A stretch of 63,762 nucleotides of DNA, taken from positions 1 to 63,762 of the forward strand of contig JBIOUU010000070.1 of NCBI GenBank assembly GCA_044867345.1. The letters run 5' to 3'. A program made the translations under genes and the position numbers. The notes under the pieces were generated by a model, which saw nothing but the letters and a program-made list of their open reading frames with translations, did not search any database and was not told the origin of the DNA. Positions 1-63,762 of this stretch are shown one piece after another; positions within the stretch are counted from its first letter, which is position 1, and the number at the start of each line of letters is the position of its first letter. Source of the DNA: Actinomycetota bacterium (GTDB lineage: Bacteria; Actinomycetota; UBA4738; HRBIN12).

Positions 1-187
1 CGTCGTGCGCCCCGCACATACAATCTGGGACGGCGACACGGTGTTCACGCTCGCGACGGGCCAGGTGGACGCCCCGCAGGACCTGCTGGAGCGGCTGGCG
101 GAGGAAGCCGTGGCGGAGTCGATCCGCCGTGGGGTCCTATTGGCAACGGGCGTCCCGGGGGCGCCGTCGGTGGGGGAGGCGAGATGA
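1..187 (+). CDS. C-terminal fragment of a P1/S58 (DmpA-like) peptidase family protein; the 5' end lies outside the window
   Basis: The open frame runs off the left edge. The peptide WDGDTVFTLATG resembles the conserved GDT-x-FALATG segment of DmpA-type peptidases. Its stop overlaps the next start (ATGA at 184-187). Confidence 0.45.
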   Translation, partial: VVRPAHTIWDGDTVFTLATGQVDAPQDLLERLAEEAVAESIRRGVLLATGVPGAPSVGEAR

Positions 188-780
188 GGACGCTTCAGGA
201 AGCGGCGCACGAGGCGTCGGGCTGCACGAAGTGCCGATTGTCCGGCGGCCGGACCCAGGTCGTCTATGGAACCGGGAACGCCGATGCCGACCTGATGTTC
301 ATCGGAGAGGGCCCGGGCTACTACGAGGACAAGCAGGGCGAGCCATTCGTGGGGGCCGCCGGACAGCTGCTCAACAGGATGCTGGAGGAGATCGGCGTCC
401 GGCGCGCGGACGTGCGGATCACCAATGTCATCCTCTGCCGCCCTCCCGGCAATCGCGATCCGATGCCGGACGAGGTGGAGACCTGTACCCCATGGCTCCG
501 GGAACAGATCGCGTTGGTTGATCCCCGGGTGATCGTGACGCTCGGGAACTTCGCCACCCGGTTCATGCTGGACAAGCCGGTGTCGATCAGCCGGGTTCGG
601 GGCCAGCGGTTTCCCCTCGAGGGGCGCACGGTGATCCCGACGTTCCACCCGGCGGCCATCCTTCGAGGCGGCGGCGAGGCCTCGACGCAGATGTCCGCCC
701 TCCGCTCGGACTTCCAGGAGATCAAACGGGCCCTGGCCGAGATCCCGGAGCCCGTCGAGGAACAGCTCGGCCTGTTCTGA
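184..780 (+). CDS. Uracil-DNA glycosylase, family 4
   Basis: 198 aa. It carries a CTKC cysteine motif, the motif GEGPGYYEDKQGEPFVGAAGQLL, and HPAAILR near the C-terminus, which are typical of family-4 UDGs. Confidence 0.85.
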   Translation: MRTLQEAAHEASGCTKCRLSGGRTQVVYGTGNADADLMFIGEGPGYYEDKQGEPFVGAAGQLLNRMLEEIGVRRADVRITNVILCRPPGNRDPMPDEVETCTPWLREQIALVDPRVIVTLGNFATRFMLDKPVSISRVRGQRFPLEGRTVIPTFHPAAILRGGGEASTQMSALRSDFQEIKRALAEIPEPVEEQLGLF

Positions 781-1268
781 TGCGGCTCGAGCTCACCGCC
801 GGGGCTCCTGAGGACACGATGGCGGTGGGCGATGCGGTGGCCTCGCTCCTTGGTGAGGGCGACGCCGTCGCTCTCACCGGTGAGCTCGGTGCGGGCAAGA
901 CCACGTTCGTCCGCGGCGCGGCCCGGGCCCTCGGCTTCGAGGGGGCGGTCGCCTCGCCCACCTTCACACTTGTCCGCGAGTACCAGGGGCAGGTCCGCAT
1001 CTACCACGTCGACGTGTACCGCCTGGAACGGGTGCAGGACGTCCTGGATCTCGGGCTGGACGAGATGGTGGCCGAGGGCGGTGTGCTGCTCGTCGAGTGG
1101 GGCGACGCGGTCGAGGGGTTGCTGCCCGACGACCATCTGCTCGTGGAGATCACCCTGATGGGCGCCGAGGAAGCGAGGCGGATCGTGGTCACGGGGGTGG
1201 GCCGCTCGTGGGCCAGTCGATGGGAGCGCCTGGAGCGGCTCACCGAGCCCTGGGGGAGGGCGGCGTGA
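780..1268 (+). CDS. tsaE: tRNA t6A37 threonylcarbamoyladenosine biosynthesis ATPase TsaE
   Basis: It has the Walker A motif GELGAGKTTF followed by SPTFTLVREY. Its start shares one base with the UDG stop. Confidence 0.85.
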   Translation: MRLELTAGAPEDTMAVGDAVASLLGEGDAVALTGELGAGKTTFVRGAARALGFEGAVASPTFTLVREYQGQVRIYHVDVYRLERVQDVLDLGLDEMVAEGGVLLVEWGDAVEGLLPDDHLLVEITLMGAEEARRIVVTGVGRSWASRWERLERLTEPWGRAA

Positions 1269-1972
1269 TCGTCCTCGGCATCGAGACCTCGACTTCCCAA
1301 ACCTCGGTGGCCCTCGGCACCGAGGAAGGCGTGATGGCCTCGATGCAGCTCGCGTCCAAGGCCCGGCAGGACGAAGTGGTGCCCATCCTCGAGCATCTGC
1401 TGGACTGGACGGGCGTGGATCTGTCGCACGTGGGCGGGATAGTCGTGGGCCTGGGCCCCGGCCTGTTCACCGGGCTGCGCGTGGGCGTGGAGACCGGCAA
1501 GACCCTGGCCCAGGTGCTGTCGGTGCCCATCGTGGGCATCCCCTCGCTCGACGTCCTGGCCTTCGGGGTTCGCTACACGCGCCGGCTGATCGGGGCCGTG
1601 ATCGATGCCCGCCGCGGCGAGGTCTTCCACACGCTCTACCGAGGAGTCCCGGGGGGCGTGATGCGCGTTGGGGATTACGGGGTGGCGCCGCCCGGCCACC
1701 TGGCCGCCGAGCTGGAGGCGGCCCGGGAGGAAGTGCTGCTCGTGGGCAACGGTGCCATCCTGTATCGGAAGGAGCTCGAGGAGGTGGGAGCCCGGGTAGA
1801 GTTCGCTTCGCCCGCGCAGGCCCACCCGCAGGCGTCGGCGATGGTCGAGCTGGCCGTCCCGCGCTTCATCCGGGAGGAGACCGACCGGTCGTTCGAGGTA
1901 TTGCCGCTCTACCTGAGGAAGTCGGATGCGGAGATCGCTTGGGATCAGCGAGCCCGAGGCGCCACGGCTTGA
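1265..1972 (+). CDS. tsaB: tRNA t6A37 biosynthesis protein TsaB
   Basis: The N-terminus VIVLGIETSTSQTSVALG is characteristic of TsaB. A GTG at 1265 overlaps the tsaE stop (GTGA). The longer track ORF starting at 1097 would overlap tsaE. Confidence 0.8.
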   Translation: MIVLGIETSTSQTSVALGTEEGVMASMQLASKARQDEVVPILEHLLDWTGVDLSHVGGIVVGLGPGLFTGLRVGVETGKTLAQVLSVPIVGIPSLDVLAFGVRYTRRLIGAVIDARRGEVFHTLYRGVPGGVMRVGDYGVAPPGHLAAELEAAREEVLLVGNGAILYRKELEEVGARVEFASPAQAHPQASAMVELAVPRFIREETDRSFEVLPLYLRKSDAEIAWDQRARGATA

Positions 1973-1982
1973 GGTGACCCGG

Positions 1983-2474
1983 ATGCGCCGCCGCCACCTG
2001 CGCGGCGTGATGGCCATCGAGCGCCAGGTCTACCCGCGCCCGTGGAGCCCCAACCTGTTCCTCTCGGAGATGGCCGAGACCAGGAACCGGTGCTATCTCG
2101 TGGCCCGGATCGACAAGGAGATCGTTGGGTACGGTGGCCTGATCTGCTACGGCGAGGAGGCCCACGTCACGAACATCGCCGTCGACCCGGAGCATCAGCG
2201 CAACAAGATCGGTATGCGCTTGCTCCACGACCTGATCCAGAACGCGGTCGCGGAGGGCGCGCAGGCCGTCTCCCTGGAGGTCCGGGTCTCGAACTACGGC
2301 GCGCAGCGCCTGTACGGCAAGTTCGGGTTCCGGCCCGTCGGCGTCCGCAAGAACTACTACCAGGAAGTCAACGAGGACGCCCTCGTCATGTGGGTCGACG
2401 ACGTGAACGGGGCCGAGTATCAGAAGCGACTGCGCGGGCTGGCAGAGCAGCTCCCCGACGGCCTTCGGCCGTGA
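1983..2474 (+). CDS. rimI: Ribosomal-protein-alanine N-acetyltransferase RimI (GNAT family)
   Basis: A GNAT core is present (HVTNIAVDPEHQRNKIG, YGKFGF), and the gene sits between tsaB and tsaD. The start could be ATG 1983 or GTG 1974. Confidence 0.8.
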   Translation: MRRRHLRGVMAIERQVYPRPWSPNLFLSEMAETRNRCYLVARIDKEIVGYGGLICYGEEAHVTNIAVDPEHQRNKIGMRLLHDLIQNAVAEGAQAVSLEVRVSNYGAQRLYGKFGFRPVGVRKNYYQEVNEDALVMWVDDVNGAEYQKRLRGLAEQLPDGLRP

Positions 2475-2492
2475 GCCCGCGAGCGTGAGCCC

Positions 2493-3497
2493 GTGAAGGT
2501 CCTGGGGATCGAGACCTCGTGCGACGAAACCGCGGTCGCGGTGGTTCAGGATGGCCGGATCGTCCTGGCCAACCTCGTCGCAAGCCAGACAGACCTGCAC
2601 GCCCGGTTCGGCGGGGTCGTGCCTGAGGTAGCCTCCCGGGCCCACGTGCAGGCCCTGAACCCGTTGATGGACGAAGCGCTCGAGCAGTCGGGATCCCGGT
2701 TCGCCGACCTGGGCGGCGTGGCGGTGACCGTCGGGCCCGGACTGGTCGGCGCGTTGCTCGTGGGCATCGCGGCGGCGAAGGCGGTCGCCCTTGCGACCGG
2801 GGCCGACCTGATCGGAGTGAACCACCTCGAGGGCCACATCTATGCCAACTTCATCGAGCACGGCCCGCCGGAGCCGCCGTATGTCTGCCTGGTGGTGTCG
2901 GGCGGCCACACCATGCTGGTGCACATGCCCGAGGAGCACCAGTACCGGGTCCTTGGCCAGACCGTGGACGATGCGGCCGGCGAGGCGTTCGACAAGATCG
3001 CCCGGTTCATGGGGCTCGGGTTCCCGGGTGGGCCGGCCCTGGACAGGCTGGCCAGGGAGGGCGATCCGGGCGCCATCGCATTTCCAAGGGCCATGATCGG
3101 AACGGGGGGCTACGACTTCTCGTTATCCGGGTTGAAGACCGCGGTGCTTCGTCACGTGAAGCGGGAGAGCGCTGCGGGGCGAAACGTCGAGCCTGCGGAT
3201 CTGGCAGCGTCATTCCAAGAGGCCATCGTCGACGTCCAGGTGTCCAAGACCATCGCGGCTGCCAAGGAGCATGGCGTGAAGGCCGTACTGCTCGGCGGCG
3301 GCGTGGTAGCCAACACCAGGCTCCGGGAGCGGATGGAGAAGGCTGGGGCCGAGGCCGGGATCGGCGTCCAGTTCCCGTCCCTCGAGCTGTGCACCGACAA
3401 CGCGGCCATGATTGCCGTGGCTGGGGCGTCTCGCCTGACCCGCGGCGAGCGGTCCCCGTTCGACGTTGCCGCCGATCCCGCCCTGGAGCTTGCGTGA
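2493..3497 (+). CDS. tsaD: tRNA N6-adenosine threonylcarbamoyltransferase TsaD
   Basis: It contains MKVLGIETSCDETAVAVV, the NHLEGH metal motif, and GGGVVANTRLR. Confidence 0.95.
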   Translation: MKVLGIETSCDETAVAVVQDGRIVLANLVASQTDLHARFGGVVPEVASRAHVQALNPLMDEALEQSGSRFADLGGVAVTVGPGLVGALLVGIAAAKAVALATGADLIGVNHLEGHIYANFIEHGPPEPPYVCLVVSGGHTMLVHMPEEHQYRVLGQTVDDAAGEAFDKIARFMGLGFPGGPALDRLAREGDPGAIAFPRAMIGTGGYDFSLSGLKTAVLRHVKRESAAGRNVEPADLAASFQEAIVDVQVSKTIAAAKEHGVKAVLLGGGVVANTRLRERMEKAGAEAGIGVQFPSLELCTDNAAMIAVAGASRLTRGERSPFDVAADPALELA

Positions 3498-4438
3498 GGG
3501 CGTACCTCGTCACCGGGGGCGCTGGCTTCATCGGGTCGCACCTGTCCGACCGGCTCCTGGCCGAGGGCCATCGTGTGCTGGCGGTGGACGACTTGTCCAC
3601 CGGGAAGATCGCCAACCTCACCGAGGCCCGCAGCTACGGCCCGGAGTTCACCTTCTTCAACATGGATCTGCGGTCCGACGGCCTTCTCCAGCTGTTCGAG
3701 CGGCACCAGCCCGAGATCGTGATGCACCTCGGGGCTCAGTCCGGTGTCCGCCCCTCGCTCGATGATCCGGCCTTCGATGCGAGCGTGAACATCATGGGCC
3801 TGCTGAACGTGATGGAGTGCTCGGTCAAGATCGGCGTGCGAAAGCTCGTGTACGCGGCATCGGGCGGAACCATCTACGGCGACGCCCGCCGGCTCCCGGC
3901 GAAGGAATCGTCCGCTGCGGGGTCGCGCCCCGGGACTCCTTACGGGATCAGCAAGAAGGTCGCCGTCGACTATCTGGAGTATTACAAGAAGTTCCGCGGG
4001 ATCGACTTCACCGCGCTTGCCCTGGCCAACGTGTACGGCCCTCGCCAGGATCCGTTAGGGGAAGCCGGAGTGGTCTCCATCTTCGCCTCCAAGATGCTGG
4101 CCGGCGAGACGCCCACGATCTTCGGTGACGGCAACCAGACCCGAGACTACGTGTTCATCGATGACGCCGTGCATGCCCTCGCGCTCGCCGCCGATCGGGG
4201 GAGCGGGCGTCTCGTCAACGTCGGGACGGGGCTCGAGACCTCCGTGAACGGGCTGTACCGGATGCTCGCCGAGATCATCGGGTTCGCCGGCCAGCCGGCG
4301 AGCGGCCCGGTGCCGCCAGGCGAGGTACACCGGATCGCGCTCGACGTGGCGCTCGCCTCGGAGGTCCTGGGATGGCACCCCTGGACTCACTTGATCGACG
4401 GCTTGTCAGAGACCGTTGCCTACTTGAAGGGTGTCTGA
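3494..4438 (+). CDS. NAD-dependent epimerase/dehydratase (SDR, UDP-sugar 4-epimerase-like)
   Basis: It has the Rossmann motif VTGGAGFIGSHL and the catalytic YGISK (YxxxK). A GTG at 3494 overlaps the tsaD stop (GTGA). Confidence 0.85.
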   Translation: MRAYLVTGGAGFIGSHLSDRLLAEGHRVLAVDDLSTGKIANLTEARSYGPEFTFFNMDLRSDGLLQLFERHQPEIVMHLGAQSGVRPSLDDPAFDASVNIMGLLNVMECSVKIGVRKLVYAASGGTIYGDARRLPAKESSAAGSRPGTPYGISKKVAVDYLEYYKKFRGIDFTALALANVYGPRQDPLGEAGVVSIFASKMLAGETPTIFGDGNQTRDYVFIDDAVHALALAADRGSGRLVNVGTGLETSVNGLYRMLAEIIGFAGQPASGPVPPGEVHRIALDVALASEVLGWHPWTHLIDGLSETVAYLKGV

Positions 4439-4899
4439 GGCTCGGGCGTGAACTGGAGTGCAGCCCGGATACGCTGGACGAATTCCATGGGCCTCTGTCC
4501 GCTGATGGTGGCGAGAACCTCCAGATCGCCGGAGCGGAGCGAGATCGCGCTCGTCCCCTGCTCGCCGCGAAGCTCCGCGACATCCCTGGCGAACCCGGCG
4601 AGAAGCTCGCTTTCCTTGCCCGGGAGGGCGTCGACGCGCGTGAGGTCGATCACGATCGGTGGGATCCCCCTTGCCGCCCTCAGGGCGTGGGCCAGGAGGC
4701 GGGCCGGGGAGACATCGTAGAACGCGGCCAGTTCGCAGAACCGCTCGAGTGAGATGTTCCGCTCGCCGCGTTCATACCCTGCTACCGAGGTGGCCTTGAA
4801 CAGGCCAGCCGATCGTTGCGTGAGCTCTCGCAACGTCAACCCACGTGCGCGACGAGCCCGGCGAAGGGCCCGGCCAATCTCAAGGGCAAGACGTTCCAT
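4420..4899 (-). CDS. XRE-family helix-turn-helix transcriptional regulator
   Basis: The N-terminal HTH LTLRELTQRSAGLFKATSVAGYERGERNISLERFCELAAFYDV is followed by a roughly 90-aa C-terminal domain of unknown function. It converges with the epimerase, with a 19-nt overlap. Confidence 0.7.
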   Translation of the reverse strand: MERLALEIGRALRRARRARGLTLRELTQRSAGLFKATSVAGYERGERNISLERFCELAAFYDVSPARLLAHALRAARGIPPIVIDLTRVDALPGKESELLAGFARDVAELRGEQGTSAISLRSGDLEVLATISGQRPMEFVQRIRAALQFTPEPQTPFK

Positions 4900-5208
4900 C
4901 GCTCGATTCCCTAGCGCCGCATTCGATCGCCGGCGGGGAAGCCCACGTAGTCTAGGGCCTGGAGGGCATGCCTTCCAGCGCTGGTCTCCCTCGCGACATC
5001 GTAACTTTCCTACGCTGGCCGGTCGATTGCCCCAGGCGGCAAGGGTGTTGACCTCCCGGAAACCCCCAGGTCATTGCCGGCCAACAGAAAAAGGATGACA
5101 AGAACACGCTCCGGGTCCACCAGCCTTGCGAAGGACGCGCTGTGCGTTCTAAACTCCTTACGGCGTTGACAGTACGTGCAACGGACTACGCCCGGGGGAG
5201 CTACGTTG

Positions 5209-6780
5209 ATGGGAGTAGCGGACCGCGAGGTCTTGCAGGGTCTTTGCCATGCGTTCGCATCAGCCCCCAGCTTCGACGAGCTCGTCACTTCGACCGCCCG
5301 CTGGGCCCGGTCGGTGACCGGCTGCGACCCTACGCATGTGAGTTTCGCCCTACCCGACGCCGCTGGACGCCTTCGCGTTGCCTGGAAGGACGGGGCCGGC
5401 GTGAGTGGGGGCAGGAAGCGCTCGGTCCGCCGTCGCGCGGCCTTTCGAACCAAGCAGGCTGTTCGGGTAGAAGCTGGAGAGGACGCCGCTCTGGCGCTCT
5501 TCCCCCTCGTCAGTCGAGGAACGCCGTTCGGTGTGCTGGAGATCATGGCTCCCCGGGGAGCCATCAACGACGGATGGGAGCTCCTCGAGGCTGTGGCCAG
5601 CCAGGCCGCCATCACACTTCACCACCTGAACGAGCAGCGCAGCCTGAGACGCCAGGTCGAGACGCTGGAGCGGGCGACGGCGCTCGGGCGGGATCTCGTG
5701 CGAGCCCACGATCCAGAGGAAGCAGCCCGGCTGGCAGTCCGATTCGTGGCCGAACGGTTCGAGCTCCCGGTTGCGGGTTGGGTCGCGACACCGAATTCGC
5801 AGCGCATGGTGCTCACGTCTGTACGAGGTCTGGGATCGCGCAAGCGCAAGCAGTTGAAGGCCGTCATGGGGGCATTCCCCAGGTGGAGCTCGTTGCCGTC
5901 CTCGCAACAGGATGCACTGGTTCGCCGGTTCCGAGAGGTGCTCGGTGGGTCGACGGCCGGCATCGTCGAGGCGGGTGACACCGTACTTCTTGTGGCGCAT
6001 GCACCGGCCTCGCTCCATCAGACATTCGACGTCCTGGGGTCGTTGCTCGCGGCGGTCCTCTTGCAACTCGCTATCACGGCCAAGGCTGAGCGGCGCAACG
6101 AACAGCTCGACATGGGGATCGCGTGGACCGCTCACGAGCTTCGAGCGCCGCTGATCGACGTGAAGGCGGTCCTCGAGTTCCTGTTGGCGGAGGATGCTGG
6201 GAGCCCGATCGGCGTCGCGATGTTGCGACGATCACTCCTCGAGCTCGAAGAGCTCGTTGGGACGACAGAGGGACTCTTGGGGTGGGCAGTGGGGGCCCGC
6301 CCGCTCCAGCGCCGCATGGCGGACGTCATTCAGGTCGTTTCCCAGGCGATCCACGCGTGCGAACTGGGTTGGGGCGAAGGGCGTCTGCGCCTATCCGGAC
6401 CGACACGGGCGATGGCCCGCATCGACCCGGTTCAGGTGCGGCGTGCGATCGAGAACATCCTTCGCAACGCGTTGGCTTGCTCGGATCGGGACTCAGAGGT
6501 CGGGGTGTCGGTGGATGAGGCAGACGACGTGATCACCGTGAGCGTGCGGGACCAGGGCCCAGGCATCCCGGAGGCGGAGCGGGACGGGATCTTCGATCCT
6601 TTCGTACGCGGATCGGCGGTTCCTTCTCGGTCAAGGGTCGGCGGGTTGGGCTTGTTCATCGCTCGGCGAGTGCTCGAAGCCCACGGAGGGAGGATATGGG
6701 TCGATTCGGATCCAATGCGGACGACGTTTCATCTCCAAGTGCCGATCGAGCTGGCGAAGGCTCGGCGCTCCGCGTCCTGA
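5209..6780 (+). CDS. Cytoplasmic sensor histidine kinase with N-terminal GAF-like domains
   Basis: No TM segments are apparent. It has the H-box AWTAHELRAPL and HATPase motifs (NILRNAL; DQGPGIP; GGLGLFIARR). An ATG at 5209 is preceded by GGGGGAG; the track ORF starts at GTG 5176. Confidence 0.8.
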   Translation: MGVADREVLQGLCHAFASAPSFDELVTSTARWARSVTGCDPTHVSFALPDAAGRLRVAWKDGAGVSGGRKRSVRRRAAFRTKQAVRVEAGEDAALALFPLVSRGTPFGVLEIMAPRGAINDGWELLEAVASQAAITLHHLNEQRSLRRQVETLERATALGRDLVRAHDPEEAARLAVRFVAERFELPVAGWVATPNSQRMVLTSVRGLGSRKRKQLKAVMGAFPRWSSLPSSQQDALVRRFREVLGGSTAGIVEAGDTVLLVAHAPASLHQTFDVLGSLLAAVLLQLAITAKAERRNEQLDMGIAWTAHELRAPLIDVKAVLEFLLAEDAGSPIGVAMLRRSLLELEELVGTTEGLLGWAVGARPLQRRMADVIQVVSQAIHACELGWGEGRLRLSGPTRAMARIDPVQVRRAIENILRNALACSDRDSEVGVSVDEADDVITVSVRDQGPGIPEAERDGIFDPFVRGSAVPSRSRVGGLGLFIARRVLEAHGGRIWVDSDPMRTTFHLQVPIELAKARRSAS

Positions 6781-7472
6781 TCATCGATGATCACACGCTG
6801 TTCTCCGAGGTTCTCAAGCGGGCGTTGGAGGGCCAGGGGATCGACGTTGTCGGCCTGGCAGTAACCGGCAAGGAAGGGATCAACGCCGTCCGGCACAGCT
6901 GCCCAGAGGTCGCCTTCGTCGACCTGGGGCTGCCTGACCTGAGTGGGCTCGCGGTGGGTCAGGCCATTCTGGAGAGCTGTCCGGAGATCAAGGTGGTGGC
7001 CCTCACCGCCATAGAAGACTCGCGGACGGTCAAGGAAGCACTTCGCGTGGGCTTTCATGGGTACGTCACCAAGGACATTCCCGTTCAGCGATTGATCCAG
7101 GCCCTCGATTCCGTCTTGGGCGGGCACGTCGTCGTCCCGCAGAGATTGGCGTCTGAAGCGGCGGAAGCGCGAAATCCGGAGGACGAGGCGGTGGAACTCC
7201 TGGCGAAGCAGCTTACCCCTCGGGAGAGGGAAGTCCTTGTCCTCCTGGTCGAGGGAGCGAGTGGACAGATGATCGCACGCCGTCTGAGGATCAGTCCCAA
7301 CACCGTCCGAACGCACGTCCAAAGCATCCTGATGAAGCTTCAGGTGCATTCGCGCTTGCAAGCGGCGACCTTCGCCGTGCGACACCGGTTGGTTGCTGTT
7401 CCTGGGGAGATCCCTGCCCTCACGCCCAGCCACGCCGGCCAAGAGGTTGTGCTCAAGAAGGCTCTTGCCTGA
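6696..7472 (+). CDS. NarL/LuxR-family response regulator
   Basis: The receiver domain has VLIIDDH and the acceptor context AFVDLGLPDLSG. A C-terminal LuxR HTH is present (LTPREREVLVLLVEGASGQMIARRLRISPNTVRTHV). The start is uncertain because the ORF overlaps the kinase 3' end by 85 nt. Confidence 0.85.
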   Translation: MGRFGSNADDVSSPSADRAGEGSALRVLIIDDHTLFSEVLKRALEGQGIDVVGLAVTGKEGINAVRHSCPEVAFVDLGLPDLSGLAVGQAILESCPEIKVVALTAIEDSRTVKEALRVGFHGYVTKDIPVQRLIQALDSVLGGHVVVPQRLASEAAEARNPEDEAVELLAKQLTPREREVLVLLVEGASGQMIARRLRISPNTVRTHVQSILMKLQVHSRLQAATFAVRHRLVAVPGEIPALTPSHAGQEVVLKKALA

Positions 7473-7491
7473 GGTTGGTTCGGCGCCTCTC

Positions 7492-9528
7492 CTACCGCCG
7501 TCGCCGGCGAGGATGGCGCTGGCCGGATCCAGGAGGATGGTGCTTCGAAGCCTTTCCGGCTTTCTGCGGAGCGCGACCGTCGGGTTCAGGAGGCTCGGGC
7601 ACCGGGGGCTCGCCTGCCTCCGCCTGAGTGAGCGGTTCGGGTTCAGGAGGCTCGGGCACCGGGGGCTCGCCTGCCTCCGCCTGAGCACTCCCGCGGGATC
7701 GCGAAGGGCGGCCCCCCGAAGCCTTTCCGCCTTTCGGCGAAGCCTCTTGGTCGGGTTCCGTATGGCCGGGCACGGAAGCCACGCCTGTCTCCGTCTGAGC
7801 AAGCCGGCGAGATCGCGAAGGACGGTCTCCCGAAGCGCTTCCTCCCTTCGGCCGACCGCCCCGGGCGGATTCGGCCGGCACGATGCCGGCAATGGTTGTC
7901 GGCTCCTTGCTGGCAGGGCGCTCCGAGCCGGGAATCCGAAGCCGTTGCAGGAGGCCTCGACGGTAGTCGTTGGGGGCGTAGTAGCCGAGGCCCATCCTCG
8001 ATGAGTCGAAACCGTTCAGGACCCCCCCGATCAGACGCCCTCCTACCTGACGAAGCTGGTACCGGGCCTGGATCACTAAGGCGCGCTTCCCCTTCCGGGC
8101 GTTGACCACGACCAAGACGCCGTCGACCATCTCCGCGAGCGCCAGAGAGTCCGCGACCGCAAGGAGTGGGGGGCCATCGATCAGCACGAACTCAGCCCCA
8201 CCACACTGCGCGAGAACGTCGCTCATCCGATCCGACTGCAACAGCTCGACCGGCTCCATGACACTCGTGACAGGGCCACTTGGGAGGACCTGGAGATGAG
8301 GGATCTGGGTGGTGCGAAGCGCTTCGGCCAGCCCGATGTCGCCCGAGAGCACCTGGCTCAATCCCGCGTCATTGGGTACATCGAAGAACTTGTGGACACG
8401 CGGGTAGCGTAGATCGGCGGAGATCAGCGTCACCCTCTTGCCGAGAAGGGCCAGTGTTGTGGCGAGGTTGGCAGCCGTCGTGGTCTTTCCTTCTCCCGTC
8501 TGAGCGCTGGTCACCAGGACGGTCTTCATCGGAGGGCGACCATTGACGGCCAGGAAATTCGTCCGAAGCGTGCGGTACGCCTCGGCTGGACCACCCCTCG
8601 GGCGCTCGATCGTGACCAGCCGAGCGGACATACTCCTCAGGCCAGGTACTTTGGGGATGATTCCCAGGACCGGTGAGTCCAAGCACTGTTCGAGCTCTTG
8701 ACGACCGAGGATCCTGTCGTGGACACGTTCGTGGACAGAGGCGAAGCCAACACCGAGGAGCAAACCGAGAAGCACGCCGAGGGCGAGGTCGAGCTCATGC
8801 TTTGGGCTGCTCGGTGACGCCGGGAGATCACTGGGCTGAATGATCTCGCCCGGATCCACGCTCAGCGTGCTGAGGGTGGCGAATTGGGTCTGAAGCGCGA
8901 GCCGACTGGCTGTGAGGGCGTCCCGCCGGTTCAGGGTATCTCTCCATGCTGGAGTTCCCTGCGCAAGGCGCGAGATCCTCTCGTTCAGGGTGGTGATCTG
9001 TTGGTCCAACGACTGGATCTGGAGCTGCAGGGTCGTCGTGTATTCCGTGATACTTCCGACGGCCTGCCGCCTCTTGAACTCCAGGTACGCCTCTGCGAAC
9101 GCTTGTGCCCCCTTCTTTGCCGTGGCCGGGTCGGGATCCGAGTAGGAGATGTCGAGGATCTGGGTGTTCTCGGGCGCGGTAACGGATACGTGGCGCAGGA
9201 GCGCCTGCACATCGAGCGATGAATCCATCTGCTGATTCGCCACGTTCGCAACCGACGCCGAGGTTACGAGCTGCATCTCGGTCTGGAGGCTGAGCTGCTG
9301 CAGGGGGTTGCCTTGGAAAGGGCTCGTGAGCGTGGGTCTTACCAGAACACGCGCTTCAGAGGTGTAGACCGGAACCCGGGTGAAGGAGTAGAAGGCAGCC
9401 AATCCAGTGGCGCCCAGCGTCACCGCTGCGACGATCCACTTTCGTCGCCGAACGGTAGCGAGGACGTCGCGAAGGTCGAACGTGCCCTCGTCGTGAGGAT
9501 CATCTGGGCCTCGGTCTGAGTTTGCCAT
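7492..9528 (-). CDS. Polysaccharide co-polymerase (Wzz-like) fused to a BY-type tyrosine autokinase, with a long low-complexity C-terminal tail
   Basis: An N-terminal TM segment and chain-length-determinant region are followed by a coiled coil and a second TM. It has Walker A TSAQTGEGKTTTAANLA and a C-terminal Tyr cluster GLGYYAPNDY. A roughly 165-aa P/E/R/G/S-rich extension follows. Confidence 0.85.
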   Translation of the reverse strand: MANSDRGPDDPHDEGTFDLRDVLATVRRRKWIVAAVTLGATGLAAFYSFTRVPVYTSEARVLVRPTLTSPFQGNPLQQLSLQTEMQLVTSASVANVANQQMDSSLDVQALLRHVSVTAPENTQILDISYSDPDPATAKKGAQAFAEAYLEFKRRQAVGSITEYTTTLQLQIQSLDQQITTLNERISRLAQGTPAWRDTLNRRDALTASRLALQTQFATLSTLSVDPGEIIQPSDLPASPSSPKHELDLALGVLLGLLLGVGFASVHERVHDRILGRQELEQCLDSPVLGIIPKVPGLRSMSARLVTIERPRGGPAEAYRTLRTNFLAVNGRPPMKTVLVTSAQTGEGKTTTAANLATTLALLGKRVTLISADLRYPRVHKFFDVPNDAGLSQVLSGDIGLAEALRTTQIPHLQVLPSGPVTSVMEPVELLQSDRMSDVLAQCGGAEFVLIDGPPLLAVADSLALAEMVDGVLVVVNARKGKRALVIQARYQLRQVGGRLIGGVLNGFDSSRMGLGYYAPNDYRRGLLQRLRIPGSERPASKEPTTIAGIVPAESARGGRPKGGSASGDRPSRSRRLAQTETGVASVPGHTEPDQEASPKGGKASGGRPSRSRGSAQAEAGEPPVPEPPEPEPLTQAEAGEPPVPEPPEPDGRAPQKAGKASKHHPPGSGQRHPRRRRR
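7582..7685. repeat. Direct tandem duplication inside the kinase tail: two perfectly identical 47-bp copies at a 57-bp (19-codon) period
   Basis: Positions 7582-7628 and 7639-7685 are identical (gggttcaggaggctcgggcaccgggggctcgcctgcctccgcctgag). On the minus strand each copy encodes AEAGEPPVPEPPEP. Confidence 0.95.
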
Positions 9529-9738
9529 ACGGATGTTCGGCTTCTCCCAAAGGGTCCGGGGCCACCGGGTCTCATGTGCCTGAGGTAACGGCCTACGGTC
9601 GCGGCATCAGGGTAGGACGCGCCTCTGGCGGCGACCATCGTGCATTCGTCGTAGGGGCAATACGTAATCAGTCGGGTGTTTGCTGCACAGTTGCCGGATA
9701 GCCTCAGGCCACACCCGCAGGGGGGGTTACTGGATACG

Positions 9739-10455
9739 GTGGAGCGAGCGAGACGAGTCCGCATCCTGCTCGCAGACGAGCAGGCCCTCTTCCGCGAGGC
9801 AGTGCGGGTGGTCATCGAGAGCGAGGGGGATCTCGAGGTCGTGGCCGAGGCCCGAGATGGGCTTCAGGCCATCGCCGAGGCCGAGCGAACGGCTCCGGAC
9901 GTGGCCCTCCTTGCCGCAAACCTTCCGAACTGCGACGGGCTTCGGGCTGCATCCATGATCCGCCAGCGGTTCCCGCACTGCCAGGTCGTGATCCTGAGCA
10001 GCAAGGAGGAGGCCGGCGTCCTCGAGCGGGCACTCGAAGTCGGGGCTCGAGGCTACCTGACCAAGGCGTCGCCCCTTACCGAGTTGCTCGAGGTCACGCG
10101 TGCCGTGCATCGTGGTGAAACCCAGGTGCCGCCCAAGATGCTCGGAGACCTCCTCGGACGCTTGATGTGGCGCCGGCACGAGCAAGACGAGGTCCTCCAA
10201 CGTATCGCCCGACTCACCCGCCGGGAGCGGGATGTGCTGAGCCTGCTGGCAGGGGGGGCGAGAACGGAGGCCATCGCCGAGACCTTGGTCATCAGCCCGC
10301 AAACCGCCCGGACGCACGTCCAGAACATCCTGGGCAAGCTCGGTGTGCACTCTCGGCTGGAAGCGGCCGCCCTCGTGAACCAGGCCGGCATGCTGGCGGG
10401 CTTGACCGGGGAACCCCTCTCGCAGGCCGGCGCCTTCTATCGCCTGCCCGGGTGA
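9739..10455 (+). CDS. Atypical orphan NarL/LuxR-family response regulator (phospho-acceptor Asp replaced)
   Basis: It has a receiver-like domain (ILLADEQ, VILSSK, YLTKA) and a LuxR HTH (LTRRERDVLSLLAGGARTEAIAETLVISPQTARTHV). The acceptor position reads PDVALLAANLPNCDG. The start may be GTG 9739 or GTG 9676. Confidence 0.75.
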   Translation: MERARRVRILLADEQALFREAVRVVIESEGDLEVVAEARDGLQAIAEAERTAPDVALLAANLPNCDGLRAASMIRQRFPHCQVVILSSKEEAGVLERALEVGARGYLTKASPLTELLEVTRAVHRGETQVPPKMLGDLLGRLMWRRHEQDEVLQRIARLTRRERDVLSLLAGGARTEAIAETLVISPQTARTHVQNILGKLGVHSRLEAAALVNQAGMLAGLTGEPLSQAGAFYRLPG

Positions 10456-10571
10456 GCGAGCACGCCCGCCGGCGAAGCGGCTCGGGGTCGGCCGTGGGGC
10501 AGATCTGGCCGTCGACCGGGCCACCCCTAGTCCGGCACGAGGAATTGCCCCCCCAGCCTCCGAAGGACCGC

Positions 10572-11852
10572 GTGAAGGTCCTCCACGTGATCACGCGGTT
10601 CGCCGGTGGTGCCGGGGCGAACACGTTCCTTTCCGCCGCCGGGATGGATCCCGACCGGTACGAGACCTGGGTCGCCGGCGGGGACGGCGGGCCGCTCTGG
10701 CAACGCGCCAGGGAGGCCGGGGTCCGATCGGTCCGGCTGCCCCGGATGCGAGAGAGGATCGCCCCCCTGGATGATGCGATCGTTCTTTGGCAGCTCTTCG
10801 GGCTCATCCGGCGTGAGCGGTTCTCCGTGGTCCACACTCACTGTTCCAAAGGGGGGTTCATCGGCCGGCTCGCCGCAGGGCTCGCCCGGGCTCCCGTCGT
10901 GGTGCACACCTTCCACGCATTCGCCTCCCACTCCTTCATGGGGAGACCTCGCCGGGCCCTGTACTTGACCCTCGATCGACTCGTGAGGCCTTTCGCCCAT
11001 CGGTACGTGGCGGTGTCCCCGCGCGTGGCGCGCGAGGCGGTCGAACACCGCCTCGTTCCTCCGGGCTCGGTGGTGGTGGTGCCCTCTGGATTGGAGATGG
11101 ACCGGGTTCCCGATCGGCCGGATCCCTCGGTTCGTAAAGAGCTCGGCATCCCCGAAGGTGCGCCTGTCGTGGGATGGGTTGGACGCATGGTTCCACAAAA
11201 GGCCCCGCTGCACTTCGTGCACATGGCTGCCATCGTTCGTGAGACACACGGTGATGCCGTGTTCGTCATGGTCGGTGATGCCTCATTCGAGGCGCAGCCG
11301 CTGGAGCGACAGACGCGTCAAGAGGCTCGCCGGTTAGGGGTCGACGTCGTGTTTACCGGCTTCCGTCCGGATGCGCCCAGGATCGCATCAACGTTCGACG
11401 TGTACGTGGTCTCCTCGCTCTACGAAGGCCTCGGGCGCGGGCTCACCGAAGCGATGGCGTCAGGTCGACCGGTCGTGGCGACGGCGGTCAACGGGGTCCG
11501 CGATCTCGTGACACCGGGATCCACCGGTCTCCTCGCACGGCCAGGCGATCCGGCTGCGCTCGCTTCGTGCGTGCGCTGGATGTTGGACCACCCCGAGGAG
11601 AGTCGACAGATGGGCGCTCGGGGCAAGAGCTGCGTCTCTGGGGTCTTCGATCAGGCGACGATGTGTGGCATGCTCGATGGCGTCTATTCGGCACTCCTCG
11701 GACTCCCCGAGCCCGTCCCTCGACGTCCGGAGTACCCACTCCTGGTGCTACCCCCCGACCCGAAGGCTGATACAGGCGTTTCCGATCCAACCGCCGGCAC
11801 TTGGGACCTCCCCAGTCGTCGAGTGGTTCACCCCAAGCCGTCGAGGCCGTAG
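10572..11852 (+). CDS. Glycosyltransferase family 4 (GT-B fold)
   Basis: VKVLHVITRFAGGAGAN is at the N-terminus. The C-terminal half has the EX7E-type region SSLYEGLGRGLTEAMASGRPVVATAVNG. The upstream 135 codons of the track ORF are Arg/Pro-rich and unlikely to be coding. Confidence 0.85.
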   Translation: MKVLHVITRFAGGAGANTFLSAAGMDPDRYETWVAGGDGGPLWQRAREAGVRSVRLPRMRERIAPLDDAIVLWQLFGLIRRERFSVVHTHCSKGGFIGRLAAGLARAPVVVHTFHAFASHSFMGRPRRALYLTLDRLVRPFAHRYVAVSPRVAREAVEHRLVPPGSVVVVPSGLEMDRVPDRPDPSVRKELGIPEGAPVVGWVGRMVPQKAPLHFVHMAAIVRETHGDAVFVMVGDASFEAQPLERQTRQEARRLGVDVVFTGFRPDAPRIASTFDVYVVSSLYEGLGRGLTEAMASGRPVVATAVNGVRDLVTPGSTGLLARPGDPAALASCVRWMLDHPEESRQMGARGKSCVSGVFDQATMCGMLDGVYSALLGLPEPVPRRPEYPLLVLPPDPKADTGVSDPTAGTWDLPSRRVVHPKPSRP

Positions 11853-11860
11853 GGGTCGCC

Positions 11861-12586
11861 ATGGCGATGCAGGGGAATCTGCCTGCCGATGTCCAGACGA
11901 ACGGATCGAGGCGTCCATCCCTCTTCGAAATCGCCGGTCCGGCTGGGGCGGGGAAGAGCACGCTGGTTCGCGCGCTGCTGGACCGCGATCCTCGCATGCA
12001 GGTCGTTCAGCTGCCGCCCCGTGTCCGGTTGGCGCCGTTCTATGCGCGTCGCGCCGTCGAGCTCCTCCCGACCTATCTCCTTCATTACCGTGGGACCCGG
12101 TGGTTCACGAGACAAGAGGCCAAGGCCATGGCCCTCGTCGAGGCTTGGCAGAAACGCGTGGATTCAAGTCCGAGTCGTGACGACCGGATCCGGCTGTTCG
12201 ACCAGGGACCCGTCTTTCGCCTGGCGGTGATGTCCGGACTCGGTCCTCCGATCGTGAGGAGCGCCCTCTTCACCGACCTGTTAGAGGGGTGGGCGAGAAG
12301 CTGGGCCGACAGACTGGATCTCGTCGTGTGGCTCTCGGCTCCCGATGACGTCCTGCTGCACCGGATCAGGACTCGCCCGCAGGATCACGCAGTGAAAGAG
12401 TGGCTCGACGCGCCTGCACTGCAACGTATCGGGCAGTATGGGGACGCGATCCAGCGGGTCATCGAGGAGCTCGCCCGGTCCTCGTCGATCCACGTCCTGA
12501 AGTTCGACACGGGGTCGCGGTCACCCGAATCCATCGCCGACGAGCTCCTGTCCTCGTTGCGCGAGGATCGGAGGCTCCGTGGCTGA
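11861..12586 (+). CDS. Stand-alone P-loop NTPase/kinase-like protein of unknown function
   Basis: It has Walker A GPAGAGKSTLVRAL and a nucleotide-kinase-like segment DLVVWLSAPDDVLLHRIRTR. Its stop overlaps the flippase start. Confidence 0.6.
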   Translation: MAMQGNLPADVQTNGSRRPSLFEIAGPAGAGKSTLVRALLDRDPRMQVVQLPPRVRLAPFYARRAVELLPTYLLHYRGTRWFTRQEAKAMALVEAWQKRVDSSPSRDDRIRLFDQGPVFRLAVMSGLGPPIVRSALFTDLLEGWARSWADRLDLVVWLSAPDDVLLHRIRTRPQDHAVKEWLDAPALQRIGQYGDAIQRVIEELARSSSIHVLKFDTGSRSPESIADELLSSLREDRRLRG

Positions 12587-14141
12587 ACGGCAGGGGCTGC
12601 TCGCACGGGGTGCCACTCGGGTCTTCTCCGATGGCACGTTGACGAAGAGAGCCTCATTGAACGCCTTTGCCTCCGGCGTCGAGCTCGTCACCCGGACCAT
12701 CGTCTCCTTGTTCCTCACGCCGCTCTTGCTCTCCCGCTTGGGAGATTCCGTCTTCGGCGTGTGGCAGGTACTCCAGCGGCTTGTTGTGCAAGCTTCCCCG
12801 GCGAGCGGCCGGCCCGGCGAGGCGCTGAAGTGGGTCGTGGCGAACCGGCAATCGTCGACCGACTACGAGGAGAAGCGCCGCCAGGTTGGTAATGCCGTCG
12901 CCGTCTGGTTCCTCTTCTTTCCCGTCCAACTCGCCGTCGGAGCCGTCGTGGGCTGGTTCGCCCCCGTATGGCTTCACGTGCCAGGAGCGAACCAGGGGGT
13001 CGTCCGCCTGGCTGCCGCCCTGCTCGTGGTGAATCTCCTCCTCGGGAGCCTCGAGGACCTGCCTCGCGCCGTGCTCCAGGGCGAGAACCTGGGATACAAG
13101 CGGATCGGCCTTGCAGCGGCCGTCGTTCTCGTCGGCGGCGCGTTGACCGCGGGTGCCCTCTTCCTCGGCACCGGACTCGTGGGCGTTGCGGCTGCAACCG
13201 TCGCAGCGGGACTGCTCTCCGGCACCGCCTACTTCTTCATCGCGAAGAAGTACGTGGTCTGGTTCGGCATCGCTCGGCCCCACCTGCGAGGCCTGGGCCG
13301 GTTCGCCGGACTGAGCGGATGGTTCCTCCTCTGGAACCTGGTGATGAAGGCGATGAACGGCGCGGACCTGGTGGTCCTGGGCATCGCCGGATCCGCCAGG
13401 TTGGTGACGACCTACACGCTTTCGAGATTCGTGCCGTTCGCTCTGGCCGCCGTGGTGGCGGTCGTCATCCTCGCGATCATGCCGGGCCTCGGCGGCCTGA
13501 TCGGCGCGGGAGACCTTGAAAGGGCCAGGAGCGTCAGGACGGAGATGATGGCGGCGACGTGGTTGATGGGAACCGTAGCCGGGTCCCTCATCCTGATCTG
13601 GGAGGCATCGTTCCTCCGCCTTTGGGTCGGCGAGCAGTATTACCCAGGGATGCCGACCATGATCCTCATCGTCACCATGGTCATGCAGTGGGCACTCATC
13701 CGCATCGATACCAACATCATCGACCTGACCTTGAACCTCCGGTGGAAGGTCTTGGTCGGTGTCCTCTCCACCGTCCTGTGTCTCGGGCTGTCCTGGGTCC
13801 TCGTCGATCGGGGATCGGGGATCATGGGGACGGTCATCGGGTTCATCGGGGGTCGGGCCATCCTCAGCTTCGTCTACCCGTGGATGATCGGACGTCGGCT
13901 TCGGATCCCCCCGATGCAGCAACTTCTCGGCCTGGTCCGCCCCACCATGGCTACCGTGGGCGTCTTCGCGGTTTCCGCATTCGTCGGCTCGATGGCCCGG
14001 ACCGGATCTTGGTCCGGTCTCGTCTTCGCGGTCGCGATCTCGGCCCTCCTCCTGGGGCCCCTCGTGTTCTTCGCCGGCCTCAGCACCATCCAACGCCAAC
14101 GCATGTGGAAACGCGCTCGACGGGTTGCTCGACTCACGTGA
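12579..14141 (+). CDS. Oligosaccharide/polysaccharide flippase (Wzx-like, MOP superfamily)
   Basis: 520 aa with many predicted TM helices. The position and size are typical of Wzx in Wzy-dependent clusters. Confidence 0.8.
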   Translation: MAERQGLLARGATRVFSDGTLTKRASLNAFASGVELVTRTIVSLFLTPLLLSRLGDSVFGVWQVLQRLVVQASPASGRPGEALKWVVANRQSSTDYEEKRRQVGNAVAVWFLFFPVQLAVGAVVGWFAPVWLHVPGANQGVVRLAAALLVVNLLLGSLEDLPRAVLQGENLGYKRIGLAAAVVLVGGALTAGALFLGTGLVGVAAATVAAGLLSGTAYFFIAKKYVVWFGIARPHLRGLGRFAGLSGWFLLWNLVMKAMNGADLVVLGIAGSARLVTTYTLSRFVPFALAAVVAVVILAIMPGLGGLIGAGDLERARSVRTEMMAATWLMGTVAGSLILIWEASFLRLWVGEQYYPGMPTMILIVTMVMQWALIRIDTNIIDLTLNLRWKVLVGVLSTVLCLGLSWVLVDRGSGIMGTVIGFIGGRAILSFVYPWMIGRRLRIPPMQQLLGLVRPTMATVGVFAVSAFVGSMARTGSWSGLVFAVAISALLLGPLVFFAGLSTIQRQRMWKRARRVARLT

Positions 14142-14146
14142 GGTGG

Positions 14147-15259
14147 ATGTTGGGCGATGGACCTGAGCGACTGGCGATCCTGACCTCGACCCTGGGCGGG
14201 GGGGGCGCGCAGCGGTCGATGATCCGGTTGGCGGGGGGGATAGCGGAGCGTGGATACGCGGTCGACCTCGTCCTTCGCCGAGCCGAGGGACACTACGTCG
14301 ACGAGGTGCAGGACGGCGTCCGTGTGGTGGACCTCGACGCTGGCCGAATGCTGTTCAGCGTGCCGGCGCTCGTTCGGTACCTGCGGCGAGAGCGCCCACA
14401 GGCGGTGCTGGCGGCGCTCAACTACGTGAACATCGTGGGGTTGTGGGCCCGGCAGGTGGCCGGTGTGCGAACGCGGTTCGTCGTGAGCGAGCGCAACACC
14501 CTCTCCCCGGCGGCGAGCCACCGCCGGACCTGGCGGGAACTGGTCAGGCCGAAACTGATCGGACGTTTCTACCGCTGGGCCGACGGGATCGTCGCGGTTT
14601 CGGAGGGCGTGGCATCCGATCTGGCCGCGGTCACCGGCCTTCCCAGGAGCCGCATCGACGTGATCCCCAACCCCGTGATCACGCCGCGCCTGAAGCAGAT
14701 GGCAAGAGCGCCCGTCGATCATCGCTGGTTCGGCGAGGGAGAACCTCCCGTCGTGCTCGCCGTGGGACGCTTGGCGCCGCAGAAGGACTTCGACACCCTG
14801 ATCCGCGCCTTCGCCGCGGTCCGAGAACGACGGCTGGCCCGCCTGTTGATCTTGGGTGAGGGCCCCGAGCGTGAGGCCCTCGAATCGGCGATCGCCCGCC
14901 TCGCCCTTGGATCGGATGTCGAGTTGCCGGGGTGGGTCACCAATCCGTATCCGTTCCTGGTCCGGTCGGCCGCGTTCGTGCTCTCGTCACGATGGGAGGG
15001 ATTGCCGGGGGCGTTGATCGAGGCGCTGTACTGCGGCGTCCCCGTGATCGCGACGGACTGTCCAAGCGGGCCGAGCGAGATCCTCGACGGTGGCCGGCAC
15101 GGTCGGCTGGTACCGGTCGGCGAGCCGGATGCGCTTGCACTCGCGATCGATCAGGCGCTCTCGGGACAGATCCCTCGACCCGGCCGCGACAGCTGGGAGC
15201 CTTACGAGCAGGAGAGCGTGGTCGGCCACTACCTCGACTTGCTGTTGGGAGGTCGCTGA
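14147..15259 (+). CDS. Glycosyltransferase family 4
   Basis: It contains LAILTSTLGGGGAQRSMIRLAGG and SSRWEGLPGALIEALYCGVPVIATDCPSGPSE. The start is ATG 14147 or GTG 14138, right at the flippase stop. Confidence 0.85.
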   Translation: MLGDGPERLAILTSTLGGGGAQRSMIRLAGGIAERGYAVDLVLRRAEGHYVDEVQDGVRVVDLDAGRMLFSVPALVRYLRRERPQAVLAALNYVNIVGLWARQVAGVRTRFVVSERNTLSPAASHRRTWRELVRPKLIGRFYRWADGIVAVSEGVASDLAAVTGLPRSRIDVIPNPVITPRLKQMARAPVDHRWFGEGEPPVVLAVGRLAPQKDFDTLIRAFAAVRERRLARLLILGEGPEREALESAIARLALGSDVELPGWVTNPYPFLVRSAAFVLSSRWEGLPGALIEALYCGVPVIATDCPSGPSEILDGGRHGRLVPVGEPDALALAIDQALSGQIPRPGRDSWEPYEQESVVGHYLDLLLGGR

Positions 15260-16476
15260 TGAGGAGACTGATGTCCTGGGCAGTCCTCGTCGTGATCTTC
15301 ACCCTCCCCCTGGAGAACGTCGTGCAGGTCGGGGCAACCACTCGGATTAGCAAGGTCGTGGGGATCGGCGCCTCGGTGCTCTGGGCGCTCACCGTTGCCG
15401 TCACCGGGAGGATCCGAAAGCCGCTTCCGTTCCACTTGGCGGTCATCTCGTTCGCGTTGTGGAATCTGGCGAGCGTCTTCTGGACCACGAACCTCACGGC
15501 CACGCTGCTGCAGTCCTTCACGTACGTGCAGCTCGCCCTGCTCGTGTACATCCTTTGGGACACCCTCAGGACGTACCAGTCGCTCCGGGCCGCCATGCAG
15601 GCATATGTCCTGGGTGCGTGGGTGTCGGTGATCAGCCTGTTCATCGGGTACGAGCGCGCCGGGGCCGAGTACCTCGGCCGGCTCACCGTGGGTACGTTCG
15701 AGGTCAACGCCCTTGGCCTCGTCTTGGGGCTCGGGATCCCCTTCGCCTGGTATCTGGTCGTGGGCACGTCCTCCGGGCGCAGGCGTCGCCTCCTGGCCGC
15801 GGTGAACCTGGCCTATGTGCCGGCGGCAGTCATTGCCGTCATGCTGACGGGCTCACGGTCTGCGATCCTTTCCCTGCTCCCCGTCCTTGCCTACATCGCC
15901 TTGGGGCTGGTTCGCCTCGGCGTCTCGCGCCGAGCGCTCGCGGCATTCGTCCTGGCCGTCGTGGGCATCTTCCTGACGACCACCCCGCTGGTGCCGCAGA
16001 GAACCGTGGAACGCCTGACGAGCACGCCCACCGCCATCACCCAAGGCAACATCGGAGGGCGGCTCAACACGTGGCGTGACGCGTATGACACCTTCGCGGA
16101 GCACCCGGTCGTGGGTACCGGGAGCGGCACCTTCGTGGCCGCGACCACGCAGAGGGCGGCGCACAACGTCGCCTTGCGGTTCCTTGCCGAGTTGGGGCTC
16201 GTTGGGTTGGGACTGTTCGCACTGATCCTGGTCTTCACCGTCTCGAACGTGCGACACCAGCCGAAGGCTCTCGCCGGACTCTGGATCAGCCTCCTGTTGA
16301 TGTGGGCGATGGGGGCCGCCGTTCACAACTTCGAGGACAGGAAGCAGACGTGGCTGGTCTTCGGCCTCGCGGCCGTTGGAGCCGGCCTCTCCTCCGACGC
16401 GATCAGAGGGCAAACGACACCTTCGCTTCGGTTCGGCCGTCGGTCTCTGGTCGACGCGACGACGCGGGGCCCTTGA
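15259..16476 (+). CDS. O-antigen ligase/polymerase family membrane protein (Wzy-like)
   Basis: It is a polytopic membrane protein with an MLTGSRSAILSLL loop, typical of the Wzy_C family. Its ATG shares one base with the upstream stop (TGATG). Confidence 0.75.
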   Translation: MRRLMSWAVLVVIFTLPLENVVQVGATTRISKVVGIGASVLWALTVAVTGRIRKPLPFHLAVISFALWNLASVFWTTNLTATLLQSFTYVQLALLVYILWDTLRTYQSLRAAMQAYVLGAWVSVISLFIGYERAGAEYLGRLTVGTFEVNALGLVLGLGIPFAWYLVVGTSSGRRRRLLAAVNLAYVPAAVIAVMLTGSRSAILSLLPVLAYIALGLVRLGVSRRALAAFVLAVVGIFLTTTPLVPQRTVERLTSTPTAITQGNIGGRLNTWRDAYDTFAEHPVVGTGSGTFVAATTQRAAHNVALRFLAELGLVGLGLFALILVFTVSNVRHQPKALAGLWISLLLMWAMGAAVHNFEDRKQTWLVFGLAAVGAGLSSDAIRGQTTPSLRFGRRSLVDATTRGP

Positions 16477-16477
16477 C

Positions 16478-17443
16478 ATGCACGCGCTCGTCACCGGATC
16501 GGCCGGGTTCATCGGAAGCCATCTCACGGAGCGGTTGATCGCCGACGGCCATCGCGTGCGAGCGGTTGACTGTCTGACGCCCTTCTATGAGATCCAGCAG
16601 AAGCTGGAGAACCAACGAGTGATGGCCGCCCTGCCAACGTGCGAGTCGATCCAGGCTGACCTGCGGACGTGCGAGCTGACCGAGATCCTCGAGGGGATCG
16701 ATGTGGTCTTCCACCAGGCGGGCCAGCCGGGCGTCCGGCCATCATGGTCCTCAGGGTTCGCGTCGTACGTGGAGCACAACATCCTGGCTACGCAACGACT
16801 ACTGGAAGGCGTGCGGGAGATGGGCGTCGAGCGCTTCGTCTTCGCGTCCAGCTCCTCCGTCTACGGTAACGCGGCGTCCTTTCCAACGTCTGAAGGCGAC
16901 CTGCCGAGGCCCCACAGCCCCTACGGTGTGACCAAGCTGGCCGCGGAACACCTGTGCAACACCTACGCGCACAATTGGGGCGTGCCCACCGTCGCGCTTC
17001 GGTACTTCACCGTCTTCGGGCCACGGCAACGTCCCGACATGGCCATGCATCGACTGGTCGAAGCCAGCCTCGCCGGCGAGGCATTCCCACTCTACGGGGA
17101 TGGTCGCCAGGTGCGCGATTTCACATACGTAGACGATGTGGTGCGAGCCAACCTGTTGGCGGCATCCGTGGCCGTTCCGCCAGGTAGCGTGATCAACGTC
17201 GCAGGAGGTACGCAGGCGACGCTCCTCGAAGTCGCCGGCATCATCGGCGAAGAGCTCGGTCACCCCACGTCGTTCGACGTTCGATCATCGCAACCGGGCG
17301 ACGTCGAGCGGACGGCGGGCTCCATCGAGCGAGCCCAGGAGCTGTTGGGATGGCAGCCGATCGTGCCTCTTCGAGACGGGCTCGCTCGACAGGTGGCATG
17401 GCATGTCGAACGCGCTGCAGCGCGCACGGCCGCGGAGCCATGA
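16478..17443 (+). CDS. NAD-dependent epimerase/dehydratase, resembling UDP-glucuronate 4-epimerase
   Basis: It contains VTGSAGFIGSHL, YGVTK, and LRYFTVFGPRQRPDMA. Confidence 0.85.
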   Translation: MHALVTGSAGFIGSHLTERLIADGHRVRAVDCLTPFYEIQQKLENQRVMAALPTCESIQADLRTCELTEILEGIDVVFHQAGQPGVRPSWSSGFASYVEHNILATQRLLEGVREMGVERFVFASSSSVYGNAASFPTSEGDLPRPHSPYGVTKLAAEHLCNTYAHNWGVPTVALRYFTVFGPRQRPDMAMHRLVEASLAGEAFPLYGDGRQVRDFTYVDDVVRANLLAASVAVPPGSVINVAGGTQATLLEVAGIIGEELGHPTSFDVRSSQPGDVERTAGSIERAQELLGWQPIVPLRDGLARQVAWHVERAAARTAAEP

Positions 17444-18183
17444 GCACTCCGGCAGCGGGGAGGGTTGCGGGCCGAGGGACGGCGGCGACCATCGTGGAGT
17501 TCTGCGGCCTCCCCGGGGCGGGGAAGTCGTACATCGCCGGCCGAGTGCTCAGCACACTTTCGGATCACGGGGTCGCGGCTCGATTCCGCGATGATGGCGT
17601 CGGTCCGGATGTGGCAGGACCCCGCCGGATCTCTCGGAAGCTTCGGTGGGTCCTGGAGCAGGAAGTCGCCAGACCCGTCGCGTCCATGCGTGTTCTCGCA
17701 TGCATCGGCGCCGGACAGAGGGACTGGTCGAGCGCGATATCCAGGTCGGTGCAGTGGTTCGTCACGCAGGGTCTGCTCGATGCCGCGCGCCACACAGCCG
17801 GGGTCCACTTGTTCCAGGAAGGGATCTTGCAGGCTCTGTGGTCGATAGGTCTGCGTGGGGAGGTGAGGAAGCTTCTTCGCCTGTTGGAGGATGGCGCAGT
17901 CCCGTGGACCAGACCGGATCTGGTCGTGGTCGTCGATGCCTCGCCCGAAGCCATCCGGAGGCGTCTGCAGGCGAGGCATTCCCGCCACAGCCGAACGCAG
18001 GAGCTGCGGGGGGCCGAGCTGGACGTCGAGCTGCGGCGAGGCGCCGATCTCCTGGCACGGTTGGTCGGCTGGTGGGAGGAGAGCGGGGGCGGTGATCGAC
18101 TCCTGCGGGTCTCCAACGACTCGGATGAAGGTCCCGTGGTCGCTGAAGTCATTGGGTTCATCGAGGCACGACGAAGCGCTTGA
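17440..18183 (+). CDS. Stand-alone P-loop NTPase/kinase-like protein, same architecture as 11861-12586
   Basis: It has Walker A GLPGAGKSYIAGRVL and DLVVVVDASPEAIRRRLQAR. Its ATG overlaps the epimerase stop (ATGA). Confidence 0.6.
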   Translation: MSTPAAGRVAGRGTAATIVEFCGLPGAGKSYIAGRVLSTLSDHGVAARFRDDGVGPDVAGPRRISRKLRWVLEQEVARPVASMRVLACIGAGQRDWSSAISRSVQWFVTQGLLDAARHTAGVHLFQEGILQALWSIGLRGEVRKLLRLLEDGAVPWTRPDLVVVVDASPEAIRRRLQARHSRHSRTQELRGAELDVELRRGADLLARLVGWWEESGGGDRLLRVSNDSDEGPVVAEVIGFIEARRSA

Positions 18184-18229
18184 CATCGGTCTGCCGCACC
18201 GGATCCGAGACCTGGCGTTCCGCTCCTGT

Positions 18230-19225
18230 TCAGGGGACGGATACGGGGAAGCCTCGTTTCGACCGGACGGAGTAGCCGTACCGGTGAAGCAGCCGATAGG
18301 CGAGTACCCCCACGACGAATCGGTCGATCGCAGGGAGCTCCGTGGTCCAGCGCTCGTCCTTCCTGAGGACGATCTCGGTCGTGCTGAACCTGCCATGACC
18401 GTCCGGACCATGGACCGCCGGCAACTCGGTGGGGACCCAGGGCGAGGGCCCAGGTGAAGGCGCTTTCACGCCGATCAGGCTCGCAACGGCTCCGAGCGTC
18501 GAGGCTGGGTCGTCCGCGAATTGCTCGTACTGCACGCGGAAGGATCGTTCGGGCCCGTATCGCCGGCACACCGCCTCTGCCGTGGAGTGCGCCAACATCC
18601 AGTAGATGGTGGTCCGCAAAGCCTGCACCGGATGTGGTCCACCTGGGTCGGCCATGGTGCGCTGCCGCCTGGAGAGCACGACCCCACGCGGATCCCTGAC
18701 GACGTGCACGCAGTACGTGGAGCCTTCCGGCGCGAGGGCCAGCAGGGCCGCATCGCTTGCGTTCTTCGACGAGTCGACGATGACCGTTGCGCCGGACTCA
18801 GCGGCGAACGCCTGGTACAGGTCACGGAGGATCCTGAGATACCGGCCCCTCGCGCTGGAACCGCTAGGCGCCCGGCGCCGGCGTAAGATCCTGCGCGCGT
18901 GCCACCAGTCATGTCCGATCGGTGCGACCCGGCCTTGGAGGCGTGCGACCTCATCGGGTGATGGCTGCAGGTACGGAGCTCCATCCACGAGCAGCTTCGA
19001 CCAGATCTCACATTCGGGGAGCGACTTGCCGCACCCGCACGTGCCTCTCTCCCGTTGGAGCGCAGGGCCCCAGAGCCGCCTGAGCTCACCCCCGAAGGTC
19101 GCGCCGCCAAGCAGACCCAGGAACCGGCCGACGATGCTCGTTCCGCCGCGAGAGGAGCCCAAGATGTAGACGACGTCGATGCCCGACGGTGGTTCGGCCA
19201 CCCGACGAGCATAGCCGATGGCCAC
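18230..19225 (-). CDS. Sulfotransferase family protein
   Basis: It has a PAPS 5'-phosphosulfate-binding-like loop YILGSSRGGTS and a 3'-phosphate-binding-like VVRDPRGVV. A CGCG-x5-C-x2-W cysteine motif is also present. It is the only minus-strand biosynthetic gene in this part of the island. Confidence 0.75.
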   Translation of the reverse strand: MAIGYARRVAEPPSGIDVVYILGSSRGGTSIVGRFLGLLGGATFGGELRRLWGPALQRERGTCGCGKSLPECEIWSKLLVDGAPYLQPSPDEVARLQGRVAPIGHDWWHARRILRRRRAPSGSSARGRYLRILRDLYQAFAAESGATVIVDSSKNASDAALLALAPEGSTYCVHVVRDPRGVVLSRRQRTMADPGGPHPVQALRTTIYWMLAHSTAEAVCRRYGPERSFRVQYEQFADDPASTLGAVASLIGVKAPSPGPSPWVPTELPAVHGPDGHGRFSTTEIVLRKDERWTTELPAIDRFVVGVLAYRLLHRYGYSVRSKRGFPVSVP

Positions 19226-19373
19226 CTGGCGGGGCCCAGATGCTCGTCCGTTCGACGTACTTCCTCTACCGCGTTGACGGGGTGTCTGTACTGCGGTCCA
19301 GCACTACGTTGGAGTAGGTCTCTCGTTGCGTTTGCCTGCGACACACCTATGGCGGAAGCTCGATCGGAACCAA

Positions 19374-20936
19374 ATGGAACAACACGTGGGATCTTCAGGG
19401 GATCGTCGCCACGTCGCCGATGGGTTGTCGGCAACTTTGGCTGAGGACACCGCCGGGGAGCAGCCAATCGTCAGTGAGGGGACCTCGCTTGGCCTCGTCC
19501 GTATGTTGTGCGCCACGCTCGAGGAGCATGGCATCCTCTACTGTCATTGGAAGAGCAACTGGGAATTGGATCGCTCGGCCAGCGGTGACAACGACCTGGA
19601 TCTCCTGGTCAGCTCGCGCGATGCACACCGGTTCACGACCGTGCTCGGCCAGTTGGGGTTCAAGCAAGCCCGAGGTCGCTCTGCACAACGCTTCCCCGGC
19701 ATCCTTCATCACTACGGGCTCGATCCCGGTTCCGGCCGGCTCGTTCATGTGCATGCCCATCACCACCTCGTGATCGGCGACGACATGACGAAGAACTACC
19801 GGGTGCCCCTCGAGGATGCCTTCCTCGAATCGTCGACCCAGGGCCCTTTGTTCCGGATCCCTGCCCCAGAATTCGAGTTCATCCTCTTCGTCCTGCGCAT
19901 GGCGCTCAAGCATTGCACGCTCGACGCTGCACTCAGCACGCGACGGGCGCTGTCGAGGTCCGAGCGGAGGGAGTTGGAGCACCTGACCGACCGGGTAGAT
20001 CTCGGTCGAGTCCGGGAGGTGGTCCGGGCGCATCTGCCCTTGATCGACGAGGCGCTCTTCGACGATTGCATGCGGGCGTTGCGGCCGGGAACGGCCCGAT
20101 GGGCTCGGGTGAGCACAGCTCATCGGCTACAGCACAGCCTGGCGGCCTACGGGAGGCATGCCCAGGTCGTCGATGGAGCCCTCCGCGTGTGGCGCCGCCA
20201 ATCAAGGAGGCTGCGCAGACGCATCCTCGGGCCAACGACGACCAACACGCTGGATCGCGGCTGCGTGATCGCGATCGTGGGCGGGGACGGAGCCGGGAAG
20301 ACCTCAGCGGTGGAAGAGCTGTCCGCGTGGCTGGCGGCCAGCTTCCGTACCGAGCGGGTCCACCTGGGAAAGCCTCCTCGTTCCCTGCTGGCGCTCGTGG
20401 TGAGGAGATCCCTACGGATCGGACGTCTGCTCGGACTGGTATCGGGCACTCCGCTGAAGCCCGTTTCCGGCGTCTCCGATGCGCGGGACCAACCTGGAGG
20501 CGCCTGGCTCGTCGTCCGGGTGCTGAGGGCGAGGGATCGCTATCGAACGTACCTGCGGGCCACGCGCTCTGCCGCGCGGGGAGGGGTCGTCATCTCGGAT
20601 CGCTATCCGATGCCACAGATCCGGCTCATGGACCACCCTCATGGGGCCTCGCTCCTCGGGTCGCAGGGGCTGAACAGGGCGACGAGGAGCCTGGTGAGGC
20701 TCGAGCAGCGCTACTACGACAGGATCATGAGCCCGGACCTGGTGATCGTGCTCAGGGTCGATCCGGAGGTCGCCCTCCGCAGGAAGGGCGATGACGAGCC
20801 GGCGGCCGTCCGGGCTCGGAGCGCCGAAGTATGGAGCCTCGAATGGGGCGACACGGCGGTGCACATCGTCGATGCCGGCCGGTCCAAGGACGAGGTGCTC
20901 TCCGAAATCAAGTCGTGGGTCTGGCCGAGATTGTGA
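19374..20936 (+). CDS. Fusion protein: N-terminal nucleotidyltransferase-like domain plus C-terminal thymidylate-kinase-like P-loop domain
   Basis: The N-terminal part has HWKSN...GDNDLDLLV, a DxD nucleotidyltransferase-type signature. The C-terminal part has IVGGDGAGKTS, VISDRYP and PDLVIVLRVDPEVALRR, which are dTMP-kinase-like. The start may be ATG 19374 or an earlier or later codon. Confidence 0.6.
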   Translation: MEQHVGSSGDRRHVADGLSATLAEDTAGEQPIVSEGTSLGLVRMLCATLEEHGILYCHWKSNWELDRSASGDNDLDLLVSSRDAHRFTTVLGQLGFKQARGRSAQRFPGILHHYGLDPGSGRLVHVHAHHHLVIGDDMTKNYRVPLEDAFLESSTQGPLFRIPAPEFEFILFVLRMALKHCTLDAALSTRRALSRSERRELEHLTDRVDLGRVREVVRAHLPLIDEALFDDCMRALRPGTARWARVSTAHRLQHSLAAYGRHAQVVDGALRVWRRQSRRLRRRILGPTTTNTLDRGCVIAIVGGDGAGKTSAVEELSAWLAASFRTERVHLGKPPRSLLALVVRRSLRIGRLLGLVSGTPLKPVSGVSDARDQPGGAWLVVRVLRARDRYRTYLRATRSAARGGVVISDRYPMPQIRLMDHPHGASLLGSQGLNRATRSLVRLEQRYYDRIMSPDLVIVLRVDPEVALRRKGDDEPAAVRARSAEVWSLEWGDTAVHIVDAGRSKDEVLSEIKSWVWPRL

Positions 20937-20956
20937 AATGAGGTCGGTGGTGCGTC

Positions 20957-22420
20957 GTGCTCACGACTGATGTATTCGGCGCTTGGAACCGGGCAGGCAT
21001 CGAGTACTGCCTGTGGAAGGGATCCTTCCACCTCCAAGACTCCCTCGACGGACGCTCCGACCTCGATGTGCTGGTGAACGTGGAGCAGCTGGGTGATGCG
21101 CAGACGATCCTGTCCCGATTCGGGTGCCGGCCCAGTCGCGTCGCTCCGGCCCGGGTCGAGGTGGGCGTCGAGGACTTCCTTGGCGTCGAAGCGGAGTCGC
21201 GTCGGTTGGTGCACTTCCACGTCTATTCCAGACTGATCGTTGGGGAGAGTCACCTGGATCGGTTCCGACTGCCCTGGGAGCGATACGTTCTGAACACGCG
21301 CACGGTTATGGGCGACGTCTATGTGGCCGATCCCGCCGTCGAGGCGGCGCTGCTGCTGATCCGATCATCGCTCCGGATCTCCGGGCTCGGTCGGTTCCTG
21401 ATGCCACTGGGACTGGTCAATGCCGGGCTGCGGGAACAGCTCGGATGGCTGCTGGACCGGACCGATCCGAAGGTCGTCCTCGAGACGGTCCGAGCCTGGG
21501 CGCTGGGGGGGTCCGTGGGCAGGGCGCTCGAGCCGTGCCTCATGGAGGGGCCCACGCCCCGGAACCTCGCCCCGCTCCGCTCGGCTCTGACGGTCGCGTT
21601 GGCCTCGCAGTCGTCCGTGAGCGGGATCCGGGCAGTGACGCGCAGGTGGCGACGTACGCTCGGATGGGCCCGCCGGGGGGTCTACCGCCGTTTCCTCGAG
21701 CGCCCCGTCCTCCTGGGGAGGGGTGGGCGCGGGGGTGGTGTCCTGGTCGCGATCATCGGACCGGATGGCTCCGGGAAATCCACCCTCGCCCGTGACCTGC
21801 GACGTTGGTTCGCGCCGAAGCTCGACGTGGTGTACGTCTACATGGGGAGCGGCGACGGACCCTCGTCCCTGATCCGATGGCCGATGAAGGTCGCGCACCG
21901 CACGATCCTTCGCTCCGGTCACCATGGGAACGGGAGGGCCGTCCTGGAGCGGCGCCATCCCGGGATGATGGGAGCGGCCAAGACGGTCTGGGCGCTGGCC
22001 CTCGCTCGCGAGAAGGAACGAAAGCTTCGCAAGGCCATGGTGGCGCGCAACCGAGGGCTCCTCGTCATCTGCGACCGTTATCCGCAATCGCAATTCCCAG
22101 GTCAGAATGACGGGCCGTTCCTCCGCGGGTGGCGGACGTCTTCGTCACCGGTCCGCCGGTATCTGGCTGCCGTCGAGGGCCGCCCGTACCACCTGGCTGC
22201 CCGGTTCTCCCCCGACCTGATCCTCCGCCTCAACGTCGACGAGGCCGCCGCGTCGAGCCGTCGACCCGAGCTCGACCCCGGATACCTGCAGGCACGCATC
22301 GAGCTCGTTCAGGCGCTCACGTTCGTCGGGTCGCTCTTCGGGGTCGTCGACATCGACGCGACCCGACCCTATGCGCGGGTCTTCGCGGACGCCGCGGACG
22401 CGATCTGGTCACGTACCTAG
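20957..22420 (+). CDS. Paralog of 19374-20936 (nucleotidyltransferase-like plus thymidylate-kinase-like)
   Basis: It contains LWKGS...GRSDLDVLV, IIGPDGSGKST, VICDRYP and PDLILRLNVDEAAASSRR. It is collinear with the upstream paralog along its whole length. Confidence 0.6.
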   Translation: MLTTDVFGAWNRAGIEYCLWKGSFHLQDSLDGRSDLDVLVNVEQLGDAQTILSRFGCRPSRVAPARVEVGVEDFLGVEAESRRLVHFHVYSRLIVGESHLDRFRLPWERYVLNTRTVMGDVYVADPAVEAALLLIRSSLRISGLGRFLMPLGLVNAGLREQLGWLLDRTDPKVVLETVRAWALGGSVGRALEPCLMEGPTPRNLAPLRSALTVALASQSSVSGIRAVTRRWRRTLGWARRGVYRRFLERPVLLGRGGRGGGVLVAIIGPDGSGKSTLARDLRRWFAPKLDVVYVYMGSGDGPSSLIRWPMKVAHRTILRSGHHGNGRAVLERRHPGMMGAAKTVWALALAREKERKLRKAMVARNRGLLVICDRYPQSQFPGQNDGPFLRGWRTSSSPVRRYLAAVEGRPYHLAARFSPDLILRLNVDEAAASSRRPELDPGYLQARIELVQALTFVGSLFGVVDIDATRPYARVFADAADAIWSRT

Positions 22421-22435
22421 GCGAAAGGCGATCGG

Positions 22436-23614
22436 ATGGAGGTGAGTGGAACCGGGCGGGCGGGGATGCATGAGCCGGAGCGTCGGATTCGAGTGTTGCG
22501 CCTGCTGCTCGAGATCGTCGAGACGAACGCGCCATACCAGGAGCTTTCCCGGCCTTTGGCGAAAAAGCAGGACATCACGCTCTGCAGCTACTTCCGGGCC
22601 GCTGTAGAGGTGCCGGACGACCTGCGGCTGTTCGAGGGAGACGGGACGGTTCGGGGATTCTTCCGGGCCCTCGACAGCGCGCTTCGGGCGGGAGGATACG
22701 ACGTGATCCATGCAGAGACCCCACACGTCGCGTTCCTGTTCCTTCTCGGCCACGGGATGAACCGACGGCTCATGGCATCGACCGTGTTCACGGTCAGCAA
22801 CTCGTACCGGAGCTGGAAACCTCGGAACAAGCTCCTCCTTCTGCCCGCCTTCGCCTTCTTCCATCGAGTGGTCTGTTGCGGCCAGGCCTGCTTCGCCAGC
22901 TTCCCCGCGCCCTATCGCTGGCTGGCAGGCCGCCGGTACCGGTCCGTGCCGAACGGCGTCGATATCGACAGGATCGATGCGGCCATCGCCGAAGATCCTC
23001 CAGAGGCGGACGGGACTCCGTTCACCGTCGTCTCAGTCAGTCGCCTCGTCCCCATCAAGAACCACGTGACCGTCCTTCGTGCCTTCGCGCGTTGCCGAGA
23101 GGATGGTGACCGGCTCGTCTATGTGGGGGAGGGCTCAGAACGACGGTCCCTGTCCTCGGAGATCGCAGCGCAACGGCTCGAGGACGACGTCGAGTTGCTC
23201 GGGCTTCTCTCGCGGGAGCAGGTGTACCGGCGAATGGCAGGTGCGGACGTCTACATCTCCGCGTCATACGGGGAAGGACTGCCGATCGCGGTGCTAGAAG
23301 CAATGGTTGCTCGCCGCCCGGTCATCCTGTCCGACATACCGCCGCACCGCGAGATCGCCGAGGGAGCCGACTTCATCCCGCTCGTCGATCCGAAGGACGA
23401 AGATGGCTTCGCCACCGAGATCGCGCGGATACGCGACGTGCCGCCCGAAGCGCGAGCCGAGATCGGGGATCGCTGTCGGGCGCACGTACAGACACGCTTC
23501 GCGCTCGCCAACATGCACGCTGGATACGAAGGGATCTACTCGGAGCTGGTTGCTGAACGCCGGAACAAGGGAGGGCGACCGTCCGCCAGTCGGGAGGCCA
23601 GGACCGGGGTCTGA
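22436..23614 (+). CDS. Glycosyltransferase family 4
   Basis: The C-terminal GT-B half has SASYGEGLPIAVLEAMVARRPVILSDIPPHREI. Confidence 0.8.
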   Translation: MEVSGTGRAGMHEPERRIRVLRLLLEIVETNAPYQELSRPLAKKQDITLCSYFRAAVEVPDDLRLFEGDGTVRGFFRALDSALRAGGYDVIHAETPHVAFLFLLGHGMNRRLMASTVFTVSNSYRSWKPRNKLLLLPAFAFFHRVVCCGQACFASFPAPYRWLAGRRYRSVPNGVDIDRIDAAIAEDPPEADGTPFTVVSVSRLVPIKNHVTVLRAFARCREDGDRLVYVGEGSERRSLSSEIAAQRLEDDVELLGLLSREQVYRRMAGADVYISASYGEGLPIAVLEAMVARRPVILSDIPPHREIAEGADFIPLVDPKDEDGFATEIARIRDVPPEARAEIGDRCRAHVQTRFALANMHAGYEGIYSELVAERRNKGGRPSASREARTGV

Positions 23615-23615
23615 G

Positions 23616-25409
23616 TCAGATCGTGTACTCCAAATGCAGGACCGGGGGTGACCCGTTGTCGAAGGACTTGGCGGTCCTCGTTCCCGTACCGGTGACGATG
23701 AGCACCAGGGCGTTTCCGCTCGACCACCCCGGCCGGCTCACGATCTCCTGGATCAACGAAGACAGGTCGGGGGTCCGCTGGTCGGGTCCCGCGACGCCGA
23801 CGGTCGGCCAGGCCGGAGGGACCCAGCCCACGCTCGCCGTCGTCCGAGGCCGGGACGAGACGTTGCCGATGGCGATGGTGAAGGTGTCCGGGTTGTCGGA
23901 GGCCTGGCCCTGGATGGTGAGCGAGACGGGGCCGATGGTGATGTCCTTGGTCCGGAACTGGACCGAGGCGTTCACGATCGTCGCCCCGGCGGGTACCGAG
24001 ATCCCCGTGAACCGCAGCCCGATGGTCTGGTTCACATCGGCATCCACGATGTCGAGGTCGGAGTCCAACCGCACCTTCAGCCCGACGGGATCCTCCGCGT
24101 CGTCGGACGAGGAGCTGACCGCCACGTCCATGACCTGCGACCCGCCGGACGATGAGGTCACCGTCACGTCGTCCGAGTTCGTCAACGCGGAGTCGTCGCC
24201 GGTGAGTCGCAGCACGTAGGTTCCGGGATCGGAGAACGTCGCCGTGGTGGTGGGAGTGGTGGGATCGGCGAAGCTCACGGTCCCGGGGCCGCTCACCTTG
24301 GTCCACTGCGCGGTCGTCGTGCCCGGAGGGTTCGGCAGTCCGTCGTCGCTCACCGACCCGCTCAGGCTGGCGGCAGCGGGGAAGATCACCGACCGATCCG
24401 GGCCGGCGCTGACGACGGGAGCGTGGTTCTGCGGCAGTGAGGACCCGACGGAGAACTCGAACATCTTTCCGTCGTTCTCGTTCGGGTGCCCATTGTTGTC
24501 GACCCCCCGCTGCACGACGAACAGGTCGATGGTTCCCCCCTCCACGGTGCTGGGAGCGACCGCCACGTCCGAAACGCTGTGGGGATTCGGGCCTGAGATG
24601 TCGATCGTTCGGACCAGCGACCCACCCGCAGTGACTTCGTAGAGGATGTCCGTCCCCCGGTCACCGACCAGGAGCGTGTCACGGTACGGATCGTAGCCAA
24701 GTCCTTCAGCGTCCACGACCCCGTACTGGCCCACATCGAAGTGCGAGACCGCATCGTCCCCGGTGGGGGGCACGCCGTCGAAGATGCCGTTGTTCCCCGG
24801 CGAGATGCGGTACAGCTCCTTCCCCCCGCCGTCGGACGTGAACAGATCACCGGTTGCGGTATCGAACGCGATGTCCTCGGGATCGGTGTTCCCAAACGCC
24901 CGAGTGTCGAAGGACGATCGGATGTCATCGTCGGTGCCGTAGCGTCCGTCCATCCCAGGAAGCACGACGAACACCCTGCGCACCACGTCGTCGGAGATGA
25001 AAAGGCGTCCGGTCCCCGGGTCGAACCCGAGCCCGGTCGGTTCGTTGCTGTAGGACTTGACGGACCCGGTGTCCGTCTTACCACCGTTGCGGTCGAGCTC
25101 CCAGATATTGACACCGGCCCAGATGGACATCTCCTCCACCTCGGAGTCGCTCACGAGCAGTCGATCGCGGCCAGGGAGGTACGCGATCCCTGCGGAATCC
25201 GGAACCGGGGGGACGAGCTGGTACAGGTTGGTCGTGCGGACGAGCGTAGCTGTGACTGAGGGAGCGGCCGAGCTTGCGGGAGCAGGGAACCCGACAACCA
25301 AAGCTGCTGTCAGGGTTGCCATCCCAACGAATACGGACAAGAGTCGGCGCGTCGATATCACCCGCGCGAAAATCAGGCGGTCTCCAAGTCTTCGGAAGGC
25401 TATGGCCAA
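23616..25409 (-). CDS. Secreted multidomain protein: beta-propeller-like region, PKD-like domain, and a C-terminal domain of unknown function
   Basis: An N-terminal signal/TM segment is present (LLSVFVGMATLTAALVVGFPAPASSA). Repeated Asp/Gly-rich blade-like segments follow. The PKD-like block reads APVVSAGPDRSV...WTKVSGPGTVSF...GTYVLRLTGDD. Confidence 0.55.
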   Translation of the reverse strand: MAIAFRRLGDRLIFARVISTRRLLSVFVGMATLTAALVVGFPAPASSAAPSVTATLVRTTNLYQLVPPVPDSAGIAYLPGRDRLLVSDSEVEEMSIWAGVNIWELDRNGGKTDTGSVKSYSNEPTGLGFDPGTGRLFISDDVVRRVFVVLPGMDGRYGTDDDIRSSFDTRAFGNTDPEDIAFDTATGDLFTSDGGGKELYRISPGNNGIFDGVPPTGDDAVSHFDVGQYGVVDAEGLGYDPYRDTLLVGDRGTDILYEVTAGGSLVRTIDISGPNPHSVSDVAVAPSTVEGGTIDLFVVQRGVDNNGHPNENDGKMFEFSVGSSLPQNHAPVVSAGPDRSVIFPAAASLSGSVSDDGLPNPPGTTTAQWTKVSGPGTVSFADPTTPTTTATFSDPGTYVLRLTGDDSALTNSDDVTVTSSSGGSQVMDVAVSSSSDDAEDPVGLKVRLDSDLDIVDADVNQTIGLRFTGISVPAGATIVNASVQFRTKDITIGPVSLTIQGQASDNPDTFTIAIGNVSSRPRTTASVGWVPPAWPTVGVAGPDQRTPDLSSLIQEIVSRPGWSSGNALVLIVTGTGTRTAKSFDNGSPPVLHLEYTI

Positions 25410-25636
25410 CTTCGACTATCGGACGATACGGGTCGGTCTGCCGATCGGGCATCCGCCGAATGACGTACGTTTCATACGGCGGTTTCCTCCATCGCCCGGG
25501 CCTAGATGGTAAAGCACCATCCGCAGTACCGCATTTACGGCATTCCGCGCATGTTCGCGGCCATGTACCCGCGCGAGACTCGATCGGCTAACGATCGGTG
25601 CTTCCACATCGTCATCCTGCCGGGAGGCGCGGACGC

Positions 25637-26995
25637 ATGGCATTGCGCAGGTCGCTTGAGGTCTCCGTCCCCGCCGACTTGAGTATCTCCTCACGTCTCC
25701 CATCGGCGCTTGTGCCGTGCACTGACGCCCTCGCCCTCCTGTTGGCAGCGGCCGCAACAGGCTTTCGTCCCACAGCCTTCGGGTACGGAGTCCTGGCGGT
25801 GATCGCCCTCAACATCGCCCCCCCTGTATCCAGCCGGATCAACCCTCGACTCGGCGACGACTTCGGATGGCTGCTCGGCCGACTCGGAACCTGCATGCTC
25901 GTCGTCTTGCCGATCGCAACTCTCGTCCATGAGCGAGCAGGCGAACTCCTCCTTCTCGCTGTCTCGGCCACCGTCCTGGTCGCCACGAGCAGAGGCGTTG
26001 CCTACGGCATCCAGCGGCGCTTACGGGCCAGGGGCTTGGTCTCAGAGCGTGCCCTCATCGTGGGTGCCGGAGACGTGGGCGTCGAACTGGCCCGGATCCT
26101 CGATGGACACCCCGAGTACGGCCTGCGGCCCATCGGTTTCCTGGGGGATCCCGGAGATCGAGCCCTGCCCATCCCGACACTCGGCGACAGCGAGGACCTC
26201 GAACAGGTCGTCCGGCAACAGGACGTGAGGCGCGTCGTCGTGGGCTACGGGGGTGGGGAGGATCGTCAGCTCGTCGGGATCCTCAGGCGCTGCGAGAGCC
26301 TGCCGGTCGAGATCCTCGTCGTGCCACGGCTCTTCGAGTTGAACGCCGTACCGATCGGCGCCTCTCGGGACGATGCTTGGGGGATCCCGCTCGTCCGTGT
26401 GCGTCGCCCGACCCTGCAGCCGTCGGCGCGTATCGCCAAGCGGGTCTTCGATCTGGTCGTGGGGTCCCTGATCGTCGTGCTCGTCTCACCCGTCATGTTG
26501 GTTGCCGCCTGGGCAGTCCGGCTCTCGAGTCCGGGCCCGCTCCTCTTCCGGCAACGTCGCATCGGGTTCGATGGACGAGAGTTCGAGATCCTGAAGTTCC
26601 GGAGCATGCGGGTGAACGACGACTCGGACACACATTGGGCGGTTGACCACGATGACCGCATCACGCCGGCCGGACGGCTCCTCCGTCGCACCGGCATCGA
26701 CGAGCTGCCCCAGCTGTTCAATGTGCTGAAGGGCCAGATGTCGCTCGTCGGTCCGAGGCCGGAGCGCCCCCTCTTCGCGGAACGGTTCGGCACCGCGGTA
26801 CCGGGATACAGGGACCGTCACCGGGTTCCCGTCGGCCTGACCGGCTGGGCACAGATCCACGGCCTGCGGGGCGACACGTCCATACCGGACCGGGCTCGCT
26901 TCGACAACGACTACATCGAGCATTGGTCCTTGTGGCTGGATGTGATGATCATCTTGCGAACGATCTGGCTGGTCCTCAAGGGCACCGGACGGTGA
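25637..26995 (+). CDS. Priming polyprenyl-phosphate sugar-phosphate transferase (WbaP/exopolysaccharide phosphoglycosyltransferase family)
   Basis: N-terminal TM helices precede the C-terminal catalytic domain, which has KRVFDLVVG, FRQRRIG, KFRSM, DELPQLFNVLKGQMSLVGPRPERP. An ATG at 25637 is preceded by GGGAGG. Confidence 0.85.
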   Translation: MALRRSLEVSVPADLSISSRLPSALVPCTDALALLLAAAATGFRPTAFGYGVLAVIALNIAPPVSSRINPRLGDDFGWLLGRLGTCMLVVLPIATLVHERAGELLLLAVSATVLVATSRGVAYGIQRRLRARGLVSERALIVGAGDVGVELARILDGHPEYGLRPIGFLGDPGDRALPIPTLGDSEDLEQVVRQQDVRRVVVGYGGGEDRQLVGILRRCESLPVEILVVPRLFELNAVPIGASRDDAWGIPLVRVRRPTLQPSARIAKRVFDLVVGSLIVVLVSPVMLVAAWAVRLSSPGPLLFRQRRIGFDGREFEILKFRSMRVNDDSDTHWAVDHDDRITPAGRLLRRTGIDELPQLFNVLKGQMSLVGPRPERPLFAERFGTAVPGYRDRHRVPVGLTGWAQIHGLRGDTSIPDRARFDNDYIEHWSLWLDVMIILRTIWLVLKGTGR

Positions 26996-27885
26996 CGTCC
27001 TCCACGACCCGCACGTCGATCGGGCAGCTCCCGAACTTCCTCATCATCGGGGCCATGAAGGCCGGCACGACCAGCCTCTATCACTATCTCCGTGCCCATC
27101 CGCAGGTGTTCATGTCCTCCGTGAAGGAGCTCGACTTCTTCGCTCATGACCCGAACGGCAGCCGCGGTTTGGATTGGTATCGGAGGCAATTCGCAGCGGC
27201 TGAGGCGGGCTCGGTGGCGATCGGGGAAGCATCCACGATCTATACGAAGTTCCCACGGTTTCCAGGGGTTCCCGAACGGATCGCAGCACAGGTTCCGAAC
27301 GTCAGGCTGATCTACGTCATTCGCCATCCGATCGAGCGGATCCGTTCCCACTATCAGCATCAGGTGGCCGTGGGCGCGGAGCGTGCACCGTTCGAGCGAG
27401 CCGTCTTCGACGATCCCATCTACCTCGACTACAGCCGATACGCGATGCAGATCGACCAGTACCTTCCGTACTTCCCTCAGGATCGCTTGCTGGTCATCAC
27501 CTCGGAGGACCTCCGACACGAACGACTGGGAACGGTCCGCCGGGTCTATGAGTTCCTCGGCGTGGAGCCCGACTACACTCCTCCGAACTTGGATCGAGAG
27601 TTCTACCGGTCGGGCGAGCGGGTGACATATCCACCGCTCGCTTGGAGGATCCGGAGGACCCTGAAGAGACACCTCCCGGCGAGCAAGCGGGCCAAGGAAT
27701 TGGTGGATGCGCCGTTCGCTCGATGGCTGAGACGCCCCCTTCCCGGGAAGGAGGGAGCAAGCCCCTCCCGTGCCCAATCGATCCCGGAGGAGGTCCGCGA
27801 GCCGCTCGTTCGGCTCCTCGAGGAAGACGTGCGGCGCCTCCGCGGCTACGTGGGCCCTGGATTCGACGGCTGGGGGATCGCATGA
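26992..27885 (+). CDS. Sulfotransferase domain protein
   Basis: It has the PSB loop FLIIGAMKAGTTSLYHYL and the 3'PB region IYVIRHPIERIRSHY. A GTG at 26992 overlaps the stop of the priming transferase (GTGA). Confidence 0.85.
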   Translation: MTSSTTRTSIGQLPNFLIIGAMKAGTTSLYHYLRAHPQVFMSSVKELDFFAHDPNGSRGLDWYRRQFAAAEAGSVAIGEASTIYTKFPRFPGVPERIAAQVPNVRLIYVIRHPIERIRSHYQHQVAVGAERAPFERAVFDDPIYLDYSRYAMQIDQYLPYFPQDRLLVITSEDLRHERLGTVRRVYEFLGVEPDYTPPNLDREFYRSGERVTYPPLAWRIRRTLKRHLPASKRAKELVDAPFARWLRRPLPGKEGASPSRAQSIPEEVREPLVRLLEEDVRRLRGYVGPGFDGWGIA

Positions 27886-27936
27886 GCTCTGAGGCGGCCG
27901 CCGGAGTACCTCGCGCCGCATTGGGACGAGATTCAG

Positions 27937-29208
27937 GTGAAGCCTGAACCGACGACGAGCGGCGCCGAAGCCCCCATGCTTTGGACCCTCACGGTCCTGG
28001 TGGTCTTCCTGGTCGCAGCGATCGCCGCTCCGCAGTCCACCCAGGCCTCCACCACCTGCGGGACGTCGAATGGGCACACGCTCTGCCTCACGGTGCCGAA
28101 CGGTCCTCTGACGGGCGCCATCGTCGTCAAGATCACGAACGTCTCGAACAAGGGAACGGTGATCGGCACCTGGCTCCCCTCGGGGCCGTCGGCGACCAAG
28201 CTGATCACCAAGTTCAAGCCGTCGCCTGAGACCGGCGATTACTCCTTCGTGTGGCCCACGCAGAAATATCTGGATGCGTCGGGGGTGCTCAGGATCCAGC
28301 ACGGTTCCGCGTCATCCACCCCCATCGACGCCGCCGTGACCCTGTCCAATGGGAACGCCACGGACTTCCAGCACTCCCCGAACGATTGGACCAGCTTTCT
28401 TCCCGGACCTTGGACTTCCTCCACGGATCCAGTCGTAGCCGCCGCAGGTGACGGCGCCGCCGACGAGCCCGACCCGAACGCGACCGCAGCCGGCATCGCG
28501 GACGCCAGTCCGGCCCTGTTTCTCTACCTTGGCGATGTCTACGAGCTGGGCACGTTCACGGAGAACCTGAATCACTACGGGGCCTCTGCGCTCGACGGCA
28601 CGCCAGGCACGCTGTGGGGGGCGCTGGCGCGCATCACCCAGCCAACGGTGGGGAACCATGAGGCATCCCATCTCGTGGACTGGATGGACTATTGGCACGG
28701 TCATCCCTATCTCTCGTCCTTCACATTCGGTGGAGTGCTGTTCCTCGACCTGAACTCCTCGAAATCGTTCTCCGTGGGCAGCACCCAATACAAGTTCGTC
28801 CAGGATGCGCTGGCGAATGCGCCTCCATGCGTCGTGGCCTTCTGGCACATCCCCGTGAAGACGTCGACCTCGAGCAGCCGGCTTCCGATGTGGAGCCTGC
28901 TTGCGAGCAATGGAGGCGACATCGTCCTGGAGGGCCACTCGCACAGCATGGCCGAGTACAAGCCCCTCGATGCAAACCTCCAGCTCGGCGGACACATGGT
29001 CCAGCTCATCTCGGGGGCCGGGGGGCACGCCATGGGGAGCGGTATCACCGACTCTGAGGGCCGGTTGCAGTGGGCGCTGGCAAAGACGCCCGGGGCCGTG
29101 TACCTCACGCTGCAGGGTGCGGCCGGAGGTGGGCGCGCCACCAAGATCGGCTGGAGCTTCCAGGACACGCACCACGCGGTTCTGGAAACGGGCTCCGTCA
29201 CCTGCTGA
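27937..29208 (+). CDS. Exported calcineurin-like metallophosphoesterase
   Basis: It has a signal peptide (LWTLTVLVVFLVAAIAAPQSTQA) and the metallophosphoesterase motifs GDVYE, GNHE, and GHSH. Confidence 0.7.
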   Translation: MKPEPTTSGAEAPMLWTLTVLVVFLVAAIAAPQSTQASTTCGTSNGHTLCLTVPNGPLTGAIVVKITNVSNKGTVIGTWLPSGPSATKLITKFKPSPETGDYSFVWPTQKYLDASGVLRIQHGSASSTPIDAAVTLSNGNATDFQHSPNDWTSFLPGPWTSSTDPVVAAAGDGAADEPDPNATAAGIADASPALFLYLGDVYELGTFTENLNHYGASALDGTPGTLWGALARITQPTVGNHEASHLVDWMDYWHGHPYLSSFTFGGVLFLDLNSSKSFSVGSTQYKFVQDALANAPPCVVAFWHIPVKTSTSSSRLPMWSLLASNGGDIVLEGHSHSMAEYKPLDANLQLGGHMVQLISGAGGHAMGSGITDSEGRLQWALAKTPGAVYLTLQGAAGGGRATKIGWSFQDTHHAVLETGSVTC

Positions 29209-29270
29209 CCGGTCGGTCGCCGCTCCTTTGGTGCCGATCGCCGAGCCCCTGTTCGCCTCGGAGGGGAGCT

Positions 29271-30302
29271 CTATGCGGGATACCCATGCCGGATAAGCCA
29301 GTCGTGCCTCGCCCGCTGGTAGATATTCATGTCCCGGCTCTGCCTCACACCCTGGGGCAAGATGCCCGGATGATCGAGGTCGGTGAACTTCCCGTCACCG
29401 TCCCCGTCGTACCGGGGACCGAGGACGATGACGACGTTCTCGTAGGTACCGTCCGGCCATGTTTTCGTATCTTGCACCCGGATAGGGGTTTCCTCGTAGT
29501 AGACGAGGCAGTTTCGCATCACGACCGACCCGCCTCCGCTGAAGTACTTGAAGATTCGACCGTGCCCCAAGCCGTCTGGCGCCTTGTCGTTGGGGAACGC
29601 CTTGAACGCGAAGATGCAATCCTCGATGGTCGTTACCGCGTCCGGGTTCGGGGTCGCTTGCCCCAGTGAGACGCCCATGTGGATCCCATCGAACAGGCAG
29701 TCCTTGATGAACCCGGTCAATGTCTCATCGTTCTCGACGGCGTCGTCCCGGATCGTGGTGAAGTAGGCGCCCTCCAACAGGAAGACGGCACCAGCTGGAT
29801 CGCCCTCAGGAGCACGAGGGCGGAACCCATCGAACACGTTGTCGGCCCGAACGTCGTATGCGGCGGAGTATTCCCGGCCCGTCAGAAGCAGGCCGGCTCC
29901 CACCGACTCGAACGTCGCGTACACCTCCTCCCACGTGATGTCCTTGGGGAGTTGACCGAGGACGGTTCCGCCGACCAGGACCGTGCCGACACCGGGCTTG
30001 TCCTCCCCGAACGACAGGGGGAAGGCCGTCGGGTGGGGGTAGGCGGTCGAGATGAGACCGCGCAGATCGTAGGTCGTCTCCGGCGGGGGCGAGCCGATCC
30101 GGTACTGGGCATCGAGAAGCCCTGACCTCACGACCAGGTTCGGCCGCTCCAAAGCCTGCTGCCTCGTGGGAAAGGGGAGCGCGCCGGACTGCGCGCGCGG
30201 ACGCAGGGTCTTCACTGCAGGTGCGCATGACCCCATACCGAGGCTGGCGAGGAGCCACCCTCCCGCCGCCGCGGTTTCGATGAGGAACCTCCGTCGATTC
30301 AC
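29271..30302 (-). CDS. Putative Tat-exported lipoprotein of unknown function
   Basis: The N-terminus MNRRRFLIETAAAGGWLLASLGMGSC combines a twin-arginine motif with a lipobox-like GSC. I recognise no family for the rest of the protein. Confidence 0.5.
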   Translation of the reverse strand: MNRRRFLIETAAAGGWLLASLGMGSCAPAVKTLRPRAQSGALPFPTRQQALERPNLVVRSGLLDAQYRIGSPPPETTYDLRGLISTAYPHPTAFPLSFGEDKPGVGTVLVGGTVLGQLPKDITWEEVYATFESVGAGLLLTGREYSAAYDVRADNVFDGFRPRAPEGDPAGAVFLLEGAYFTTIRDDAVENDETLTGFIKDCLFDGIHMGVSLGQATPNPDAVTTIEDCIFAFKAFPNDKAPDGLGHGRIFKYFSGGGSVVMRNCLVYYEETPIRVQDTKTWPDGTYENVVIVLGPRYDGDGDGKFTDLDHPGILPQGVRQSRDMNIYQRARHDWLIRHGYPA

Positions 30303-30495
30303 AGGGCCAAGGATCCGGTACCTCGCGGTTCCTGGTGCCGCCGTCGGAGTTCCCTCTTCATGGGCCGGCCACGGCGGTCACGCTGGACGGAGGCGCGACC
30401 GCACCCCCCGTCGTGGTTCCGGCCCAGTGTATGACGCTTCGCCTATCGACCTGAGAGGACTTCCAAGCCGATCAAGGGAAGACCCATGCCGGGGG

Positions 30496-31881
30496 CTATC
30501 CCGGCCATCCAGAGCCAGGTTTGGCTCCGATCCGCCCGCGGGGGATATCCCCCTCCCATGTCTCCGACGGGTCGATCGGCACCGGTGACTGACCGGTCGG
30601 GTAATAGGAGAAGCCAGCCTCGCGCATCTCGGTGGGGTCGAAGACGTTTCGGCCGTCGACCACCAGGGGATAGGCCATCACGTCTCGTAACGCAGCCAGG
30701 TCCAGGTGGCGAAACTCGTCCCAATCGGTGGCGATCGCCACACAATGGGCATCGGCGGCTGCCGAATAGGCGTCGGGGGCGATCTCCAGCTCGGGGAGCT
30801 CGTCCTTGGCGTTCGCCGATGCCAGTGGGTCGTAACCGATGACGGAGGCACCGGACTGAAGGAGCCGGCGAGCGAGCGAGAGGGCGGGTGAGAGGCGCAC
30901 ATCGTCCGTGCCCGGCTTGAAAGCCAAGCCGAACACGGCGACCCGCTTCTCGTCGAGGATCCAGAGTGCGTCCTCCACCTTGGCCGCGATGGCCTCGACC
31001 GATTCATGGTTCACCCGATCCACTTCCCGCAGAAGCCCGAAGTCGTACCCGACTCGAGCGGCCAGCCGCTCGAGGATCACGACGTCCTTGGGGAAGCAGT
31101 AGCCCCCGTAACCGAGGCCGGCCGCGAGGAAGGAACGGCCGATCCTGGCGTCTGAGCCCATCACGTTGGTGACGGCCCTGATGTCGGCGCCCAAGCGCTC
31201 GCAGATCCGGGCCAGCGCGTTGGCGTACGAGATCTTGAGTGCCAGGAATGCGTTGCTTGCGGCCTTCGCGAGCTCGGCGGTCCTGATGTCGGTCTCGATG
31301 AGGGGAATCCCGTTCCGAGTCAACGGCTCGTAGAGACGGCGCAACAAGATCGCCGCGCGCTCGGACTCGACCCCGATGAGGATCCGGTCGGGCTCGAGCG
31401 CATCACGCAACGCCGTACCCTCCCTGAGAAACTCGGGGTTGCATGCCACGTTGAACCGTCTGCCATCGCCCTCTCGAGCCAGCACGAGCCGAAGCCGATC
31501 GGCCGTTCCGGCCGGGACGGTTGACTTCTCCACCACGACCACGCCATCCCGTGCGTGGTGCGCGACGGCCGTGGCCGACCGCTCCATGGCCAGGAGGTTG
31601 GCCTCCCCGTCGGGGCCCGCGGGGGTCCCCACGCAGATGAACACGATCGCGGCCGCATGCATCGCCTCGGGCGGCGCGTCGGTGAACGTCAGGCGGCCCG
31701 CGCTCAGCTCCCGCGCCAGAGCCTCGTTGAGTCCGGGTTCGTGGAAGGGCGCGATCCCCTGTTGGAGGAGTGAGATCTTCTCGCCGTCAACGTCGAAACC
31801 GACGGCCTCATGCCCCATGCTCGCCAAGGCAACGCACGTAACGACACCCACGTGACCGGTGCCGATGACCGCGACCTTCAT
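30496..31881 (-). CDS. ugd: UDP-glucose 6-dehydrogenase
   Basis: It contains MKVAVIGTGHVGVVTCVALA and the catalytic region GGYCFPKD. The ATG at 31881 is chosen over the longer track ORF. Confidence 0.9.
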   Translation of the reverse strand: MKVAVIGTGHVGVVTCVALASMGHEAVGFDVDGEKISLLQQGIAPFHEPGLNEALARELSAGRLTFTDAPPEAMHAAAIVFICVGTPAGPDGEANLLAMERSATAVAHHARDGVVVVEKSTVPAGTADRLRLVLAREGDGRRFNVACNPEFLREGTALRDALEPDRILIGVESERAAILLRRLYEPLTRNGIPLIETDIRTAELAKAASNAFLALKISYANALARICERLGADIRAVTNVMGSDARIGRSFLAAGLGYGGYCFPKDVVILERLAARVGYDFGLLREVDRVNHESVEAIAAKVEDALWILDEKRVAVFGLAFKPGTDDVRLSPALSLARRLLQSGASVIGYDPLASANAKDELPELEIAPDAYSAAADAHCVAIATDWDEFRHLDLAALRDVMAYPLVVDGRNVFDPTEMREAGFSYYPTGQSPVPIDPSETWEGDIPRGRIGAKPGSGWPG

Positions 31882-32009
31882 CAGGGTCCAGCCTCCGAAG
31901 TCCGGGAGCCTCTTCCCGAGTCTAGGGAGGGTCTGTCTCCGATCAGAGCTTCGGCAGCGGTAGTTCCGGTACGCACAACGCCGTAGGAATCGGGCGCCGG
32001 AGAGTCGCG

Positions 32010-32038
32010 TTGACCTCAAGCACTCACGCCGGTATCCT
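32010..32038 (+). promoter_or_regulatory. Putative groESL promoter
   Basis: TTGACC (32010-32015), a 17-nt spacer, and TATCCT (32033-32038) lie immediately upstream of CIRCE. Confidence 0.55.
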
Positions 32039-32040
32039 GT

Positions 32041-32067
32041 TTAGCACTCGCGAGGGGCGAGTGCTAA
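32041..32067 (+). promoter_or_regulatory. CIRCE operator (HrcA binding site)
   Basis: It is a perfect match to the consensus: TTAGCACTC-N9-GAGTGCTAA. Confidence 0.95.
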
Positions 32068-32109
32068 ACCGCCCCACAGGACGCCACCGAGCATGGCAAG
32101 GAGGAAGGA

Positions 32110-34096
<1,987 letters not shown>

Positions 34097-34156
34097 GACG
34101 GGAGAATCGGGGAGACCGGAGGGCAACAGGGGCCGCCTGCCTGGGTCCTCCCTGGA

Positions 34157-34555
34157 CTAGGGGACGGGCTTCTCCAGCCCGGTCGTGATCAGTCCGATCA
34201 ACAGCAAGGTCGTGAACGCTCCCTCCAGGCCGGCGATCATCCACCACAAGAGGACGGAGGAGTCGGCCGGGACGGCGAAGAGCGCCTTGAGTGTCGAGTA
34301 GACGGCGATGCTTCCGCTGCTGATGACGAAGGCCCACGAGAACCACCAGAGCTCTTCGATATGGTGAGCAACGAGAACCATCAGCATCCCGAGGCCGATA
34401 CCTTCGAGGCCGGCGATCCGAACCCACGCGTATTCGGAGAGGTGGTTCTGCTCGAAGATCTGGTGGAGGATGGGGGAGGGGAACAGCACGAGTCCCACGC
34501 CGGAGGCAGCAGTGACGGCGGCCTGCCAGTACAGGACCCGCTTGAGCAGCGTCAT
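34157..34555 (-). CDS. Small integral membrane protein of unknown function
   Basis: 132 aa with four hydrophobic helices. I recognise no family for it. Confidence 0.5.
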   Translation of the reverse strand: MTLLKRVLYWQAAVTAASGVGLVLFPSPILHQIFEQNHLSEYAWVRIAGLEGIGLGMLMVLVAHHIEELWWFSWAFVISSGSIAVYSTLKALFAVPADSSVLLWWMIAGLEGAFTTLLLIGLITTGLEKPVP

Positions 34556-34676
34556 GGAGCGCCCATTCTCGCAGCTTGGTCGGCCCGTCCGGCTCGTTGG
34601 TAGGATTCCTCACCGGAGCTGCGGCGAAAGGCGCCGGGCTCCCTTTCGCGACACCGACCGATCGGATAGCTGACGG

Positions 34677-36071
34677 ATGACGCACGCACCGAGAGTCGCG
34701 GTCATCGGGCTCGACTGCGCCACACCCCAACTCCTGTTCCGCGATCTCGCCGACGAGGTCCCCAACATCCGAAAGCTCATGGAGGGCGGGATGCACGGCG
34801 ACCTCGCCAGCATCACGCCGCCCATCACCGTGCCGGCGTGGGCCTGTGCCATGACCGGTAAGAGCCCCGGCCAGCTGGGGATCTACGGGTTCCGCAACAG
34901 GAAGGACAACACCTACGACGGGCTATCCATCGCGACCTCCGAGGCCGTGAAGGAGCCCGCCGTGTGGGATCTCCTGGGACGGAAGGGTCTGCGGTCGCTG
35001 CTGATCGGCGTGCCGCCCTCATACCCGCCGAAGCCCATCGAGGGCTGGCGCGTGGGGTGCTTCCTCACGCCGCGCTCAAACAAGGGCTACACGCATCCGG
35101 TCGAGCTCCAGTCCGAGATCGAGGAGGAACTGGGGGGAGCCGGCCAGTACATCTTCGACATCCCGAACTTCCGGGAGCAGGGTATGGAGTTCGTGCTCGA
35201 CCAGGTATCCAAGATGACCGAGCGGAGGTTCAGGGTGGCCCGCCGGCTAGTGACCACCAAGCCATGGGACTACTTCATGATCGTGGAGATGGGGCCGGAC
35301 CGCCTGCATCACGTGTTCTGGCAGTACTTCGATCCCCGGCACCCCTTGTACGTGGCGGGGAACCGGTTCGAGACGGCCTTTCAGGACTACTACCGGTTCC
35401 TGGACAAGGAGGTGGCCTCTCTGCTCGAGGTCCTCCCGGAGGACGCCGTGACGATCGTGATGTCGGATCACGGTGCGCGGCCGATGATGGGCGGCGTCTG
35501 CATCAACGACTGGTTGGTCGGCCAGGGCTACCTTTCGCTTTCGGAACCGCTCTCGTCCGTCACGCCGATCGCCGATGCGCCGATCGACTGGGGCCGGACC
35601 GTGGCTTGGGGGGACGGGGGCTACTACGGGCGGCTGTTCCTGAACGTCGAGGGACGAGAGCCGAACGGGGTGGTCGACCCGAGCCGGTACGAGCAGGTTC
35701 GAGACGAGCTGATCGCCGCCCTCGAGGCGATGCCCGGACCGGACGGCGAACCCCTCGGAACCAAGGTGTTCAAGCCGCAGGACGTCTATCCGGACGTCCG
35801 GGGGGTGGCCCCCGACCTGCTCGTGTACTTCGGCGACCTCGACTGGCGGTCGGTCGGTACGCTCGGCAACCCGAGCGTCTACACCTACCAGAACGACACC
35901 GGCCCGGACGGGGCCAATCACGACCGGACCGGAGTGTTCGCGCTGTCGAACCTCCCCGGCCAGCCGGTGGGAACCGTCGACGGGCTGAACCTCGTCGACG
36001 TCGGCCCCAGCATCCTCTCGATCTATGACGTCGAGCCGCCCGAGGGCGCCGTCGGAAGGAGCTTCCTGTGA
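34677..36071 (+). CDS. Alkaline-phosphatase-superfamily protein (type I phosphodiesterase/nucleotide pyrophosphatase-like)
   Basis: It contains [28 protein letters not shown] and VMSDHGA, which are typical metal/nucleophile segments of the NPP/AP family. Confidence 0.7.
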
Positions 36072-36622
36072 CCGCGGACCGAGGGTTCTGTGTCTGGTTC
36101 ACCGGGCTGTCCGGCGCCGGCAAATCCACCATCGCCGAGCTGCTGGTGCCGGCGCTCCGCCAACGAGGCCTCAAGGTCGAGCTCCTGGACGGAGACGTGG
36201 TGCGAACGCACCTTTCCAAGGGCCTGGGATTCTCCAAGGAGGACCGGGACACCAACATCCTTCGGATCGGGTTCGTCGCCGATCTGCTAGTGCGCAACGG
36301 TGTGGTCGCCGTGTGTTCGGCGATCTCCCCCTACCGGGAGATCCGCGATCGCAACCGCGAGCTGATCGGGGACTTCGTCGAGGTCCACGTCAAGGCCTCG
36401 CTCGAGGAGGTCACCAGGCGGGACGTGAAGGGCCTGTACGAGAAGGCCATCGCCGGAGAGATCTCGAACTTCACCGGGGTGTCCGATCCCTACGAGGAGC
36501 CCAAGAGCCCCGAGCTGGTGATCGACACCGAGCAGTGCTCTGCGGAGGAAGCCGCGGAGATGGTCCTGGCCAAGCTGGAGGAGCTCGGCCGCCTGACCTC
36601 GAACCAGCCCGCGAACGCCTGA
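36068..36622 (+). CDS. cysC: Adenylyl-sulfate (APS) kinase
   Basis: It contains [45 protein letters not shown], and [12 protein letters not shown] at 36068 overlaps the upstream stop (GTGA). Confidence 0.92.
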
Positions 36623-36639
36623 GGGTCGCTTGGCTGCGC

Positions 36640-37206
36640 TCAGCTCGCGTCGCGAGCGAGGGCCGGATCGAGGTCGCGCGTCCGAACGAACACCCACCCG
36701 GTGTGTCTCGCGTCGCGCAGGATCACCTCATGCTCCACGATGCCCTTATCGATCCACTCGAGCACCTGCTCCTCGGAGACACGGGACAGGAAGGCGGCCT
36801 CCCGCACGGTGACCCACGCGGGGGTGGGAAGCGAATCGAGGTCGATCCGGCCGGGAGGCGTCGGACGGGGGTCGGCAATGACCGCTGGAGATCCCATCGG
36901 CCGTTCCTCGGCCACCAGCTCCGGGTGGATGGGCGGACTCTCCTGTGCCACAGGCTCGGGCTGGGGGACCGGCTTCATCTCGACCATCGGCTCGGGGCCC
37001 GAGGCCCATCCCCGATCCTTTCCCTCGCCCACGGACCATCCCTCGCGCTCGTCGAAGATGCCGCTGAGGCGGCCGCACCGCGGACAGATCGTCGTCTCCC
37101 AGCCTGCATCGCCCGGGCGGGTTCGCCGGAGCTTGGCCTCCAGCCGCTCGAGCAGTTCCTCGGCCTGCGGCGTCAGCAGGCACTCCGGGCAACGATCTGC
37201 CGCCAT
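36640..37206 (-). CDS. Zinc-ribbon plus C-terminal helix-turn-helix (excisionase/MerR-like) protein
   Basis: The CPEC...CPRC pairs sit at the N-terminus, followed by a Pro-rich linker. The C-terminal WVTVREAAFLSRVSEEQVLEWIDKGIV is HTH-like. Confidence 0.55.
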   Translation of the reverse strand: MAADRCPECLLTPQAEELLERLEAKLRRTRPGDAGWETTICPRCGRLSGIFDEREGWSVGEGKDRGWASGPEPMVEMKPVPQPEPVAQESPPIHPELVAEERPMGSPAVIADPRPTPPGRIDLDSLPTPAWVTVREAAFLSRVSEEQVLEWIDKGIVEHEVILRDARHTGWVFVRTRDLDPALARDAS

Positions 37207-37293
37207 ATCCCCTCCTCGCGGTCCGACCCTTAGGTGTCGGCCGTACGGAGGGGGTCCTTAACCGGGGCGGTGAGGGAACTGGAGGACTCGGCC

Positions 37294-38346
37294 CTACTGC
37301 CAGCCCGGCCGGGCGGCGGCGCCGTCATGATCAGGGACTTCCTCATCGATCTCGATGACCCTCGGCGCCGGCTCCGTGTCGGAGTCTGTTGCTACCGGGG
37401 GTCCCGCCAACTCCGAAAGGACGGCCAGCCGATCGCTCAGCGCCTGGAGCGACTCGGTGACGGGGTCGACCGCGTCACGGACGCCGTCGCCGACCTTGAC
37501 CGCGCGGAGCTGGGTCTCATCGATCGAGGTCCGCACCGCGCGGACCAGCGGAGCCAGGCGTTCCCGCCAGGCCGCCAGTCGCTCCACGTCCTCGCGGATC
37601 TCCCGGCGAGCCCGCTCGGCCTCCCGGAGCTCGGCCTCGGCCCGCACACGGGCTGAGTCGAGCACCCGGCCGAGAGCCTGCTCGGCGGCTTCGATGACGG
37701 CGGAGAGCTCCTCCGCCGCCGTGGGTCCCGCATCGGCCGATGCCGCCGAGGCGGCCGCGGCACGAGCGGTGTCCAGCTCCTCGGTGGCCCACCGAAGCTC
37801 CGCCTCCAGGCGCTCCCTGGTCGACACGAGCTCGGCCTCCAGCCGCTCGGTGGCCAACAGCAGCTCGGCCTCGAGCTCGTCCACCCGGTTCTCGGCGCTC
37901 CTCGCACGCTGGTTCTGGATCAGGAAGTCCCGACGTGCCGATCCCAGCTCCTGGCGAAGCACGGCGAGGTCGCCGTTCTGTCGCGCGAGCTGCGTATCGG
38001 CCACTCGCACGAGCTCCTGCGCATCCACCAGCTCCTTGCTCGCAGCCTCGACGTCCGTCGTGAGCTGCGCGACGGTTGCGGCGGCCCGGTCGAGCTCAAG
38101 TCGCGTGGCGTCCCGGTCGGTGCGAAGGTCGGCCGCCTCCGCCTCGGCGGCGCGCAGCGCCTCCTGCCGCTCCTCGAATTGGGCCCTGAGCGCCCCCACC
38201 TCCGAGCGAAGCTCGAGCACCAGGGCCTCGGCCGCCCGGGCTTGCTCCGCCGCCCGGATGAACATCTTGTCCCGGTCGGCGAGGAGCAAGCGCACGCTTT
38301 CGGGCGTGTAGCCGAAGAATCCTCGCTTGAGCTGAAGTGCCTGCAT
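37294..38346 (-). CDS. DivIVA-domain coiled-coil protein
   Basis: The N-terminal KRGFFGYTPESVRLLL resembles a DivIVA motif. About 300 aa of Ala/Glu/Arg/Leu-rich coiled coil follows. Confidence 0.65.
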   Translation of the reverse strand: MQALQLKRGFFGYTPESVRLLLADRDKMFIRAAEQARAAEALVLELRSEVGALRAQFEERQEALRAAEAEAADLRTDRDATRLELDRAAATVAQLTTDVEAASKELVDAQELVRVADTQLARQNGDLAVLRQELGSARRDFLIQNQRARSAENRVDELEAELLLATERLEAELVSTRERLEAELRWATEELDTARAAAASAASADAGPTAAEELSAVIEAAEQALGRVLDSARVRAEAELREAERARREIREDVERLAAWRERLAPLVRAVRTSIDETQLRAVKVGDGVRDAVDPVTESLQALSDRLAVLSELAGPPVATDSDTEPAPRVIEIDEEVPDHDGAAARPGWQ

Positions 38347-38518
38347 CAGGAGAGTCCCCCTAACGGATCGGGAGCCGCTCGGCGATTGTCCGGCCCCCGG
38401 TGGGCGAGTTCAATCACCCGAACGGACATCGGCCGGGAGGAGGGACGGCTTGAATCGGCCTCGCGCTGGTCGCCTTCGGCTCAGTCGGCTGGTACCGTTT
38501 GCCCATGTAGGACTCGGC

Positions 38519-38540
38519 GCCCACCCGCGATCGGGTGGGC
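38519..38540 (+). other. Perfect 9-bp stem-loop in the 5' leader of the guaB3-like gene
   Basis: GCCCACCCG-CGAT-CGGGTGGGC lies 24 nt upstream of ATG 38564, just before GGGGGAGG. Confidence 0.4.
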
Positions 38541-38563
38541 ATCTGCCTATCTGGGGGAGGCGC

Positions 38564-39724
38564 ATGGACATCGAGATCGGCATGGGAAGGACGGCACGCC
38601 GGGCCTACGGTCTCGACGAGGTGGCCATCGTCCCGTCCCGGCGGACTCGGGACCCCGACGACGTGGACATCTCCTGGGAGATCGACGCGTTCACCCTCCC
38701 CCTGCCGGTCATGGCTGCGGCCATGGACGCCGTGGTATCCCCGGCCACCGCCGTCGAGATCGGAAAGCTCGGCGGGCTTGCCGTGCTGAACCTGGAGGGC
38801 CTGCAGACCCGGTACGAGGATCCCGAGCCGATCTTCGACGAGATCGCCGCCCTTACCGACGACAAGGCCACCCGGCGGATGCAGGAGCTGTACCGGGAGC
38901 CGGTCAAGGACGAGCTGATCGTCCGGCGGATCCGAGAGATCAAGCAGGGTGGGGTAGTGGCGGCGGCCTCGCTCACGCCGCAGCGCGTGAGACAGTATTC
39001 TCCGCTGGTTCTGAAGGCCGAGCTCGACGTCCTGGTCATCCAGGGCACCGTGGTCTCGGCAGAGCACGTCTCCACCCGGTCGGAGCCGCTCAACCTGAAG
39101 GAGTTCATCGCCGGGTTCGACCTCCCGGTGATCGTCGGCGGCTGCGCGTCGTACCAGACCGCACTCCACCTCATGCGGACCGGCGCGGCGGGCGTACTGG
39201 TGGGAGTGGGTCCCGGCAACGCCTGCACCACCAGGGGCGTCATCGGGGTCGGCGTCCCCCAGGCCACGGCCATCGCCGACGCGGCGGCGGCCCGCTCGGA
39301 ACACCAACGAGAGACCGGCCGGTACTGCCACGTCGTCGCGGACGGCGGCATGCGGACCGGTGGCGACATCGCCAAGGCCATCGCCTGCGGCGCCGACGCG
39401 GTGATGATCGGCTCCCCCCTCGCCCGCGCGTACGAGGCTCCGGGTCGGGGCCACCACTGGGGGATGGCCACGTTCCATCCGACGCTTCCGCGCGGTGCCC
39501 GGGTGAAAACCCACCAGGTCGCCTCGCTCGCCGAGATCCTGGTGGGTCCAGCCCACGAGAACGACGGCACGCTCAACCTATTCGGCGCGCTCGCCACGTC
39601 GATGGCGACCACGGGATACGCCACGATCAGGGAGTTCCAGAAGGCCGAGCTCGTCATGGCCCCATCCGTCAAGACCGAGGGCAAGACCTACCAGCGGGCT
39701 CAGCAGGTTGGGATGGGGCACTGA
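38564..39724 (+). CDS. GuaB3-type IMP dehydrogenase-related protein (no CBS domains)
   Basis: It has [31 protein letters not shown], a TIM-barrel IMPDH-like core with [11 protein letters not shown], and [14 protein letters not shown]. Confidence 0.8.
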
Positions 39725-39728
39725 GCGG

Positions 39729-41273
<1,545 letters not shown>

Positions 41274-41276
41274 GCC

Positions 41277-41936
41277 TCAGGCCAGACGGTCGGCCACGAC
41301 GATGAGCCGTTCGGCCGCCGAGTAGCGCGGATTGCACGTGGTGAGCACCAACGTTGGGTTCTTCGTCTGGTCGAGGACGGACGAGTTGTCGGGCGTGATC
41401 ACGAACACCCTCGTCACGACGTACCGGAAGGTCCCATATTCCGTTTCCAGGATGATCGGGTCGCCATCCTTCATCTCGTTCAGGTCGTAGAACGGGTGCA
41501 GGTAGGTAGTGCGATGCCCTGCGATCCCCACCCGGCCGTGGTCCTGCCAGGGGTAGGCCGTGTCCGCGTAGTGGCCGGGACCTTTCTTCAGCGATTCCGT
41601 GTCGGTGCCCTCCACCACGACCATGTTGAGGTGGATCCGGGGGATCTTCAGGATGGCCACCGCGTTCCCCGGCACCCGGACGGCATTCGCGGTCGGGTCG
41701 GTGGGGACCTTCGTCCCGAGCCTCTTCTCGAAGTTCGGCCGCATCTCGGCCTGGAGGCGCTGCGTGGTGAACCCGGTCCCCCATAGCTCCCACGCGAGGT
41801 CACCGCCGATGGCCACGCCTCCAGCGACGAACAGGATCGCCAGGGCCCGAAGGGCCAGGGCAAGGCGGCTCCGGCGCGGCCGGGAGGCCGAGCGCTGGGG
41901 ACGCGTCTCGGTGGAAATGGGCATGGCGTCCTGCAC
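41277..41936 (-). CDS. Class E sortase
   Basis: An N-terminal TM anchor is followed by IAGHRTTY and the catalytic LTTCNP motif. Confidence 0.8.
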   Translation of the reverse strand: MQDAMPISTETRPQRSASRPRRSRLALALRALAILFVAGGVAIGGDLAWELWGTGFTTQRLQAEMRPNFEKRLGTKVPTDPTANAVRVPGNAVAILKIPRIHLNMVVVEGTDTESLKKGPGHYADTAYPWQDHGRVGIAGHRTTYLHPFYDLNEMKDGDPIILETEYGTFRYVVTRVFVITPDNSSVLDQTKNPTLVLTTCNPRYSAAERLIVVADRLA

Positions 41937-42000
41937 GTTTCAAGTGTCGCAGGTTTCCAAACCGAACTTGAGCGTCGGGTCGACCCCTACAATCGTAGGC

Positions 42001-44189
<2,189 letters not shown>

Positions 44190-44193
<4 letters not shown>

Positions 44194-44678
44194 GCCGTTT
44201 CCGCGACGATGCGCCGTCGCAGGCCGCGTTCCGGGTCCCAGGCCAGCGCGTAGCGCTCGTCGCCGAACACGACATAGCCGGCGGATTCGACGTCGAGCGC
44301 GAAGAGATGATACTCGGGCTCGTCGGGGGCCCATCCGATCCGGGCCTTGATCGCTTCGCGGTACGACTGCCGGACGTCGGGAGCGGAGACATCGATCGCC
44401 CGACCGTAGAGCTTGACGTCTCCTTCGGTTCCTTCCCGATCCCTGGTCACGCTGTGAACGACGAAGCGCGGGTCGCGCAGCAGGTCGATCGCTTTCCGGG
44501 ATCGCCACATCATCCCGAGGAGCAGCTCACCGGCGGCGACATCGATCTCGCAGGGGCTGATCCGGGGCGATCCGTCACGCCGCAACGTGCCGACCAGGCA
44601 CAGCCCATCCGTGCGGAACCGTGTCTCGGCCCGCTCGGCGATCTCCGGGGCTGCGGTGGCGAAGGCGTCCCAGTTCAT
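44190..44678 (-). CDS. Pyridoxamine 5'-phosphate oxidase-like (split-barrel flavin/deazaflavin-binding) family protein
   Basis: 163 aa starting from MNWDAFATAAPEIAERAETRF. The fold-typical segment is GTLRRDGSPRISP. It converges with pcrA, with a 4-nt overlap. Confidence 0.6.
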
Positions 44679-44686
44679 CCGTCCAC

Positions 44687-44851
44687 TCAGCGGAACAACG
44701 CGAGCGAGCCGGCGACCACGATGATCACAGCGACGACCAGCGGCGCGATGACCCACGCCAGGCCGAGCCTGCCTCGATACGGGCCGAGCGCCCCCACCTT
44801 CGTCGTGGGCTTCAGGCCGGGCGGTCGGAACCGGAATCGCTTTCTGGCCAC
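44687..44851 (-). CDS. Candidate 54-aa single-pass membrane protein (below the ORF-track cutoff as a stand-alone gene)
   Basis: The peptide from the GTG start is VARKRFRFRPPGLKPTTKVGALGPYRGRLGLAWVIAPLVVAVIIVVAGSLALFR. By hand count, 48 of 54 codons end in G/C. The stop lies 8 nt upstream of the PNPOx-like start. No clear RBS is visible. Confidence 0.35.
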   Translation of the reverse strand: MARKRFRFRPPGLKPTTKVGALGPYRGRLGLAWVIAPLVVAVIIVVAGSLALFR

Positions 44852-44914
44852 GCATCGAAGTATCGCAGGCCGTTGCGCGCGGCGTTGTGAGCGGGGCGGA
44901 GCAGGGCGTTCGCT

Positions 44915-45334
44915 ATGATGGCCGGCATGCCCGAGAAGTATCGGATCATCGTGGCCAAGCCCGGCCTCGACGGGCACGACCGCGGTGCGAAGGTGGTCGC
45001 CCGTGCCCTTCGCGATGCCGGGTTCGAGGTCATCTACACGGGCCTGCACCAGACCCCAGAGCAGATCGCCGAGACCGCGATCCAGGAGGACGCCGACGGC
45101 GTGGGCCTGTCGTGTCATTCGGGAGCGCACATGACGCTCTTCCCCAAGGTCGTGAAGCTCCTCCGGGAGCGGGGCGCGGGCGACGTGGTCGTGTTCGGCG
45201 GTGGCATCATCCCCAAGGACGACATCCCCAAGCTCCAGGCCGACGGCATCGAGCGCATCTTCACCCCGGGGGCACCGACGGGGGAGATCGTGGCCTGGCT
45301 CCGGGAGCGCCTGCCGGCCAAACAGGCCAGTTGA
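44915..45334 (+). CDS. Stand-alone cobalamin (B12)-binding domain protein, methylmalonyl-CoA mutase C-terminal-domain type
   Basis: It contains [41 protein letters not shown] (the DxHxxG motif) and GGGIIP. Its stop shares one base with the sucC start. Confidence 0.85.
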
Positions 45335-46473
45335 TGGATCTGTACGAGCACCAGGGAAAAGAGCTCTTCGCCAAGCACGGCATCCCCCTGGTCGAGGGCT
45401 CCCTGGCCGAGTCGGCAGAGCAGGCCCGAGGAATCGCCGAGCGCCTGGGGGGAAAGGTGGCCGTGAAGGTCCAGGTCCGGATGGGAGGGCGAGGAAAGGG
45501 CGGCGGCATCGCGCTGGTCGGCTCGCCCGGGGAGGCCGAGGACGCGGCGGCCAGGATGCTTTCGGAGGGATTCCAGGGAACGAAGGTCACCCGGGTCCTC
45601 GTCGAGCGCCTGGTCGACATCTCCGGGCAGTTCTACGCGGCCATCTCGCTCGACCGGAGCGCCGGCGCCTACCTGGCGATCGTCTCCTCTGAGGGCGGCA
45701 TGGACATCGAGCAGGTGGCGCGGGAACGGCCCGAGGCGTTGCGCCGGGTTCATATCGACCCCCTGCTGGGACTGCACGCCTATCAGGTTCGCTACGCGGT
45801 GGGCCACCTTCCCGCCGAGGCGCGGGAGGGGGCGGCCGCGGTTTTGGCCACGATGCACGAGGTCGTCGCGGCGAACGACGCGACCCTCGTCGAGGTCAAC
45901 CCGCTCGCCCTTCTGGCCGACGGGCGGGTGGTCGCGCTCGACTCGAAGGTCACGATCGACGACAACGCCCTGTGGCGGCATCCCGAGCTCGAAGCCCTTC
46001 GCGCGACGTTCCCCATCGATCCGGTGGAGGCCCGGGCCGGGGAGGCGGGGCTCCAGTACGTGAAGCTCGACGGCGAGGTGGGGATCATCGGCAACGGCGC
46101 CGGCCTGGTGATGGCGACGCTCGACGTCGTGGAGCTGGCCGGGGCGAAGCCGGCCAACTTCCTCGACGTCGGCGGCGGTGCCAGCGCGGAGGTGATGGCC
46201 GTCTCGCTCGAGGTGGTCCTGTCGGACCCGAGCGTGCGATCGGTCCTGGTGAATATCTTCGGGGGCATCACGCGATGTGACGTGGTTGCCCAAGGGATCC
46301 TCGAGGCCCTCACGCGACTTGTCCCCACGGTCCAGATCGTGGTTCGCCTGGACGGAACGAACGCGCCGGAGGGCCGCGCCATCCTCTCCGAGGCGAACCA
46401 CCCCCGGATCGTCCCGGCCGAGACGATGCTCGAGGCGGCGCAACGCGCGGCCGAGCTGGCGAGGGCGGCCTGA
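45334..46473 (+). CDS. sucC: Succinate--CoA ligase (ADP-forming) beta subunit
   Basis: It contains [18 protein letters not shown], an ATP-grasp domain, and [12 protein letters not shown]. Confidence 0.95.
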
Positions 46474-47342
46474 TGGCGATCCTGGTCGACGACGCCACCC
46501 GCGTCGTGGTCCAGGGACTGACCGGCCGGGAGGGCACCTTCCACGGGCTGCGGAACCGGGCGTACGGCACCAAGGTGGTGGCAGGGGTCACCCCCGGCAA
46601 GTCCGGCCGGGACGTGGAGAGGATCCCGGTGTTCGACACGGTGGCAGAAGCGGTGGCCGAGACCGGCGCCAACACCTCCCTGATCTTCGTACCACCGCGG
46701 TTCGCCACGGAGGCCATCTACGAGGCGACCGACTCCGAGCTCCGGCTCATCGTGTGCATCACCGAGGGCATCCCCGTCCGGGACATGGCCCAGGTCGCGG
46801 GATACGTGCGCGGCAAGCCGTCCACCTTGGTTGGTCCGAACTGCCCCGGCGTCATCTCGCCGGGGAAGTCGAACGTGGGCATCATCCCGGGGGAGATCTG
46901 CATTGCCGGCCCGGTGGGCCTGGTCTCGCGGTCGGGTACCCTCACCTACCAGATCGTGCACGAGCTGACGCAGCGCGGCCTGGGACAGTCCACGTGCGTG
47001 GGGATGGGAGGCGACCCCGTGCACGGCATCGGCTTCATCGGGTGCCTCGAACGGTTCGAGAAGGATCCCGAGACCCGCCTGGTCGTCCTGATCGGAGAGA
47101 TCGGGGGCGATGACGAGGAGCGCGCCGCCGTGTTCATCGCGGAGCGGATGCGAAAGCCGGTCGTCGGCTACATCGCCGGGTTCACCGCGCCGCCCGGTAA
47201 GCGCATGGGCCATGCCGGCGCCATCGTCACGGGCTCGAGGGGAACGGCCCAGGCCAAGGCCGAGGCGCTGGAGGCCGCGGGCGTGAAGGTCGGCCGGACG
47301 CCCACTGAGGTGGCCGAGCTCGTCGAGGGAGCCATGGCATGA
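46473..47342 (+). CDS. sucD: Succinate--CoA ligase alpha subunit
   Basis: It contains [21 protein letters not shown], and the phosphohistidine loop GHAGAIV. Confidence 0.95.
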
Positions 47343-48796
47343 GCGAGGTCCCTCCACCCCCCACCGCTCCCGTCTACCCTTCCGGTCCGGACGTCGCCTC
47401 CCGACCACCCATCATCGACGACGTGACTCGCGGGTGGTTCACCGCGCTCGTTCGGGGGTTGGTCGCGTTCGTCGTCATGGCCGGCCTGGGACAGGCGGCG
47501 GCGTTCGTCCTCTATTTCGTGGGGGACCGGCGCGGCTCGGTGGGCACGTTCGCCAAGATCGGCTGGTTCTACTTCGACTGGTTCCATCACATCGCGCTGT
47601 CGGCGAGCGTGCCGAACTTCTCGATCCCGGACACCGGCGGCCTGCTGCCCGGAGGGGCGTCCGTCCGCGTGCACCTGGGGCTGGCCCTGATGCTCGGGAC
47701 GTTCGTCGCCGTTTGGCTCCTGTACGGCGCGGGCAAAGCTGTCGCCGACAGGGCCGACGGGGGTGGGGTCGCCCGCGTCCTCCACGGCCTGAAGGTCGCG
47801 CCGGTCTATGCGCTTCCGTGCCTCCTGTTCTCACTGTTGGTGAAGGTGAAGGCCACCATCCCGCCGGGCGCGTTCGCATCGGGCTCCGTGGAGGTGAAGT
47901 CCTCGGAGGCCCAGTCCTTCTTGATCCCCTTGCTTTTCGCGGCCGCCGCCGGCGCCGCCGGTGGTTTGCGGTCGGGGCGGTACGAGCTCCTGACCCGAGG
48001 CCCGTGGGGCCGGCGGGTGTCCGGGGCGCTCGCCGGTGGGTTCAGGATGCTCGCGCTCGGGATCGTGCTGTCGTTCGTGGGCCTCCTGGTCCTGGCGGTG
48101 GTCGAGCCCGACGCCACGAAGGCGTATTTCCGGGCCGTGTCGGAGCCGCCGGTGGACGAGACGGCGATCATCATCGGGCACCACGTGCTGGTGCTGCCGA
48201 ACCAATCGATGTGGGTGCTGGTCCCCGCGATGGGTGGGTGCGACGGCGTGTACGGGACCGGCGTGTCCAGGACCTTCCTCTGCTACTGGAAGTACCCGAG
48301 ACAGGTCTCGGTCTCGACGGGCGGAGGGTCACCGGGAAGCGTCCTCTCGGGGCTGCCGCAGGTTCGGACGGAATTCGGCACGGCCCCGATCGGGTACTTC
48401 CTGTTCCTCCTGGTCCCGGCGATTTCGGTCCTGCTGGGGGGGCGACACGCCGTCAGGAAGCGGGCCCGCTTCAGGTACGAGGCCGTCGCGGTGGGGGCGG
48501 CCGCCGGCGTGGCTTTCGGCATCCTGGCGGCGGTGGCGTCGTGGTTCGCATCGCTGTCCGCCGGCGTGTCGGGCAACATCGCCGGCATCTCCTCGAACCT
48601 CTCGGTGACGATCGGGCCCGACGTGGTCATCGGGGGACTCATCGCCCTCGTGTGGGGCGTCGTCGGCGGAGGTATCGGCGGGTGGTGGGCCGGACGGGAG
48701 CTCCCGGCGCGCGCGCCGCTCCTGGCGCCCTCAGGCTCGGTGGACACCCCGGAACCGCCGCGCTGGTCCGGGCCCTCGGAGCCTCTTTCAGGCTAG
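47339..48796 (+). CDS. Polytopic membrane protein, PerM/DUF6350-like by position and topology
   Basis: 485 aa with a Pro-rich N-terminus and many TM helices. It sits immediately downstream of sucD, overlapping by ATGA. This is the same position as the M. tuberculosis membrane-protein genes between sucD and purN. Confidence 0.55.
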
Positions 48797-48815
48797 GACG
48801 AGCTCGTACGCATGC

Positions 48816-48845
48816 GGAAGGCCCGGCCTGACGGCCGGGCCTTCC
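48816..48845. terminator. Bidirectional intrinsic-terminator-like hairpin between convergent genes
   Basis: GGAAGGCCCGGCC-TGAC-GGCCGGGCCTTCC forms a perfect 13-bp stem. No strong U-tract is present. Confidence 0.6.
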
Positions 48846-48860
48846 ACGCGTCTCGCATCC

Positions 48861-49328
48861 TTATCCCAGGCCGGTACCGCTCGGAGGCGGAGGGGTCGAG
48901 GCCGGCTCGCTGTAGAGCATGTAGGCGCCGTACGCCCACACCAGGTTCAACGCGAGCCCCACGAAGATCCCCCATGACAGGGTCACGCCCGTTGGCTTGG
49001 CCACCAACCCGAGGAGCGTGAACAGGAGCGCGATGCCGGCGACGGCGATGTGCAGCATCCCTCGCTCCACGGGCATCTTGAGATCGGTGCCCATCACCTT
49101 GGTCACTACGACCTCCACGATCGCAACGAGCGCTAGGAACCAGGAGATGATCACCGTGTTGTGGAACCCGCTGATCCCCTCGCTGGCGAACGTCACGCCG
49201 AGGGCAGTGCAGCAGCTATACCAGACGGGCAGGAACGTCCAGATGACGAACGCGATCGTCCCACCGAGGATGATCTTGTCCGCCGTTGAGACCTTGGACA
49301 TGTCGAAACCTTGACCTTGCTGTGCCAT
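48861..49328 (-). CDS. Small membrane protein with a Pro-rich C-terminus
   Basis: 155 aa with four TM helices. The tail reads EPASTPPPPSGTGLG. Confidence 0.5.
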   Translation of the reverse strand: MAQQGQGFDMSKVSTADKIILGGTIAFVIWTFLPVWYSCCTALGVTFASEGISGFHNTVIISWFLALVAIVEVVVTKVMGTDLKMPVERGMLHIAVAGIALLFTLLGLVAKPTGVTLSWGIFVGLALNLVWAYGAYMLYSEPASTPPPPSGTGLG

Positions 49329-49400
49329 CGCTCCCCTTTCCTTCCCCGAGCATCATGGCCGCGCAGCCACGGGCTATCCAATACCGGGGCACAAGGCGAG

Positions 49401-50060
49401 TCAACCACGCGGCGCGTGCGGCTCTCGCGCCCGAAGCATCGTGGCCAGGGCTGCCGCGCACGCCACGATCCCTGCGGGAAGGGCGATCCACGGCCCGAGC
49501 CACGGCCGAGTGAACGGGGGAGGGCGAAGCGTCGCCAGGGTCGCGAACGCGGTCACCGCCGCCCCGAGCACGCTCTCCACGATGGCCCAGGGCGGATGCG
49601 GCCGGATGCGCAGTCCTCGCATCGTCAGCCAGACCGCCAGTCCAAGAGCGGCGGCGATCGCAGCGACCACCGACCATTGCGCCACCCGGCCCCATGCCCC
49701 GAACGGGTGCGAGCCTTCTCCGAACCGGGTCCACGGCAGGAGCGTCGCGCCGCCGGCCACCGCGAACGCGAGTCCGACGATCGCCCACGGCATGGTCCAC
49801 CGCTCCGTGATGGGGAGCACGTCGGTCGGGAGCCCGGGCCCCAGGGCCCCCTCCAGGCATTCGACGCCGAGGACTCGGCCCCGCACCGGCACGGCGCAGG
49901 CGAGGCAGAGCGGCCGCCCGCAACCGTCGCATCGTGCCACCGAGAGGCTCGCCGGGTGGAGGTCGCAGCGCTCGGTGCTCTTCGTGGTCTTCTCATCGAG
50001 CGGCATGAGCCAAATCCTAGCGTCGCCCTTCTGGCGGTCGTGTTTGACGGGATAGGTCAA
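49401..50060 (-). CDS. B-box-type zinc-finger membrane protein
   Basis: CDLHPASLSVARCDGCGRPLCLACAV is followed by four hydrophobic helices. The start may instead be the Met at 50006. Confidence 0.5.
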   Translation of the reverse strand: MTYPVKHDRQKGDARIWLMPLDEKTTKSTERCDLHPASLSVARCDGCGRPLCLACAVPVRGRVLGVECLEGALGPGLPTDVLPITERWTMPWAIVGLAFAVAGGATLLPWTRFGEGSHPFGAWGRVAQWSVVAAIAAALGLAVWLTMRGLRIRPHPPWAIVESVLGAAVTAFATLATLRPPPFTRPWLGPWIALPAGIVACAAALATMLRAREPHAPRG

Positions 50061-50116
50061 GGGCGGGGTGCGGAGTGGGCGGCAGGGTGGGCTGGGGTCG
50101 CGGGTACGAAGCGACG

Positions 50117-50665
50117 CTACCTACGGGGTGGGGGAGGCGGCGTCCCCTCGCCGTGAGGCGGAGGCGGCGGGTGGCCGCGCTCAGGGAGGGGGGTGGGGAT
50201 CGAGACCACGTCGGGCGTTTCCTCCGGCCAGACGAGCAAGAGCCGGCACGGCGCGTGGTCCACAACGAAGCGCGTAGCCGGGCCGAGGCTATGCGGCCCA
50301 AGCCGGGAGCGATCGCCGTCGCGGGCAGCGACGAGAAGGTCGGCCCCCCCGGCGAAACGAACCACCTCCCGCTCCACGCGCCCCCGCCGAATCACTCGGT
50401 CGACGTTTGCCCGCCCAAGTGACCCCGCGGCCGCCTCGAGCAGGGCTTCTCCGGAGGTCCTGGCTTCGGCGACCACCCCTTCCGTTGGGGTGGGCCCGGG
50501 CCGCCACCGGCCCATCAGACCACCGAGGGCGGCGTCCGCCGCCCCGTGCACGTCCTCGGGGATGACATAGAGAAGCGAGACCCGGGCTTCCGCAGGGATC
50601 ATCGGAGCGGCGGCGTCGATGCACCCCTCCCAGGTTCCCTCGACCAGCCACAACACGACGTGCAC
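50117..50665 (-). CDS. Universal stress protein (UspA)-like protein with a Pro-rich C-terminal tail
   Basis: It has VHVVLWLVEG at the N-terminus and GPHSLGPATRFVVDHAPCRLLLV (USP ATP-binding-like region) near the C-terminal end of the domain. An alternative start at 50719 would overlap the upstream permease. Confidence 0.5.
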   Translation of the reverse strand: MHVVLWLVEGTWEGCIDAAAPMIPAEARVSLLYVIPEDVHGAADAALGGLMGRWRPGPTPTEGVVAEARTSGEALLEAAAGSLGRANVDRVIRRGRVEREVVRFAGGADLLVAARDGDRSRLGPHSLGPATRFVVDHAPCRLLLVWPEETPDVVSIPTPLPERGHPPPPPHGEGTPPPPPRR

Positions 50666-50672
50666 GCGGGCA

Positions 50673-51926
50673 TCATCCCACCAGGTGGAGCGATACCCAC
50701 AGGGCCAAGGTCGCAGCAAGGAGCACGGGAGGGACGGTCATCGCCCCCAGTCGCAGGAACTCCGACGTCGGCGGCTCGGCTTGGTGCTGACGAAGCGTCC
50801 GTCGCCACAGGAGGGTGGCCAGCGAACCCACGTACGTGAGGTTCGGTCCGGCGTTCACGCCGATCAGCACGGCCATAACCGGCCCCGGACCAGCCGCGGC
50901 GGCCGCCGGGAGCAGCAGCAGGACCGCGGGGAGATTGTTGATCGCGTTGGCGAGGACGGCTCCCATTGCCGCCAGCACGAGCAGCGACCACAGGGACGAT
51001 CCGTGGGGGACCACCCGGTCCACGACGCTCCCCAAGCCGCGGAACGAGACGGCCCGCACGACCAGCCCCAGCGAGAGCACGAAGGCGAGGAAGGGTACGT
51101 CAACCGCACGCACGACATGCCGAAGCGACGCTTTCCCCCGTCGCACGGCCGGGACCGTGAGCGCTATGGCCCCGACGGCCGCGGCGAACGCCGGGTCGAC
51201 GTGCACGATCGAGGTGACGAAGAAGCCGAGAAGCGTGAGCCCGATCACGGTAACCGGGTAGACGGGCACACGACCAGGAGGCTCGACCTCCTCCCTCATA
51301 CCCCGGCCCACGAGGTCGCTGGCGAAGAACCGGCGGAGGGTCAGCCACTCGATACCGATGGCCGCGATCCAGGGCAGAGTCATGATCGCTCCGAACCTGA
51401 GGAACGAAAGCCCGCTCGCTCGGTACGCCAACAGGTTCGTCAGGTTCGACACCGGGAGCAGGAGCGACGCGGAGTTCGCGAGATGCGTGCATGCGTAGAC
51501 GTGCGGTCGGGGCCGCAGGCGAAGGCGCACAGCGGTGGCGAACACGACGGGCGTCAGCAGGACGACGGTCGCGTCCAGGCTCAAGATGGCGGTCACCGTC
51601 GAGCCGACCACGAACACCAGTGCCAGCAGGGGCATCGGCCGCCCGCGTGAGGCCCCTGCCATCCATGCTCCGGCGGCGGTGAAGAGCTCCTCCCGCTCTG
51701 CCATCTCGGCCAGCACCAGAACCGCCGCCAGGAAGGCGATGGTGGGCCCGAGGCTTCGGGCCTCATCGGCCGCCTGGCTGAACGGCAGGATGCCGAGGGC
51801 CACCGCCAGGCCAGCCGCGGGCACGGCCGCCACAGCCTCAGGAAGCCTCCCTGGCCGCACGACGGCGAAGATGAGGGTCGTCATGAGGAGAGCGATCGCA
51901 ATGGCCTCGGCCAGCGCGCCGGGCAC
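50673..51926 (-). CDS. ArsB/NhaD-superfamily ion transporter (arsenical-pump-like permease)
   Basis: 417 aa. It is a polytopic protein whose N- and C-terminal halves share similar hydrophobic patterns, and it contains INNLPAVLLLLP. Confidence 0.6.
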   Translation of the reverse strand: MPGALAEAIAIALLMTTLIFAVVRPGRLPEAVAAVPAAGLAVALGILPFSQAADEARSLGPTIAFLAAVLVLAEMAEREELFTAAGAWMAGASRGRPMPLLALVFVVGSTVTAILSLDATVVLLTPVVFATAVRLRLRPRPHVYACTHLANSASLLLPVSNLTNLLAYRASGLSFLRFGAIMTLPWIAAIGIEWLTLRRFFASDLVGRGMREEVEPPGRVPVYPVTVIGLTLLGFFVTSIVHVDPAFAAAVGAIALTVPAVRRGKASLRHVVRAVDVPFLAFVLSLGLVVRAVSFRGLGSVVDRVVPHGSSLWSLLVLAAMGAVLANAINNLPAVLLLLPAAAAAGPGPVMAVLIGVNAGPNLTYVGSLATLLWRRTLRQHQAEPPTSEFLRLGAMTVPPVLLAATLALWVSLHLVG

Positions 51927-52144
51927 GGCCGTCAGCTTCGCCTGATGGGCCGAGGTTGGGGCGGCGCGTCATGCTCCCCTGACCGCTGAACGACCGGCTG
52001 CACGAGGCGACTCTATCGTCCGTCCCGGACCCGAATCGAAACCGGTGACGCCCGTTCGAGAGAACCGTGCCGGATAGGAAGCTTCGTGTTTTTCGGGCCA
52101 GGTCGTGATTGACACCCGCGCCCGGCGGTCCATACCGTGCGGGA

Positions 52145-52759
52145 GTGAAGGCGCGGGTGGCGGTGCTGGCCTCCGGCAAGGGGACCAACCTCCAGGCGCT
52201 GATGGACGATCCCATCGTCGGCCCATGGATCGTCCTCGTTGTCTCGGACCGGACCCACGCGTTCGCCCTCGAGCGAGCGCGAACGAGGAACGTGAAGGCA
52301 GTCGTCCTCGATCCCGACGCGCATGCCGATCGCGCGGCATACGACCACGCGCTTCGGGAGGTGCTCGAGTCCGAGCGCATCGACTGTGTCGCCCTGGCCG
52401 GGTTCATGCGGATCGTCGGGCCGGAGGTGGTGGACGCCTTCCGGGGCCGGATCCTGAACGTCCATCCGGCCCTCCTCCCGTCGTTCGCGGGGGCTCACGC
52501 GGTCGCGGACGCACTCGCGTGGGGAGTCAAGGTCACCGGCGTCACCGTCCACCTGGTGGACGAGGAGGTGGACCACGGGCCGATCGTGGCGCAGGAGCCG
52601 GTGGCGGTCCGCACCGACGATGATTGGGACACACTGGAGTCGCGCATCCACGGGGCCGAGCACCGTTTGCTCCCGGCGGCCGTCCGCGCACTGGTGGAGG
52701 GCCGTGTGAAGGTCGAGGGTCGGGTGGTGCACGTGCTGGGGGAGCCCGGCGTTGGGTGA
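52145..52759 (+). CDS. purN: Phosphoribosylglycinamide formyltransferase
   Basis: It contains VAVLASGKGTNLQAL, NVHPALLPSFAG, and VHLVDEEVDHGPIV. The start is GTG 52145 (alternative TTG 52109). Confidence 0.9.
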   Translation: MKARVAVLASGKGTNLQALMDDPIVGPWIVLVVSDRTHAFALERARTRNVKAVVLDPDAHADRAAYDHALREVLESERIDCVALAGFMRIVGPEVVDAFRGRILNVHPALLPSFAGAHAVADALAWGVKVTGVTVHLVDEEVDHGPIVAQEPVAVRTDDDWDTLESRIHGAEHRLLPAAVRALVEGRVKVEGRVVHVLGEPGVG

Positions 52760-54290
52760 TGTTCGTCCGGTTCGGCGGGCGCTGCTGGCCGTCTACGACA
52801 AGACCGGCCTCGTCGAGCTGGCGAAGGAGCTGGCGGACCAGGACGTGGCGCTCGTGTCGTCCGGCGGAACGGCCCAGGCCCTCCATGACGCGGGGATCGC
52901 GGTCACGCCCGTCGAGCAGGTGACCGGGTTCCCCGAGATGCTCGGCGGCCGGGTGAAGACCCTGCACCCGAAGATCCACGCGGGCATCCTGGCGGACCAG
53001 CGGAAGCCCGAGCACGTCGAGGAGCTCCAGGCCCAGGCGATCGAGCCCTTCGACCTCGTCGTGGTGAACCTGTATCCGTTCCGTGAGACGGTGGCGGGAG
53101 GCGCGCCGGCGGACGAGATCATCGAGAAGATTGACATCGGCGGGCCGGCCATGGTGCGCGCGGCGGCCAAGAACTTCGAATCGGTCGGCATCCTCGTGTC
53201 GCCCGAGCGATACCCGAGGGTCCTCGAGGAGGTCCGCCGGGAAGGCGGACTGACCCGGGAGACCCGACGGGAGCTTGCCGCCGAGGCGTTCTCCCACACG
53301 GCGGCGTACGACGCGGCGGTGGCGGGGTGGTTCGCGGCGAGAGAGGGAGCCCTCCCCAGCTTCGTTGGCCTCGCCCTTCGAAAGGTCGAGGACCTTCGGT
53401 ACGGCGAGAACCCCCATCAGCGCGGCGCCCTGTACGAGGAGGTGGCCGGGGCCGGTCCGCTTGCGGGTGCCCGCGTCCTGCTCGAGGGGAAGGAGATGTC
53501 GTTCAACAACTGGCTCGACGTGCATGCCGCGCACTCGCTCGCGACCGTGCTGCCATCCCCGGCAGCGGTGATCGTGAAGCACAACAACCCGTGTGGCGCG
53601 GCGGTCTCCGCCTCGTTGCCGAAGGCGTACGCGCGGGCCTTCGAGTGCGACACGGTGTCCGCGTTCGGCGGCATCGTGGCTTTCAACCAGGAGGCTGGGG
53701 AGGACGCGGCGGATGCGATGGGGGAGGTGTTCACCGAAGTGGTCGTGGCTCCGGGGTTCACGGACGCCGCGCTCGACGCCTTCGGCGTCCGGAAGAACCT
53801 CCGGGTCGTGCAGGTGCCGGAGCCGACGGACGGCGGCCTCGACATCCGGCCCCTTCCCGGCGGGGCGCTCATCCAGGACCGTGACGTCCCGAATGAGACC
53901 CGGGGCCAGATGGAGGTCGTCTCCGCCCGAGAGCCGAGCCGAGATGAATGGCGAGACCTCGCGATCGCCTGGACCGTGGCGGCGCACGTGAAATCGAACG
54001 CCATCGTGTTCGCCAAGGACGGGGCGACCGTCGGGATCGGGGCCGGACAGATGTCGCGGGTCGATGCGTCATGGATCGCCGTCCGAAAGGCGGGTGACCG
54101 GGCGAAGGGCGCGGCGATGGCGAGCGACGCGTTCTTCCCCTTCCCCGACGCTCTGGAGGTGGCCGCCGATGCCGGTGTGACGGCGGTGATCCATCCGGGA
54201 GGGTCGGTCCGCGATGAGGACGTGCTTGCGGCGGCGGAGACGCGTGGCATGGCGGTCGTCGTCACCGGCCGCCGGCACTTTCGGCACTGA
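52752..54290 (+). CDS. purH: Bifunctional AICAR transformylase / IMP cyclohydrolase
   Basis: It contains ALLAVYDKTGLVELAKEL, VKTLHPKIHAGIL and KHNNPCG, and the C-terminus is RHFRH. It uses a TTG start that overlaps the purN 3' end. Confidence 0.95.
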   Translation: MGDVRPVRRALLAVYDKTGLVELAKELADQDVALVSSGGTAQALHDAGIAVTPVEQVTGFPEMLGGRVKTLHPKIHAGILADQRKPEHVEELQAQAIEPFDLVVVNLYPFRETVAGGAPADEIIEKIDIGGPAMVRAAAKNFESVGILVSPERYPRVLEEVRREGGLTRETRRELAAEAFSHTAAYDAAVAGWFAAREGALPSFVGLALRKVEDLRYGENPHQRGALYEEVAGAGPLAGARVLLEGKEMSFNNWLDVHAAHSLATVLPSPAAVIVKHNNPCGAAVSASLPKAYARAFECDTVSAFGGIVAFNQEAGEDAADAMGEVFTEVVVAPGFTDAALDAFGVRKNLRVVQVPEPTDGGLDIRPLPGGALIQDRDVPNETRGQMEVVSAREPSRDEWRDLAIAWTVAAHVKSNAIVFAKDGATVGIGAGQMSRVDASWIAVRKAGDRAKGAAMASDAFFPFPDALEVAADAGVTAVIHPGGSVRDEDVLAAAETRGMAVVVTGRRHFRH

Positions 54291-54342
54291 TCGGTGGCGG
54301 CCTGCCGCTTCGCTCCGGGAGGGCCCGAGTAGGATTCCCGCC

Positions 54343-55209
54343 GTGACGGCGTCCATCATCGACGGCAGGGCCATCGCCGGCCAGATCCGCTCCGAGGTGG
54401 CGCAGCGGGTCATGGCCCTCGTCGATGACGGGGTGCAGCCGGGCCTGGCCGCGGTATTGGTTGGCGAGGACGAGGCCTCCCACATCTACGTGTCCACCAA
54501 GCAGAAGGCCTGCGCGGACGTGGGGATCCGCTCCGAGCAGGTCAACCTGCCGGCCTTCGTGACGGAGGGGGAGTTGCTCGCCGCCATCCGCCGGCTGAAC
54601 CGGGATCCTCAGATCCACGGCGTGATCGTGCAGCTACCCATGCCGCGTCACATCTCCGAGCTCCGCGCCCAGACGGCAATCGATCCGTCCAAGGACGTCG
54701 ATGGGCTCCACCCCATGAATGTAGGGCTCATGGTCCGAGGGGAGCCGGCCTTCCCCCCGGCGACGCCCTACGGGATCGTCGAGCTGTTGCTTCGCTCCGG
54801 CGTGCAGCTCGACGGCGCCGAGGTCGTGGTGGTGGGGTACGGGGAGCTGGTGGGAGCTCCGCTGTCGATCATGCTGGCGCAGGATTCCATCCGGGGGAAC
54901 GCCACCGTCACCATCAGCCACGTCAGGACCCGCAACCTCGCCACCCACACCCGGCGGGCGGACATCCTCGTCGCGGCTGCGGGCGTCGCGGGGCTGATCA
55001 CCGCCAACATGGTGAAGCCGGGGGCGGTCGTCGTGGACGTGGGGGTCCATCGCACGGACGCCGGCCTCATCGGCGACGTTCGGTTCGACGAGGTCAAGGA
55101 GATCGCCGGGATGATCACGCCGGTGCCGGGCGGCGTGGGCCCGATGACCGTCGCCATGCTGCTCGTGAACACCGTGACCGCCGCCGAGCTCCTGACCGAG
55201 AAGCGTTGA
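54343..55209 (+). CDS. folD: Bifunctional methylenetetrahydrofolate dehydrogenase / methenyl-THF cyclohydrolase
   Basis: It contains IIDGRAIAGQIRSEV, SHIYVSTKQKAC, and TPVPGGVGPMTVAMLL. Confidence 0.93.
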   Translation: MTASIIDGRAIAGQIRSEVAQRVMALVDDGVQPGLAAVLVGEDEASHIYVSTKQKACADVGIRSEQVNLPAFVTEGELLAAIRRLNRDPQIHGVIVQLPMPRHISELRAQTAIDPSKDVDGLHPMNVGLMVRGEPAFPPATPYGIVELLLRSGVQLDGAEVVVVGYGELVGAPLSIMLAQDSIRGNATVTISHVRTRNLATHTRRADILVAAAGVAGLITANMVKPGAVVVDVGVHRTDAGLIGDVRFDEVKEIAGMITPVPGGVGPMTVAMLLVNTVTAAELLTEKR

Positions 55210-56126
55210 TCGAGACGCCCGGTCACCTGGGCCGGATCCTGCGCTCGGGACGGTTCTGCGTGACGGCCGAGGTGGTGCCCCCGCGCTCGGCGGATCCGGC
55301 CCCCGTCGTCGAGCAAGCGAGGGAGCTGGTCGGGTACGCCGACGCGGTCAACGTCACCGACAATCCGGCATCCGCTGCCCACATGGCGCCGCTCGCGGGG
55401 GTGACGGTCGTCGCCGACGCGGGGATCGAGCCCATCCTCCAGCTGACGTGCCGGGACCGGAACCGGCTGGCCCTGACGGCCGACCTGCTCGGGGGGTGGG
55501 CCCTCGGCGCGCGGGCGGTCCTGTGCCTGTCGGGCGACCCAGCGGCCCGTGGGGACCACCCCAACGCGAAGGAGGTCTACGACCTCACGGTGCTCGACCT
55601 CGTCCGCCTCGCGGCGGGCCTCCGCGACGAGGGGCGGCTGCTGTCCGGCGCGACCATCGAGGGGCCGCCCCGGTACCTGATCGGTGTGGCCGACCTGCCG
55701 CTCGCGGAGCGTTACGACCCGGCACGCCTGGAGGCGAAGATCGCCGCCGGGGCCGACTTCGTGCAGACCCAGATCGTCTACGACGTCGAGGCGTTCACGG
55801 CGTGGGTGGATGGGGCCAGGACTCGTGGCGTGTTCGACCGGGTGGCGGTCATCGCCGGAGTGGCTCCCCTCCGGAATGCCAGGCAGGCGCGGCTGGTGGC
55901 GTCGCTTCCCGGCGTGAGCGTACCGGCGGACGTCCTTCGCGCGCTCGAGGAGGCCGGCCCCGATGCGGAGAAGGAGGGCACCCGCCTGGCCATCCTGATC
56001 GTGAACGGGCTCCGAGAGATCCCCGGGCTCGCGGGTGTTCACCTCATGGGTCTTGGACAGGAGTCGGCGGTCCGCCGGGTGGTCGAAGGCGCAGGACTGC
56101 TCCCGCGTCCGGTTGGCCCACCCTAG
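55206..56126 (+). CDS. Methylenetetrahydrofolate reductase (MetF/MTHFR family)
   Basis: FCVTAEVVPPRS, NVTDNP, LQLTCRDRNR and LCLSGD are collinear with MetF landmarks. Its TTG start overlaps the folD stop. Confidence 0.7.
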   Translation: MIETPGHLGRILRSGRFCVTAEVVPPRSADPAPVVEQARELVGYADAVNVTDNPASAAHMAPLAGVTVVADAGIEPILQLTCRDRNRLALTADLLGGWALGARAVLCLSGDPAARGDHPNAKEVYDLTVLDLVRLAAGLRDEGRLLSGATIEGPPRYLIGVADLPLAERYDPARLEAKIAAGADFVQTQIVYDVEAFTAWVDGARTRGVFDRVAVIAGVAPLRNARQARLVASLPGVSVPADVLRALEEAGPDAEKEGTRLAILIVNGLREIPGLAGVHLMGLGQESAVRRVVEGAGLLPRPVGPP

Positions 56127-56156
56127 ACTCCTCGGAACGGGAACGGGGGAGGGAGT

Positions 56157-56600
56157 ATGGCGGAGATCGTCACCATCCAGGGGAAGCAGTACCCGAAGCG
56201 GAATCCGCTCGGCGTGCTGGGACTCACGCTGATCACCCTGGGGATCTACGGGCTCTATTGGTACTACAAGATCAACGAGGAGATCAAGAACTTCACCAAC
56301 GACGAGACGATCAGCCCGGTGCGCTCGCTCATGGCGTTCATCTTCGGCTGGATCATCCTCGTCCCGCCGTTCATCGCCATATACAACACGGCCAAGCATG
56401 TCCAGGAGATGGAACAGCGGGTCGGGGTGCAGCAACAGATCGAGCCCGCGTTGGCCGTCATCTTCATGCTGCTCATCTCGATCGTGAACGGCCTCTACCT
56501 GCAGGAGCACCTGAACCGGGTGTGGGACAGGGCCGCCGGTCAGCAGGCGTCGATCGCGCCCCCGATGCCTCCTCCGCCGCCGGCCATCCCTCCCGGGTAG
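56157..56600 (+). CDS. DUF4234-like small membrane protein with a Pro-rich tail
   Basis: It contains LITLGIYGLYWYYKINEEI. It has two to three TM helices and ends in PPMPPPPPAIPPG. Confidence 0.6.
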   Translation: MAEIVTIQGKQYPKRNPLGVLGLTLITLGIYGLYWYYKINEEIKNFTNDETISPVRSLMAFIFGWIILVPPFIAIYNTAKHVQEMEQRVGVQQQIEPALAVIFMLLISIVNGLYLQEHLNRVWDRAAGQQASIAPPMPPPPPAIPPG

Positions 56601-56629
56601 CGCGCGCGGTCTGGGCGAGCGCCGCCCGC

Positions 56630-57820
56630 TCAGCCGCGGCGATCGATGGGGACGTAGACCTGGTCCCGGGGTCCGACGTACTCGGACTCCGGGCGGATCA
56701 GGCGGTTGTCCGCGTACTGCTCACGCACGTGCGCGGTCCACCCCACCATGCGGGCCAACGCGAAGACCGGCGTCATGAGGTCGGTGGGGATGTCGAGATA
56801 GCGGTACACGCTTGCCGCGAAGAAGTCCACGTTCGGGTGCAACCCCTTCTCCTGGCCCACCACCCGCTCGATCTCGGCCGAGATGTCGAACCACCGCGTG
56901 TCGCCCTTCCGTTCGCCCATCTCTCTGGAGAGTCTCCGCAGATGCGTGGCCCTGGGGTCTTCGGTCTTGTACACGCGGTGCCCGAACCCCATGATCCGCT
57001 CCCGCCGGCCGAGCTTCTCCTTGATGTAGCGCTCGGCATTGGCCGGCTCGCCCACCTCCTCCAGCATCTTCATGGCCTCCTCGTTGGCACCGCCGTGGAG
57101 CGGGCCCTTGAGGGCGGCGATCGCCCCGGTGATCGCGGAGAACATGTCGGACAAGGTGGAGGCGATCACGCGGGCGGTGAACGTGGAGGCGTTCATGGTG
57201 TGGTCCGCGTACAGGATCAACGTGGTGTCCAGGGCCGCGGCGTCGAGCTGCTCCGGTTCCTCTCCGGAGAGCATGTACAGGAAGTTCGCCGCGTGCGGGA
57301 GCTTGGGGTGCGGGGGCACGATGACCTCACCGGTTCGCATCCGGTGGTACATCGCGATCAGCGTCGGGGTCTTCGCGATGAGGCGAACGGCCTTGCGCTC
57401 GTTCGCCTCGGGGCCGTTGTCCCAGCCATCGGGGTCGTACGCGGACGCAGCCGAGATGCCGGTCCGAAGCATCGACATCGGCGACGTCTGCTCGGCCAGG
57501 GTCGGCATCAATCCCTCGAGGAACGGGGAGACCTCTCGCTCGGCGACCAGTCGCTCGGAGAGCTCGTCGAGCTCGGACTCGGTCGGCAGCCGGAGGTTGT
57601 GCAGGAGGTAGGTGACCTCCTCGAAGGTGGAGTTGGTCGCCAGGTCGTGGATGTCGTAGCCGACGTACCATAGCCGCCCCTGCTTGCCGTCGACGTCAGA
57701 CAGCCTGGTCGATGCGGCGATGACCTCTTCCAATCCCCTCTGCGGCACCGCCCTACCCCGATCTTGAACGGTGGTCGAGACCCACCTCTCAACAAGGGTA
57801 CCGCGCCGCACGCGACGCAC
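56630..57820 (-). CDS. Citrate synthase (short, about 375-aa type)
   Basis: It contains [47 protein letters not shown], and [13 protein letters not shown]. The start is uncertain (GTG 57820 or GTG 57748). Confidence 0.9.
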
Positions 57821-57915
57821 TCTGCCCGCCCAGCGCGGGGACGTCTACCGGCCGCGCTGGCAGAATGGGGCCACCCGGGAATCGGGGACGCCCACGACCT
57901 TCGAAGGAGTCGAGC

Positions 57916-59001
57916 ATGGCGACGTACCGCGTGACGCTCATCCCTGGAGACGGCGTCGGCCCCGAGCTGTCGGAGGCCACCCGCCGGGTCCTGGAGGCGA
58001 CCGGGGTCGGGTTCGACTGGGACGTCCAGGAGGCCGGCGCCGACGTCGTGGAACGGTACGGCACGCCCCTTCCCGACCCCGTCCTGGAGTCGATCCGGCG
58101 GAACCGGGTGGCCATCAAGGGCCCCATCACCACCCCGGTGGGCAGCGGCTTTCGGAGCGTGAACGTGGCCCTTCGAAAGGAGCTCGACCTGTACGCCTGC
58201 CTCAGGCCCTGCAAGTGGTACCGGGGCGTGCGATCCCGGTACGAGGACGTGGACGTCGTCATCGTCCGGGAGAACACCGAGGACCTATACGCGGGGATCG
58301 AGTTCGAGGAGGGATCGCCCGGAGCGAAGGAGCTGATCGAGTTCATCGCCGAGAAGACCGGAAAGCGCATCCGGGACGACGCCGGTATCTCGATCAAGCC
58401 GATCTCGGTCTGGGGAACGGAGCGCATCGTCCGGTTCGCCTTCGACTACGCGCGGACCTATGGCCGAACGAAGGTCACCGCGGTGCACAAGGCGAACATC
58501 ATGAAATTCACGGACGGGCTGTTCCTGGAGACGGCGCGACGGGTGGCCGAAGGCTACGCGGACGTCGGTTTCGACGACCGCATCGTGGACAACCTCACGA
58601 TGCAGCTGGTCCAGCGACCCGAGGAATACGACGTCCTCGTCTTACCGAACCTGTACGGCGACATCATCTCCGACCTGTGCGCCGGCCTCATCGGCGGCCT
58701 CGGCGTGGCGCCCGGCGCGAACATCGGGGAGGAGGCGGCCGTCTTCGAGGCCACGCATGGGAGCGCACCGAAGTACAAGGGCATGAACAAGGCGAACCCG
58801 ATGGCCATGATGCTGTCCGGGGTCCTGATGCTTCGGCATCTGGGGGAGACGGAGGCCGCGGACCGGCTGGAGTCCGCCATCGCGGCCGTGATCGCCGAAG
58901 GGCAGTCGGTGACCTACGACATGAAACCGAGCCGCGACGACCCGACCGCCGTCGGCACGTCACAGGTCGCCGACGCGGTCATCGAGAAGCTTCAGGCCTG
59001 A
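57916..59001 (+). CDS. NAD-type isocitrate dehydrogenase-like enzyme (isocitrate/isopropylmalate dehydrogenase family)
   Basis: It contains [53 protein letters not shown], and NLYGDIISD. The RBS GAAGGAG precedes ATG 57916. Confidence 0.85.
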
Positions 59002-59002
59002 C

Positions 59003-59926
59003 ATGCGGGTGACCATCGTCGGGAGTGGGTTCGTGGGCCAGACCACCGCGATGCGCGTGGTGGAGAAGGGGCTGGCCGAGGTGGTCCTCATCGACATCGT
59101 CGAGGGGCTGCCACAGGGACTGGCCCTCGACATCAAGGAGTCCTCGCCGATCGAGGGGTTCGAGCCGAACGTCATCGGGACGAACGACTACGCCGACACG
59201 GCCGGATCGGACGTGGTGGTCATCACCGCCGGGTTCCCCAGGCAGCCCGGCATGAGCCGCATGGACCTCCTGGGCAAGAACGCCGCGGTGGTCCGCGACG
59301 TCGTGGAGAACGTGGCGCCGGGATCGCCCAACGCCGTCATCGTCGTGGTCACCAACCCCCTCGACGAGATGACGTTCCTGGCGTCGGAGGTGTCGGGGTT
59401 CCCCAAGCGGCGCGTCGTGGGGATGGCCGGGGTGCTCGATTCGGCGCGGCTGCGGTACTTCATCGCCGAGGAGCTCGGGGTGTCGCCGTCCTCGGTCGAG
59501 GCCATGACGCTCGGCTCCCACGGAGAGTCGATGGTCCCCTTGCCTCGCCACGCGATGGTGCGCGGCAAGCCGTTGACCGAGCTGGTGGACCAGGGCACGC
59601 TAGAGCGCCTGTATCAGCGAACCCGCGACGCCGGTGCCGAGATCGTCGCGCTGCTGAAGAAGGGGAGCGCCTATTACGGCCCCTCCGCCGCCATCACCCG
59701 GATGGTCGGGGCCATCGCACGGGGCGAACGCGACGTGCTTCCCGCGTGCGCGTGGTGCGAGGGCCAGTACGGGATCCGCGACGTCTACGTCGGGGTCCCA
59801 GTGCGACTGTCCGCTTCGGGCGTCGAGGAGATCGTGGAGCTCGACCTCAACGAGGCAGAGGTTGGGGCGCTTCGCGCCGCTGCCGAAGGCATCCGCGCGA
59901 AGTGCGCCGACCTGGCGAAGCTGTAG
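59003..59926 (+). CDS. mdh: Malate dehydrogenase (LDH-like type)
   Basis: It contains MRVTIVGSGFVGQTTA, ITAGFPRQPGMSR, and GSHGESMVP. It starts 1 nt after the stop of the IDH-like gene. Confidence 0.92.
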   Translation: MRVTIVGSGFVGQTTAMRVVEKGLAEVVLIDIVEGLPQGLALDIKESSPIEGFEPNVIGTNDYADTAGSDVVVITAGFPRQPGMSRMDLLGKNAAVVRDVVENVAPGSPNAVIVVVTNPLDEMTFLASEVSGFPKRRVVGMAGVLDSARLRYFIAEELGVSPSSVEAMTLGSHGESMVPLPRHAMVRGKPLTELVDQGTLERLYQRTRDAGAEIVALLKKGSAYYGPSAAITRMVGAIARGERDVLPACAWCEGQYGIRDVYVGVPVRLSASGVEEIVELDLNEAEVGALRAAAEGIRAKCADLAKL

Positions 59927-59993
59927 CGCACAGGCCGCGCGGGCCCTCGGCGTATGATTCGGCGGTTCTCCTCGCCTGAAGGGGGTTGCCCTC

Positions 59994-60866
59994 ATGGCTT
60001 TGCGGCCTCGTTCGTTCACCTCCATCCACGCGGCGGTCCTGGCCGCCGCCCTTCTCGTCGGAGCCACGTTCGGTTTCGTCGCTTCCGGGATCGGGGTCGG
60101 CTCGGCCACCCCGAAACCCGATCGAGCGGCCTCCGCACCGCCGGGCTTCGCCAAGGTCGTGTTCCTCAGCCACCTGAACGACCCCACGCGGACGCCCGGG
60201 TTCCCCGGGGACCCGAGGTTCAAGACCGACGTGGCCTTCACGGTCCCTCGCGACGGGTTCTACCTCCAGTACGTGCACGAAGGGGAACACACGGGCACGC
60301 ACTGGGGAGCGCCCTGCCACTTCCACGTCGGCGCGGCCTGTGCGGGCCAGCTCGCGGCTGAGGACATGGTGCTCCCCGCCGTGGTCGTGGACATCCGGAC
60401 GAAGCGCCGTGCGAACGTCGACTACCGGGCGACAGTGGCCGACCTCGAGGCCTGGGTCGCGACGTATGGACCGATGCCGGAGGGCGCGGCGGTCATCCTG
60501 CGGACCGGCTGCGACCGCTGGTGGGGCCCCGACGCGAGCCCCACCCACCGCACCTATTACAACTGCGGCACGGGCAAGCGGGGATTCCACCAGCCGGGAT
60601 TCTCTCTCAACGCCGTGCGATGGTTGATCGAGCAGGGCGTGCTGGCCGACCGCGGAGCGCTGGGAACCGATACGTTCGGGCCCGATCCAGGGACGGACGC
60701 CTCGTTCCGGGAGAGCTCGCTGGTGTTCCACCGGCACCGGATCGACCTGGAGAACCTCACCAACCTCGCGTCGCTTCCGCCGTCGGGGGCGTGGATCTTG
60801 GTGGGTGGCCCTCGGAACCTTCGCGGCTCGGGATCCCCGGCCACAATCTTCGGACTCGTTCCGTGA
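59994..60866 (+). CDS. Exported cyclase-family (kynurenine-formamidase-like) protein
   Basis: It has a signal/TM segment at the N-terminus. The motif HTGTHWGAPCH corresponds to the family signature HxGTHxDxPxH, with Gly at the Asp position. Confidence 0.6.
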   Translation: MALRPRSFTSIHAAVLAAALLVGATFGFVASGIGVGSATPKPDRAASAPPGFAKVVFLSHLNDPTRTPGFPGDPRFKTDVAFTVPRDGFYLQYVHEGEHTGTHWGAPCHFHVGAACAGQLAAEDMVLPAVVVDIRTKRRANVDYRATVADLEAWVATYGPMPEGAAVILRTGCDRWWGPDASPTHRTYYNCGTGKRGFHQPGFSLNAVRWLIEQGVLADRGALGTDTFGPDPGTDASFRESSLVFHRHRIDLENLTNLASLPPSGAWILVGGPRNLRGSGSPATIFGLVP

Positions 60867-60909
60867 GGGCCCGGTCGTCGGGAACGACTTGGTCAGGGGG
60901 GTGGTCCCC

Positions 60910-61500
60910 TCAGGACCGGACGCCGTCGCCGGGGCCTCCGACTTCCCGCTCCGTGCGCGGGGTCGCGGCTCGAGCCGCCCAGGCAAAGCTGAGGGCTCCC
61001 CCCGTCGCCGCCAGCAATCCCCCCGCTACCACCAGGAACAGCCCAGGCTGCAACGACACGTGGAACCGCCGCTCGTAGACGGCCGCGAGGCGAGACCGCA
61101 CCTCCTCGTACGGCAGGTGGAGGTCGGCGGCGAGCTCCCGGGCGATGCGGTCCCGTTGGCCGGACGAGGTGAACCTGGCGTTGCCGCGAACGGCGTCGGC
61201 GGCGGCGATCGCCGCAGCCGACAGCCCGAGCGCCAGGATGGCCACCGCGACGGTCCGGCGGGCCGAAGAAGTGCCCATCAGCCGCATCATCACCATCTCC
61301 ACCAGGATCACGACGCCGATCGCCAGGGCGACGATGCCTTCCCACACGTCCGTCCCTCGGGTCGGCGTATCGAACGGCGGGACCTTCGCCCAGGTCATGA
61401 GCGAGCCGAGGGAGATCATCAGCCCACCCGTCGTCAGGGTGAGGAATCCGGCCAGTCGGAGCGTCGTGGGGCGAGCCGTCGAGACCATCTCGCGGGTCAT
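60910..61500 (-). CDS. Membrane protein of unknown function
   Basis: It has four hydrophobic helices. The start is uncertain (Met codons at 61551, 61500 and 61488). Confidence 0.5.
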   Translation of the reverse strand: MTREMVSTARPTTLRLAGFLTLTTGGLMISLGSLMTWAKVPPFDTPTRGTDVWEGIVALAIGVVILVEMVMMRLMGTSSARRTVAVAILALGLSAAAIAAADAVRGNARFTSSGQRDRIARELAADLHLPYEEVRSRLAAVYERRFHVSLQPGLFLVVAGGLLAATGGALSFAWAARAATPRTEREVGGPGDGVRS

Positions 61501-61562
61501 GTCGGGCTGGAGTGTGGCACCCGTCTCCGGCGCGTGGAAGCACCGGCGCATAGGATGCCAAC

Positions 61563-61733
61563 GTGGCGAGGTTCCTCCAGTTGGTGGCGGAGCACACCCG
61601 AAATTTCTTCACGAACTGGCGGGAGTACGACGCGCCGCTCGGAAGGAAGCTCGCGCTCACGTTCCGGAACCGATTCCGGGCGACGTTCTCCATAGCCCAG
61701 TGCTGCGGGCACCCGGGCGAGCCGGGCTGCTGA
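61563..61733 (+). CDS. Candidate 56-aa protein ending in the cysteine motif CCGHPGEPGC (below the ORF-track cutoff)
   Basis: GTG 61563 lies 7 nt after AGGA, and an in-frame TAG sits at 61551. The peptide is VARFLQLVAEHTRNFFTNWREYDAPLGRKLALTFRNRFRATFSIAQCCGHPGEPGC. By hand count, 50 of 56 codons end in G/C. A hairpin follows the stop. Confidence 0.5.
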   Translation: MARFLQLVAEHTRNFFTNWREYDAPLGRKLALTFRNRFRATFSIAQCCGHPGEPGC

Positions 61734-61747
61734 CAGATCCAGGGAGC

Positions 61748-61766
61748 GGGCCCCGGTCCGGGGCCC
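61748..61766. terminator. GC-rich palindromic hairpin between the convergent small ORF and the DUF1918 gene
   Basis: GGGCCCC-GGTCC-GGGGCCC forms the hairpin. No U-tract is present. Confidence 0.45.
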
Positions 61767-61796
61767 GGGGAGCACCACGGATCCGGCTGAGGCGTG

Positions 61797-62105
61797 CTAC
61801 CGCTTCGCCCGGCCCTTCCTCCCGGTCGTGCCGCGGCTTGTCGCCGCCCGCTTCGCGGTGGTCTTGCTCGGCGTTGCCGCACGCGGTTTGGCCTTCGCCA
61901 CCCCCACGGCGGCCACGATCCTGGCCGAACCACCGCTCGGACTGAACACCGATTCGTGGCCATCGCTCCACCGGACGCGGTAGCGGATCCCCACCTCTCC
62001 CTGGATGACCTCCAGGATCTCGCCCTCCCGCGTCGGCTGGCCTACGGCCTCGGACTCGACCTCGATCCTCTCTCCAGGCTTCCCGGTCATCTGCGTCGCC
62101 TCCAT
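61797..62105 (-). CDS. DUF1918-like protein with a Lys/Arg/Ala/Thr-rich basic C-terminal tail
   Basis: The core GEILEVIQGEVGIRYRVRWSDGHESVFSP matches the DUF1918 pattern. The tail is AKAKPRAATPSKTTAKRAATSRGTTGRKGRAKR. Confidence 0.65.
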   Translation of the reverse strand: MEATQMTGKPGERIEVESEAVGQPTREGEILEVIQGEVGIRYRVRWSDGHESVFSPSGGSARIVAAVGVAKAKPRAATPSKTTAKRAATSRGTTGRKGRAKR

Positions 62106-62147
62106 CGTGCGTGGCTTGACCGCCGTTGCGCGGCTCTCAACCCGAGA

Positions 62148-63224
62148 TTACTCCTGACCGTCCTCGCGGTGCAGCGCGCTGGCCACGGCCTCGGCAACCT
62201 CCGTCGTGGATGCCTTCCCGCCGAGATCGGGGGTCTTGACGATGCCCTTCTTCAGCACTCGATCCACGGCCTCCTCGACCGATCGGGCCGCGGCCGCTTC
62301 CCCCAGGTGCCGTAGGAGCATCGCTCCCGAGAGGATCATGGCCAGCGGGTTCGCCCGGCCGGCTCCGGCGATGTCCGGGGCGCTTCCGTGCACCGGCTCG
62401 AACACGGCGTACTCCCAGCCGAGATTGGCCCCGGGCGCCAGGCCCAGCCCACCCACCAGCCCGGCACACAGGTCGGAGAGGATATCGCCGTACAGATTCG
62501 GCAGCAGCAGCAGGTCGAAGTCCTCGGGGGAGCGGGTCAGCCGCATCGAGAGGTGATCGATCTGCGTCTCCTGCGATCCGACGTCCGCGTTCCCCTCGGC
62601 TTCCTCCAGGAAGATCCGCAGGAACAGCCCGTCGGAGAACAGCATGATGTTCGCCTTGTGGCCGAGTGTGACCGACGTCCTGCCCTGCGCGCGGGCGAAC
62701 TCGAAGGCGAAGCGGACGATCCGCCGGGCCCCGGTCACCGAGATGGGCTTCACCGTGACCCCCGCGTCCTCGCGGATCACGTGCCCGAGCTCCGTCAGCT
62801 TGCGCCGGAGGTCCCCGGTCTCGGGGGCTCCGCGCTCGAACTCGATGCCGGCGTACAGGTCCTCGGTGTTCTCCCTGATGATGACTAGATCGACGCCGGG
62901 ATAGCGAGTGGGGACGCCGGGGAGCGACCGGGACGGGCGAACCGCGGCGAACAGGTCCAGTTCGTGACGCAAGGCCACGTTCACGCTTCGAAAGCCCGTG
63001 CCGACCGGCGTGGTGATCGGTCCCTTGAGCGCCACCCGTGTTCGGCGGATCGATTCGAGGACCCGTGACGGTAGCGGCGTGCCCTCGCGCGCGACGGCGC
63101 GCTCGCCCGCCTCCTCGACCACCCACTCCAGCGCGATCCCGGTAGCGTCGAGCACTCGCCGGGCGGCCTCGGAAACCTCGGGGCCGATGCCGTCGCCAGG
63201 GATCAGGGTCACGAGGTGCGCCAC
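62148..63224 (-). CDS. Second NAD-type isocitrate dehydrogenase-like paralog
   Basis: It contains [53 protein letters not shown], and NLYGDILSD. It is collinear with 57916-59001. The start is GTG 63224 or 63233; the track ORF extension is Arg/Pro-rich. Confidence 0.8.
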   Translation of the reverse strand: MAHLVTLIPGDGIGPEVSEAARRVLDATGIALEWVVEEAGERAVAREGTPLPSRVLESIRRTRVALKGPITTPVGTGFRSVNVALRHELDLFAAVRPSRSLPGVPTRYPGVDLVIIRENTEDLYAGIEFERGAPETGDLRRKLTELGHVIREDAGVTVKPISVTGARRIVRFAFEFARAQGRTSVTLGHKANIMLFSDGLFLRIFLEEAEGNADVGSQETQIDHLSMRLTRSPEDFDLLLLPNLYGDILSDLCAGLVGGLGLAPGANLGWEYAVFEPVHGSAPDIAGAGRANPLAMILSGAMLLRHLGEAAAARSVEEAVDRVLKKGIVKTPDLGGKASTTEVAEAVASALHREDGQE

Positions 63225-63299
63225 GGGCCGCACGATACCGGACCATCCGGCGCGATCCGGCGTCCGTACACCTCTCCGAGACCGAAGAGGGGTGCGCGG

Positions 63300-63762
63300 A
63301 TGCGTCGGTCGATCGCGCTGGTGCTGGGGGCATCGCTCTTCCTGTTGATGGCGGGGGAGGCCCGGGCCGCCACGGTCGACATCTCGATCGTCGGCGTCTC
63401 GGCCGGGTTCGACCCCACGACCGCCACCGGGGCCATCGGCGACACGTTCCACTGGACGAACAACGACAGCATCACGCACACCACGACGCAGAACGGCCCA
63501 CTCTCGCTGTGGAACTCCGGGAACATCATCGCCGGCAACGCCTTCTCCAAGAGGATCGACTTCGCCGGCTCCTACCCGTACCACTGCAGCATCCACACCT
63601 CGATGACCGGCTCCGTGAAGGTCCCAGCCCGGGTAACCCCGACCTCGGGAAGCGTCGGCGCAACGTTCGCGGTCAACGTGGCCGACCGGAGGGCCCCGAG
63701 CGGCCTGGTCTTCGACGTCCAGCGCAAGAAGGGGAGCGGGAGCTGGACGGCGTGGAAGACGG
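63300..63762 (+). CDS. Secreted cupredoxin-like (type-1 copper) protein; the 3' end lies outside the window
   Basis: This ORF is not in the track because it runs off the edge. It has the signal peptide MRRSIALVLGASLFLLMAGEARA. A candidate His ligand lies in SITHTT, and the ligand loop is YHCSIHTSM (C-x2-H-x2-M). Confidence 0.65.
   Translation, partial: MRRSIALVLGASLFLLMAGEARAATVDISIVGVSAGFDPTTATGAIGDTFHWTNNDSITHTTTQNGPLSLWNSGNIIAGNAFSKRIDFAGSYPYHCSIHTSMTGSVKVPARVTPTSGSVGATFAVNVADRRAPSGLVFDVQRKKGSGSWTAWKT

Follow-up and report, generated by a model that had tools for sequence, protein, structure and literature searches.

Two sulfotransferase genes, ST1 and ST2, are found in a surface-polysaccharide gene cluster of a soil actinobacterium, positioned among the glycosyltransferase (GT), Wzy and priming transferase (PGT) genes of an island of approximately 27 kb. 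This Wzx/Wzy-type island occupies about 5.2-31.9 kb of the window (the whole 63.8-kb stretch of DNA that was analysed) and is bounded by tsaD and groES. It appears to be a Wzx/Wzy-dependent heteropolysaccharide locus with a repeat unit that is probably sulfated and a product that would be surface-bound or secreted. The presence of two genuine sulfotransferase genes in a polysaccharide cluster makes a sulfated polymer probable. Homologous clusters contain one to six sulfotransferases, often beside sulfate-activation genes, which makes a sulfated heteropolysaccharide the best reading. All of the computational checks suggested with the original prediction (profiles, residues, predicted structures and co-occurrence) support the idea of two PAPS-dependent sulfotransferases acting on a glycan made by the Wzx/Wzy route. 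Predicted sulfated-glycan clusters of this kind are common in related genomes, and one had already been proposed for another actinomycete in 2026.

Gene content of the island and the fate of its product

Genes are on the plus strand unless marked otherwise. The left edge of the island is formed by a sensor histidine kinase (5176-6780; GAF and HATPase_c domains, the latter at 9.4e-23), followed by a LuxR-type response regulator (6696-7472; Response_reg 1.3e-22, GerE 1.7e-19). A second LuxR-type regulator is encoded at 9676-10455 (Response_reg 2e-22, GerE 1.9e-16), and homologs of the histidine kinase and LuxR genes lie alongside ST2 clusters in seven other loci. Between the two regulators, on the minus strand, is a polysaccharide co-polymerase, a Wzz-type chain-length determinant fused to a BY-kinase-like ATPase (7492-9528; Wzz 1.5e-13, AAA_31 2.6e-10 and a weak GNVR match).

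The assembly genes include a priming polyprenyl-phosphate glycosyl-1-phosphate transferase (25598-26995; Bac_transf 2.1e-66, CoA_binding_3 1.1e-12) and three GT4 glycosyltransferases. The first of the latter spans 10572-11852 (likely start GTG 10572; Glyco_trans_1_4 9.5e-32). The second (14159-15259; Glyco_trans_1_4 2e-34) is absent from the longest-ORF list and has frame-specific GC3, and the third is at 22436-23614 (Glycos_transf_1 1.3e-25). A Wzy-type, O-antigen ligase-like polymerase with multiple predicted transmembrane segments follows the second (15262-16476; Wzy_C 1.3e-16, 61.2 bits against a cut-off of 31.7). Sugar precursors would be supplied by an NAD-dependent nucleotide-sugar epimerase/dehydratase (16478-17443; Epimerase 1.7e-56) and, at the right edge on the minus strand, a UDP-glucose/GDP-mannose dehydrogenase (UGD), which makes a uronic-acid precursor (30496-31881; UDPG_MGDP_dh_N 7.1e-52, with the central and C-terminal domains also matched).

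The original prediction placed the sulfotransferases among GT, flippase and polymerase genes. The three GT4 genes and the Wzy_C polymerase bear this out, but the flippase candidate is weakly Wzx-like. This multi-TM protein (12579-14141; approximately 12 hydrophobic segments) had no match in Pfam or NCBIfam searches. Its full-length hhalign comparison with the Polysacc_synt Wzx of Geodermatophilaceae clusters gave a weak match (E 3.3e-4, probability 38%), and homologs with 41-52% identity occur in eight ST2 loci. We tentatively regard it as a divergent Wzx.

Three exported proteins are also encoded. A PKD-domain protein with an N-terminal signal-like segment (23616-25409, minus strand; K319L-like_PKD 2.8e-10) has homologs in seven of the related loci. 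A metallophosphoesterase with a signal peptide (27937-29208; Metallophos 6.5e-5, 23.9 bits against a cut-off of 21.5) has syntenic copies in three, and a protein with an N-terminal RRRF Tat-like signal and a lipobox-like Cys (29271-30302, minus strand) has no Pfam match, with syntenic genes, likewise of no known function, in the relatives L088 and L089. Nearby exported enzymes had been suggested to process the polymer; nothing found in them points to such a role.

The same sulfation may instead serve a capsule, a wall-anchored glycopolymer or a surface-protein glycan rather than a released exopolysaccharide, which we consider possible though somewhat unlikely. The fused Wzz/BY-kinase favours a capsule or wall-anchored product, as such fusions are typical of Gram-positive capsule loci. 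A LytR_cpsA_psr ligase gene flanks the homologous cluster of Geodermatophilus, and the island lies at a glycan site that varies in its cargo between relatives, as in capsule and O-antigen loci. Against a bound product, no LCP ligase gene was found in this island, and sequence alone does not tell a released polymer from a bound one.

The two sulfotransferases

Sulfotransferase genes at 18230-19225 and 26992-27885 had been predicted from motifs, and both products carry those motifs and exceed their Pfam thresholds. The pair was described as unrelated-looking, and BLASTP indeed finds no similarity between the two proteins (best E-value 1.4). Both genes have a coding-frame GC3 bias.

ST1 (18230-19225, minus strand; 331 aa) is a Sulfotransfer_3-family protein with a TPST/CurM-like fold (E 7.7e-11, 43.1 bits against a cut-off of 27); the Sulfotransfer_1 profile scores 16.3 bits, below the threshold of 22. 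The motifs YILGSSRGGTS and VRDPRGVV are present, and R26/G28, E47, K154, R177-D178-R180 and S185 are conserved in 30 homologs. The segments GSSRGGT, GEL and VRDPRGVVLS, kept across the 30 homologs, align with PRSGTT, GEETR and VRDGRASVHS of TPST and also with the CurM motifs; the exact register of the ST1 Glu relative to TPST E98/E99 may be off by one residue. The AF2 model (pLDDT 90.8, pTM 0.88) returned sulfotransferases or sulfotransferase-fold enzymes in all of the best 50 Foldseek PDB matches, led by TPST2 (2.4e-6), and the ST1 profile matched the OLS (4.5e-18) and CurM (3.6e-13) sulfotransferase domains in PDB. By profile, motifs and modelled fold, ST1 falls in the PAPS-dependent sulfotransferase superfamily, with the activity predicted. 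TPST and the CurM/OLS domains have the same fold, PSB loop (R-x-G-T/S), Glu in the GE segment and 3'-PB motif (RD-x-R...S), at identities to ST1 of 13-18% and TM-scores of 0.46-0.63. What sets ST1 apart is its genomic context of glycan synthesis and an insert, specific to its family, in which three cysteines (C63, C65 and C72) are invariant.

The closest structures to ST1 are protein-tyrosine and polyketide sulfotransferases, not carbohydrate sulfotransferases, which counts against a glycan acceptor. ST1 may thus act on a protein or peptide tyrosine, a lipid or a small molecule, leaving ST2 alone to modify the glycan. Its best structure and profile matches (TPST1/2, a tick TPST, the CurM and OLS sulfotransferase domains, and mycobacterial Stf1 and Stf9) favour this, as does its transcription alone on the opposite strand. 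However, identity to TPST is just 14-18%, no precursor-peptide or lipid-synthesis genes were found near ST1, and in eight loci ST1 homologs reside within glycan clusters beside GT4, Wzy, Wzx-like and further sulfotransferase genes. We consider a non-glycan acceptor quite improbable.

ST2 (26992-27885; 297 aa) is a Sulfotransfer_1-family protein resembling the heparan-sulfate 3-OST/NDST enzymes (E 5.6e-17, 62.4 bits against a cut-off of 22), and it also passes the Sulfotransfer_3 profile (1.2e-15, 58.9 bits against a cut-off of 27). The motifs are IIGAMKAGTTSLY and IRHPIERIRSHY. A phmmer search of PDB matched the bacterial 3rnl (9.5e-20) and 3-OST-1 (2.2e-18). In the alignment with 3-OST-1, K23 of ST2 falls on the 5'-PSB Lys, E46 on the Glu of the ENEVHFF segment, and R111 and S119 on the Arg and Ser of the 3'-PB. 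Across 14 homologs K23, K45, R111 and S119 are invariant and E46 nearly so (at least 90%). Foldseek with the predicted model (pLDDT 79.3) retrieved 3rnl at 7.8e-14 and 3-OST-1 in complex with a heptasaccharide (3uan) at a TM-score of 0.77 and an rmsd of 3.4. Profile, residues and modelled fold therefore place ST2 in the PAPS-dependent sulfotransferase superfamily, its activity likewise being predicted. The fold, 5'-PSB Lys, catalytic Glu position and 3'-PB Arg and Ser are shared with the heparan-sulfate 3-OST/NDST enzymes and 3rnl at 21-29% identity in Foldseek alignments. ST2 differs in having Asp48 in place of 3-OST-1 His92 and an additional helical region at the C-terminus (residues about 200-297). 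For both proteins, then, the best PDB matches of the models are sulfotransferases, and the PAPS-binding loops and catalytic Glu are kept.

The translational coupling of ST2 to the priming transferase, proposed originally, is seen as an overlap of 4 nt between the ST2 start (GTG 26992) and the TGA stop of the PGT gene (26993-26995). The same overlap is called in L088 and L089, close relatives in which ST1, PGT, ST2 and UGD are all retained.

PAPS supply, homologous clusters and a proposed pathway

An APS kinase gene, cysC, which converts APS to PAPS, is located at 36068-36622, downstream of groES/groEL and 8 kb from ST2 (APS_kinase 6.6e-61; NCBIfam NF002059 258.7 bits against a cut-off of 244). 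It is translationally coupled to a backbone gene for a cytoplasmic AlkP-superfamily phosphodiesterase (PF01663; 34677-36071; Phosphodiest 6.3e-47) with abundant homologs that are 75-89% identical. The original prediction of an APS kinase across groESL was correct, but the gene is not island cargo. Because the phosphodiesterase-cysC pair is also present downstream of groEL in L087, a relative without the island, cysC belongs to the conserved backbone, and its closeness to the island reflects the insertion point of the latter. No ATP sulfurylase gene is present in the window, and none for ATP sulfurylase, CysQ or a sulfate transporter within the island.

PAPS in actinobacteria mainly serves sulfotransferases. 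That the two genes are inactive or unrelated passengers and the polymer unsulfated is highly improbable, since the lack of any sulfate-activation gene in the island interior is set against the backbone APS kinase, the invariant or nearly invariant catalytic and PAPS-binding residues, the GC3 bias of both genes and the PGT/ST2 overlap conserved in relatives.

Homologous clusters were found in many uncultured genomes and in cultured Geodermatophilaceae, with Blastococcus capsensis BMG 804, Modestobacter marinus CPCC 205245 and Geodermatophilus ruber DSM 45317 among the strains that have one; in these clusters the sulfotransferases are often accompanied by an ATP sulfurylase, an APS kinase, a CysQ-like phosphatase or a sulfate transporter. 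Wzy, Wzx, PGT, GT4 or BY-kinase genes are present in 38 of the 45 ST2-homolog loci that span 15 kb or more, and a PGT in 23; two to five sulfotransferases are present in 13 and Sat or CysC in 13. An ATP sulfurylase-containing ORF directly precedes or follows the ST2 homolog in six loci. Blastococcus and Geodermatophilus have PGT-Wzy-Wzx-ST2-GT4 in a single row, and one ST1-homolog locus combines GT4, Wzy, CysQ-like, bifunctional Sat/CysC and sulfate-symporter genes. The co-occurrence of sulfotransferases with Wzx, Wzy, PGT and sulfate-activation genes in related genomes, which the original prediction suggested looking for, is thus observed.

The observed gene identities, sulfotransferase folds and motifs, gene overlap and conserved synteny are the basis of the following scheme for a sulfated heteropolysaccharide, in which sulfation, its acceptor and the sequence of steps are inferred. 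The Bac_transf enzyme would prime undecaprenyl phosphate and the three GT4 enzymes would extend the unit, into which the UDP-glucose dehydrogenase and the epimerase suggest that a uronic acid is incorporated. At the inner face of the membrane ST2, coupled in translation to the priming enzyme, and ST1 would transfer sulfate from cytoplasmic PAPS onto the lipid-linked oligosaccharide. The divergent Wzx-like protein may then flip the unit for polymerization by Wzy, with the Wzz/BY-kinase governing chain length and export. PAPS would come from the backbone cysC, the ATP sulfurylase having to be encoded elsewhere.

Relationship to known clusters and the kinase-like genes

Originally no characterised actinobacterial equivalent was known. 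An equivalent from an actinomycete has been published, wps-1 of Actinoplanes missouriensis (WpsA-K and AMIS_7390), described in 2026 with a predicted sulfated polysaccharide and knockout phenotypes (PMC13390465). It shares with the island its actinomycete origin, Wzx/Wzy/Wzz genes, a kinase-like gene and a pair of sulfotransferases from different families, and a sulfate adenylyltransferase/APS kinase gene lies next to it (PMC13390465). Going by the InterPro labels in that paper, WpsH is heparan-sulfate-ST-like, the class of ST2, whereas WpsB is Gal/GlcNAc/GalNAc-ST-like and ST1 is Sulfotransfer_3/TPST-like (PMC13390465). Unlike the island, wps-1 encodes GT2 and GT26 transferases together with a GH26 hydrolase and a methyltransferase, and its kinase is protein-kinase-like rather than thymidylate-kinase-like (PMC13390465).

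Synechan of Synechocystis PCC 6803 is a proven sulfated EPS, and in the model of its synthesis the lipid-linked repeat unit receives the sulfate (PMC8205485). Its xss cluster resembles the island in following a Wzx/Wzy/PCP pathway, in having two sulfotransferases from separate subfamilies and in its linkage to a two-component regulator; it differs in being cyanobacterial (Gram-negative, needing an OPX protein) and in having eight glycosyltransferases and a STAND regulator, and no nucleotidyltransferase-kinase genes are reported for it (PMC8205485). Vibrio sp. KMM 8419 has a sulfated capsule of solved structure and a polysaccharide locus with sulfotransferase genes and PAPS-synthesis genes (cysNDC) (PMC11641403). 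Of this hallmark the island has the sulfotransferases inside it and cysC nearby but in the backbone. The Vibrio system is gammaproteobacterial, uses ABC-transporter (Kps) export and has cysNDC inside the cluster (PMC11641403). Cobetia marina KMM 1449, also from the Gammaproteobacteria unlike the host of the island, has a sulfated capsule with a solved polymer structure, for which a genomic analysis of biosynthesis is reported (PMC11766843).

Four kinase-like proteins of the island have no explanation, and the polymer may therefore bear other or additional anionic groups. Two are small: a Walker-A P-loop protein (11801-12586; weak AAA_16/AAA_33 matches), with a stop that overlaps the start of the following gene and homologs in three related loci, and a thymidylate-kinase-like P-loop protein (17440-18183; AAA_33 4.3e-5) that has an ATGA overlap with the epimerase stop and a family profile matching thymidylate kinases in PDB (4e-5). 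The others are paralogous fusions of an NTP_transf_5-like nucleotidyltransferase (DxD) to a thymidylate-kinase-like P-loop domain (19374-20936, in an ORF that opens at 19326, and 20957-22420), 28% identical over their full length (E 1e-30). The four could form an undescribed glycan-modification module that acts on the lipid-linked repeat unit at Wzx and possibly adds a phosphate-linked substituent. The idea is speculative and we consider it unlikely; if it were true, the polymer would carry phospho-decoration as well as sulfate. The fusion family has 891 representatives at E<=1e-30, accompanies one to six sulfotransferases in several phyla, and includes members joined to a Wzx flippase or to the small kinase.

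The glycan island and its flanks

Because the G+C content of the window is 65-70%, genes were called by third-position GC (GC3) together with Pfam matches. Housekeeping genes of actinobacterial type make up the left flank (udg, tsaE, tsaB, rimI, tsaD, an epimerase and BldD). The right flank is also housekeeping in character and carries groES/groEL, a PF01663 phosphodiesterase gene, cysC, guaB3, guaA, pcrA, sucD, purN, purH, folD, metF, gltA and mdh. BldD and groES bound a glycan gene island of approximately 27 kb (5.2-31.9 kb), in which GC3 is 0.75-0.84 compared with approximately 0.90 in the flanks.

The island encodes one histidine kinase, two LuxR-type response regulators, one Wzz/BY-kinase, three GT4 glycosyltransferases, Wzy (15262-16476), a Wzx-like protein, an epimerase and a UDP-glucose dehydrogenase, a priming transferase of the Bac_transf family (PGT; 25598-26995, plus strand), four Walker A proteins and three exported proteins (a PKD protein, a metallophosphoesterase and a Tat-type unknown). 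The Wzx-like protein has approximately 12 transmembrane segments and no Pfam match; its alignment with Polysacc_synt flippases is weak but collinear (E = 3.3e-4). Stop and start codons overlap between the epimerase gene and the P-loop gene at 17440-18183, between the P-loop gene at 11801-12586 and the Wzx-like gene, and between the PGT gene and a sulfotransferase gene described below. NCBIfam searches matched no model to the Wzx-like protein, the PF01663 protein or either sulfotransferase.

Frame-specific GC3 and Pfam uncovered two genes masked by other ORFs. These are a GT4 gene at 14159-15259, masked by the longer ORF 13559-15259, and a LuxR-type response regulator gene at 6696-7472, masked by a minus-strand ORF at 6729-7892. 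The latter ORF was rejected as a gene because the plus-strand ORF encodes the regulator. The minus-strand ORF at 32041-33063 was likewise rejected, as a shadow ORF of groES/groEL.

Sulfotransferases and P-loop proteins

The original prediction placed two sulfotransferase genes in the island, and both are confirmed: the proteins score above their Pfam cut-offs, all of the motifs quoted for them are present, and the pair has no BLAST similarity. ST1 (18230-19225, minus strand, 331 aa) matches Sulfotransfer_3 (7.7e-11; 43 bits against a cut-off of 27) and belongs to the smaller family, with 92 matches that are all PF13469. A search of the PDB with the single sequence gave at most a marginal match (E = 0.41), and a family profile was needed. 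This profile matched the sulfotransferase domains of OLS (4.5e-18) and CurM (3.6e-13) as well as tyrosylprotein sulfotransferases (TPST; approximately 1e-8 to 5e-10). The ST1 motifs GSSRGGT, GEL and VRDPRGVVLS align with PRSGTT, GEETR and VRDGRASVHS, respectively. The ST1 model has a pLDDT of 90.8, and its top 50 structure matches are exclusively sulfotransferases or sulfotransferase-fold enzymes.

Members of the ST1 family share three invariant cysteines (CGCG...C..W; C63, C65 and C72) within an insert that follows the PSB loop, and an invariant His272. The insert is a feature of this family and is lacking in the TPST and CurM sulfotransferases. Together the insert cysteines and H272 may form a metal site.

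ST2 (26992-27885, plus strand, 297 aa) matches both Sulfotransfer_1 (5.6e-17) and Sulfotransfer_3 (1.2e-15). Its family is large (3752 matches in the first search), with 55-65% identity among members from Actinomycetota, Gemmatimonadota, Gammaproteobacteria and Planctomycetes. Sequence matches in the PDB include the bacterial sulfotransferase 3rnl (9.5e-20), heparan-sulfate 3-O-sulfotransferases (3-OST) 1, 3 and 5 (approximately 1e-16 to 1e-18) and NDST1. When ST2 is aligned to 3-OST-1, K23 corresponds to the PSB-loop lysine, E46 to the glutamate of ENEVHFF, and R111 and S119 to the arginine and serine of the 3'-phosphate motif. Three of these residues (K23, R111 and S119) do not vary among 14 diverse homologs, and E46 is almost invariant. 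The ST2 model (pLDDT 79) matches 3rnl (7.8e-14) and superposes on heptasaccharide-bound 3-OST-1 with a TM score of 0.77. Profile and structure comparison thus find PAPS-binding residues in both enzymes, and therefore the objection that these might be absent fails. The predicted coupling of ST2 to the priming transferase was also recovered. The GTG start at 26992 shares bases with the TGA stop of the PGT gene (GGTGAC), and the 4-nt overlap recurs in the gene calls of two related contigs.

Two paralogs of approximately 500 aa (19374-20936 and 20957-22420) have an NTP_transf_5-like domain with an invariant DxD motif fused to a thymidylate-kinase-like domain with Walker A and cDRYP motifs. Two small thymidylate-kinase-like proteins (11801-12586 and 17440-18183) are encoded nearby. 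A PDB sequence search with the nucleotidyltransferase-kinase protein yielded nothing useful, and the profile of the fusion family matched thymidylate kinases (6.6e-8). At E<=1e-30 the family comprises 891 representatives, and its members are found together with sulfotransferases in the glycan clusters of several phyla. Fusions with Wzx flippases (Polysacc_synt_3, 2.7e-76) occur in some members; others carry a small P-loop domain that resembles the two small proteins. A reading of these four P-loop proteins as cryptic sulfotransferases or APS kinases was rejected, as they carry a canonical Walker A motif (GxxGxGKS/T), their profiles fit thymidylate kinases and the likeness to APS kinase is confined to the P-loop. 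In lasso-peptide clusters a kinase and a nucleotidyltransferase give rise to phospho-glycosylated serine (PMC8498205), an analogy that is only a lead to the role of the module.

PAPS supply and the site between tsaD and groES

As predicted, cysC (36068-36622) encodes a true APS kinase (Pfam 6.6e-61, NCBIfam above cut-off). Its start is overlapped by the stop of the gene for the PF01663 protein, a cytoplasmic AlkP-superfamily phosphodiesterase (34677-36071, plus strand), the pair spanning 34677-36622. Both proteins show strong conservation, with 75-89% identity across the best 120 matches, and the pair is found in many soil Actinomycetota even where the glycan island is missing; among the related loci it was seen in L007, L024, L086 and L087. 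The order in L087 is tsaD, epimerase, an unknown gene, groES, groEL, PF01663 protein and cysC, with no island, and L086 has a different set of glycan genes upstream of groES. This makes the tsaD-groES site a variable glycan locus and places cysC in the backbone. This interval (approximately 4.9-32.1 kb in the window) is nearly empty in L087 and rich in sulfotransferase genes in the window, L085 and L088. Membership of cysC in the island was rejected on the evidence of L087.

The proposal that cysC is a PAPS source linked to the cluster stands in part: the backbone enzyme can supply PAPS, but the gene occurs without the island. Actinobacterial sulfate assimilation, as known from Mycobacterium, uses APS reductase, and PAPS therefore serves mainly sulfotransferases. 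ATP sulfurylase was not found in the 63.8-kb window. A PDB sequence search with the PF01663 protein returned nothing useful; PAP, APS or PAPS may be its substrate. Between cysC and guaB3 lie two conserved minus-strand genes without a Pfam family (36640-38346), one with weak coiled-coil-like matches. In L086 this position is filled by two genes of comparable size (186 and 342 aa).

Related loci, precedents and interpretation

One genome per species was scanned for relatives of ST2. At least 565 stretches matched, among them some from cultured Blastococcus, Modestobacter and Geodermatophilus strains, and 79 loci were kept. Culturable strains with a homologous cluster are Blastococcus capsensis BMG 804, Modestobacter marinus CPCC 205245, Geodermatophilus ruber DSM 45317 and Geodermatophilus sp. 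SYSU D01176. Custom HMMs were used to count features in the 45 loci that reach 15 kb or more. Of these, 38 have Wzy, Wzx, PGT, GT4 or BY-kinase genes, in agreement with the anticipated co-occurrence with Wzx/Wzy genes. PGT genes occur in 23/45, two to five sulfotransferase genes in 13/45, and Sat or CysC also in 13/45. An ORF containing ATP sulfurylase lies directly before or after the ST2 homolog in six loci (L009, L016, L017, L018, L020 and L037). The Blastococcus capsensis locus reads, in Pfam labels, CysN-like, TauE, epimerase, PGT, Wzy, Wzx, ST, GT4, PKD; a Geodermatophilus locus has the same core plus LCP, HK and LuxR genes. One locus with an ST1 homolog combines GT4, Wzy, a second sulfotransferase, a CysQ-like gene, a bifunctional Sat/CysC and a sulfate symporter. 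Alongside GT4, NTP_transf_5 and P-loop genes, L084 (GCA_037024495.1) has six sulfotransferase genes and L085, where they adjoin groES, has four, which suggests that the glycans of some lineages are heavily sulfated.

Among bacteria, sulfated polysaccharides are commonly described as almost exclusive to cyanobacteria. In the synechan cluster, Wzx, Wzy, PCP and a two-component system accompany a pair of sulfotransferases from distinct subfamilies (PMC8205485). Vibrio sp. KMM 8419 makes a sulfated capsule of solved structure, with sulfotransferase and cysNDC genes within the locus (PMC11641403), and Cobetia marina KMM 1449 is reported to have a sulfated capsule structure (PMC11766843). The earlier statement that no characterised actinobacterial equivalent was known has been overtaken by a predicted one, wps-1 of Actinoplanes missouriensis (PMC13390465, June 2026). 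It comprises two sulfotransferases of different families, Wzx/Wzy/Wzz and a kinase-like gene, and a sulfate adenylyltransferase/APS kinase adjoins the cluster. Knockouts of the sulfotransferase genes or of the activation gene impair sporangium formation, and the sulfation itself is a prediction. Our literature search found no report of sulfated EPS in Geodermatophilaceae or of sulfated wall glycopolymers in actinobacteria; for one Streptomyces EPS there are colorimetric "sulfate content" reports without structure or genes.

A sulfated polysaccharide is the best available interpretation of the locus, and we consider it probable. Sulfation would take place on the lipid-linked repeat unit ahead of flipping because PAPS is cytoplasmic, as modelled for synechan (PMC8205485). 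The coupling of ST2 to the priming enzyme would fit an early acceptor, and the dehydrogenase suggests that the repeat unit may contain a uronic acid. The locus is not new in kind; it is a further example of the precedent clusters and not a new principle. Sulfated polysaccharides are of industrial and biological importance, and the window and its relatives extend their gene logic to soil Actinomycetota. Since relatives of ST2 occur in cultured strains, the question raised by the Actinoplanes work is directly testable in culturable organisms. Close relatives that come from soils of forest and farmland share the arrangement seen in the window.

Follow-up and report, generated by a model that had tools for sequence, protein, structure and literature searches.

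Two adjacent genes in the window analysed here (the whole stretch of 63,762 nucleotides) each join a nucleotidyltransferase (NTase)-like domain to a P-loop domain resembling dTMP kinases, and they lie among genes for the assembly and sulfation of an exopolysaccharide (EPS; Table 1). This raises the question of which reaction such a fusion contributes to the production of a polysaccharide.

Table 1. Features of the window relevant to genes A and B.
Feature	Position	Strand	Remarks and basis
Wzz/BY-kinase-type co-polymerase	7492..9528	-	Pfam Wzz + AAA_31
GT4 glycosyltransferase	10167..11852	+	Just upstream of small kinase; Pfam
Canonical small P-loop kinase	11861..12586	+	241 aa; AAA_33/AAA_18/dNK-like; Pfam
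unk520, multi-pass membrane protein	12579..14141	+	520 aa; at least 9 hydrophobic segments
Wzy-type polymerase (O-antigen ligase family)	14932..16476	+	True start probably further downstream; Pfam Wzy_C
Second, divergent small P-loop protein	17350..18183	+	Start codon uncertain; Pfam AAA_33, 24.3 bits
Sulfotransferase (Sulfotransfer_3)	18230..19225	-	Divergent from A; Pfam, 43.1 bits
Gene A	19374..20936	+	520 aa; NTase-like + TMPK-like kinase domains
A, N-terminal domain	19479..20243	+	Residues ~36-290; Pol-beta-fold NTase with helical subdomain; invariant columns, Foldseek
A, C-terminal domain	20244..20936	+	Residues ~291-520; dTMP-kinase-fold P-loop kinase; Pfam, Foldseek, profile vs PDB
Gene B	20957..22420	+	487 aa; same two domains as A
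GT4 glycosyltransferase	22436..23614	+	Downstream of B; Pfam
PKD-domain protein	23616..25409	-	Probably secreted; Pfam K319L-like_PKD
Priming sugar transferase (Bac_transf)	25598..26995	+	Pfam, 223 bits
Second sulfotransferase (Sulfotransfer_1)	26923..27885	+	Pfam, 62.4 bits
Canonical APS kinase	36068..36622	+	Cluster edge; PAPS precursor step; Pfam APS_kinase, 205 bits

A sequence-only reading of this DNA had described A and B as adjacent, collinear paralogs with characteristic motifs in both halves, located beside a sulfotransferase and a further P-loop protein. All of these features were recovered: both open reading frames lie on the plus strand and align over 487 collinear residues with 29% identity (BLASTP, E 1e-31), which is far beyond chance; the motifs are present in the N- and C-terminal halves of both proteins; and the two neighbors adjoin the pair. 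The chosen starts are supported by homologs of equal length, namely P0001 for A (520 aa, 93% identity, 100% coverage) and P0270 for B (487 aa, 92% identity); a TTG at 19326, upstream of the ATG of A, would yield a protein of 536 aa. The short intergenic gaps between A and B (20 nt) and between B and the following GT4 glycosyltransferase (15 nt) suggest that the three genes form one operon. The tandem order of A and B is found also in the related loci L087 (70% identity) and L038. A belongs to the common subfamily of the fusion, with at least 1667 full-length homologs, and B to a rarer one, with 93 homologs.

The N-terminal half had been likened to Pol-beta-fold or "uncharacterised" NTases, a view that structure comparison supports. 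The model of this domain (AF2, pLDDT 85.4) has the alpha/beta core of Pol-beta enzymes followed by a helical domain, and its top Foldseek matches are all Pol-beta NTases, albeit weak ones (best E 6.6e-4, TM 0.3-0.5); they comprise LnuA (the best), ANT(2'')-Ia, JHP933 of H. pylori, CCA-adding enzymes, Cid1, and OAS. The matches to PF14907 (NTP_transf_5) are also weak: A remains below the Pfam cut-off (27.3 versus 31.2 bits) and B has no match, and precomputed matches to this family exist for many homologs. In A, the motif HWKSN...GDNDLDLLV (K60, S61, G71, D74, D76) agrees with the Pol-beta signature hG[GS]-x9-13-Dh[DE]h in its spacing and its DxD (W-K60-S61, 12 residues, D74-L-D76-L), but has a lysine in place of the glycine, where B (LWKGS...GRSDLDVLV; K21, D35-L-D37) has K-G. 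Other conserved motifs in A are H125xH127, E147, E168, and R175, and the third catalytic carboxylate might be the invariant E147 or the nearly invariant D117; B retains all family-invariant residues. The best structural matches, LnuA and ANT(2'')-Ia, share the Pol-beta core and the DxD and transfer AMP onto a sugar hydroxyl, but their similarity to the N-terminal domain is weak (E 6.6e-4 to 3e-2, identity 11-13%), and the fusion family differs from them by a much larger helical subdomain, the conserved HxH, and the lack of a link to resistance.

The dTMP-kinase-like nature of the C-terminal half, also proposed from the sequence alone, is borne out by Foldseek matches to dTMP kinases (E 5e-8, TM up to 0.72; model of A with pLDDT 84.4 and pTM 0.79). 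Like Tmk, the domain combines this fold with a GxDGxGK(S/T) P-loop that contains the TMPK-typical aspartate, a DR(Y/F) motif, an upstream A-R-D-R arginine, and basic lid residues. In A, these are GGDGAGKT (303-310), A-R387-D-R, D409-R410-Y-P (409-412), PDLVIVLRVD, and the lid arginines R470 and R482; in B, GPDGSGKS (268-275), DRYP, and PDLILRLNVD. That A and B are merely duplicated housekeeping dTMP kinases with an irrelevant N-terminal extension is nevertheless hardly conceivable, even though many members of the family are automatically annotated as "thymidylate kinase" and A exceeds the Pfam threshold for Thymidylate_kin (PF02223; 34.2 bits, cut-off 27); B has only P-loop matches in Pfam. 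Neither protein reaches the cut-off of the dTMP-kinase equivalog TIGR00041 in NCBIfam (A, 32.0 bits; B, 19.9 bits; cut-off 83.25). A profile of the domain retrieves TMPKs from the PDB at E 1e-8, but the alignment is limited to the P-loop and the C-terminal third (profile positions ~6-41 and ~154-229); the acceptor-binding middle region between P-loop and DRY motif, where dTMP would bind, does not align with TMPKs and contains a family-specific insert of ~60 residues, part of which is disordered in the model. Moreover, conservation of the N-terminal domain equals that of the kinase domain, and the neighborhoods examined are EPS loci, whereas Tmk is encoded by a housekeeping gene of ~200 aa that is not fused to an NTase. 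A and B are very unlikely to act as genuine dTMP kinases.

The fusion is widespread. When proteins are clustered at 50% identity, a profile of the N-terminal domain retrieves at least 2,253 clusters, of which 986 reach E<=1e-30 and almost all are ~500 aa long. The family occurs in at least seven phyla (Acidobacteriota, Chloroflexota, Planctomycetota, Actinomycetota, Gemmatimonadota, Cyanobacteria, and Proteobacteria), including the cultured Methylobacter marinus A45, Nitrosococcus watsonii, Blastococcus, Modestobacter, and Aeromicrobium sp. Root495. Among 303 family members, the DxD and the Walker A motif are each preserved in 297, the K-S in 298, and DR(F/Y/H/W)P in 287; the catalytic motifs of both domains are intact in A and B. 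The loss of DxD or Walker A residues in most orthologs, which the sequence-only reading had named as refuting its proposal, is therefore not seen, and profile and structure searches placed the fusion in no characterized family. The literature yielded no paper that describes the family, which is without a curated name and whose members are mislabeled in databases as "thymidylate kinase". Judging from these sequence features, A and B appear to be catalytically intact paralogs of a widespread bifunctional enzyme that consists of a Pol-beta NTase and a TMPK-fold kinase.

The genomic context of the family is strongly conserved. All eight neighborhoods with called genes are Wzx/Wzy-type EPS loci, and a Wzx or Wzx-like gene is present in 34 of the 38 loci scanned. 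The fusion is directly followed by a small P-loop kinase in 24/35 loci, and a Wzx or Wzx-like protein is encoded within 5 kb downstream in 25 of 32 loci (anywhere in the locus in 30 of 32), which defines a core order of fusion, small P-loop kinase, and Wzx-like flippase. The NTase-TMPKL unit also occurs in natural fusions, with the small kinase at its C-terminal end (P0150, P0235, and others) or with Wzx (P0219) or a sulfotransferase (P0302) at its N-terminal end; the kinase half alone is found as GT4-TMPKL and small kinase-TMPKL. For Wzx, GT4, and the sulfotransferase alike, the lipid-linked repeat unit is the expected substrate. In the window, the P-loop protein next to the sulfotransferase had been noted as a third P-loop protein beside A and B. 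It is indeed a P-loop protein, with similar proteins in L038 and L025, but the canonical small kinase, whose orthologs adjoin the fusion or are fused to it elsewhere, is the gene at 11861-12586 beside the Wzx-like gene. The latter, which begins before the small-kinase gene has ended, encodes unk520, a protein without a match in Pfam that is probably a divergent Wzx-type flippase.

The position beside a flippase and a small kinase in many phyla suggests that the family probably adds a chemical decoration to EPS sugars. At a probability of roughly 0.4, we favor the interpretation that the kinase-plus-NTase cassette attaches a phosphate-linked group to the repeat unit while this is still lipid-bound and has yet to be flipped. 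For substrate, order of steps, and product, we infer the following scheme. The cassette, consisting of the fusion and the small P-loop kinase, would be an accessory to Wzx/Wzy-dependent EPS loci that is genetically tied to the flippase. Its acceptor would be the repeat unit linked to undecaprenyl diphosphate on the cytoplasmic side of the membrane. Phosphorylation of a sugar hydroxyl by the small kinase would come first. A second phosphate would be added by the TMPK-like domain, for which a phosphate monoester is the expected acceptor if it behaves like dTMP kinases, and the NTase domain would cap the phosphate with a nucleotidyl or a glycosyl-phosphate moiety. The product would be a phosphate-linked anionic decoration, completed before Wzx flips the unit and in many loci present alongside sulfation of the same polymer.

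The sole precedent for a decoration by kinase and subsequent NTase is an analogy with the biosynthesis of the lasso peptide pseudomycoidin, in which PsmN, an "uncharacterised NTP transferase", apparently attaches a hexose to a phosphate that the kinase PsmK has introduced and requires its own DxD for this reaction; its only structural relatives are the ANT(2'') entries 5cfs and 4xje (PMC6993621). The N-terminal domain of A and B matches the same two PDB entries, a relationship that is based on fold matches rather than family assignment. In both systems, a kinase is encoded together with an NTase of the ANT(2'') type whose DxD is conserved; in the present case the two are fused, and a second kinase is adjacent or fused. 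By contrast, PsmK and PsmN are separate proteins of a RiPP cluster, their acceptor is a peptide serine, and PsmK is HPr-kinase-like rather than a P-loop kinase of the TMPK type. Several observations weigh against a decoration of the repeat unit. The structural matches of the N-terminal domain are weak, and PF14907 is below threshold or absent. The usual acceptors of TMPK-fold enzymes are nucleotides, with which a function in nucleotide handling agrees at least as well. The adjacency to Wzx could also reflect co-inheritance of the cassette instead of a common substrate, and ATP-sulfurylase genes directly upstream of the fusion (L008, L013, and L002, where the gene also encodes a pyruvate-kinase barrel and overlaps the start of the fusion gene by 4 nt) point toward sulfate activation.

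A connection to sulfation had been suggested by the sequence-only reading, which compared the fusion with PAPS synthases. The two share a logic of nucleotidyl transfer plus P-loop kinase, and the family often co-occurs with sulfotransferase and ATP-sulfurylase/APS-kinase genes. However, neither PF01747 (ATP sulfurylase) nor PF01583 (APS kinase) matches a domain of A or B, and the canonical genes are encoded separately, in related loci next to the fusion. A and B were thus rejected as PAPS synthases, and the comparison remains speculative also in view of the many family loci that lack sulfation genes. Sulfotransferases are present in 15 of 38 loci overall, which by our own estimate is far above the level usual in bacterial EPS clusters, but in only 7 of the 18 well-covered loci; none was detectable in the other 11, and none was among the 25 families listed for 14 loci checked against Pfam. 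Sulfation genes around the fusion are frequent but optional. A broader role in the nucleotide economy of sulfation, in which kinase and NTase domains make, regenerate, or clear adenine nucleotides for sulfotransferases, is somewhat unlikely. It might involve an alternative route to APS and PAPS, the phosphorylation of the inhibitory by-product PAP, conversion of AMP to ADP feeding a pyruvate-kinase step, or, more speculatively, the sequence PAP, 3'-phospho-ADP, 3'-phospho-ATP, PAPS. Apart from the sulfotransferase frequency, it would account for the sulfotransferase-NTase-TMPKL fusion P0302, for genes encoding only the kinase half directly upstream of sulfotransferases (L011, L012, L030), and for the ATP-sulfurylase genes adjoining or upstream of the fusion (L001 in addition to those above), and a nucleotide 5'-phosphate acceptor suits the TMPK fold. 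Yet the NMP-binding region does not align with TMPKs, and the many loci without sulfotransferase, the fusions with Wzx and GT4, and the near-constant synteny with small kinase and flippase would be left unexplained. Because canonical ATP sulfurylase and APS kinase are present where sulfation genes occur, a second activation route seems unnecessary.

The occurrence of the family without sulfotransferases is compatible with yet another scenario, in which the cassette makes an activated donor other than one for sulfate: acting together, its kinases and NTase would couple a group of the phosphate or phosphonate type to a nucleotide-linked or PAPS-like carrier, and a separate transferase would deliver this group to the glycan. 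Kinase plus NTase is the standard logic of head-group activation, as in LicA/LicC (CDP-choline) and Campylobacter Cj1416/Cj1415 (phosphoramidate modification of the capsule), which likewise pair the two activities in a surface-polysaccharide locus for a phosphate-containing decoration. Nonetheless, such a donor is unlikely: no conserved candidate transferase was found next to the cassette, PEP mutase was not found within the window (Pfam), and known activation NTases have the different GlmU/LicC-type fold, whereas LnuA- and ANT-like enzymes modify the final acceptor directly. Also the folds of the two model systems (choline kinase, GlmU-type NTase, and an APS-kinase homolog) differ from those of the fusion, no common sequence family was found, and it is in the present family that the two activities are joined in one protein and tied to Wzx. 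Quite improbable is a non-catalytic role, in which the P-loop and NTase-like domains, by binding nucleotides or the Und-PP carrier, would serve as a scaffold or switch of the Wzx/GT assembly complex and transfer no group to the glycan. Fusions of the kinase-like half with NTase, small kinase, GT4, sulfotransferase, and Wzx resemble the pattern of a docking module, and BY-kinases, which are also P-loop proteins, are regulators of EPS assembly. Such a role is hard to sustain, however, because full sets of catalytic residues (DxD and HxH; Walker A lysine, DR(F/Y), A-R-D-R, and lid arginines) are conserved across phyla in both domains.

Decorations of EPS govern charge, viscosity, metal binding, biofilm structure, and recognition by phages and hosts, and sulfated bacterial polysaccharides are sought as biomaterials. 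It is possible, if doubtful, that the cassette represents a new route, either by mono- or diphosphorylation of a repeat-unit sugar and subsequent capping with a nucleotidyl or glycosyl-phosphate group in a Wzx complex, or by direct salvage of PAP to PAPS. With stepwise phosphorylation, only tagged units would be flipped, a chemistry not yet described for bacterial exopolysaccharides; with salvage, PAP would be converted to PAPS without dephosphorylation, together with the neighboring pyruvate-kinase/ATP-sulfurylase fusions. In both cases, thousands of environmental bacteria from at least seven phyla would possess an enzymatic route that is new. Knowledge of the reaction would fill a gap in the Wzx/Wzy model, namely the job of a kinase-NTase pair at the flipping step, and might bring to light an anionic modification of glycans, or a branch of PAPS metabolism, of a new kind; assignment of a function would also correct the widespread misannotation as thymidylate kinase. 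The cultured carriers make the family directly testable.

Other genes of the window also have counterparts in the fusions or loci of the family. The sulfotransferase divergent from A is homologous to the sulfotransferase domain of P0302. Among the three GT4 genes, the one upstream of the small kinase is nearest to the GT4 domain fused to B-type kinase halves elsewhere (26-28% identity to P0340, P0345, and P0350; BLASTP), and the PKD-domain protein recurs in 13 of 38 loci.

The neighbouring genes A and B, described in the sequence-only reading as adjacent collinear paralogs, are both forward-strand ORFs whose products share 29% identity across 487 collinear residues (BLASTP, E 1e-31), and every motif quoted in that reading is found in the A/B pair. 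Each start is backed by a full-length homolog of the same length (P0001 for A, 520 aa, 93% identity; P0270 for B, 487 aa, 92% identity). The gaps between A and B (20 nt) and between B and the next gene, a GT4 glycosyltransferase (15 nt), indicate that the three genes probably form a single operon. The tandem order recurs in two related loci of other genomes, L087 (70% identity) and L038.

Coordinates of features in the window and in related loci (L numbers)
Feature	Position	Strand	Remark
GAF-domain histidine kinase and two LuxR-type response regulators	5176-6780; 6696-7472; 9676-10455	+	flank the Wzz/BY-kinase gene
GT4	10167-11852	+	upstream of small kinase
Small kinase	11861-12586	+	canonical partner
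Wzx-like (unk520)	12579-14141	+	520 aa, without Pfam match
A	19374-20936	+	520 aa ORF
B	20957-22420	+	487 aa ORF
PKD-domain protein	23616-25409	-	large, K319L-like PKD
Calcineurin-like phosphoesterase (Metallophos)	27937-29208	+	after second sulfotransferase
Three ~340-aa ORFs	29271-30302; 32041-33063; 33079-34089	-	inside EPS cluster
Type I phosphodiesterase/nucleotide pyrophosphatase	34677-36071	+	4-nt overlap with APS kinase start
Canonical APS kinase	36068-36622	+	Pfam
Kinase-half-only genes	L011:19730-20965; L012:14492-15685; L030:9980-11251	-	directly upstream of sulfotransferase, overlapping, same strand
Pyruvate kinase-PUA_2-ATP sulfurylase	L002:7749-10004; L008:6334-8601		Chloroflexota
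Stand-alone pyruvate-kinase barrel	L005:457-1527	-	356 aa

The C-terminal half of A matches Thymidylate_kin in Pfam (34.2 bits, cut-off 27), and the dTMP-kinase equivalog of NCBIfam reaches 32 bits in A and 19.9 bits in B, short of its cut-off of 83.25; no NCBIfam family exceeds its cut-off in either protein. Full-length A is not a genuine dTMP kinase, nor is B. An AlphaFold2 model of A, built from 32 family sequences, has high confidence (pLDDT 84.4, pTM 0.79), and its C-terminal half matches dTMP kinases in the PDB (Foldseek, E 5e-8, target TM 0.55-0.72). This half keeps the TMPK-type P-loop GGDGxGK(S/T), the arginine of A-R-D-R, DR(F/Y)P, and the lid arginines, and its profile can be aligned with solved TMPKs over the P-loop and the last third only. 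The middle part, which binds the acceptor, is family-specific and contains an insert of about 60 residues that is partly disordered.

For the N-terminal half, Pfam yields NTP_transf_5 (PF14907) in A at 27.3 bits, under the cut-off of 31.2, and P-loop matches only in B; PDB sequence searches with A, B, and the N-domain profile likewise returned P-loop matches only. Because Foldseek searches with the full-length model were swamped by TMPK matches, the N-domain (residues 36-292) was modelled separately (pLDDT 85.4). Its structural matches, at modest TM values of 0.3-0.5, are solely Pol-beta-fold nucleotidyltransferases, including LnuA (E 6.6e-4), H. pylori JHP933, ANT(2'')-Ia, CCA-adding enzymes, Cid1, and OAS. 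The invariant motif W-K60-S61, 12 residues, D74-L-D76 agrees in spacing and DxD with hG[GS]x9-13Dh[DE]h, the signature of the superfamily, but has Lys where that signature has Gly; H125xH127, E147, E168, and R175 are also invariant. The fusion belongs marginally to PF14907 and clearly to the Pol-beta nucleotidyltransferase fold class, and both models bear out the structural interpretation of the sequence-only reading.

The family is very large and widely misannotated. At least 1,667 full-length homologs of A (~490-540 aa) carry just the automatic name 'thymidylate kinase' or 'hypothetical protein'. Searched exhaustively, the N-domain profile matched 2,253 clusters at 50% identity (1,839 of them at E<=1e-10 and 986 at E<=1e-30), and nearly all top matches are ~500 aa long, which indicates that the domain is essentially confined to the fusion. 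B represents a rarer subfamily with 93 matches. Carriers include Blastococcus, Modestobacter, Aeromicrobium, and Nocardioidaceae among the Actinomycetota, and also Pyrinomonadaceae and other Acidobacteriota, Chloroflexota, Planctomycetales, Gemmatimonadales, Cyanobacteria, Nitrosomonas, Methylobacter marinus A45, and Nitrosococcus watsonii; the family occurs in cultured strains and is directly testable. A set of 48 loci from Streptomyces, Kitasatospora, and relatives (L039-L086, including Actinacidiphila) matches the kinase half only and was set aside as unrelated, because N-domain, small kinase, Wzx, sulfotransferase, and other EPS genes are all absent nearby. Their stand-alone protein (~30% identity to that half) is a separate TMPK-like family.

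The genomic context ties the family to one defined step in a textbook pathway. It lies inside a Wzx/Wzy-type EPS locus in all eight neighbourhoods with called genes. When 37 related loci and the window were scanned by phmmer with proteins taken from these loci, the small kinase, a P-loop protein, was found directly downstream of the fusion in 24 of the 35 loci with enough sequence (27 of 35 anywhere), and Wzx or unk520 within 5 kb downstream in 25 of 32 (30 of 32 anywhere). The multi-pass membrane protein unk520 (~530 aa, at least nine hydrophobic segments, no Pfam match) stands in for Wzx beside the small kinase in 23 of 38 loci and is probably a divergent flippase family missed by current Pfam models. 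Natural fusions show the same association, and their constant element is the kinase-like half. The NTase-TMPKL fusion is tightly linked, both genetically and physically, to Wzx and a second P-loop kinase. Three of the fusion partners, namely Wzx, GT4, and the sulfotransferase, should all work on the lipid-linked repeat unit on the cytoplasmic side of the membrane.

Natural fusions involving the TMPK-like (TMPKL) half
Architecture	Length	Proteins
NTase-TMPKL-small kinase	~700-740 aa	P0150, P0235, P0238, P0255, P0259, P0261, P0268
NTase-TMPKL-small kinase	721-aa ORF	Aeromicrobium L035
Wzx-NTase-TMPKL	1054 aa	P0219
Sulfotransferase-NTase-TMPKL	830 aa	P0302
Small kinase-TMPKL	~465 aa	P0330, P0331, P0333, P0338, P0343, P0346
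GT4-TMPKL	~670 aa	P0340, P0345, P0350

In the window, a complete Wzx/Wzy-type EPS cluster spans ~3.4 to 36.6 kb and comprises Wzz/BY-kinase, three GT4, Wzy, a priming Bac_transf, epimerases, UDP-glucose dehydrogenase, the PKD protein, the type I phosphodiesterase, two sulfotransferases, and two small P-loop proteins. Here the canonical trio is split: GT4, small kinase, and Wzx-like protein are placed 5 kb upstream, and A and B are flanked by a divergent sulfotransferase and by a GT4. The 'third P-loop protein' near A (at 17350) is indeed a small P-loop protein but not the canonical partner, because the fused third domains match the small kinase instead. Similarly, the GT4 following B was rejected as the counterpart of the GT4 fused to kinase halves; the copy preceding the small kinase is the closest in the window, at a weak 26-28% identity.

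The best model, to which we assign a probability of roughly 0.4, is that the cassette acts ahead of flipping and decorates the repeat unit in its Und-PP-linked form. A hydroxyl would be phosphorylated by the small kinase, the TMPK-like domain would add a phosphate onto the first, and the LnuA/ANT-like domain would cap the product. TMPK-type sites hold a phosphate monoester acceptor by the DR(Y/F) and A-R arginines. The profiles of the small kinase reach generic P-loop kinases only and therefore give no indication of the acceptor. Among NTases of this 'uncharacterised' type, PsmN alone offers a functional precedent: together with the kinase PsmK, it places a hexose on phospho- or diphospho-serine and requires its DxD (PMC6993621); its only structural relatives, 5cfs and 4xje, are also among the N-domain matches. 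Among 303 two-domain members, DxD and Walker A are each retained in 297, K-S in 298, and DR[FYHW]P in 287, so that the loss of catalytic residues envisaged as a counter-argument is not widespread. Every invariant residue is present in A and B, so the two domains look competent for catalysis; a scaffold or regulatory role is improbable. Housekeeping Tmk activity can be practically dismissed, since the equivalog score is too low and the acceptor region unaligned.

A role in the nucleotide economy of PAPS or PAP, which is somewhat unlikely, would account for the fusions and operons that join the family to sulfotransferases and for the ATP sulfurylases encoded upstream of it in L002, L008, and L013, but many loci are without detected sulfation genes. 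Sulfotransferases occur in 15 of 38 loci (7 of 18 with at least 8 kb on either side) and ATP sulfurylase or APS kinase in 4 of 18. Among the 99 leftover ORFs of 14 sulfotransferase-negative loci, in which GT4 predominates, the 25 commonest Pfam families listed include no sulfotransferase; sulfation is therefore a frequent companion rather than an obligatory one, and a family dedicated to it was rejected. The proposed functional analogy to PAPS synthase may hold but is less well supported than the decoration model; neither domain family of that enzyme is present in the fusion. Synthesis of another activated donor is quite unlikely; in its favour, a phosphonate survey reported 'thymidylate kinase' and PF14907 as the flanking neighbours of a PEP mutase (cluster family GCF 540; Microb Genom 2022, PMC8942020). 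This pair may be the same fusion family adjoining a phosphonate pathway, which, if true, would tie it to another anionic glycan decoration.

Both folds and the 'kinase plus NTase' logic are already known, the architecture and context of the fusion are new, and it is rather doubtful that the chemistry itself is. No already characterised family in NCBIfam, PDB sequences, or the literature claims the fusion. No description was found in the literature on PF14907/NTP_transf_5 or on 'thymidylate kinase' with EPS, Wzx, Wzy, or sulfotransferase, and such a gene is not mentioned for the characterised sulfated-EPS clusters synechan xss and Actinoplanes wps-1.

Several accessory genes accompany the family. 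The histidine kinase and LuxR-type regulators of the window probably control the EPS cluster, a role similar to that of XssS/XssR in the synechan cluster. The overlap of phosphodiesterase and APS kinase suggests that the two jointly process adenine nucleotides (PAP or APS) at the cluster edge. Metallophos proteins, of which three were seen in the 14 loci that lack a detected sulfotransferase, may likewise be recurrent accessories. The large PKD protein recurs in these clusters (13 of 38 loci) and is present also in L004, L005, L006, L018, L021, L027, and L031; it is probably secreted and perhaps serves in polymer processing or anchoring, and its relatives show faint SdiA-regulated/NHL matches. 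The three ~340-aa ORFs lack Pfam matches at E<=0.05, and their high GC3 indicates that they are likely real genes. The loci with kinase-half-only genes are from Actinomycetota and also contain the full-length fusion. In the two Chloroflexota loci, a true pyruvate-kinase barrel (Pfam PK, E 1e-63 to 1e-66) lies N-terminal to PUA_2 and ATP sulfurylase, in a gene that immediately precedes the NTase-kinase fusion (its stop and the fusion start overlap in L002); another such cluster carries the barrel as a stand-alone gene. We know of no description of this three-domain protein, which may serve to regenerate ATP locally or to drive PAPS formation.
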